Assembly: GCA_046330455.1 (NCBI GenBank)
Contig: JAXLSU010000002.1
Location: 297,837-329,836 of the forward strand
DNA: 32,000 bases
DNA from: Gaiellales bacterium
GTDB lineage: Bacteria > Actinomycetota > Thermoleophilia > Gaiellales > Gaiellaceae
Reading direction: 5' to 3'
Part shown: positions 1-32,000 of the stretch, one piece after another
Layout of the letters: every line of letters starts with the position of its first letter
Position numbering within the stretch: the stretch's first letter is position 1
Program-made: the position numbers and the translations under genes
Notes under the pieces: generated by a model
Told to the model about the DNA's origin: nothing
Database searches by the model: none
Seen by the model: the letters and a program-made list of their open reading frames with translations, nothing else

Positions 1-900
1 GCCCATCGGGGTCGCAACGACCCAGCTCTCGGCGAAGGCGACGGGAAGCGAGGGGTCGGCCGGGCCCCGCTCGAAGTCGACGTGGTAGCCCTTGCCGCCC
101 TCGACGGGAAGGTAGATGCCGAGCGGGCGTGTCAGCACCGGTGTCCAGGCGCCGGCCGCGAGCACCACCGTTCCCGCCGTGAGCTCCCCGGCGGTCGTCT
201 GCACGCTCTCGATCCGCCCGTTCCGGCGCCGAAGCGCGAGCACCTCGACGCCCGTCCGGAGCCTCACTCCGGCCTCCGCCGCCGCTCCGGCGACCGCCTG
301 CACGAAGCGCAACGGGTCGCAGTGCGCCTCCTCCGGGTAGTAGACAGCGCCGACCGGATCGCCGCCGACGGCAGGCACGAGCTCGCGCAACCCCTCCCGG
401 TCGAGGACCTGCGGGCTCGCCGCGGGCTGCTCGGCTGCCTCCTTCCTCCCGGCCGCGAAGCCGGCCTCGGTAGAGAAGACGTTCAGCAGGCCCCGCCGCT
501 CGAACGTGGTCTCGAGCCCGGCCGTCGCGAGCTCCTCGTGGAGCACGAGCGAGCGCTCGGAGAGCTCGCGGATCACCCTCGCCGCGGCTCGTGACCGGGC
601 CGGCGTACACGCGGCCAGATACCGCGCGATCCACGGCAGGAGCTGGCGCCGTGGCCGCAGGTACAGGGGGCTGTCCGGCTTCGTCAGGAACGAGAGGCCG
701 GCGCGCAGGGCAGCCGGCGTGTTCAGGGGCTCCGAGTGGCTCGGGCAGATCAGTCCCGCATTCCCGGCCGAGCAGCCCCACGCGACCGAGGCACCCCGCT
801 CGAGCAGGGTCACGCTCGCCCCGCGCCGGGCGAGCTCGAGCGCCGTGCAGACGCCGACGGCTCCCCCGCCGACGACGACGGCGTCCAGGGCCTCGCTCAA
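1..900 (-). CDS. FAD-dependent oxidoreductase, DAO / D-amino-acid dehydrogenase-like (3' end runs off the window)
   Basis: Absent from the ORF track because it is open at the window edge. My minus-strand translation from TTG (900-898) reads LSEALDAVVVGGGAVGVCTALELARRGASVTLLERG..., a GxGxxG Rossmann N-terminus. It stays open and protein-like down to position 1. The TTG overlaps the racemase stop (TTGA). Confidence 0.8.
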   Translation of the reverse strand, partial: MSEALDAVVVGGGAVGVCTALELARRGASVTLLERGASVAWGCSAGNAGLICPSHSEPLNTPAALRAGLSFLTKPDSPLYLRPRRQLLPWIARYLAACTPARSRAAARVIRELSERSLVLHEELATAGLETTFERRGLLNVFSTEAGFAAGRKEAAEQPAASPQVLDREGLRELVPAVGGDPVGAVYYPEEAHCDPLRFVQAVAGAAAEAGVRLRTGVEVLALRRRNGRIESVQTTAGELTAGTVVLAAGAWTPVLTRPLGIYLPVEGGKGYHVDFERGPADPSLPVAFAESWVVATPMG

Positions 901-1628
901 CCCGGGACTCCGGTGCCCGGGTAGCTCACGTACTCCTTCGGCTCGGGCTCCCTGAAGGCGGCGACCCGGCTCGTGGCGAGCCCGTAGTCGACGATCCCCT
1001 CGAGGAGCTTCACCGCGCAGGCGACACCGTCGAGGACGGGAACCCCGACCTCCGCCTCGACCTGCTTGTCGAGCGGGCCCATGCCGGCGCAGCCGAGGCA
1101 GATCGCCTCCGCACCGTCCTGCGCCACGGCCTCGCGGGCGGCGAGGACGATCTCGCGGCACGCAGCGGTCGGATCGCGCTCGCAGTCGAGCACCGACAGG
1201 GGCGTCGTGCGGATCGAGGCGCAGCGGGCCTCGAGGCCGTGACGCCTCACCGTGTCCTCGAGCATCGGCTTCACGCGCGGTAGCACGGTCACGATCGAGA
1301 AACGGTGCGCGACGGTGCAGGCCACGAGCATCGCCGCCTCCGCGATCCCGACGACCGGGACGGGTGAGATCTCCCGCGCGGCCGCGAGCCCCGGGTCGCC
1401 GAAGCAGGCGATCACCACCCCGTCGAAGCCGTCCGCGCGCTCCCTGATCGTCTCGAGCGTCGCGACGGCGGCAAGCTCCTCCTCGTAGTGCCCCTCGATC
1501 GACCGCGGGCCCCAGGCCGGGGAGGTCACCTCGAGCTCCGTCCCCGGGCGCGCGTAGCGCCGGGCCTCCTCGCCGATGTCGCGCGTCATCTCCTCGCTCG
1601 TGTTCGGGTTGACGACGAGAATCCGCAT
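897..1628 (-). CDS. Asp/Glu/hydantoin racemase family protein
   Basis: 243-aa ORF starting MRILVVNPNTSEEMT, with VVIACFGDPGL and ICLGCAGM, the two Cys-containing motifs typical of this racemase family. GGAGGAGG Shine-Dalgarno lies just upstream. It sits in an operon with hydantoinase A/B. Confidence 0.85.
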   Translation of the reverse strand: MRILVVNPNTSEEMTRDIGEEARRYARPGTELEVTSPAWGPRSIEGHYEEELAAVATLETIRERADGFDGVVIACFGDPGLAAAREISPVPVVGIAEAAMLVACTVAHRFSIVTVLPRVKPMLEDTVRRHGLEARCASIRTTPLSVLDCERDPTAACREIVLAAREAVAQDGAEAICLGCAGMGPLDKQVEAEVGVPVLDGVACAVKLLEGIVDYGLATSRVAAFREPEPKEYVSYPGTGVPG

Positions 1629-1660
1629 CCGTACCTCCTCCGGAGCCGGAGCACCGGCGC

Positions 1661-3373
1661 CTACGTCCAGCCTGGATAGTCCTCTCGGGCCCGCTCCTCC
1701 GGCAGCAGCCCGTCGGCGACGTCGCGCCGGATCGCCTCCGGGTCGCGCTCCGCCGGGTCACCGTACCCGCCGCCCGACGGTGCGACGAGCCGCAGCACCT
1801 CACCGGCCTGGGCCTTCCGATAGGGGATCTTCGAGGGCAGCGCCAGCTCGCGCTCGGTGCCCGGGTCGAGGAGGATCTCGCCGGGCGCGCCGTCGTCACC
1901 TCCGAACAGGCCCGGCGGAGCCCACTTGTTGCCGTCGGCCTCGACCGAGAAGCCGCCCGGCTCGACGAACATGAACTCACGAACGGAGCCGATCCCGCCC
2001 CGCCAGCGGCCCGCGCCCCCGCCGTCCTCGCGCAGCTCGTAGCGCAGCACGCGCAGTGGGTAGTGCGACTCGATGTCCTCGATCGGGTTGTTGCGCGTGT
2101 TCGCGTACAGCGTGTCGACGGCGTCGAGCCCGTCCTTGCCGGAGCGCCCGCCGTAGCTCCCCTCGCAGATCTCCATGTGGACCCAGTGCTCGCCGTCGCG
2201 AAGCCCCGAGAACGAGACGACCTTGAGGTTGCCGATCCCGGCGCTGACCCGATCGGGACACACGGGCGCGAGCGCTCGCATCACCGTGCCCGAGAGGATG
2301 TTGCCGGTGCCGAAGCGCGCGATCACCGGGGCCGGGAAGACCGGGTTCGCGAGACACCCCTCGGGTGCGCTGATCGTGATCGGGCGGAACAACCCGGCGT
2401 TGATCGGGACCGGGTCGCGAACGGCCGAGTCGAGCAGGATCGACCGAAGCGTCAGGTACACGGCGACGTCGGTCGTGCCCTCGAACGGCATGTTGATCGG
2501 GAGGTCGACCTGCGACGACGTTCCGGCGAGATCGACGTGGATCGCGGAGCCGGCGATCGTGATCGCGACGCTGATCACCTGGTCGCGGTACGCCGGGTCG
2601 GGATGGTCGAGGTAGCCGTCGATGCGGCCCTCGGCCTCGTACGTGCCGTCCGGGAGCCCCTCGATCTCCCGCCGGAGCAGCCGCTCCGCGTAGTCCATGA
2701 GATCGGCGCACGCGGCCTCGACCGTCTCGATCCCGTAGCGCTCGACCAGCTCGAGATAGCGCTCGGCCCCGATCCGTGCCGCGGCGATCTGGGCCTCCAT
2801 GTCGCCGACGACGAGCTTCGCTGCCCGGATGTTGTCGCGGAGCAGCCTCCAGACCCACTCGTTGCGACGCCCCTCCTCCTCGATCTTGATGCCGTTGAAC
2901 ATCAGCCCTTCGGCGTAGGCATCGGTCGCGTCGACGATCCCGCAGGTGCCGGGCGTCAGCGCACCGAGGTCGAGGTGGTGGGCGGTCGTGGCCGAGAAGC
3001 CGACGAGGTCGCCGCGGTGGAAGACGGGAACGACGAACGCGACATCTGGCCCGTGGGAGGCTCCGTAGTAGGGGTGATTGTGGATGACGACGTCACCCGG
3101 CTTCCACTCCTCGCCGAGCTCCGCGAACCGCCGGTTCACCCCCCGGATGTACCCGGGGATCGGCCCCGACTGCAGCGGGGTCGACTGCTCCGACTCGCAG
3201 AGCTGGCGGCTCTCCGCGTCGCAGAGCACGCACCCGAAGTCCTCGGACTCGCGGATGATCGACGAGTACGACATCCGGGCGAGCTTATGGCCCATCTCGA
3301 GCGCGATCGCGTCCAGGGCGCCGCCGATCACACTGCTCGTCACGGGGTCGATCCTCGTGGCCGGAACGCTCAT
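1661..3373 (-). CDS. hyuB: Hydantoinase B / oxoprolinase family protein
   Basis: The track ORF runs 1661..3418. I prefer the ATG at 3373 (MSVPATRIDPVTSSVIGGALDAIALEMG...) because it forms an ATGA overlap with the hyuA stop at 3370-3372. Family-typical sequence is present throughout. Confidence 0.85.
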   Translation of the reverse strand: MSVPATRIDPVTSSVIGGALDAIALEMGHKLARMSYSSIIRESEDFGCVLCDAESRQLCESEQSTPLQSGPIPGYIRGVNRRFAELGEEWKPGDVVIHNHPYYGASHGPDVAFVVPVFHRGDLVGFSATTAHHLDLGALTPGTCGIVDATDAYAEGLMFNGIKIEEEGRRNEWVWRLLRDNIRAAKLVVGDMEAQIAAARIGAERYLELVERYGIETVEAACADLMDYAERLLRREIEGLPDGTYEAEGRIDGYLDHPDPAYRDQVISVAITIAGSAIHVDLAGTSSQVDLPINMPFEGTTDVAVYLTLRSILLDSAVRDPVPINAGLFRPITISAPEGCLANPVFPAPVIARFGTGNILSGTVMRALAPVCPDRVSAGIGNLKVVSFSGLRDGEHWVHMEICEGSYGGRSGKDGLDAVDTLYANTRNNPIEDIESHYPLRVLRYELREDGGGAGRWRGGIGSVREFMFVEPGGFSVEADGNKWAPPGLFGGDDGAPGEILLDPGTERELALPSKIPYRKAQAGEVLRLVAPSGGGYGDPAERDPEAIRRDVADGLLPEERAREDYPGWT

Positions 3374-5418
3374 CGCGACACCACGAGGACGCCCGACTCG
3401 TGCGCCGACGCCGTCCAACCGGGAGGAACGAGGATCGTCGTGTCGCGCTGGAAGATCACCGCCGGGCCGGGGAACGGCCCGCCGACCGGGAGCGTCGCAC
3501 GCGCGAGGAACCGGGTCGGGAGCGACGCGAGAGCGCCGTTGCGCCGGTAGACGCTCTCACCCTCGCCGAGCGTCGCCTCGACGAGCGTGCCGGACGTGAC
3601 CGCCACCCTCCCCACCTTCGGCCGCGCCCCGAGCGCGGTCACCCGCGCGTTCACGATCTCGATCGGGTCGCGGAACGCGTGACCGTACTCCTGCTCGTGC
3701 AGCCGGTGGAACTGCTCGAGCGAGCGGTCGTCGAACGTCCCGGCCGGCAGCACGACGCGGAGCTCGTACCCCTGCCCCACGTATCGGCAGTCGAGGGCGG
3801 CCTCCACCGTGATGTCTCCGTCGGGCACGCCGTCGGCACGCATCCGTGCCCGCACCTCCTCGGCGAGCGCGGCGAGGTCGCGGTTGAGCCGCCCGGCGTC
3901 GATCGCGCCCTCGACCATGAACACGGTCCGCATCTGGTCGTACCGCAGGTCGCTCGTCAGGAGCCCGGTGGCCGAGGTGATCCCGGGGTGGGGCGGGACG
4001 AGCACCTCCGGGATCCCGAGCGAGTCGGCGACCTCGCAGGCGTGCAACGGGCCCGCGCCGCCGAATGCAACGAGCGCGAAGTCGCGCGGATCGTGGCCCT
4101 TCTGGATCGTTCGCGAGCGGATCGCGCGGGCCATACCGGCGTTCGCGATCGTGACGATCCCCTCGGCGGTCTCGAGCAGCCCGAGGCCGAGCCCGGCGGC
4201 GAGGCGCCCGACGGCGTCCTCCGCGAGCGAACGGTCGAGGGTCATCTCCCCGCCGAGGAAGCGATCGGGATCGATCCGCCCGAGCACGACGTTCGCGTCG
4301 GTGATCGTCGGCTCCGCGCCGCCGAGCCGGTAACAGGCCGGGCCCGGGTCGGCGCCGGCCGAGCGCGGGCCGACCCGGAAGGCGCCGCCCTCGTCGGCGT
4401 ACGCGATCGAGCCTCCGCCGGCTCCGATCGTGTGGATGTCGATCATGGGCACGAGCAGCGGATACCCCGCGACCTCGGTGTCGCGCGCCGACGCCTCGCT
4501 GATCCCGTGCTCCGTCACGATGCCGATGTCGGCCGAGGTGCCGCCCATGTCGAAGGTGATGAGACGGCTGCGACCGCACAGCTCGCCGGTCCAGAGACCG
4601 CCAAGCACGCCCGCCGCGGGGCCGGAGAGGAGCAGCGTCACCGGCCGCTCGGCCGCGGTCGCGACGCTCGCGACGCCGCCGTTCGACATCATCACGTGGA
4701 GCTCGCCGGGGACTCCCTCGCTCGCGAGCGCCCCGGACAGCCGCTCGAGGTACCGCCCGGTCTTCGGGCCGACGAACGCGTTCATGCAGGCGGTCGTGAA
4801 CCGCTCGAACTCCCGGAACTGCGGAAAGATGTCCGCAGAGGACGTCACGAAGGCTCCGGGCAGCTCTTCGCGGACGAGCTCGACCGCCCGCCGCTCGTGC
4901 TCGGGGTTCAGGTACGAGAACAGGAAGCAGACGGCGACGGCCTCGACGTCCGCCTCCCCCAGCTCGCGTGCCGCACGCCGGACGCCGTCCTCGTCGAGGG
5001 CCTGGATCACCTCGCCGGCCGGCGGCACGATCCGCTCGGAGACGACCTTTCGGTGCTCGCGACGCACGAACGGCCGGGCCTGCCACGGGATGTCCTGCAT
5101 GATCGAGTAGTGCTGGGGCCGCTGATGGCGCCCGATGTGGACGACGTCCCGGAACCCCTCGGTCGTGACGAGGCCGCACCGGGCGCCGCGGTGCTCGAGG
5201 ACGGCGTTCGTGGCGACGGTCGTCCCGTGGTAGACCGCGGCGACCTGGTCGGGCGAGAGCCCGCCCTGGGCACACAGCTCGACGAGCCCCGAGACGAGCG
5301 CCCTGCCGGGATCGTCGGGAGTCGAGCGCACCTTGTGCACACGAACGTCCTGTGACTCCGTGTCGTAGAGCATGAAGTCGGTGAAGGTACCGCCGATGTC
5401 GACTCCGACGACGCGCAT
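3370..5418 (-). CDS. hyuA: Hydantoinase A / N-methylhydantoinase A / oxoprolinase family protein
   Basis: 682-aa ORF with MRVVGVDIGGTFTDFMLYD (ASKHA-fold N-terminus of the Hydantoinase_A family) and DMGGTSADIG. It is translationally coupled to hyuB. Confidence 0.9.
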   Translation of the reverse strand: MRVVGVDIGGTFTDFMLYDTESQDVRVHKVRSTPDDPGRALVSGLVELCAQGGLSPDQVAAVYHGTTVATNAVLEHRGARCGLVTTEGFRDVVHIGRHQRPQHYSIMQDIPWQARPFVRREHRKVVSERIVPPAGEVIQALDEDGVRRAARELGEADVEAVAVCFLFSYLNPEHERRAVELVREELPGAFVTSSADIFPQFREFERFTTACMNAFVGPKTGRYLERLSGALASEGVPGELHVMMSNGGVASVATAAERPVTLLLSGPAAGVLGGLWTGELCGRSRLITFDMGGTSADIGIVTEHGISEASARDTEVAGYPLLVPMIDIHTIGAGGGSIAYADEGGAFRVGPRSAGADPGPACYRLGGAEPTITDANVVLGRIDPDRFLGGEMTLDRSLAEDAVGRLAAGLGLGLLETAEGIVTIANAGMARAIRSRTIQKGHDPRDFALVAFGGAGPLHACEVADSLGIPEVLVPPHPGITSATGLLTSDLRYDQMRTVFMVEGAIDAGRLNRDLAALAEEVRARMRADGVPDGDITVEAALDCRYVGQGYELRVVLPAGTFDDRSLEQFHRLHEQEYGHAFRDPIEIVNARVTALGARPKVGRVAVTSGTLVEATLGEGESVYRRNGALASLPTRFLARATLPVGGPFPGPAVIFQRDTTILVPPGWTASAHESGVLVVSR

Positions 5419-5574
5419 TACCCGCTCCTCGCGACCGGCCGTTCCATCCGGGGTGAGCGTAGATGGTCCGGGCCCGGCCCGGGTCGAGGCCGACGTCCGA
5501 AGCAGTCGCCGGGCTAATCGACTTTTGTGAGTGAAGCGACTTCAGATTGGATAGTTTCGAGCTACACTCGGGTC

Positions 5575-6816
5575 ATGACCGAGTCCATCCTCGAGCCCGC
5601 GCTCCGCGAGACGCGACCCGCGGCGCCCCGCTCCCTCCACCACGAGGTCGTGATCGTCGGCGGCGGCACGGCCGGCCTCACGGTCGCTGCGCGCCTGGCG
5701 CGGGGCCGGAACGGCATCGACGCCGCCGTGATCGAGCCGTCGACCGTCCACTACTACCAGCCGCTGTGGACGCTCGTTGGCGGAGGCGTCGGGACGCTCG
5801 CCGGGACGGCCCGTCCCGAGGCCGCGCTCGTTCCCGACGGCGTCACGTGGATCCGCGACGCGGTCGAGAGCTTCGACCCCTCCGAGAACCGCGTCGTCAC
5901 CGCGGACGGGACCGAGGTGCGCTACGAGTTGCTCGTCGTCGCACCCGGGATCGAGCTCGACTGGGATCGCGTGCCCGGCCTCCGCAGCGCCCTCGAGACG
6001 CCCCAGGTCTCGAGCAACTGGAGCGAAGGCCACGTCGAGAAGACGTGGCGCCTGATCCGCGAGCTGCGTGGCGGAACCGCCCTCTTCACCTTCCCATCGA
6101 CACCCGTCAAGTGCCCGGGCGCGGCACAGAAGATCGCCTACCTCGCCGACGACCACTGGCGGCGCAGCGGCGTCCGCGACGCGGTCCGGCTCGTCTATGC
6201 GGCCGCGAGCCCGCGCATCTTCGGCGTCGAGAAGTACGCCCGCACGCTCGAGCACGTGGTCGAGCGCAAGGGGATCGAGGCGAGCTACCGCCTCGATCTC
6301 GTCGAGGTGCTCCCGGACGAGCGCGAGGCCGTGCTCTCACACCTCGACACCGGGGAGGAGACGAGGATCCGCTACGACCTGCTCCACGTCACCCCCCACC
6401 AGCGCGCCCCGCGGGTCGTGCGTGAGAGCGCGCTCGCCGACGGGGCAGGCTGGGTCGAGGTCGATCGCCACACGCTCCAGCACGTGCGGTACCCGAACGT
6501 GTTCTCGCTCGGCGATGCGAGCAGCGCACCGACCTCGAAGACCGGCGCGGCGGTGCGCGCGCAGGCGCCCGTCGTCGTCCAGAACCTGCTGGCGGCCCGG
6601 CGCGGGCTCCCGCTCCCGGGGCGATACGACGGGTACACCGCCTGCCCGCTCGTCACCGGCTACGGGAAGCTCGTGCTCGCGGAGTTCGACTACGACCTCC
6701 GGCCCCGCGAGACCTTCCCCTTCGACCAGTCGAAGGAGCGCTGGAGCATGTACCAGCTCAAGCGCCACGGGCTGCCGCTCCTCTACTGGAACGGCATGCT
6801 CAGGGGTCGCGCGTGA
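5575..6816 (+). CDS. sqr: Type II (SQRDL-like) sulfide:quinone oxidoreductase
   Basis: [17 protein letters not shown] motif, [22 protein letters not shown], and [22 protein letters not shown]...[13 protein letters not shown]...LYWNGMLRG. As I recall, these closely resemble the motifs of mitochondrial SQRDL/SQOR. I prefer the ATG at 5575 (track ORF starts at the GTG at 5527). A TACACT -10-like hexamer ends 6 nt before this ATG. Confidence 0.85.
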
Positions 6817-7204
6817 GCGCCGCCGCCCGCCGCGCCTCCTGCTCGTACGGGTTGCGCTCGTAGCCAGTCCGCAGGTAGGACAGCGGCATCCGGATCGGGT
6901 GGTGCTGGAGCTGCCAGACGTGGCACAGCTCATGCGTGATCAGGTCGTCGCCGGTCTCACCGACCGGGCGCCGTAGCAGGATCGTCCCGTGGAGCGCGTA
7001 GCCCTGAAACCGCCGCAGCCAGGGGAGCCGGAACAGCCACGGGAGGGTGACGATTCGCACGCGACGGGTTCGTACGGGTCGCGGGTAGAGGTCGAGGCGG
7101 TCGAGGCGGGCTCCGGCGCGATCGAGCGCCTCCCGCGCCTCGGGAGTCACGGCGTCCCGATCTCGCTGCCCGTGGCGGCCGGCCCTCCCGCCCGGAGCAC
7201 GCAC
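6800..7204 (-). CDS. Small HExxH-motif protein (DUF4157-like putative Zn-metallopeptidase domain)
   Basis: 134-aa ORF with [36 protein letters not shown], resembling the DUF4157 HExxHxxQ signature. The N-terminal 40 aa are Arg-rich, so the true start is uncertain. Its 3' end overlaps the sqr 3' end by 17 nt (convergent). Confidence 0.5.
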
Positions 7205-7295
7205 TCGCTCGCTGCGGACACGGGCCGTTCCTCACCCGCCATGGCCGACGAGTGTAGCTCCGCTCCCGAACGCGGCTTCTCCCCGCGCCGGGGAC

Positions 7296-8402
7296 TCAGA
7301 TCCGGCGGGCGCCGAGGAAGTTCCCGGCGTAGTGCGAGCCCGGCGACATGTCGGAGACCTTCACGACGTCGCCGGTGTGGGGGGCGTGCACCATCTGCCC
7401 GCCGCCGATGTAGATGCCCATGTGGCCGCCGCCGTAGAAGAAGACGAGATCCCCCGGCGCGAGCTGGCTGTACGAGATGGGAACGCCCATCTGCCACAGC
7501 GCGCCGGTGTAGTGCGGCAGGCCCGACCGGCCGACCTGGGCGTAGGCCCAGACGACGAGGCCCGAGCAGTCGAAGCCCGACGGCGAGGCGCCGCCCCAGA
7601 CGTAGGGGACGCCGAGCATGCTCATCGCTGCTCCAACGACACCGCCGCCGTACGCGCTCGGCGGAGCGGAGCCGATGCCCTCGGGGCTCGAGATCCCGGC
7701 CGGCACGTCGACGACGTTCTCGGTCGCGCGCGTCTCTGCCAGACGCCGCTCGGCCTCCTCCTGGAGCTGCCGCTGCCGCGCGGCCTCCTCGGCCTCGAGC
7801 TGGCCGATCTGGTCCTGGATCGTGGCGAGGAGCGCCTCGCGCTCGCCGAGCTGGGCATCGATCGAGTCGCGTGCGGCTGCTCGCTCGGCGACGAGCTGGC
7901 TCTGCTCCCGCTCGGCCTTCTCGAGCTTGCGTTCCCGCTCGGCGATCTCCTTGCGAGCGGCGGTGATCTCGCCGACGATGCGCACGTCCTGCTCGGAGAT
8001 GCGCTCGGCCGAGTCGAGCCGGTCGAGGAGCTCGTCGAGGGTCGCCGCCCCGAGCAGGATCTCGAGCGTCGACTGCTCCCCGTTCGTGTAGAGGGCGACC
8101 AGGCGGTCCTGGAGGTTGCGGTCTGCCCGCCGGAACGCCTGCTTGGCGATCTCGAGGCGATGCTGGTTCGTCTCGATCTCGGCACGGATCTCGTCGAGGT
8201 GCCAGCTGGCGCCGTTGTAGGCCTCGACCGCCTCCTCGAGACGGACGTCCATCGCGTGGACCTCGGCCATGACGCGCTCGGCCTCGGCGCGCTTCTCGCG
8301 GATCTCGGCGGGCGTGCCCAGGGCCGAGGTCGTACCGGCCAGCGCCGCGATCCCGCCGACGAGCGCGAGCGCAGCCGCTCGCCTGATGAAGCTTCGCGTC
8401 AT
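7296..8402 (-). CDS. Secreted NlpC/P60 (C40) peptidoglycan endopeptidase with N-terminal coiled coil (RipA-like architecture)
   Basis: Signal peptide MTRSFIRRAAALALVGGIAALAGTTSALG, then a long Glu/Arg/Ala/Leu heptad-like region. The C-terminus reads VPYVWGGASPSGFDCSGLVVWAY...GDLVFF...HMGIYIGGGQMVHAP, giving the NlpC/P60 Cys-His catalytic motifs. Confidence 0.9.
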   Translation of the reverse strand: MTRSFIRRAAALALVGGIAALAGTTSALGTPAEIREKRAEAERVMAEVHAMDVRLEEAVEAYNGASWHLDEIRAEIETNQHRLEIAKQAFRRADRNLQDRLVALYTNGEQSTLEILLGAATLDELLDRLDSAERISEQDVRIVGEITAARKEIAERERKLEKAEREQSQLVAERAAARDSIDAQLGEREALLATIQDQIGQLEAEEAARQRQLQEEAERRLAETRATENVVDVPAGISSPEGIGSAPPSAYGGGVVGAAMSMLGVPYVWGGASPSGFDCSGLVVWAYAQVGRSGLPHYTGALWQMGVPISYSQLAPGDLVFFYGGGHMGIYIGGGQMVHAPHTGDVVKVSDMSPGSHYAGNFLGARRI

Positions 8403-8700
8403 GTTCCCCAGATTCCCCGCAGATCGCAGCGCCGATTCAGCCGGTGCGATCGGGGCAAAATATCAATGCCGAAGGACGGATGCAAATCAGAACTGTCATT
8501 CGGCACGCAATCATGACGTCCTTGTGCGGATGGAAACCCTCTGTGGATACCCGGCCCGCAATATTCATCACATGTTTGTGCGTATCGTCACTCGCCCCGT
8601 GATGAGCGGGCTGGTCTCGCCTGCCACAGGGCGCGGCCGGGGCGCCCAGCAGACGTCCGTGCCCTTGCATCGGACGGCCCGGGAGGTCAACATTGCTTAA
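8403..8700 (-). promoter_or_regulatory. Long structured, lower-GC 5' leader of the NlpC/P60 gene (candidate cis-regulatory RNA; class unresolved)
   Basis: The 367-bp intergenic region is visibly less GC-rich than its flanks. On the minus strand, CCCCGAUCGCA...UGCGAUCUGCGGGG (plus coordinates 8415-8455) pairs the GGGGAA Shine-Dalgarno-like run about 10 nt upstream of the ATG. A 7-bp stem UGCCGAA/UUCGGCA encloses 25 nt (8467-8505). Confidence 0.3.
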
Positions 8701-8769
8701 CACGTCCTTCGCAAAGCTTCCAGGGCGCGCAACCAGCCCGACCACATCCCACCGGTATAACGAAGCCTC

Positions 8770-9138
8770 ATGACCGACGAGACACAGACGACGCTCTCCG
8801 CCACGCTACGAGCGCGCCTTTACTGGCTCTGCCGCAGCGAGGGGTTCAGGGTCGACTCGCCCGACGGGCGCTTCGGCCTGGTCGAGGCCGTCATGTTCCG
8901 CCTCCGCCCCGACGAGCCCGACGCGCTGATCGTCCGTGCCGGGGTGCTCGGACGCCGCCTCGTGATCGTGCCGATCGAGGACGTCGAGGACGTGGTCCCG
9001 CGGCGCCAGCGGATCGTGCTGCGCACCGTGCCCGAGACCTCGAACGACTTCGTCAGCGAGGTTCGCGGCCGGCTGCGCCGGCTTGCCGCCGAGCAGACGG
9101 CACGCGGCCTTCGCCCGGTGCCCGCCGGCGACCACTGA
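8770..9138 (+). CDS. PRC-barrel domain protein
   Basis: 122-aa ORF with GFRVDSPDGRFGLVEAVMF...ALIVRAGVLGRRLVIVPIEDVEDV, matching the PRC-barrel pattern G..V.d..G..lG.V.dv...lvv......vPi..v. Confidence 0.65.
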   Translation: MTDETQTTLSATLRARLYWLCRSEGFRVDSPDGRFGLVEAVMFRLRPDEPDALIVRAGVLGRRLVIVPIEDVEDVVPRRQRIVLRTVPETSNDFVSEVRGRLRRLAAEQTARGLRPVPAGDH

Positions 9139-9151
9139 CGCGCCCGCGTCC

Positions 9152-9709
9152 TCAGTTCACGGACGGGTCGGGCGGCATCGTGGCCAGCAGCCTGAACTGA
9201 CCGCCCTTGCGGTCGAGTGCGACGCTCCAGAGGTCGACCGGCGCATCCGGAAACACATCGGAGACCGTCGCCGCCTCGACGATCCAGGCGCCCTCCTCGA
9301 GCTCACCCTCGAGCTGACCGGGAGACCAGCCCGAGTATCCCGCGAAGACCCTGACGCGGCGGACGACTCCCGTGAGCGTGGCCGGGTCGACATCCGCACG
9401 GAGGTAGCCGACGTTCTCGAAGGCGATCGCCGCCGCCTCGGACGGGTCGTCGAGCTCCGCGAGGGCGACCACGGCCTCGGGCTGCACCGGCCCTCCGACC
9501 GACACGCACGCGTCCTCGCCGGCGAGGATGGCGAGGTTCGGGACCGCGTCGGCCACCGACACCTCGGACGTCCGGTTGAGGACGACGCCCATGGCTCCCT
9601 CCTCGGAGTGCTCGGTGACGAGCACCACCGTGCGGCGGAAGTTCGGGTCGAAGAGCGCGGGCGAGGCGATCAGGAGCTGCCCGCGCAGCGACTCGGTCCT
9701 ACCCTCCAT
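9152..9709 (-). CDS. YqgE/AlgH family protein (UPF0301)
   Basis: From the ATG at 9709: MEGRTESLRGQLLIASPALFDPNFRRTVVLVTEHSEEGAMGVVLNR...VGGPV...FAGYSGWSPGQLEGELEEGAWI. This is the family signature. The track ORF (to 10069) carries a 120-aa Arg/Ala-rich extension across an intergenic repeat, which I reject. Confidence 0.85.
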   Translation of the reverse strand: MEGRTESLRGQLLIASPALFDPNFRRTVVLVTEHSEEGAMGVVLNRTSEVSVADAVPNLAILAGEDACVSVGGPVQPEAVVALAELDDPSEAAAIAFENVGYLRADVDPATLTGVVRRVRVFAGYSGWSPGQLEGELEEGAWIVEAATVSDVFPDAPVDLWSVALDRKGGQFRLLATMPPDPSVN

Positions 9710-9725
9710 CCCGTGGATTGTGACT

Positions 9726-9772
9726 GCAAGGCGCCGAAGGCGCCGCGCAGCGGACGGGCCGAAGGCCCCAGG
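9726..9772. repeat. 47-bp direct repeat, copy 1 (two nested GAA-loop hairpins)
   Basis: gcaaggcgccgaaggcgccgcgcagcggacgggccgaaggccccagg, identical to 9814-9860. It contains GGCGCC-GAA-GGCGCC and GGGCC-GAA-GGCCC stem-loops. Confidence 0.9.
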
Positions 9773-9784
9773 ACGCGAAGCACC

Positions 9785-9805
9785 GTCGAGCCCGCAGGGC
9801 TCGAC
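9785..9805. repeat. Perfect 9-bp-arm palindrome between the two 47-bp repeats
   Basis: GTCGAGCCC-gca-GGGCTCGAC, read directly from the sequence. Confidence 0.85.
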
Positions 9806-9813
9806 ACAGAACC

Positions 9814-9860
9814 GCAAGGCGCCGAAGGCGCCGCGCAGCGGACGGGCCGAAGGCCCCAGG
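9814..9860. repeat. 47-bp direct repeat, copy 2
   Basis: Base-for-base identical to 9726-9772, with an 88-bp period. Confidence 0.9.
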
Positions 9861-9867
9861 GTATGCG

Positions 9868-10548
9868 TCAGCCGGAGTGCTGCGGCCGGGATCGTTCCGT
9901 CCTCCGGAGCCGCTTGAGCATCCACGCCCCGAGCAGCGCACCGCCGCCGGTCACGACCAGCACGACGACGAGCAGCTCCGTCGGAAACGGCTTCCGGCCC
10001 GTCCAGTAGAGCGTTCCGCGGATCGCCGCCGGCCGGTCGCCGACCGTGATCGGGACCTCGTAGCTCCACAGCTTCGTCCTCGCCGACGGGTCGGCGACGG
10101 CTGCCGGCGTCCCCTGCTCCCGGTACTGGATCCGCCGGTCGAACCAGGCGAGCCGGCCACCGTCACCGACCTGTACCCACTCCGGTGGGGCCGAGGCGTC
10201 GGCGGCTCTGCTCGGCTCGGTCGCTCCCCAGCGGTCGTTGTTCACGTGCAGCGCGGGCGAACGGACGTTCAGATAGACGGGCCCTGCAGACTCCACCCGC
10301 GCATACGGCTCGCCGTCGTACCCCTCGACGATGACCGCTCGACCGCTCCGGTTGACCAGCTCGAGCTGCTCGTCGGAATCGAGCACCCTGACCTCGATCC
10401 CGTCTGCGAGCTCCGCCGGAGCGATCTCCTCGACCACCGACTCGAACGAGTGCGAGCCTCCGTGCGCACGAGCCTGTTCGCCGCCCGCCGTGACGACCGC
10501 GAGCAGCACCCAGACGATGAGCGCGATCCGGCCGCGACGCTCGCTCAA
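9868..10548 (-). CDS. Exported, C-terminally membrane-anchored protein of unknown function (oxidase-operon member)
   Basis: TTG start forms a TTGA overlap with the cytochrome c stop. Signal peptide MSERRGRIALIVWVLLAVVTAGGEQARA|HGGSH, with an AxA site predicted by eye. C-terminal TM segment LLVVVLVVTGGGALLGAWML is followed by KRLRR. Confidence 0.7.
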   Translation of the reverse strand: MSERRGRIALIVWVLLAVVTAGGEQARAHGGSHSFESVVEEIAPAELADGIEVRVLDSDEQLELVNRSGRAVIVEGYDGEPYARVESAGPVYLNVRSPALHVNNDRWGATEPSRAADASAPPEWVQVGDGGRLAWFDRRIQYREQGTPAAVADPSARTKLWSYEVPITVGDRPAAIRGTLYWTGRKPFPTELLVVVLVVTGGGALLGAWMLKRLRRTERSRPQHSG

Positions 10549-11003
10549 GGTGTCGAGCTGCTGCCGCCCGTGATCGCGGCCACGTACTCGGCCACCTGCT
10601 CGGCCTCCGCACCGGAGAGAAGCCCGGGGGGCATCATCCCGGAGCCCGTGCCGCCGGCCTCGATCGCCTGGAGGACTGCGGCCTGATCCGGAGCGAGCGC
10701 GTCGAGATCCGGGCCGGCCGTGCCGCTCGTGCCGGCATCGCTCAGCTTGTGGCAGGAGCCGCAGCTCGTGACGAAGAGCTCCTTCCCGGGCCCTGCGGCC
10801 GCCGGCGGCGGGGCCGGTGCCTCGTCCTGCGTCACGGCGGCCGGCGGCCCGTCGTCGGAGTAGTGGGTTCCGATCACGAAGGCCACGACGAGCGCCGCCA
10901 GCACGAGTGCGCCGAGCCCGATCCCGGTCAGCCAGGCCCGGGTCCTGTCGATCCCGTGCCCCGGGTCGGGCCTTTCGGTCACGCGGGGGTCCGGTTCAGA
11001 CAT
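10545..11003 (-). CDS. Membrane-anchored class I c-type cytochrome
   Basis: N-terminal TM segment (GIGLGALVLAALVVAFVIG), a CGSCH heme-binding motif, and a downstream Met-containing segment GSGMMPPG. A GGAGG lies 6 nt upstream of the ATG, 3 nt after the subunit I stop. Confidence 0.85.
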   Translation of the reverse strand: MSEPDPRVTERPDPGHGIDRTRAWLTGIGLGALVLAALVVAFVIGTHYSDDGPPAAVTQDEAPAPPPAAAGPGKELFVTSCGSCHKLSDAGTSGTAGPDLDALAPDQAAVLQAIEAGGTGSGMMPPGLLSGAEAEQVAEYVAAITGGSSSTP

Positions 11004-11006
11004 CGA

Positions 11007-13013
11007 TCATCCTCCTGTGACTCCGGGGGCGAAGAGGAGCGCCATCCCGACCGAGGTGAGCAGGACCGTCCAGCCGGCAATCCGGCCGAGCAGCGCAGAC
11101 CCGAGCCCGGTCGCGAGCCCGAGCACGAGCATGGCCAGGTGGAACGCGGCGTGCAGGAAGTCGCTGTCGACGAGGTCGTCGTAGACGAGCGGGATCATCA
11201 CGAGCAGCATCACGACGGGTGCGATCAGGGCCACCGCCAGTCCGCCGTTGAGCCGTCCGGGGAAGCGCCGGAGGACTCCCGGCGCCGACCCGATCGCCGC
11301 CCCGAGCATCGCTCCGGCGAAGAACTGGACCGCGTGGGCCAGATGGTGGAACTTGACACTCGCCTCGGAGGCCTCACCGACGGGCGGGTAGAAGACGAAC
11401 AGGGCCGCCACCCCGATCGCGACCACGATCACGTGTCCCCAGTACGAACCGACCATCGGCCGGAAACCCGATCCGGACGCGGCGGCGGCCGCGACCGGCA
11501 ACGACCGGGCCGGCGTCGCTCCCCGCTGCCTCCATGCCTGCCTTCCCATCGCGACGAACTCGGCCAGGATCACGAAGAGGCCGATCAGGAAGATCGCCGC
11601 GAAGATGCTGCCGGCAAGGCTCCAGCCCTCGGTGCCCGCAGGATGGGCGGCCCAGCGCCGGGGGACTCCGAGCGCGCCCGACACGTACCAGACGTAGACC
11701 AGCCCGTACCCGCCGACGAGCATCGCGCTCGGGCCCAGGATCGAGACGCGACGGCTGGCCGTGCGCCCGCTGGCGCGCTCGAGCATGTAGGAGACGAAGC
11801 CGAGCACCCAGAGCGCGGCGCCCATCAGCATGTAGCTGTGGAAGTGGGCCGGAACCCACAGCGTGTTGTGGAAGTGGAAGTTGACCGGGATCCAGGAGTC
11901 GATCACCGCGCCGGCGCCACCGGTCGCCCAGCCGACGAAGCCGAGGAAGAACAGCACCGACGTGAGGTTCCACCGGTAGCGCGAGCCCCAGACCAGCATC
12001 ATCGCCGTGTAGATCGTGACTACCGCTACCGGCAGCGCCGCCGCCGACGAGGCGAGAAGGCCGATCGCGTGGAGCGCGCCCGGCTGGACGAAATCCATGT
12101 ACAGGTGATGCCCGTAGGCCGTCAGGACGAAGGCGATCGTGCCGAGCCAGCCGACCACGAGTGGCTTGGACGTCTTCCACTGCCGCCCGGCGTAGAGCGG
12201 GACGAGGACGTAGATCATCCCCGCGCCGAGGTAGATGATCAGGTTGGCGACGGTGTGGCCGAAGAAGTACGTGACGTTCTTCGCCCAGAGCGCGTCCAGG
12301 ACGATGGTGTCGTCGATCGCCTGGTCGATGAGGGCGACCAGGATCGTCATCCCGACCGCCCCGGCGATGATCCCCTGCAGGCTGACCGCGGCGGCGGCGA
12401 TCGCCTGGGGCGCCGGTGCCTTCGTCGTGCGGCCGGCGAGCCAGCTCAGGCCGAGCGCGCCCGAGAGGCCACCGTACCTCTCCGTCACTGCCTTCAGTGA
12501 ATCGATGCAGTAGATCGTGAAGCTCGTTCCCACCAGTCCCATACCGGACAGGAACAGCACCGTCGCCCAGGTCGACCACATCTCGGCAGACCTGAACGGC
12601 AGCGGGTACAGGAACGTCCAGCCGGCCGCGAAACCGCCGAACACGACCGCGATCAGCACCAGCACCACCCCTGCCAGGGCCGCCAGGAAGGCTGCGACCG
12701 CCCGGCCGGGATCGAGAGCCGGGACGGTGCTGCGCACCACGTACCAGAGCCCGCCCATCATCGCGAGCAGGACGCCGGCGATCATCCCGGACGCGTGCAG
12801 GGTCATCAGCCGGTAGAACCAGTCGTCCGAGATCCCGATCGCCTCGGCCTGGGTCAGGCGCAGCAGTAGCCCGATCAGCGCCATCACCACGAAGAGCACG
12901 AGCCCGGTCGTACCGAACAGCAGCCCGATCCTCCGGCTGTAGGTGCCGATCGGAGGATCCAGCGCCACCGCGTCGGGATGAATCGTGGTCGTGGTCGCCG
13001 CGGAGCTGCTCAC
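11007..13013 (-). CDS. Heme-copper oxidase superfamily subunit I, B-family-like, with about 170-aa C-terminal multi-TM extension
   Basis: I start it at the GTG at 13013 (GTGA overlap with the subunit II stop), giving 668 aa. The track ORF extension to 13571 overlaps subunit II. Ligand motifs present: TLHA, FFGHTVAN, YGHHLYMD, FHFHNTLWVPAHFH. These align by eye with my recollection of T. thermophilus ba3 motifs GHPIVY / FHHQF / HNTAWVPGHFH. The extension (residues about 497-668) has several hydrophobic helices and an HHLAH motif. Confidence 0.85.
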   Translation of the reverse strand: MSSSAATTTTIHPDAVALDPPIGTYSRRIGLLFGTTGLVLFVVMALIGLLLRLTQAEAIGISDDWFYRLMTLHASGMIAGVLLAMMGGLWYVVRSTVPALDPGRAVAAFLAALAGVVLVLIAVVFGGFAAGWTFLYPLPFRSAEMWSTWATVLFLSGMGLVGTSFTIYCIDSLKAVTERYGGLSGALGLSWLAGRTTKAPAPQAIAAAAVSLQGIIAGAVGMTILVALIDQAIDDTIVLDALWAKNVTYFFGHTVANLIIYLGAGMIYVLVPLYAGRQWKTSKPLVVGWLGTIAFVLTAYGHHLYMDFVQPGALHAIGLLASSAAALPVAVVTIYTAMMLVWGSRYRWNLTSVLFFLGFVGWATGGAGAVIDSWIPVNFHFHNTLWVPAHFHSYMLMGAALWVLGFVSYMLERASGRTASRRVSILGPSAMLVGGYGLVYVWYVSGALGVPRRWAAHPAGTEGWSLAGSIFAAIFLIGLFVILAEFVAMGRQAWRQRGATPARSLPVAAAAASGSGFRPMVGSYWGHVIVVAIGVAALFVFYPPVGEASEASVKFHHLAHAVQFFAGAMLGAAIGSAPGVLRRFPGRLNGGLAVALIAPVVMLLVMIPLVYDDLVDSDFLHAAFHLAMLVLGLATGLGSALLGRIAGWTVLLTSVGMALLFAPGVTGG

Positions 13014-13549
13014 GGGGTCACCTCGAACGTGCGAACCATCACGTGATGCCCGACACCGCAGAACTCGAGGCAGGCGAAGACGTAGGTGCCGGGCCTCTCG
13101 AGCGTCAGGCTGAGTCGATTCTCGTAGCCGGGCATCGCCTGGACGTTGCCGATCAGCACCCCGTCCGGGTCGTAGAGGCCGAGACCGTGATTGACGTCGG
13201 TGGCAGTCACGTCGAAGACGACCTCCGTGCCGGCCGGGACCCGATCGGGCTTCACGCTCCAGTTGAACTGGTAACCCGATACCTCCACCGTCATGGCCTG
13301 GTTGGCGGCCTGCCCGTACGGCCTGAAGGCGATCGACAGGGCGACCCCGGTTCCGAGCAGGACGACGAGGAAGATGAGCCAGACCAGCCTCAGGCGGTAG
13401 CCGGTGCGGGTCACGGCGCCGTACTCGACGTTCCGCCGCGCCTGCCACGCGACCGCTCCGAAGATGGCGAGCAGGCAGCCCGAGACCACGAGGAAGCCGA
13501 TCAGGACCGCTATCTGAAAGCCGCCGAAGCTGAGATCCATCCTGCCCAT
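13010..13549 (-). CDS. Heme-copper oxidase subunit II (cupredoxin, CuA site)
   Basis: Two N-terminal TM helices, then a cupredoxin domain with the CuA ligand pattern VNHGLG ... CLEFCGVGHHVM (H...CxExCGxxHxxM). Confidence 0.85.
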   Translation of the reverse strand: MGRMDLSFGGFQIAVLIGFLVVSGCLLAIFGAVAWQARRNVEYGAVTRTGYRLRLVWLIFLVVLLGTGVALSIAFRPYGQAANQAMTVEVSGYQFNWSVKPDRVPAGTEVVFDVTATDVNHGLGLYDPDGVLIGNVQAMPGYENRLSLTLERPGTYVFACLEFCGVGHHVMVRTFEVTP

Positions 13550-13835
13550 GAGTGCTCCCTGCGCCAGTCACCTGGCGGAGACGTTAGTCCTCCCGGGAAG
13601 GACGCTACCAGGATTTCATCCAATAGAGATCGTAACAAACGGTATAACCACAGATTCTCCAGATCGTCGGGTCTCGGCACCCGGTGGGGCTCGTGGAGGG
13701 GCGGGATCTGCCCCCTCCTCCACCCGGCGCCGATCCGGACGAGCGCGCCGGTACCTACCCGGACGGCGACCGCCCAGCCCTCCGGTGCGGCCCCTGCGCC
13801 GAGGCCCGGCAGGGCCGCGCCGTCAGCCACGTCGA

Positions 13836-13882
13836 CCGCTGCGCGGCGCCTCCGGCGCTTGCGAGGGGGCGTACGCGCCCCC
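13836..13882. repeat. Degenerate inverted copy of the first 28 nt of the 47-bp repeat, plus an adjacent GC hairpin
   Basis: The reverse complement of 13836-13863 is cgcaagcgccggaggcgccgcgcagcgg, compared with gcaaggcgccgaaggcgccgcgcagcgg at 9726-9753. The final 15 nt are identical. 13865-13882 (gggggcgtacgcgccccc) forms a 7-bp stem with a 4-nt loop. Confidence 0.55.
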
Positions 13883-14138
13883 GCAGCCGCAGAGCAGATC
13901 GAACAGGCCACTCCAGCGCACGGCGTAAGGGGCCATGGCCAGCCGGGTGAATAGGGAAACCATGGTGGACGCGGCGTGACCGGGAACGAACCACCGGTAG
14001 CTCGCAAACCGTGCGAACGGCCGGTCAGAGATCTCCACACGACGCTCCCGCCCGCCAGCGGGACGAAGGGCGGTCGCCTCTGCCATCCGAGCCTCGTGGC
14101 GATCCGAGACGGCAATCGCGCCGGAAAGGAGACCTGCA

Positions 14139-14762
14139 ATGCGTAGGAACGTGCTGCTGACGGGGTGCTGCCTGGCCGTGCTCGTCCTGGTCGCTGCCTG
14201 TGCCACCGCCCGGTCCGACACGGCTCAGACGGGCGAGCCGGCGACAGCGGCGGTAACGGAGCCGGGGCCCGCCGAGCAGGCGACGATCGAGGAGCCGGCG
14301 ACCCGGGAGGAGGAGCCGACGGAACCGGAGGAGAGCGTCAGCCAGCAGAACGCCCGCGAGAGCGCCGAGTCATACCTCGAGCTCGCGGGCTTCTCGCGCA
14401 AGGGGCTGATCGGGCAACTCGTCTACGAGGGCTACTCGAAGGCCGATGCCCGCTACGCGGTGGACGCCATCGATCCCGACTGGAGGGAGCACGCCGTCAG
14501 GAGCGCGACGAGCTACCTCGAGACCGGCGCGTTCTCGCGCAAGGGGCTGATCGGGCAGCTCGTCTACGAGGGTTACTCGAAAGCTGACGCCGGCCACGCC
14601 GCGGACACCGTCGACCCCGACTGGAACGAGCAGGCCGCCAGGAGCGCCAAGAGCTACCTCGACTACGGCTCGTTCTCGCGGCAGGGGCTGATCGACCAGC
14701 TCATCTACGAGGGCTTCACGCAGGCCCAGGCAGAGTACGGCGTCGACAAGGTCGGGCTGTGA
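14139..14762 (+). CDS. Lipoprotein with three tandem Ltp-family (host cell surface-exposed lipoprotein) repeats
   Basis: Lipobox signal MRRNVLLTGCCLAVLVLVAAC. Three 47-aa (141-nt) repeats follow, of the form A..SA.SYL....FSR.GLI.QL.YEG(Y/F)....A.Y.VD. The marker ttctcgcg recurs at 14391, 14532 and 14673. Confidence 0.8.
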   Translation: MRRNVLLTGCCLAVLVLVAACATARSDTAQTGEPATAAVTEPGPAEQATIEEPATREEEPTEPEESVSQQNARESAESYLELAGFSRKGLIGQLVYEGYSKADARYAVDAIDPDWREHAVRSATSYLETGAFSRKGLIGQLVYEGYSKADAGHAADTVDPDWNEQAARSAKSYLDYGSFSRQGLIDQLIYEGFTQAQAEYGVDKVGL

Positions 14763-14801
14763 GCGTGGCGGAGCCAAACCCGCCTGCCTGCCGGGTTGGA
14801 A

Positions 14802-14874
14802 TGGGCCCGCCTGGATTCGAACCAGGGACCGACGGATTATGAGTCCGCTGCTCTGACCGCTGAGCTACGGGCCC
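14802..14874 (-). tRNA. tRNA with CAT anticodon (elongator Met, or Ile2 if lysidine-modified)
   Basis: Minus strand reads GGGCCCG TA GCTC AGCGGTCA GAGC A GCGGA CTCATAA TCCGT CGGTC CCTGG TTCGAAT CCAGG CGGGCCC A. This folds by hand into a full 73-nt cloverleaf. CCA is not encoded. It lacks the initiator features. Confidence 0.9.
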
Positions 14875-14950
14875 GGACACGCGCAGCGTAGCGCCCCTCG
14901 AGGCGAGACCCGCCGCGGACAGGGCCCGGGTGCCCCGGGACGCCTCCCGG

Positions 14951-14980
14951 TCGACAAACGACCGGGCCAACGGTCACAAT
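14951..14980 (+). promoter_or_regulatory. Candidate sigma-70-type promoter for yjbQ-family gene
   Basis: TCGACA (14951-14956), 18-nt spacer, CACAAT (14975-14980), located about 28 nt upstream of the first candidate start. Confidence 0.35.
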
Positions 14981-15007
14981 ACGGGCGCAGGAACCGCCGG
15001 TGACGTC

Positions 15008-15481
15008 GTGAAGGGGGTCGAGCTCCAAGTGAAGGTCTTCCAGGCCGAGCATCAGGTCCGCACACAGTGCGGCCTCGAGGTGCGCGACATCACCGATGAC
15101 GTCAGGGGCGCCGTCGAGGAGAGCGGGATCCAGAACGGGATCGTCTGCGTCTACTCGCCCCACACCACCTGCTGCGTGCGCGTCAACGAGTTCGAGACCG
15201 GGCTGCTCGAGGACTTCAGCCGTCTCATGCGCCGACTCGTCCCCACCGAGCGCTACTACGCCCACGACGACTGGGATCTTCGCACGGAGAACGTGTGCGA
15301 GGAGGACATGGAGTTCGGGAACGGGCACTCCCACTGCATGTCGCTGCTCATGGGCCCGGCTGGTGAGTCGATCCCTCTGCGCGACGGCGAGCTCTGCCTG
15401 GGGACCTGGCAGCGTGTCCTCTTCATCGAGCTCGACCGCTCGCGCGACCGGCGCTGGCTCGTTCAGGTCGTCGGCGACTGA
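15008..15481 (+). CDS. YjbQ family protein (UPF0047, secondary thiamine-phosphate synthase-like)
   Basis: Family pattern: EVRDITDDVRGAVEESGIQNGIVCVYSPHTTCCVRVNEFE.GLLEDF...P....Y.HD......GNGHSHCMSLLMGP...IPL.DGEL.LGTWQRVLFIELD. The start is ambiguous: GTG at 15008, or GTG at 15029 preceded by AAGGGGG. The track start at 14930 is unlikely. Confidence 0.85.
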   Translation: MKGVELQVKVFQAEHQVRTQCGLEVRDITDDVRGAVEESGIQNGIVCVYSPHTTCCVRVNEFETGLLEDFSRLMRRLVPTERYYAHDDWDLRTENVCEEDMEFGNGHSHCMSLLMGPAGESIPLRDGELCLGTWQRVLFIELDRSRDRRWLVQVVGD

Positions 15482-15551
15482 CCCGGGGCAGCGTCGGGTC
15501 ACTTGCCGGCGCAAAGACGCGGAAGGCCCCGTGTCTGCAGGGCCTCGGTAG

Positions 15552-15624
15552 CTCCCCGGGCTGGACTCGAACCAGCAACCCTCCGGTTAACAGCCGGATG
15601 CTCTGCCAATTGAGCTACCGGGGA
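15552..15624 (-). tRNA. tRNA-Asn (GTT)
   Basis: Minus strand reads TCCCCGG TA GCTC AATTGGCA GAGC A TCCGG CTGTTAA CCGGA GGGTT GCTGG TTCGAGT CCAGC CCGGGGA G. This is a complete 73-nt cloverleaf. CCA is not encoded. Confidence 0.92.
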
Positions 15625-15658
15625 AGGCAGCCGGGAGATTGTAGCCGTCGCGCCGTGC

Positions 15659-17305
15659 TCAGGTGAGCTCGTGCAGCGCGGCGTGCACGCGCTCGAGCGC
15701 CTGCTGGAGCTCCTTCGTCTGCGCGAGGGCGGCGCCCGCGAGCTTCTTGCGCAGGAACCGCTCCCGAAGCCGCAGGAGTAGCTCTCTGGCCGCCCGCTCG
15801 TCGATCGCCTCCGCCGTCGCGAGCGCGTCGAGCTCGGCCTCGAACCGGGCGAGCTCCTCGTCGGCTGCCCCGTTCTGGCCGACGAGACGCGACCGCATCC
15901 GCCTGTGGAGCTCCGACTCGAAGTGCTCGGGCGTGATCTCGGCGAGGATCCGGACGAGGTCACGGTGGGCGAGCACGCCGGCGAGCACGCCGCGCTCGAG
16001 CCGGTCGCGGGCCTCGAGGGCCTTTCGCGAGACGGCACCGGTCGATCGGGACGCCCTCGGCGCCAGAGCCGCCTGGAGATCACGCGGCAGGTCGAGGCGG
16101 TCGGCCGCGTACTCGACGGCCTCCATCCACTCCGTGTTCTGATCGAAGCTCGCCATCACCTCGCGCAGCCGCTGGAAGGCGACCTCGCGGCTCGGCGCCC
16201 GGTCGATCTCGAGCTTCACGCGGTGGCGGGGATAGGACTCCGCCCGTTCGAGGCGCTCGGCGAAGCCCTCGGCCGCGTCGGCCGGGTCTGTGCCCTGCGG
16301 AAGCAAGACGATCCGCACCTCGTCGAACTGGCGGTACGCGAGCTCCATGCCCCGAAGCGTCGCCGTCTCACCGGCCTTGTCGGCATCGAAGCAGAGAAAC
16401 AGGCGCGAGCAGAGGCGCCGCAACTCCCGGAGCTGGCGCTCGGTGAGCGCCGTGCCCATCGCGGCGACGGCGGTCGTCAACCCGGCCTGGTGGAGCGCGA
16501 GCACGTCCGTGTAGCCCTCGACGACCAGTGCCCTGTCGTCCTTTGCGATCGTCGCACGGGCGCGGTCGAGCCCGTACACGATCGCGCTCTTCTGGAAGAG
16601 CTCGGTCTCCTGCGTGTTCACGTACTTGCCGCGGAGCGGATCGTCGTCTCGGAGACGGCGCGCCCCGAAGCCGAGCACGCGGCCACGGGCATCGGCGAGC
16701 GGAAAGATCAGCCGGGCCCCGAAGGCGTCGTTGCCCCGCCGATTCACGAGCCCGGCCGCGGCGAGCTCGTCAGGCGCGTACCCCTTCTCGCGCGCCTTGC
16801 GAGGTAGCACCTCCCCGCCCGGCGAGAGCCCGAGCCTGAACGCACGACACGTCTCCTCCCGGAGCCCACGCCCGGCGAGGTACGCGCGCACCGGCTCGCC
16901 CGCGGGCGAGTCCCACAGGTAGCGCTCGTAGTAGCGGGCGGCATCTTCGAGCAGCGAGAGCAGGCGCTCGCGGCGCTCGCGGTCGCCAGCACTCCGTCCC
17001 GCACCCTGCTCGTACTCGAGCGTGACGCGGTAGCGCTCCGCAAGCGTTTCGACCGCCTCCACGAAGTCGAGGCCCTCCGTCTCGCGCACGAACGAGAAGA
17101 CGTCGCCTCCCTTCTGGCAGCCGAAGCAGTAGTACGTCCCGCGCTCGGGGCTGACCGAGAAGCTCGGCGTGCGCTCGTCGTGGAACGGGCAGCGCCCGAC
17201 GAACCGCGATCCGACCCGGCGAAGCTGGACGCGCGAGCCGACGATCTCGACGATGTCGGCGGCCGCGCGCACCGCCTCGATCGACGTGTCGCGGATCAGC
17301 GCCAT
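15659..17305 (-). CDS. dnaG: DNA primase
   Basis: MALIRDTSIEAVRAAADIVEIVG...GRCPFHDERTPSFSVSPERGTYYCFGCQKGGDVFSFV (CHC2 zinc finger). A TOPRIM region follows (LVVEGYTDVLALHQAG...CFDADKAG). Confidence 0.95.
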   Translation of the reverse strand: MALIRDTSIEAVRAAADIVEIVGSRVQLRRVGSRFVGRCPFHDERTPSFSVSPERGTYYCFGCQKGGDVFSFVRETEGLDFVEAVETLAERYRVTLEYEQGAGRSAGDRERRERLLSLLEDAARYYERYLWDSPAGEPVRAYLAGRGLREETCRAFRLGLSPGGEVLPRKAREKGYAPDELAAAGLVNRRGNDAFGARLIFPLADARGRVLGFGARRLRDDDPLRGKYVNTQETELFQKSAIVYGLDRARATIAKDDRALVVEGYTDVLALHQAGLTTAVAAMGTALTERQLRELRRLCSRLFLCFDADKAGETATLRGMELAYRQFDEVRIVLLPQGTDPADAAEGFAERLERAESYPRHRVKLEIDRAPSREVAFQRLREVMASFDQNTEWMEAVEYAADRLDLPRDLQAALAPRASRSTGAVSRKALEARDRLERGVLAGVLAHRDLVRILAEITPEHFESELHRRMRSRLVGQNGAADEELARFEAELDALATAEAIDERAARELLLRLRERFLRKKLAGAALAQTKELQQALERVHAALHELT

Positions 17306-17318
17306 CCGGCCTCGCCGT

Positions 17319-18329
17319 TCACCGGGGAGAGCGGCGGGAGAAGCCGAGGGCGAAGCGGTCGGTCATGCCGGCCACGTAGTCGGTGATTCGCTCCGGGAGG
17401 TCGCCCGGGCGGCCGGGTGGAAGCTCGCCCGGATTCGCGGCGAAGTGGTCGAAGATGAGGCGAACCGTGTCGGTCGCGCGGCGGCGCTCGGTCGCGGCGA
17501 CCGGTCCGAGATAGACCCGCTCGAACATGAACGCGCGCAGCTCGAGCATCGCCGGGCCGATCTCGGGGCCCTGCACGACGTCGCCGGCCGCGCTCGAGGC
17601 CTCGACGAGATCGTGTACGAGCGTGTCGATCCGCTTCGAGCTCGTCGGCCCGAGACGCTCGACCAGCTCGCCCGGCAGGTCGCCCGGGGAGAGGATCCCG
17701 GCGCGCGTCGCGTCGTCGATGTCGTGGTTCAGGTAGGCGAACCGGTCGACGATCCGCACGATCTTGCCCTCGAGCGTCGCGGGCTCGTTCGGCCCCGTGT
17801 GGTTCAGGATCCCGTCCCTCACCTCCCAGGTGAGATTCAGGCCCTGCCCGTCCTTCTCGAGCACCTCGACGACGCGCAGTGACTGCTCGTTGTGGCGGAA
17901 ATGGCGCCCGTACCGCGATGCGAGCACCTCGTCGAGCGTCTCCTCGCCGATGTGACCGAACGGCGGGTGGCCGAGGTCGTGGCCGAGCGCGATCGCCTCG
18001 GTCAGGTCCTCGTTGAGCCGGAGCGCGCGGGCGACGACGCGGGCGATGCCGGCCGCCTCGAGCGTGTGGGTGAGCCTCGTGCGGAAATGGTCGCCGCGGG
18101 GGGCGACGAACACCTGCGTCTTGTGCTTGAGGCGTCGGAACGACTTGCAGTGGACGATCCGGTCGCGGTCGCGCTGGAACGGTGTGCGCAGGCCGCATTC
18201 CTCCTCGGCGACGGCACGCCCGCGGGTCTCGTACGAGCGAACGGCGAGCGGCGACAGCGCCTCGTCTTCGAGCGCCCGGATCCGGGCCTCGAAGCCGTTC
18301 GCGACCGTGCCTGCGAGCTCGGGGGCCAT
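17319..18329 (-). CDS. dgt: dGTP triphosphohydrolase-like HD-domain protein
   Basis: From the ATG at 18329: MAPELAGT...RTPFQRDRDRIVHCKSFRRLKHKTQVF...DHFRTRLTHTLE...LGHDLGHPPFGH...DRFAYLNHDIDD. The track ORF extension to 19265 overlaps the plus-strand gene and is Arg/Pro-rich, so I reject it. The stop lies 13 nt before the dnaG start. Confidence 0.9.
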   Translation of the reverse strand: MAPELAGTVANGFEARIRALEDEALSPLAVRSYETRGRAVAEEECGLRTPFQRDRDRIVHCKSFRRLKHKTQVFVAPRGDHFRTRLTHTLEAAGIARVVARALRLNEDLTEAIALGHDLGHPPFGHIGEETLDEVLASRYGRHFRHNEQSLRVVEVLEKDGQGLNLTWEVRDGILNHTGPNEPATLEGKIVRIVDRFAYLNHDIDDATRAGILSPGDLPGELVERLGPTSSKRIDTLVHDLVEASSAAGDVVQGPEIGPAMLELRAFMFERVYLGPVAATERRRATDTVRLIFDHFAANPGELPPGRPGDLPERITDYVAGMTDRFALGFSRRSPR

Positions 18330-18434
18330 CGTGTCCTCAGCGTAGCGAGGCTCGGTCGCGGCGGAGGGGAGCGGATCGTTCGTACCGACGCCTTGCCCGC
18401 GGCGGCAGACCGTGACACGATCCGTGTGCGGCCA

Positions 18435-20714
18435 ATGGCGAGAGCACGAGCAAGCACGGAGCGGATGGCCGCCGGAGGGGAGCGGCGCGACGGCCGCTTC
18501 CGGAGGGCGCGGGCGCCCGAGGCGGGCTCCGGGCTTCCCGCGACCGCACTCGTCGCCCAGGGCCGTGCTTTCGAGGAGGAATACCGCCGGCATCCGGCAT
18601 GGCCGAGCCTGCGCCGGAGTGTCTGGGCGTGGCTCACCCTGACGGCAGTCGCCGTCGCCGCGTACGGCCTGGCGGTCGCCTACGGAAGCGGGCCGCTGCC
18701 CCACCGCATGCTCGACGCACTGAAGCTGTTTCCGAGCGGGTTTCCCGGGTACGACGAGTCGATGCCCTGGCCGCACCTGCTGGCTCGCTACCTCGCGGCC
18801 CTCGTCTCGCTGTTCGTGACGCTCCGCGTGCTCGCGGCGGTGTTCGCGGACAGGTTCGCCCAGCTGCGAGCCCGGACGCGCAGGGGGCACGCGGTCGTGT
18901 GCGGGCTCGGGGAGACCGGGCTGAGGAGCACGCTCGCACTGCGCACGGCCCGCCGCCCCGTCACGTGCATCGACCTCGCAGCCACCGGCGACGCAGCCGA
19001 TGCCGCCCGCCGCGCCGGCGCTCTCGTCCTGAAGGCCGATGCGACCCAGGTCGTGGCGCTGCGGACGGCCCGGGTCGACCGCGCTGACCAGGTCGTGTGC
19101 GCATGCGAGGCGGACGCGACGAACGCCAGGATTGCGACGACGGCACGGGCGCTCGCCGCGGGCCGCCTGCGCGACCCGCTCGACATCCACGTGTCCATTC
19201 GCGATCCGGACCTCGCCCAGGCGCTCCGGAACCCGTCCTCGGCGCTCGCGGGCGCGCGCATTCACGTGTTCAACGTCACCGCGGTCTGGGCGCGAGCGCT
19301 GCTCGACGATCCCGCGGGTCCGTTCGAGCGTGCGACTCTTTCACCGCCGCGGCTCGTCGTTGCCGGTGCAGGCCCGCTCGGGCGCGCGGTCGTGCGAGGC
19401 GCTGCGCGCCGCTGGCACGACCGGGTGCGGGACGGGACGGCCACCGGAACCATGGCGATCGTGGTCGCCGCCACGGATGCGACGGAGGCCTGCGCTCACC
19501 TCGGCGAGCGCTACCCGGCGGTCGCTCGGACGTCGAGGCTCATTCCCGCTCCGGCGGTGGCTTCTCACGGCGACACGACCGCGCCTGGCGGGCTCGAGGC
19601 TCGACCCGACGCCGTCTATCTCTGCCTGCCCGACCAGAGCGCCAACCTCGCCGCCGCGCTCGACGCCGACCGCGCGCTGCAGGGTCGGGCGCCCGTGTTC
19701 CTCCCCGCGTCGAGCGCCGTCGCCGAGCTCGGGTCGCTCGGGGTCGGCGGGCCGGGCCTCCACCCGGTGGCCCTGCCGACGCACTCGACGAGCCTCGACG
19801 TGCTCCACGACCAGAGGCGCGACGCGCTCGCCCGGTCCGTCCACGAGGAATACCTGGTCAGCCGCCAGGCCGCCGCGGACTTCGGGACGCGACCAGGCGA
19901 CCGGGACTGGGAGCTGCTGCCCGAAAGCCTGCGCGCGGCAAGTCGCGATCATGCCGACCGCATGGTCGAGCAGCTCGGGAGCCTCTGGTACGAGCTCGAG
20001 CCGCGCTACGACTGGGACGAGCCCCTCGTGGAGCTGCCCGCGCCGACGGTGGAGGCGCTGGCCGAGCTCGAGCACGAGCGGTGGCGCGCCGAGCGACACG
20101 CGGCGGGCTGGCGGCTCGGCACCGCGCGTGACGACGACCGCAAGCTCCACGACCTGCTCGTGCCCTGGACCGAGCTTCCGCAGGATGCGAAGGAGCTCGA
20201 CCGTGCGCTCGTCCGCGCCCGGCCGGAGCTGCTTGCCCGGGCGGACTACCGTCTGGGCCGGAGCCGGGTCCGGGAGCTCCTCGCGCAGCGCCTCCACGAA
20301 CGGTACGTCTCCGCTCGGCTCTCCGAGACGCCTGCTGCTGCGGTCCCTGGGTGGTCTGAGCTGCCGGAGGCACAGCGCGAGCTCAACCGGAGCTCGGTCG
20401 ACGACATCGGCGTCAAGCTGGCCCGGATCGGCTGTCGGGCCGCGCTCGCCGTCCCGTCACTGCCCGCCGCGGCGATCTCGCCGTCCGAGCTCGAGCGCCT
20501 GGCCGAGCTCGAGCACGAACGCTGGCTCGAGGAGCGGTACGCCGCGGGCTGGCGTGTCGGACCGAGAGACACAGATGCCGGTACCCACCCTTCCCTCGTT
20601 CCCTGGGCCGAGCTGTCCGAGGCAGAGCGCGAGAAGGACAGGGAGGTGGTGCGGTCGATCCAGCCGCTGCTCGCCGAGGTCGGGTACGCAGTCGTTCGTT
20701 ACGGGCTCGGTTGA
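18435..20714 (+). CDS. Membrane protein: 2 TM helices + two TrkA-N/RCK-type Rossmann domains + four tandem RyR-type repeats
   Basis: The start is taken at the ATG at 18435; the ATG at 18465, preceded by GGAG, is an alternative. Both are the first in-frame ATGs past the divergent dgt. TM helices are VWAWLTLTAVAVAAYGLAVAYG (about 18618-18686) and HLLARYLAALVSLFVTLRVLAAVF (about 18774-18845). GxGxxG motifs are VVCGLGETG (about 18903) and VVAGAGPLG (about 19362). Canonical RyR-domain signatures occur at LAELEHERWRAERHAAGWRLG...KLHDLLVPWTELPQDAKELDR and LAELEHERWLEERYAAGWRVG...THPSLVPWAELSEAEREKDREVV. Each is preceded by a degenerate copy. Confidence 0.8.
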   Translation: MARARASTERMAAGGERRDGRFRRARAPEAGSGLPATALVAQGRAFEEEYRRHPAWPSLRRSVWAWLTLTAVAVAAYGLAVAYGSGPLPHRMLDALKLFPSGFPGYDESMPWPHLLARYLAALVSLFVTLRVLAAVFADRFAQLRARTRRGHAVVCGLGETGLRSTLALRTARRPVTCIDLAATGDAADAARRAGALVLKADATQVVALRTARVDRADQVVCACEADATNARIATTARALAAGRLRDPLDIHVSIRDPDLAQALRNPSSALAGARIHVFNVTAVWARALLDDPAGPFERATLSPPRLVVAGAGPLGRAVVRGAARRWHDRVRDGTATGTMAIVVAATDATEACAHLGERYPAVARTSRLIPAPAVASHGDTTAPGGLEARPDAVYLCLPDQSANLAAALDADRALQGRAPVFLPASSAVAELGSLGVGGPGLHPVALPTHSTSLDVLHDQRRDALARSVHEEYLVSRQAAADFGTRPGDRDWELLPESLRAASRDHADRMVEQLGSLWYELEPRYDWDEPLVELPAPTVEALAELEHERWRAERHAAGWRLGTARDDDRKLHDLLVPWTELPQDAKELDRALVRARPELLARADYRLGRSRVRELLAQRLHERYVSARLSETPAAAVPGWSELPEAQRELNRSSVDDIGVKLARIGCRAALAVPSLPAAAISPSELERLAELEHERWLEERYAAGWRVGPRDTDAGTHPSLVPWAELSEAEREKDREVVRSIQPLLAEVGYAVVRYGLG

Positions 20715-20748
20715 ATCCGGGCAGCCCGAGTGGAAGAATCGACCGGCT

Positions 20749-23580
20749 GTGGCCGACGTGTTCGTCTCGTATGCCCGCGAGGACATCGACGCGGTGCGGC
20801 GGCTGCACGACGCCCTCGTCGCCCGCGGCATGGAGGTCTGGGTCGACTGGGAGGGGATCGAGCCCTCGGACCGGTGGCTCGATTCGATCCGGGAGGCGAT
20901 CGACGGCGCCGATGCCGTGGTGGCGATCGTTTCCCCGGCCTTCCTCGCTTCCGAGATCTGCGCGCTCGAATGCGAGCACGCCTCGTCGCTCAACAAGCGG
21001 CTTATCCCGATCGTCGTCGCCGAGCCGGGCGAGGGACAGCCGGTGCCTCCGTCGATCGCCGAGATCAACTGGATCTTCCTCCGCAGCTCTGACGACTTCG
21101 AGCGCGGCATCGAGGCGCTCGCGCGTGCCGTCGACACCGACATCGACCTCATCCGCACACACACCCGGGTGCTGACCCGGGCGCGCGCCTGGGAGCTGGC
21201 CGGCCGGAAACCGAGCCCCCTGCTTCGCGGCGAGGAGCTCCGCCTCGCCGAGAGCTGGCTCGCCCGCGCGGCGGCGGGCTCACAGCCCCAGCCGACCGAG
21301 CTGCAGGCCGAGTTCGTCGCTGCCAGCCGCCGCCAGACGACCAGGCGTCAACGACTCACCGTCGTGCTCAGCCTCGCCGTCGCCGTGCTCGCCGTGGGCC
21401 TGTCGGTGTTCGCCGTGCTCCAGCGCAACGAGGCCCGTGACCAGCGGCAGGAGGCACAGAAGCAGCGCGACGAGGCAAGACGCCAGGCCGACATCTCCCT
21501 GTCTCGCTCGCTCGCGGCCGAATCGCGAGCCGCGAATGCCGCCGACCAGGCGGTCCTCCTGTCGCTCGAGGCGCGCGCCGTCCGCGACACGCCCCAGGCG
21601 CGCAGCGCGACGGTCTCGGTCTCGCAGCGTCTCCGCGGTGTGGCGGCAGCCTTCTCCGGCGGCGGGGCCGCGATCGCCGACATCGACGTGTCCGGGGACG
21701 GACAGACGCTCGCCGTCGCCGCCGAGGACGGCCTGCTCGAGCTCTGGGATGTCCGGCAGCGTGCCCCTGTCACCGAGCCGGTCAACCTCGGGGACCCGCC
21801 GATCGTCGGGGTCGCCCTCGCCGGCGACGCAACGTCCGGCGTGGTTGCGACGAACACGCTCGTCCGAACGTTCACGGTGGAAGGCGGCATCCAGGCGGAC
21901 GAACCGTTCGGCTCGGAGCAGGGATTCCTCTACGACTTCGCGGTCAGCGCCGATGGGCTCCGGGCCGCGTCTGTCGGCTCGTTGTCCGGGCTCCAGGTCT
22001 TCGATCCGACCTCCGGCGAGCTGCTGTTCTCACGGCCGGCATCCGGGGCCGCGCTCCTCTCGGTGACGTTCTCCCCCGACGGGGCCGCCGTGTTCACCGG
22101 CGACAACACAGGCGCCGTCACCGGCTGGGATGCGACGACCGGCGTGCCGGTCGCAGGGACGCCGACACCCCAGTCCGGCGTCGGCATCTTCTCGCTCGCC
22201 TTCGCGCCGGATGCAAGCCTGCTGGCGGCCGGAGGCAGCGACGGAGGGATCAGGCTCGTGAGCTATCCGGCTTTCCAGTCGCTGGGCGATCCGGTGAGCA
22301 TGCATCGCTCGGGAATCCGGGACCTAGCCTTCAGCCCGGACGGGCAGACGCTCGCAACCGCCGGCGACGACGGGCAGGTGGGTCTCTGGCGCGTGTACGA
22401 GGGGTCGACCGACACCCTGAGCGGCCATCGCGGTGCCGTGAACGCCGTGGAGTTCGCGCCGGACGGCGGGATTCTCTACAGCGGGGGAGCCGACGGCACG
22501 GTGCTCGCCTGGGCGGTTCCGCGCGCCCCGCTCGTACGCTCGCTCGTGCCCGACGGCTTCGTCGAGGACGTCGCCTTCAGTCCGGACGGAAGCACGATCG
22601 CGGTCCCGGTGTATCCCGCCGACGGAGGTGGCCGGGTCGTGCGCTACGGCGTGTCGGATCTGGCCGCCGTCGGCGAGCCGCTCGTCACCGCGAGCGGATC
22701 GCCTCCCCATGTCGCTTCTGCGAAGGACGGGACGCTCGTGATCTGGACCGACGGATCCGTCGAGCTCGCGAAGCCGGGCGCCGAGGCGCCGGCACCGGTC
22801 GCGGTCGAACTCGTGTCGGAGATCAGGAGCGGCGCCGTCAGCCCCGACGGTGAGACGTTCGCCGCGGGCCTCGTGGACGGATCGATCCGGCTGGTCGATC
22901 TCACCGGCAAGGATCCGGCGGGTCGAACCCTCGCAGGCCATGCGAAGCCGGTTCAGAGCGTCGCGTTCGACGCCGCCGGCACGCGGCTCGTGTCCGGCGA
23001 CGAGGAGGGCACCCTCATCCTCTGGGATGCGAGCACCGGTGAGCAGCTGGCGACCGAACCTTCCGCCCACAGCGGCGCCGTCTACGAGGTCGCGTTCGGG
23101 CACGACGGCTCGACCCTCGCCTCCGGCGGCACGGACACGCTCATCCGGCTCTGGTCGCTCGGCGCGAACCGCTCTGAGCTGCTTCCCTCACAGGTCCTCC
23201 GCGGGCACCGAGACGACGTCACCGGGCTCGCCTTCGCTCCCGCCGGCGACCTCCTCGCCTCGACGGCGCTCGACGGATCGGTGAGGATGTGGGACGTCGG
23301 TTCCGGGCTCCCCGTCGGCGATCCGGCGCTGCAGCTCACCGCTGCGAGAGGCGTCGCGTTCAGCCCGGACGGTGGCACGCTCGCGGTCCGTACGCTCACC
23401 GACGTGCAGCTCGAGGACGTCGAGCCCTGGACGGGCGACAGCGGAGAGCTGAAGGCGGCCCTCTGCACCGTTGCCGGGAGGAATCTGACGCCGGCCGAGT
23501 TCCGGGAGTTCCTGCCGGGCCGGCCGTATCACAGGACCTGCGACATGTGGCCTGCCGGCGGGAGCGATCAGGGCTCGTAG
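20749..23580 (+). CDS. TIR domain - single TM helix - coiled coil - multi-blade WD40 repeat protein
   Basis: The GTG at 20749 is the only start codon just upstream of the TIR core in this frame. A GGAAG lies 13 nt upstream, and the gene begins 34 nt after the upstream stop. N-terminus: (M)ADVFVSYAREDIDAVRRLHDALVARGMEVWVDWEGIEPSDRW...AVVAIVSPAFLASEICALECEHA, a TIR_2-like pattern with Glu at the S..C..E position (E74, 20968-20970). TM segment LTVVLSLAVAVLAVGLSVFAVL spans 21355-21420. About 12-14 WD-like blades follow (LELWDV, VTGWDA, VGLWRV, LILWDA, IRLWSL, VRMWDV...). The 570-codon in-frame upstream extension in the track (from 19039) overlaps the RyR gene and is rejected. Confidence 0.85.
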   Translation: MADVFVSYAREDIDAVRRLHDALVARGMEVWVDWEGIEPSDRWLDSIREAIDGADAVVAIVSPAFLASEICALECEHASSLNKRLIPIVVAEPGEGQPVPPSIAEINWIFLRSSDDFERGIEALARAVDTDIDLIRTHTRVLTRARAWELAGRKPSPLLRGEELRLAESWLARAAAGSQPQPTELQAEFVAASRRQTTRRQRLTVVLSLAVAVLAVGLSVFAVLQRNEARDQRQEAQKQRDEARRQADISLSRSLAAESRAANAADQAVLLSLEARAVRDTPQARSATVSVSQRLRGVAAAFSGGGAAIADIDVSGDGQTLAVAAEDGLLELWDVRQRAPVTEPVNLGDPPIVGVALAGDATSGVVATNTLVRTFTVEGGIQADEPFGSEQGFLYDFAVSADGLRAASVGSLSGLQVFDPTSGELLFSRPASGAALLSVTFSPDGAAVFTGDNTGAVTGWDATTGVPVAGTPTPQSGVGIFSLAFAPDASLLAAGGSDGGIRLVSYPAFQSLGDPVSMHRSGIRDLAFSPDGQTLATAGDDGQVGLWRVYEGSTDTLSGHRGAVNAVEFAPDGGILYSGGADGTVLAWAVPRAPLVRSLVPDGFVEDVAFSPDGSTIAVPVYPADGGGRVVRYGVSDLAAVGEPLVTASGSPPHVASAKDGTLVIWTDGSVELAKPGAEAPAPVAVELVSEIRSGAVSPDGETFAAGLVDGSIRLVDLTGKDPAGRTLAGHAKPVQSVAFDAAGTRLVSGDEEGTLILWDASTGEQLATEPSAHSGAVYEVAFGHDGSTLASGGTDTLIRLWSLGANRSELLPSQVLRGHRDDVTGLAFAPAGDLLASTALDGSVRMWDVGSGLPVGDPALQLTAARGVAFSPDGGTLAVRTLTDVQLEDVEPWTGDSGELKAALCTVAGRNLTPAEFREFLPGRPYHRTCDMWPAGGSDQGS

Positions 23581-23815
23581 ATGCGGCCACCGCGGGCCTT
23601 CGTCACGAGTCGTGCAGACAGCGCGCCCGGCGCCGTCGCCGGCTCCGGGCTTCAGCGTGCCGGGCCCGCCCAGACGAACGCTCGCTGCGCTGCTCCTCCC
23701 CTACCCCCACTCCCTCGCTGAATGATCGGGAGCCTGGCGTCAAGATCACTTCTTGTCAGCTTCTGCACCCGGTCTCTGCTTTACAGATCGTCGAGACGGC
23801 TCGACACTCAGATAG

Positions 23816-26617
23816 ATGGCCAGCGAGGCGCCGGTCGGACTCGCCGCGGCGAGCGGCGTGGCTGCGGGCGTGGCCTCGCCCGCCGGCCGCACACGTGAGC
23901 TGGACGCCGTCCGAGCGCTGCTCGAGCCGCCTGACGGCGGGGCGGCGGCGCTCCTCCTGGACGGCGAGGCGGGAATCGGGAAGACGGTGGTCTGGGAGGC
24001 GGGCGTGGCCGGTGCCACGGAGCGTGGGCTGCTCGTCCTGACGTGCCGCCCGGCCGAGCCGGAGGGCTCGCTCGCGTTCGTGGCGCTCGCCGACCTGCTC
24101 GAGAGCGACCCGACCGTCGTCCGGGTGCTCGAGCGTCGCGGCCCGGGAGCGGACGCACTCGCCGACGGGGTGCTCCGCTTCGGCGATGCTCCTGTCGAGG
24201 AGGTGGCGATCGACCGGGCGCTCGTCGGTCTCGTCCGGGAGCTCACGGCCGACCGGCCGCTCGTGGTCGCGATCGACGACGTGCAGTGGCTCGATCCGCC
24301 GAGCGAGCGCGCGCTCGGGTTCCTCGTACGCCGGGCAGCCGGCGTGCCGTTGCGGCTCCTGCTCGCCCGCCGCTCGTCGAGAGACGAGTTGCCGCCGCTC
24401 GGGCTCGACCGCGCCGCCGTCGAGCTCACGAACCTCCGGCTCGGGCCGCTCTCGGTCGACGAGCTCGACGAGGCCGTGTGCGCACGACTCGGGATCCAGC
24501 TCCACCGACCCGCGCTCCTCCAGCTCCACCGAGCCTCCGAAGGCAACCCGTTCTACGCCCTCGAGATCGTCAAGGCCGCGATCAGCCGCTCGCCGGCGCC
24601 GTCCGCGGAGGACCTGCGCGTCCCCCCCGCGCTCGGAGACCTGCTCGCCGGAAGGATCCAGTCGCTCTCCCCGGCCGGCAGGGACGCCGTGCTCCTCGCG
24701 GCGGCGGCGACGACCCCGAGCGCAGGGCTACTCGAGCGGGCGGCCGGAACGTCCGCCGGCATGGTGGAGGCGAGCGAGACCTCGATCCTCGCCCTCGACG
24801 GGTCGCGCGTGCGCTTCACGCACCCCCTGCTCGGCTCGGTCGCCTACGAGTCTGCGCCGCCGTGGGAGCGCCGCGAGGCCCACCGTCGCCTCGCCGTCAC
24901 CGTCCGGGACCCCGTCGAGCGCGCGCTCCATCTTGCCTCCTGCACGGAGGAGCCCTCGGAGACCGTTGCCGCCGAGCTCGCGGAGGGGGCCCGGCTCGCC
25001 GCGGGACGCGGGGCGCCGGCGACCGCCGCCCGGCTCGCCGAGCACGCGCTGCGGCTCTCGCCCGAGGGGGTCTCCACAGCAGTCGAGTGGACGATCGCCG
25101 CGGCCGAGTACCACACGGCGGCGGGAGACGCCGCTCGTGCGCGCGCGTTGCTGGAGGGGCTCGTCGCCGTCCTGCCCGCGGGCCCGGAACGCGCCGGGGC
25201 TCTCTACCGTCTGGCCGACGTGGTCGGGAACGATCTCAGCCGCTCGGTCGGTCTCTGCGAGCAGGCGCTCGAGGAGGCCGGCGACTCGCCCGTGCTCGTG
25301 GCTTCCGTGCATGTGGCACTCAGCGTGTTCACCTGGCTCGCCGGCGATCTCCACGCCTCGCTCGAGCACGCCCGCGCGGCTGCGGTCGCCTCCGAGCGTG
25401 CGGGTGACGAGCGCGAGCTTGCCGTGGCGCTCGGCGGGGCGGCCCACGTCGAGGCGGTGCTCGGCGTCGGCGATCCCCGCCGGACGCTCGAGCCTGCGCT
25501 CGAGCTCGAGCGGAAGCTCGACGACTTCCCGCCGAACTCGCGACCGAGCGTCCAGCTCGGGATCGTGTGCCTCTGCACCGACGCGCTCGAGGAGGCGCGT
25601 CCCCTGCTCGAGGCCGAGCTTCGCCGGGTCAGCGCGGCCGGGGACGACGCCGCCCAGCTCGGCGCCCGCTTCCGGCTCGCCGAGCTCGAGCTCCGCGCCG
25701 GCAACCTGACGGCCGCGGCAGGCCACGCTCGCGTCCTCGAGCAGCTGGCCCGACAGGCAGGTACCGAGCAGGATCACGCGGGCACGCTCTCCCTCCGTGC
25801 CCTCGTCGACGCGCACCTCGGGTACGTCGACGTTGCGCTCAGAGGAGGGGAGCACGCGCTCGAGCTGGCCGAGGCCACGGGCGACCGTATGGTCGCGCTG
25901 CGCGCTCGCGGCGCGCTCGGCTTCGCCGAGCTCTCGCGCGGGCGTCCCCGGGAGGCGCACGCCTGGCTCGCGCCTGCGGTCGACTCGACCGAGGCGATGG
26001 GAATCCGCGAGCTCTCGATTCAGAGTGTCGTCGACAACGAGCTCGAGGCGCTCGTCGCGCTCGGCGAGCTCGAGCGGGCGGAGACGCTCGTCGAGCTGAT
26101 CGAGGAGCGCAGCCGGCCCGGCGCCCGGGCCTGGGGGCTCGCGATCGCCGCGCGCGGGCGGGCACAGCTTCGCTCGGCCCGGGGAGACGACGCCGGTGCG
26201 CGGGCCGCGCTCGCGGAGGCGTTCGCCCAGCACGACCTGCTCGACCGCCCGTTCGAGCTCGCGCGCACGCTGCTCGTCGCCGGAGCGATCGAGCGGCGCG
26301 CGAAGCGCTGGGCGGCCGCGCGCCAGCGGCTCACCGAGGCGCTCGAGCTCCTCGACGCCCTCGGCGCGCCGCTCTGGGCGGAGAAGGCGGCGAGCGAGCT
26401 GGCGCGGATCCCCGGACGCCGCCGCAGCGACGAGCTGACCGAGACGGAGCGGCGGGTGGCCGGGCTGGCGGCGGCGGGGAGATCGAACAAGGAGATCGCG
26501 GCGGCTCTGTTCGTGACGGTGCGGGCGGTCGAGGCGAACCTGACCCGGATCTACGCGAAGCTCGGGGTCCGCTCGCGTGTGGAGCTGGCGAGCCGCCTCG
26601 GGCCCGACGGCTTCTGA
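23816..26617 (+). CDS. Large ATP-binding LuxR-family (LAL / MalT-like) transcriptional regulator
   Basis: 933 aa with Walker A LLLDGEAGIGKT (23963-23986) and Walker B-like LVVAIDDVQWLD. A long Ala/Leu-rich helical-repeat (TPR-like) middle region follows. The C-terminal LuxR HTH reads LTETERRVAGLAAAGRSNKEIAAALFVTVRAVEANLTRIYAKLGV. Confidence 0.9.
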   Translation: MASEAPVGLAAASGVAAGVASPAGRTRELDAVRALLEPPDGGAAALLLDGEAGIGKTVVWEAGVAGATERGLLVLTCRPAEPEGSLAFVALADLLESDPTVVRVLERRGPGADALADGVLRFGDAPVEEVAIDRALVGLVRELTADRPLVVAIDDVQWLDPPSERALGFLVRRAAGVPLRLLLARRSSRDELPPLGLDRAAVELTNLRLGPLSVDELDEAVCARLGIQLHRPALLQLHRASEGNPFYALEIVKAAISRSPAPSAEDLRVPPALGDLLAGRIQSLSPAGRDAVLLAAAATTPSAGLLERAAGTSAGMVEASETSILALDGSRVRFTHPLLGSVAYESAPPWERREAHRRLAVTVRDPVERALHLASCTEEPSETVAAELAEGARLAAGRGAPATAARLAEHALRLSPEGVSTAVEWTIAAAEYHTAAGDAARARALLEGLVAVLPAGPERAGALYRLADVVGNDLSRSVGLCEQALEEAGDSPVLVASVHVALSVFTWLAGDLHASLEHARAAAVASERAGDERELAVALGGAAHVEAVLGVGDPRRTLEPALELERKLDDFPPNSRPSVQLGIVCLCTDALEEARPLLEAELRRVSAAGDDAAQLGARFRLAELELRAGNLTAAAGHARVLEQLARQAGTEQDHAGTLSLRALVDAHLGYVDVALRGGEHALELAEATGDRMVALRARGALGFAELSRGRPREAHAWLAPAVDSTEAMGIRELSIQSVVDNELEALVALGELERAETLVELIEERSRPGARAWGLAIAARGRAQLRSARGDDAGARAALAEAFAQHDLLDRPFELARTLLVAGAIERRAKRWAAARQRLTEALELLDALGAPLWAEKAASELARIPGRRRSDELTETERRVAGLAAAGRSNKEIAAALFVTVRAVEANLTRIYAKLGVRSRVELASRLGPDGF

Positions 26618-26686
26618 GCCGCGAATCTCTGTGGGTTTCCACACTATTCTTTGCGGTCGCGAGGACGCAGGATCGTGTGCGTGGCC

Positions 26687-27028
26687 ATGTCCGCACCGAG
26701 CGAGAACGGAGAGCTGCGCCGCTACCTGATCGAGCTACGCCCGCCCGACACGGGCTGGGCGCAGCTGAGCCAGATCGCCGAGCGGGCGCGACTCGCTGCA
26801 CGTGAGCTGCGGGCTGCGGGGACGCCGGTTCGGTTCCTGCGCTCGGTCTACGTGCCCGAGGACGACGCCTGCTACCTGCTCTACGAAGCGCCGTCCGAGG
26901 CCTCGCTGCGCGAGGCGCTCACCGCAGCGGGGCTGACAGCGACCCGGATCGCCAGCGCGCTACCGCTGACAGAGGGCGTGGGAGGGCACGCCCTGGAGGG
27001 ATCACACCATCGTCGTAGGGGAGGCTGA
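26687..27028 (+). CDS. DUF4242-like small protein
   Basis: From the ATG at 26687: MSAPSENGELRRYLIELRPP...VRFLRSVYVPEDDACYLLYEAPSEASLREALTAAGL.ATRI. As I recall it, this resembles the DUF4242 pattern (...C.. EAPS.EAV......AG..AD.I). This is a weak assignment made from memory. Confidence 0.5.
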   Translation: MSAPSENGELRRYLIELRPPDTGWAQLSQIAERARLAARELRAAGTPVRFLRSVYVPEDDACYLLYEAPSEASLREALTAAGLTATRIASALPLTEGVGGHALEGSHHRRRGG

Positions 27029-27029
27029 G

Positions 27030-30000
27030 ATGTTCGCGTCGTTCGGGTCGGGATTCGGCCCTGGCTGCCGCTCACGGAGCCGGGCCAGGTTGCTCGCTCT
27101 GCTGATCGCGCTCGCCGCCGCGTTCCTGCTGGCGAGCGCCGGCACGGCCGGGGCGGCGCTGCCGCGTCCGGTCGGGGCGCCGGTCGCGATCGACGTGCCG
27201 TCGCCTGCGGGCGATCGCCTGTTCGACGTGAACCCGTTCCGGGCCGGTACCCAGGTACTCGCCCAGGCACTCGAGGACACCAGGACACAACAGCTCAAGC
27301 TCGTCTCCGTCTTCGACCTGAAACTGCTCGCCCAGACTCCGACGGACGGGTTCGTGCCGCGCGGGTCGCTCGGAGCGGGCTGGCGGACATTTCTCTGGGG
27401 AGAGGACGACTCGGGGCAGGCCCGCCTGTGGGCGCCCGCGTTCGACTCCGACCGCACGTTCCTCTCGCTCGACCCGCCACTCGCCTGCGACAGTGCCGCC
27501 GACGCGGCGACCCCGCTGGCCGGCCCGTTCCAGGCCGCGATCCCGGCCGGCGCGAAGCCCGGCGGGCAGATGCTCGCAAGCCCGGCGGAGGCGTTCGTGT
27601 TCGGAGACCCGGGCGATGCCGCGAAGGGCGTTCGTCGACCGCAGACGGCGCCCTGCTCGGTGTGACGAAGACCGGCGCCAATCTCGCCCGCGGCGGCTTC
27701 GGCTTCGCGGGCGCGGTCTTCGCTACGGCACCGCCGGCGGCGAGCCCACCCTCTGGACACCCGAGCTGCTCGGCAAGAGCACGAGACCCTTCCCCGGCGA
27801 TTCGTCGCTTGCCACGAGGCGCCGCCGGCCCAGGGCACGATCACGGTCTCGAAGACGCTCGTCCCGGCCGCCGATCCCGGCCGCTTCGACCTGCGGATCG
27901 ACGGGGAAGCCCACGCCGCCGGCATCGCCGACGACGGCACGACCGGCCCGATCATCGTCCCCGCCGGCGAGCACACCGTCTCCGAGACAGCCGCCGAGGG
28001 CACTGACCTCGCCGACTACACGGCCGAGATCAGCTGCACCGAGGACACGAACCCGGCCAGCCCGCTCACCGGCCCCGGCCCGCTCACGGTCACCGTCGCA
28101 GCCGGCGACGACTGGCAGTGCCGGATCACGAACACGATCGACGTCAGTCGTCTGGCCGACCTGGCCGTCAGCCCCGGCAGCGGATCACCCGGCTCACCGC
28201 TTCGGCTCGAGCCGGCGGGCGGTGTTCCGCAGGGGACGCTCACCCTGTACGTCGGCGCCGAGCAGTCTCCCGTCGTGCGGACCGGCGACGGCGTCCTGAA
28301 CGGGGTCGTGCCGATGTTTCTCGACCCCGAGACGAGCTGGTCGGCACCGCCGGCGGGGCCCGTCGACGTGATCCTGTACGCGGACGGCAGGCCCGTCGCG
28401 GGCGCCCACCATGCGCTCGCGATCACCCCGCTCGAGGAGGCGCCCGGCTCTGGCCGAGAGCGCCGTGGCGAGCCTGTCGCAGATCGCGACCTCGCTCGAT
28501 CTGCTCGCCCAACGGCTGGCAGGCGAGCCCGGCGTCGACCAGCAGTGGCTGACCAGCGGCCGGCGCACTCGACGAGCTGATCAACGGCGACAACCCGAAC
28601 TCGTTCGCGGGCGCGCTCGCCGCCGCCGACCCGCAGGCCCGGCCGCTGCTCGACGCCTGGTTTGCTTCCAGCGGCATGCTGGCCGCGCTCGAGCAGTACG
28701 AGCAGCAGCTCACCGCCCTCGCCGATGGGCTGCCCGCCGGGCCGGCCTCGCGCACCAAGGCGTCGCCTCCGCGCCCTCCAGTCGGCCGTGATCCCGATCT
28801 CGGACGCCGCGCTCGCCCACAAGATGCAGGTCTACGAGCAAGTCAAGCTGTTCGGCGAACAGGTGATCGCCGCCACCAGCTCCACCTGGAGCACGTACCT
28901 CGGCACCGCGGCGGGCGCTCTCAACCTCGTCTTCAACATCCCGGCCGCGCGCGTGCCGGCCGCGATCATCGGCGTCGTGCTCGGCCTCACCGACTTCACG
29001 CTCAACAAGATCGTGCTCGGACTGATGCCCGCACGGATCTCCAGCCTGGATCTCGCCGTCGCCAACCCGACCCCCAAGCCGGGCGAGGCGACCAACGCGA
29101 CCCTCGACCTCGAGGTCGTCAACGACCCGCCCCAGATCGGCATCCAGGACGTGACGAGCGCTCTGGCTGGCAGCCGGCGGCCTCGGCGATCTGGGCAGCG
29201 TAGACCGAAACCTCGACGTCGTCTCCTTCTTCTTGAACGCGATGCAGGCCCAGGTCGCCGGCTACGCAGCCCAGCACCCCGAGCTCAACCTCGACATCAA
29301 CACCGGCCTCGATGCCCGACAAGACCTGGCGGGCCCCGATCACCAACCGCAACTTCGTCACCCTGATGAGCGGCAACACGAGCGTGCTCGCCCCCGCTCG
29401 CCTACAACGCCGACTGGCAGGCCTCCACCCCCAGCCAGAACTGCGGCGACGACATCGACATCTGGGCGTTCACGGCCGCCAACACGTTCGGCACCCAGGC
29501 GGCCCAGTCCAACCACCTCAGCGTCCACGTCGACCCGACGAACCTCCAGGTCAGGGTCAGCCCCGGCTTCGCCGACCTGCTCCCGGGTGCCAGCAAGCAG
29601 TTCATCGTCACCGGCGCGACCAGCATCCAGTGGACCGCGACCGCCGGCACCATCGACCAGAACGGCAACTACACCGCCCCCGCCACCAAGGGCACCTACA
29701 CCGTCACCGCTACCGACACCAACAACCCGAGCTGCAAGGAACCGCAACCGTCAACGTCCGCCCCGTCGTGGTCACCCCGGCCGCGGTCTCGCTCTCCCCC
29801 GGAGACACCACCGCCTTCACCGCCACCGTCACCGGCGCTACCTCGACACTGCCGTCACATGGAGCACGAGCGGGGGCACGATCGACCAGCAGGGCAACTA
29901 CACCGCCCCTCAGAGCTCCGGTACCTACACCATCACCGCCACCAGCAACGAAGACCCCACCAGCCTCGACACCGTCACCGCCACCGTCTTCCAGGGCGGG

Positions 30001-30462
30001 GCCAACATCGAGATCGAGACCAGCCTCCCGGACGATACGAATCAGCCTACGATCTACGGCCCGTGGCAAAACGCCACGAACCTCACCCAGGTCTACGATT
30101 ACGGCTCGGGCGATGTCCTGCTCTGGATCGCCGTCACCGTTCCCGGCGCCACCCCGTCCGACCCGCCCCAGCCGGCCCCCGCCGGCATCGTCGTCGAGGT
30201 CGAGATCGTACGCGGCGGCGGGTACCTCCTGGGGGTGCAACTACTCGGTCGAGCCGTGGACTGCACCCCCGAAGGGGCAACCCGGATCCTCATCCCCACC
30301 GACGCGGACGGCAAGGTACCTGCTGCATGGCTCCCCTCGAATGTGGAGGTCGACACCACGATCCGCGTCAGCCTGGCGAGCGGCGCCAGCGCCACCGTCA
30401 CGTTCGACGTCGTGCTTCCTCCTCCCACCCCCTGTAGCCTGCCCTTTGTGGCGTCTTCTTGA
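27030..30462 (+). pseudogene. Multiply frameshifted gene for a large secreted/surface protein (signal peptide, prealbumin/SpaA-like fold domain, helical/TM-like middle, two Big_2-like Ig repeats)
   Basis: GGGGAGG SD, ATG at 27030 and signal peptide (RARLLALLIALAAAFLLASAGTAGA). Protein-like translation can only be followed by hopping frames about 11 times (see findings). Recognisable segments include GTITVSKTLVPAADPGRFDLRIDG...GEHTVSETAAEGTDLADYTAEISC, VSPGFADLLPGASKQFIVTGATSIQWTATAGTIDQNGNYTAP.TKGTYTVTATD, and VTPAAVSLSPGDTTAFTATVTGA/LDTAVTWSTSGGTIDQQGNYTAPQSSGTYTITATS. Off-frame stretches are Arg/Pro-rich nonsense. Confidence 0.7.
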
Positions 30463-30618
30463 CCGTAGGCTCTCGAGGCCCCGCTGCTCACGACGAACGC
30501 TCGGCTCGCCCGCGCGGAAGGCCACCGGGCGACGATCGTCGCGCTCGCTGAGAATCCAAGCACCTGAGCTGCGCCGCGCTGGACCCCGGCCCTGACCGTC
30601 CACGTCCACTCCAGGGTC

Positions 30619-30761
30619 GTGATCACCCCGGCCTCGGTCACGCTCTCCTCCGGAGAACGACCACCTTCACCGCCACCGTCACCGGCACCACCCGGCGGAC
30701 ATACCACGTGTCTCCCCAGCCACGATCCGCGTCAGCGCGGGCGGCGCCAGCGCCACAACCG
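30619..30761 (+). pseudogene. Internally deleted duplicate remnant of the 3' part of the upstream pseudogene
   Basis: 30619-30692 resembles 29768-29842: gtgatcaccccggcctcggtcacgctctcctccggagaacgaccaccttcaccgccaccgtcaccggcaccacc versus gtggtcaccccggccgcggtctcgctctcccccggagacaccaccgccttcaccgccaccgtcaccggcgctacc. 30720-30761 resembles 30356-30397 (ccacgatccgcgtcagc...ggcgccagcgccac). Confidence 0.6.
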
Positions 30762-30784
30762 CGGAAGCGGGTCGCGTGCGCCGC

Positions 30785-31171
30785 TCAGGCCAGCTCGAGA
30801 TCCGTCTTCGCGAAGTCGTCGCCGAGACAGAGCAGCGGCTCGCCCGCGACGCGGGCGACCGCGTAGGTGAGGCAGTCACCGAAGTTCAGCGCGGCCGGGT
30901 GACGCCCCCGCCCGAAGCGCCTGTACGCGTCGAGGGCAACCGGCCAGTGCTCGGCGCCGAACGGGACCGGCACGAGCCCGAGCTCGTCGACGGCGCGCGA
31001 GAGGAGCGTCCTGCCCGCCACTCCCAGGCGGCTCGTGAGGACGATGCCGGTCTGGGCCAGCGTCGGGGTGCCGATCCCCGCGCTCGGGGCGTCGCGAAGC
31101 TTCGACCACGGCTCCCCGTACCCCGGCTCCTCGACGAGGATCGCGATCAGCGCGGAGCTGTCGACGATCAC
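30785..31171 (-). CDS. vapC: PIN-domain toxin VapC (type II toxin-antitoxin)
   Basis: (M)IVDSSALIAILVEEPG...ALNFGDCLTYAVARVAGEPLLCLGDDFAKTDL, with the conserved PIN acidic residues (D4, E/D mid-protein, D near GDC, DDF). The GTG start forms a GTGA overlap with the vapB stop. Confidence 0.9.
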   Translation of the reverse strand: MIVDSSALIAILVEEPGYGEPWSKLRDAPSAGIGTPTLAQTGIVLTSRLGVAGRTLLSRAVDELGLVPVPFGAEHWPVALDAYRRFGRGRHPAALNFGDCLTYAVARVAGEPLLCLGDDFAKTDLELA

Positions 31172-31479
31172 ACGCCGCCGGGCCCGTACCCGAGGATCGC
31201 CTCGCGCTCCTCTTTCGTGATCCGCTGGCCGCGCACGTCGGGCGGAAGCTGGGGCCAGACCTCGTCCTCGAGGAACCGCTGCCGCCGGGCAACGCGGTCG
31301 GCGGCACGCCGCTCCCCGAGCAGGCGGGCCCGCCGCTCCTCGAGCGCAGTTCGCACCGCTCGCGTCTTCGACTCACCCGTGAGCCCGGCGACCTCGGCCG
31401 CCAGCTGCTCGGTGGTCGGATCCTTGATGTTGAGCGCGATGGTTGAATGGTATCCAGTATGGTAGAGTGATGCCAGCAA
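31168..31479 (-). CDS. vapB: VapB-type antitoxin (Rv0623/PSK transcription-factor-like), start uncertain
   Basis: The core IALNIKDPTTEQLAAEVAGLTGESKTRAVRTALEERRARL matches the MALNIKD... antitoxin family. The codon at the expected start is ATC (31440-31438). The nearest in-frame canonical start is TTG at 31479-31477, which adds 13 aa. The rest of the 192-aa track ORF is rejected. Confidence 0.7.
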   Translation of the reverse strand: MLASLYHTGYHSTIALNIKDPTTEQLAAEVAGLTGESKTRAVRTALEERRARLLGERRAADRVARRQRFLEDEVWPQLPPDVRGQRITKEEREAILGYGPGGV

Positions 31480-31498
31480 CCATATGCTAGAATATGGT
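31479..31498. promoter_or_regulatory. Palindromic operator candidate overlapping an extended -10 (TGCTAGAAT) of the RHH-MazF operon
   Basis: ACCATAT-gctaga-ATATGGT has 7-bp arms. TAGAAT at 31488-31493 is preceded by TGc, and the ATG at 31501 lies only 7 nt downstream, suggesting a leaderless or near-leaderless mRNA. Confidence 0.4.
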
Positions 31499-31500
31499 CG

Positions 31501-31743
31501 ATGAGGCGGCAGTCGCTCGTCCAGCTCTCCGACGAGCTGCTCGCCCTGCTCGACGAGCGGGCGGTGCGCTCCGGCCGGTCGCGGTCGGCGCTCATCCGTG
31601 AGGCGATCGAGCAATACGTCGCCACCGACGCCGACGCACAGATCGACGCGGCGATCGTCCAGGGCTACGAGCGGGTTCCGCAGGAGTCCGACCGCTGGGC
31701 TGAGGTCGCCGCGCGCGAGGCGATCGCGGCGGAGCCGTGGTGA
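31501..31743 (+). CDS. Ribbon-helix-helix (CopG/MetJ-type) antitoxin
   Basis: 80 aa: MRRQSLVQLSDELLALLDERAVRSGRSRSALIREAIEQYV, an RHH beta-strand plus two helices. Its stop overlaps the downstream toxin start (GTGA). Confidence 0.85.
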   Translation: MRRQSLVQLSDELLALLDERAVRSGRSRSALIREAIEQYVATDADAQIDAAIVQGYERVPQESDRWAEVAAREAIAAEPW

Positions 31744-32000
31744 CAAGAGGCGAGCTCTGGTGGGCCGAGCATCCGGAAGCGGGCAGGCGTCCGTTTCTCG
31801 TGCTGACCCGGGAGGCCGCGATCCCCGTCCTCAGGCGCGTGGTCGCCGTGCCGGCGACGCGAACGATCCGCGGCCTCCCGACCGAGGTCGTCCTCGACGT
31901 CGAGGACGGCATGCCCGAGCGCTGCGCACTCAGCTTCGACAACGTCACGACAATTCCGAAGTCGCTGCTCACAGGGCGCATCTGCCGGCTCGGTGCCGAC
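31740..32000 (+). CDS. mazF: MazF/PemK-family endoribonuclease toxin (3' end runs off the window)
   Basis: My translation from the GTG at 31740: VTRGELWWAEHPEAGRRPFLVLTREAAIPVLRRVVAVPATRTIRGLPTEVVLDVEDGMPERCALSFDNVTTIPKSLL. This is the typical PemK/MazF pattern. It is missing from the ORF track because it is open at the window edge. Confidence 0.85.
   Translation, partial: MTRGELWWAEHPEAGRRPFLVLTREAAIPVLRRVVAVPATRTIRGLPTEVVLDVEDGMPERCALSFDNVTTIPKSLLTGRICRLGAD

Follow-up and report, generated by a model that had tools for sequence, protein, structure and literature searches.

Organization of the locus

The window analyzed here is a 32,000-nucleotide stretch of a Gaiellales bacterium contig (JAXLSU010000002.1), in which two forward-strand genes are separated by only 34 nt, as reported in a first-pass annotation made from sequence alone and confirmed by the layout of the open reading frames. 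Gene 1 (18435..20714; ATG at 18435, TGA at 20712-20714) encodes a 759-residue membrane protein comprising a pore-loop region with two transmembrane (TM) helices, tandem RCK domains and two RyR modules. Translation from a second possible start at 18465, ten codons downstream, gives the 749-aa protein of the NCBI call (P0001; 100% match). The spacer (20715..20748, forward strand) contains GGAAGA at 20733-20738, located 11-16 nt ahead of the GTG start codon of gene 2 (20749..23580). The 943-residue product of gene 2, identical to P0042, is composed of a TIR domain, a helical linker, a single TM helix, a helical stalk and a WD40 β-propeller region. The GC3 values of the two genes are 0.87 and 0.88, respectively.

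Upstream, on the minus strand, lie dnaG (15659-17305) and an HD/HD_assoc dgt gene (17319-18329), from which gene 1 is divergent; Pfam confirmed both members of this block, which had also been named in the first-pass annotation. With the gene pair set between the dnaG-dgt block and a LAL-type regulator, the window is not recognizable as a defence island, a judgement made without a formal defence-island score. A promoter and terminator scan of both strands between 18200 and 24000, spacer included, returned no sites and is uninformative because of the 72% G+C content.

Membrane and RCK domains of gene 1

The AF2 model of gene 1 (pLDDT 82.5) contains two TM helices, two Rossmann domains and two RyR modules. 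The membrane region (18603..18842, forward strand) consists of TM1 (aa 57-83), a pore-helix-like helix and loop (aa 88-111, including LKLFPSGFPG) whose short helix spans aa 88-96, and TM2 (aa 112-136). It is followed by two tandem Rossmann/RCK domains (18891..19769, forward strand) at aa 153-290 and aa 306-445, identified by Pfam, AF2 and Foldseek, with the GxGxxG motifs GLGETG at aa 157 (nt 18903) and GAGPLG at aa 310 (nt 19362); the Pfam TrkA_N match covers aa 154-266 (6e-14). The pair of TM helices, the two Rossmann folds and both motif positions given in the first-pass annotation were all upheld by the model and by Pfam.

The best Foldseek match of gene 1 is the GsuK channel (1.7e-8), followed by TrkA and RyR3 Repeat12. 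Its tandem RCK domains match those of GsuK and TrkA, and the protein satisfies, by Pfam, AF2 and Foldseek, the defining arrangement of GsuK/MthK channels, namely tandem RCK domains following a 2-TM pore; the GxGxxG motif recurs in 98 of 100 family members. The T[VI]GYG selectivity filter is absent from gene 1, where LKLFPSGFPG occupies its place, and the filter segment of most relatives reads LESGxV. In the family alignment, a canonical T[IV]GYGD K+ filter is found at the pore segment in only four relatives (L008, L099, L106 and L114), the last of which has an adjacent TIR gene. Since the pore loop FPSGFPG is no known selectivity filter, ion conduction by gene 1 remains unproven.

RyR modules and the ligand tetrad

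The two RyR modules, delimited with a custom repeat HMM, occupy the C-terminal part of the protein. Module 1 (19812..20246, forward strand) combines a degenerate half-repeat A (aa 463-517) with a canonical repeat B (aa 538-604), and module 2 (20265..20699, forward strand) combines a degenerate half-repeat C (aa 611-666) with a canonical repeat D (aa 684-750). The claim of four RyR repeats was thus only partly borne out, two being canonical and two degenerate half-repeats. Pfam RyR (PF02026) matches two stretches of gene 1 (7e-28; 97.1 bits against a cut-off of 27.4), the better one at aa 687-753, and a phmmer search of the PDB with the RyR region returned RyR Repeat12 and the B. thetaiotaomicron entries 3NRT and 6UHI.

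Each canonical repeat carries an H/W/H/D tetrad: H547, W550, H572 and D589 in repeat B, and H694, W697, H718 and D735 in repeat D, placed at +3/+25/+42 and +3/+24/+41 from the first histidine, respectively. Two 2026 preprints describe phage RyR (PF02026) domains that bind or cleave 2'/3'cADPR through a tetrad of this kind (PMC13232231; 10.64898/2026.06.04.730250). RyDEP acts on 2'/3'cADPR via H75, W78, H100 and D117, the majority of its homologues that conserve these residues merely bind the signal, and phages carry RyR-domain counter-measures to TIR signalling (PMC13232231); RyR Tad binds 1''-3' gcADPR with a KD of 43 nM (10.64898/2026.06.04.730250). All four ligand and catalytic residues of RyDEP are kept in both canonical repeats of gene 1. 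This comparison is based on the spacing given in PMC13232231 and on an alignment of the B. thetaiotaomicron and human RyR sequences, because a phage search with the RyR module yielded just four weak matches, DyoEdafos RyDEP not being among them. Across the family, the H and W of the tetrad are invariant in 110/110 RyR repeats, and Asn replaces the Asp in 22% (24/110). The earlier suggestion that the RyR domain might read an NAD-derived signal is supported by the phage data and by the retention of these residues, in the absence of binding data for gene 1 itself.

Domain architecture of gene 2

The TIR domain of gene 2 (20749..21135, forward strand; aa 1-129) was identified by Pfam TIR_2 (aa 4-124, 8.5e-26) and by alignment to AbTir (7UXR) and PdTIR (3H16), in which Glu74 aligns with the catalytic glutamate of both enzymes. 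This residue is invariant in all 30 partner TIRs and in all 16 of a second set. The single TM helix (21355..21423, forward strand; about aa 203-225), assigned by hydropathy and shared by all TIR-TM-WD40 partners on the same basis, is preceded by an Arg-rich segment (RRQTTRRQR); R194, R200 and R202 are nearly invariant. The WD40 β-propeller region (21640..23421, forward strand; aa 298-890) is defined by Pfam (WD40, 7.5e-64) and by the strands of the AF2 model (pLDDT 89.1). The single TM helix with its Arg-rich N-terminal side would place the WD40 region outside, and we infer that the propellers likely lie outside the membrane and the TIR domain in the cytoplasm. No NACHT or AAA match was present among the 25 Pfam families shown for gene 2, and helices, one of them a TM helix, make up the interval between TIR and WD40. 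Gene 2 was accordingly rejected as a single-protein defence system of the TIR-STAND/NLR-like kind (Avs, bNACHT), for which a STAND NTPase between TIR and repeats was the criterion.

The TIR domain with a Glu at the catalytic position, the TM helix and the WD40 repeats, all proposed in the first-pass annotation, were confirmed by Pfam, alignment and hydropathy, as was its caveat that TIR-WD40 proteins are common. TIR-TM-WD40 proteins are very common indeed, with 1212 matches, and the gene 2 family is huge in actinobacteria, cyanobacteria and Chloroflexi. The channel gene lies beside gene 2-like TIR proteins in only one of nine contexts, which were all that were checked; the association is asymmetric, most of the gene 2-like TIR proteins in these nine contexts being without a gene 1-type neighbour.

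Linkage of TIR genes to the gene 1 family

Gene neighbourhoods were compared for 100 full-length gene 1 relatives (25-53% identity, several phyla), the family itself numbering 983 representatives at E<=1e-30. TIR genes were detected with a custom TIR HMM and confirmed by Pfam on samples, plain tblastn having given about 18 matches, mostly weak. A TIR ORF was present in the locus of 34 of the 100 relatives and directly adjacent in 21. Of the 28 loci that extend 5 kb or more in both directions, 12 had a TIR within 5 kb, and 8 of the 12 close relatives (>=40% identity) had a TIR gene in the locus, no farther than about 4 kb away. TIR-domain density reached 20.1 per 100 kb in the 0-500 bp interval and fell to a single match in 282 kb at 5-10 kb, an enrichment of about 57-fold (binomial p = 1e-10), and unbiased clustering of neighbouring ORFs ranked TIR/WD40 first (32 loci). 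Two further independent pairings were found at L119 and L136. No TIR occurred in the 261 kb around 18 partial relatives (RCK-only or RyR-only; Fisher p = 0.0015). The 10 loci matching gene 1 in TM and RCK only, with no RyR match, lacked a TIR neighbour; since RyR-only relatives lacked one as well, this comparison does not set the RyR part apart.

The commonest arrangement is that of the window, channel gene then TIR gene on the same strand, with order and strand varying between loci. Partner architectures include TIR-TM-WD40, TIR-TPR, TIR-NACHT and short TIR, the short, sensor-less, ThsB-like proteins of about 190-200 aa being frequent partners. At one locus (L100:6531-9068), a single ORF combines TIR_2, TrkA_N and RyR, forming a TIR-channel-RCK-RyR fusion. 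Parts of conflict systems are abundant near gene 1 relatives, among them nSTAND1, NACHT, DUF4231/SLATT and additional RyR proteins. The last include standalone proteins of about 123 aa, which adjoin the channel gene in several loci, and co-occurring NTPase-RyR proteins. WD40-only neighbours proved to be the C-terminal part of DUF4062-NACHT-WD40 proteins and were excluded from the TIR count, DUF4062 itself having been rejected as TIR-like (hhalign probability 0.7%).

Synteny was considered as a cause of the adjacency and rejected: none of the genes around the pair, dnaG, dgt and the LAL regulator among them, has a match in genome loci L001-L038, the only ones covered by this comparison, so that shared ancestry of the block does not explain it. 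The p-values overstate certainty because metagenome loci are not phylogenetically independent, and the pairing is facultative, a nearby TIR being found for only some third to 43% of the relatives of gene 1. Enrichment, varied arrangement and fusion nevertheless show, without correction for phylogeny, that the pairing of TIR and gene 1 is no local accident. The first-pass proposal that the TIR and RCK/RyR genes form one functional module was therefore supported by the neighbourhood test that it had itself suggested, adjacency being above background on non-syntenic contigs from several phyla.

Proposed mechanism

The domain anatomy, the retention of catalytic and ligand residues, the resemblance in fold and the gene linkage, both statistical and architectural and including the fusion, are shown. 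On this basis we favour, with a probability of about 0.55, the reading that the gene pair encodes a Thoeris-like module for TIR signalling, in which a GsuK-like channel equipped with RyR sensor domains serves as the effector. Gene 2 would be the sensor and signal generator, its WD40 propellers (TPR or NACHT in other loci) detecting the trigger, and its cytoplasmic TIR domain would use Glu74 to turn NAD+ into an ADP-ribose-derived signal, most plausibly an isomer of the 2'/3'cADPR type; both the TIR activity and the identity of the signal are inferred. Gene 1 would be the effector, a GsuK-like P-loop channel in which the tandem RCK domains and the two RyR Repeat12-like modules form a cytoplasmic gating assembly. 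The signal is predicted to bind the RyR pockets (H-x-x-W...H...D) and to open the pore, collapsing ion gradients or membrane potential and leading to growth arrest or abortive infection. That RyR domains bind gcADPR and that bacterial TIRs make such signals is known from the literature; for this gene pair, RyR binding, the direction of signalling, ion conduction and a role in defence are inferences. The first-pass annotation had cast the TIR protein as sensor and signal generator and the RCK-RyR protein as effector, and we adopt these roles as a proposal, unproven as they are. Against the main reading stand the facultative pairing, the single paired context among nine gene 2-like ones, a window that is no recognizable defence island and the lack of a PADLOC model for gene 1. 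The unfamiliar pore loop, a RyDEP dyad that would allow the RyR modules to break the signal down, and the existence of self-contained NADase effectors among TIR proteins with large sensor repeats weigh against it as well.

A bolder reading, which we put forward tentatively and would not yet bet on, is that bacteria possess channels opened by TIR-made cyclic ADP-ribose isomers via RyR Repeat12-type sensors. Such channels would be the cellular target mimicked by phage RyDEP and RyR Tad, or the source from which these were captured, and a prokaryotic antecedent of the animal axis linking NAD+-derived cADPR to the ryanodine receptor. RyR would then be a general sensor of TIR signals, also fused to P-loop NTPases and standing alone in the same loci.

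Alternative explanations

A possible alternative is that the same biochemistry serves a physiological signalling pathway and not anti-phage immunity, with a Toll-like receptor-style protein (sensor outside, TM helix, TIR inside) reading an envelope or extracellular cue and regulating ion flux through the RyR-gated channel, as might occur in development, stress or cell-cell behaviour. The setting of the window (housekeeping genes plus a regulator, no defence island), the single TM helix and Arg-rich N-terminal side that put WD40 outside, the many loci without PADLOC-known defence genes and the huge gene 2 family all favour it. Against it, partner TIRs are freely swapped and gene order is shuffled, a pattern typical of conflict systems, the neighbours include genes of nSTAND1, NACHT and SLATT type, and phages deploy RyR-domain counter-measures to TIR signalling (PMC13232231). 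We consider it unlikely that gene 1 is instead a regulator whose RyR modules hydrolyse or sequester TIR products, buffering leak or ending the signal, with the TIR killing by NAD+ depletion. Degradation in place of sensing is conceivable because the RyDEP catalytic dyad (His and Asp) is kept in both canonical repeats, and the standalone RyR proteins of about 123 aa beside channel genes in several loci fit this role. TIR proteins with large sensor repeats or modules can be, and often are, self-contained NADase effectors (Avs-type, TIR-STAND), which also favours this view. A sponge or hydrolase, however, needs no 450-aa channel-plus-RCK body; H and W are invariant, whereas 24/110 repeats have Asn at the Asp position and, missing the Asp, cannot use the dyad; short ThsB-like TIRs of about 190-200 aa without sensors are frequent partners; and binding of the signal is all that is reported for most RyDEP homologues with conserved residues (PMC13232231).

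It appears very improbable that NAD+ itself is the link, the TIR being an NADase effector while gene 1 senses a fall in NAD+/NADH or a rise in ADPR through its RCK domains, much as GsuK binds NAD+ and ADP, with RyR secondary or structural. In favour of this view, the closest folds are those of GsuK structures containing NAD and ADP, and GxGxxG is found in 98/100 family members. The absence of a TIR neighbour at the 10 TM-plus-RCK-only loci speaks against it, with the reservation that RyR-only relatives have none either and RyR is not singled out; so do the invariant H and W of the RyR repeats and the co-occurrence of NTPase-RyR and standalone RyR proteins, a sign that RyR is the sensor they have in common. 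Chance proximity of two unrelated genes, for which the abundance of TIR-WD40 proteins and the one paired context in nine might be cited, is practically ruled out by the roughly 57-fold proximal enrichment, the variable arrangements, the occurrence in several phyla and the fusion protein.

Significance

If the TIR signalling reading is correct, RyR/PF02026 would be a new sensor domain, and the GsuK-like channel a new effector class, in TIR-based immune signalling, and there would be a host-side reason for the RyR-domain sponges and glycosidases of phages. The TIR-TM-WD40 partner would be a bacterial protein with Toll-like receptor topology. The decades-old question of whether an RyR repeat domain acts as a channel-gating cADPR receptor would gain a simple bacterial system, and a large family (983 representatives at E<=1e-30) would be open to mining.

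Comparison with known systems

Thoeris anti-phage systems, types I-XI, consist of a ThsB TIR plus an effector, and verified membrane effectors include Macro-TM (type II), DUF2270 (type V), DUF6650-TM (type VI), SLATT (type VII) and an 'ion channel' (type X) (Yirmiya et al. 10.64898/2025.12.03.692087). As in Thoeris, a catalytic-Glu TIR is encoded beside a separate protein in which a domain for binding a nucleotide signal, presumed in the case of gene 1, is joined to a membrane or killing module, and TIRs and effectors are mixed and matched between loci. Of the criteria for a Thoeris-type system, the catalytic-Glu TIR and the separate effector conserved beside the TIR gene are met, and a match to existing effector models is not. 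The gene pair differs in its RyR sensor domain, which is unnamed among Thoeris effectors in the text and part of the tables of that paper, in a TIR protein bearing its own TM helix and WD40 region, in having no known phage-defence phenotype and in being paired in only about 34-43% of family loci. No PADLOC model matches gene 1 or the RyR neighbours, gene 2 matches ThsB models weakly through its TIR (1.4e-8), and many gene 1-type loci contain no defence genes known to PADLOC; NCBIfam gave only sub-threshold matches for the pair. RyR, TrkA, RCK, Rossmann and potassium were not found as effector terms in the text and partial Table S1 of 10.64898/2025.12.03.692087. The first-pass annotation, which knew of no TIR plus RCK/RyR pairing among described systems, was therefore borne out in PADLOC, NCBIfam and the searchable literature. 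For type X Thoeris, which pairs ThsB with the 'ion channel' ThsK (Bacillus sp. BH32, Vibrio), the identity of the signal is not known and RyR is unmentioned for ThsK (10.64898/2025.12.03.692087). Its TIRs belong to a DUF1863-like cluster shared with type II, and gene 2, a TIR_2 protein, apparently belongs to another clade, judging by eye from the Table S1 sequences without alignment. A plasmid search for ThsK via the type X TIR found only type II (Macro) operons.

In the GsuK/MthK/TrkA family of RCK-regulated K+ channels, as in gene 1, tandem RCK domains with GxGxxG come after a 2-TM pore-loop region; the family lacks the C-terminal RyR modules, and gene 1 in turn lacks the K+ filter. Phage RyDEP and RyR Tad share PF02026, the H-x-x-W...H...D tetrad with equal spacing and the functional tie to TIR signalling. 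They are small soluble dimers that degrade or sequester the signal to beat immunity, RyR Tad having an extra N-terminal domain, whereas gene 1 encodes a membrane protein of the cell, in which pseudo-dimeric tandem repeats are fused to a channel-plus-RCK body, and lies beside the TIR gene itself. The eukaryotic ryanodine receptor has an unrelated core, that of a giant 6-TM RyR/IP3R protein as opposed to a 2-TM GsuK-like one, and direct cADPR binding by the animal Repeat12 is still merely proposed. In likeness to our reading of gene 1, it is a cation channel with Repeat12/34 RyR domains that has long been linked to NAD+-derived cyclic ADP-ribose (CD38 or SARM1), and on the eukaryotic side, too, SARM1 is a TIR enzyme.

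Gene pair and genomic surroundings

The gene pair was confirmed: gene 1, encoding an RCK/RyR channel-like membrane protein (18435-20714, plus strand, 759 aa; 100% identical to the database protein P0001, 'RyR domain-containing protein [Gaiellales bacterium]'), is followed after a 34-nt spacer by gene 2, encoding a TIR-TM-WD40 protein (20749-23580, plus strand, 943 aa, GTG start; identical to P0042). Both display the codon-position G+C of genuine genes in a window of 72% G+C, and dnaG and the HD-domain gene dgt lie 5' of gene 1 on the minus strand. The first-pass annotation, which had described two same-strand genes 34 nt apart beside dgt-dnaG, thus held, as did its domain claims for both proteins, including the catalytic Glu of the TIR domain, with one qualification: of the four RyR repeats it counted, two are canonical and two are degenerate half-repeats.

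A LAL-type regulator gene (AAA_16-TPR-GerE, 933 aa; 23816-26617, plus strand) begins 235 nt 3' of gene 2, and is likely not part of the module, because no counterpart exists among the related genome loci L001-L038. The window contains no obvious defence island. Downstream of dnaG, on the minus strand, lie tRNA-Met (14802-14874) and tRNA-Asn (15551-15624), while a 98-nt 'tRNA-Gln' (13996-14093) was called by ARAGORN alone, without Rfam confirmation; an Ltp-type lipoprotein gene between the tRNA calls (14001-14762) is made of 141-bp tandem repeats (14391-14715). Strand composition is unusual at 29-30 kb (region 29001-31000; GC skew -0.25, AT skew +0.27), and AT skew reaches +0.31 at 11-14 kb (11001-14000), over a cox1-like gene.

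Architecture of the channel-like protein

In the AF2 model of gene 1 (pLDDT 82.5, pTM 0.75), two TM helices (TM1, aa 57-83; TM2, aa 112-136) flank a short helix and loop (aa 88-111) and are followed by two Rossmann/RCK domains (aa 153-290 and 306-445) and two helical RyR modules (aa 451-755). Its best Foldseek match in the PDB was the RCK-regulated K+ channel GsuK, followed by TrkA and human RyR3 Repeat12; GsuK, similar in fold, has a 2-TM pore and tandem RCK domains, with structures containing NAD and ADP. At E<=1e-30 the family numbers 983 representatives. Among 101 aligned members, four relatives (L008, L099, L106, L114) carry the canonical T[IV]GYGD K+ filter between the TM helices, one of them (L114) with an adjoining TIR gene, whereas most members have 'QLFvLESGxV' at this position and the window's clade has 'KLFPSGFPG'. 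From these variants, the family looks to be one of P-loop channels whose filter has been remodelled; for gene 1 itself, conduction of ions is unproven. The relatives P0264 (813 aa) and P0265 (816 aa) have an N-terminal extension of ~220 aa (motif GHR...GAD...AVWDGxPxRGxGGTAxIV) without a Pfam match, which bears a tentative resemblance to a SLOG/LOG-type nucleotide-binding domain.

The RyR modules match animal RyR Repeat12/34 and a B. thetaiotaomicron RyR-like protein in sequence. A mycobacteriophage RyDEP, whose PF02026 domain acts against TIR-made signals, cleaves 2'/3'cADPR via H75, W78, H100 and D117, and other phage RyDEP homologues bind 2'/3'cADPR signals with nanomolar affinity (PMC13232231, 2026 preprint); the phage protein RyR Tad binds 1''-3' gcADPR via H129/W132, K147/H154 and K170/D171 (10.64898/2026.06.04.730250, 2026 preprint). 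Gene 1 carries two tetrads with the spacing of RyDEP, H547/W550/H572/D589 and H694/W697/H718/D735. Across 110 canonical RyR repeats of the family, the first His and the Trp are invariant; 56% retain the second His and 71% the Asp, which is replaced by Asn in 22%.

Architecture of the TIR protein

Gene 2 opens with a TIR_2 domain (aa 4-124, Pfam), the nearest solved structures being AbTir (7UXR) and PdTIR (3H16); Glu74 occupies the catalytic position, and this Glu is invariant in 30/30 partner TIRs. A helical linker leads to a single, strongly hydrophobic helix (aa 205-223), on whose N-side lies a conserved group of Arg residues; next come a helical stalk, a beta-propeller (WD40) region (aa 298-890) and two conserved Cys near the C-terminus (consensus ACxxxxRxLTxxEWxxYL....C). 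From the single TM helix, the Arg cluster and the positive-inside rule, the TIR domain is inferred to be cytoplasmic and the propellers outside, the topology of a Toll-like receptor in reverse order.

Linkage of channel and TIR genes

We surveyed 118 loci with gene 1 relatives (38 one-genome-per-species contigs and 80 metagenome loci), in whose choice the neighbours played no part, applying a TIR HMM to all six-frame ORFs and confirming samples with Pfam. TIR-domain density was 20.1 per 100 kb at <=500 bp from the gene 1 relative, against 1 match in 282 kb at 5-10 kb (p = 1e-10). A TIR ORF occurred in 34/100 loci with a full-length-type relative, in 12/28 loci (within 5 kb) having >=5 kb on both sides, and within ~4 kb for 8/12 close relatives; two further independent contexts (L119, L136) agree with the pairing. 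No TIR was found in 261 kb from the 18 partial-relative loci, namely those whose relative matched only one part of gene 1 (TM+RCK or RyR), together with two truncated contigs (Fisher p = 0.0015). The p-values are optimistic, since the loci are not phylogenetically independent; the source taxa include Actinomycetota, Gemmatimonadota and Pseudomonadota, among others, and none of the window's flanking genes recurs in the genome loci L001-L038. The adjacency check proposed in the first-pass annotation therefore places TIR genes near gene 1 relatives far above background.

In 14 loci the TIR gene comes directly after the channel gene with the strand unchanged, the layout of the window; other loci show TIR before channel, divergent or convergent layouts. 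Partners are TIR-TM-WD40 proteins (window, L001, L002, L058, L069, L073, L105, L119), TIR-TPR (L091), TIR-NACHT (L067) and short TIRs of ~190-370 aa; a TIR-kinase lies 4.8 kb from the channel gene in L134. In L100 the parts are fused, Rosetta-stone fashion, in a single 846-aa ORF (6531-9068, plus strand; TIR, TM, pore loop, TM, RCK, RyR), whose TIR keeps the catalytic Glu and has a long insert; a second TIR ORF (4365-6065) lies immediately 5'. The association is asymmetric. Gene 2 belongs to a very large family (1212 matches at E<=1e-20), and only 1/9 contexts examined for gene 2-like TIR proteins has a channel gene. No TIR lies near ~57-66% of gene 1 relatives.

Other recurrent neighbours

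An unbiased clustering of the ORFs lying <=4 kb from gene 1 relatives, followed by Pfam, identified a soluble P-loop NTPase-RyR family (~870-1000 aa; Walker A near aa 450-550; C-terminal RyR domain with HxxW..H..D) without a PADLOC match. Its gene adjoins the channel gene in at least 11 loci, including L052 (4107-7133, plus), L067 (7721-10573, plus), L058 (4150-6768, plus), L056 (6622-9279, minus), L098 (391-3006, plus) and L103 (6294-9662, minus), and lies between the TIR and channel genes in L056, L058, L067 and L071; a second RyR-sensing effector is one possibility. Standalone RyR proteins, ~123 aa in the clustering and ~100-130 aa among individual examples, are encoded directly 5' of the channel gene in L089 (9908-10276, plus; Pfam RyR 1e-30), L085 (770-1138), L008 (9962-10261), L115 (86-454) and L099 (348-734); they resemble phage RyDEP/sponge proteins but are host-encoded. 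Judging from gene neighbourhoods, RyR thus appears to be a sensor domain held in common by loci that resemble conflict systems.

DUF4231/SLATT, nSTAND1-TPR and nSTAND1-Sel1 proteins also recur, and DUF4062-NACHT proteins with WD40 or TPR repeats adjoin gene 1 relatives in seven loci, among them L074 (4749-9680, plus), L061 (3-5315, plus), L010 (11619-15413, minus) and L028 (2-2710, minus). Homology of DUF4062 to TIR was considered and was unsupported by profile comparison with a TIR alignment. Several loci without a directly adjacent TIR have an ABC transporter gene near the gene 1 relative: L134 (9271-12138, minus), L135 (2636-5503, minus), L043 (1526-4165, minus) and L015 (14121-16235, minus), those of L134 and L135 carrying an FHA domain and being convergent with the gene 1 relative.

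Interpretation

The functional link between channel and TIR genes suggested in the first-pass annotation is strongly supported by neighbourhood evidence and very probably real; nothing biochemical has been shown. For its nature we lean, at a probability of about 0.55, towards a Thoeris-like pathway, in which the TIR would make an ADPR-type signal and a GsuK-like channel effector would read it with its RyR modules; signal production, binding and channel activity are all inferred.

The main alternatives employ the same parts, each with one element altered. The pair could serve a non-defence signalling role; the window itself shows no obvious defence island, and the neighbourhoods of relatives appear conflict-system-like. 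The RyR protein could instead be a signal-degrading regulator, RyDEP being a cleaving enzyme; other phage homologues bind the signals. Alternatively, the RCK domains could respond to NAD+ as the ligand, as the NAD-containing GsuK structures allow, with the RyR modules playing a secondary or merely structural part. Under the preferred Thoeris-like reading, the pairing links RyR domains of the host to TIR signalling, and bacteria become a place where cADPR gating of a RyR-domain channel can be tested directly.

Comparison with known systems

Neither PADLOC-DB 2.0 nor NCBIfam 20.0 contains a model for gene 1, and the match of gene 2 to their ThsB-type models is weak and rests on its TIR domain. 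No description of a TIR and RyR-channel pairing was found in the further full-text literature searched; neither phage RyR paper (PMC13232231; 10.64898/2026.06.04.730250) mentions bacterial RyR-domain effectors, and Kaur et al. 2020 (PMC7159879) mention neither RyR nor TrkA. A Thoeris survey distinguishing 29 effector types (10.64898/2025.12.03.692087) names ryanodine receptors solely as animal cADPR targets; RyR, TrkA and RCK are absent from its text and from the part of its tables that was searched, with Fig. 1C and the end of Table S1 outside this check, so that a listing under another label is not excluded. Among its types, type X has an 'ion channel' effector (ThsK), and its TIR sequences look, by eye, to be of another clade than gene 2.
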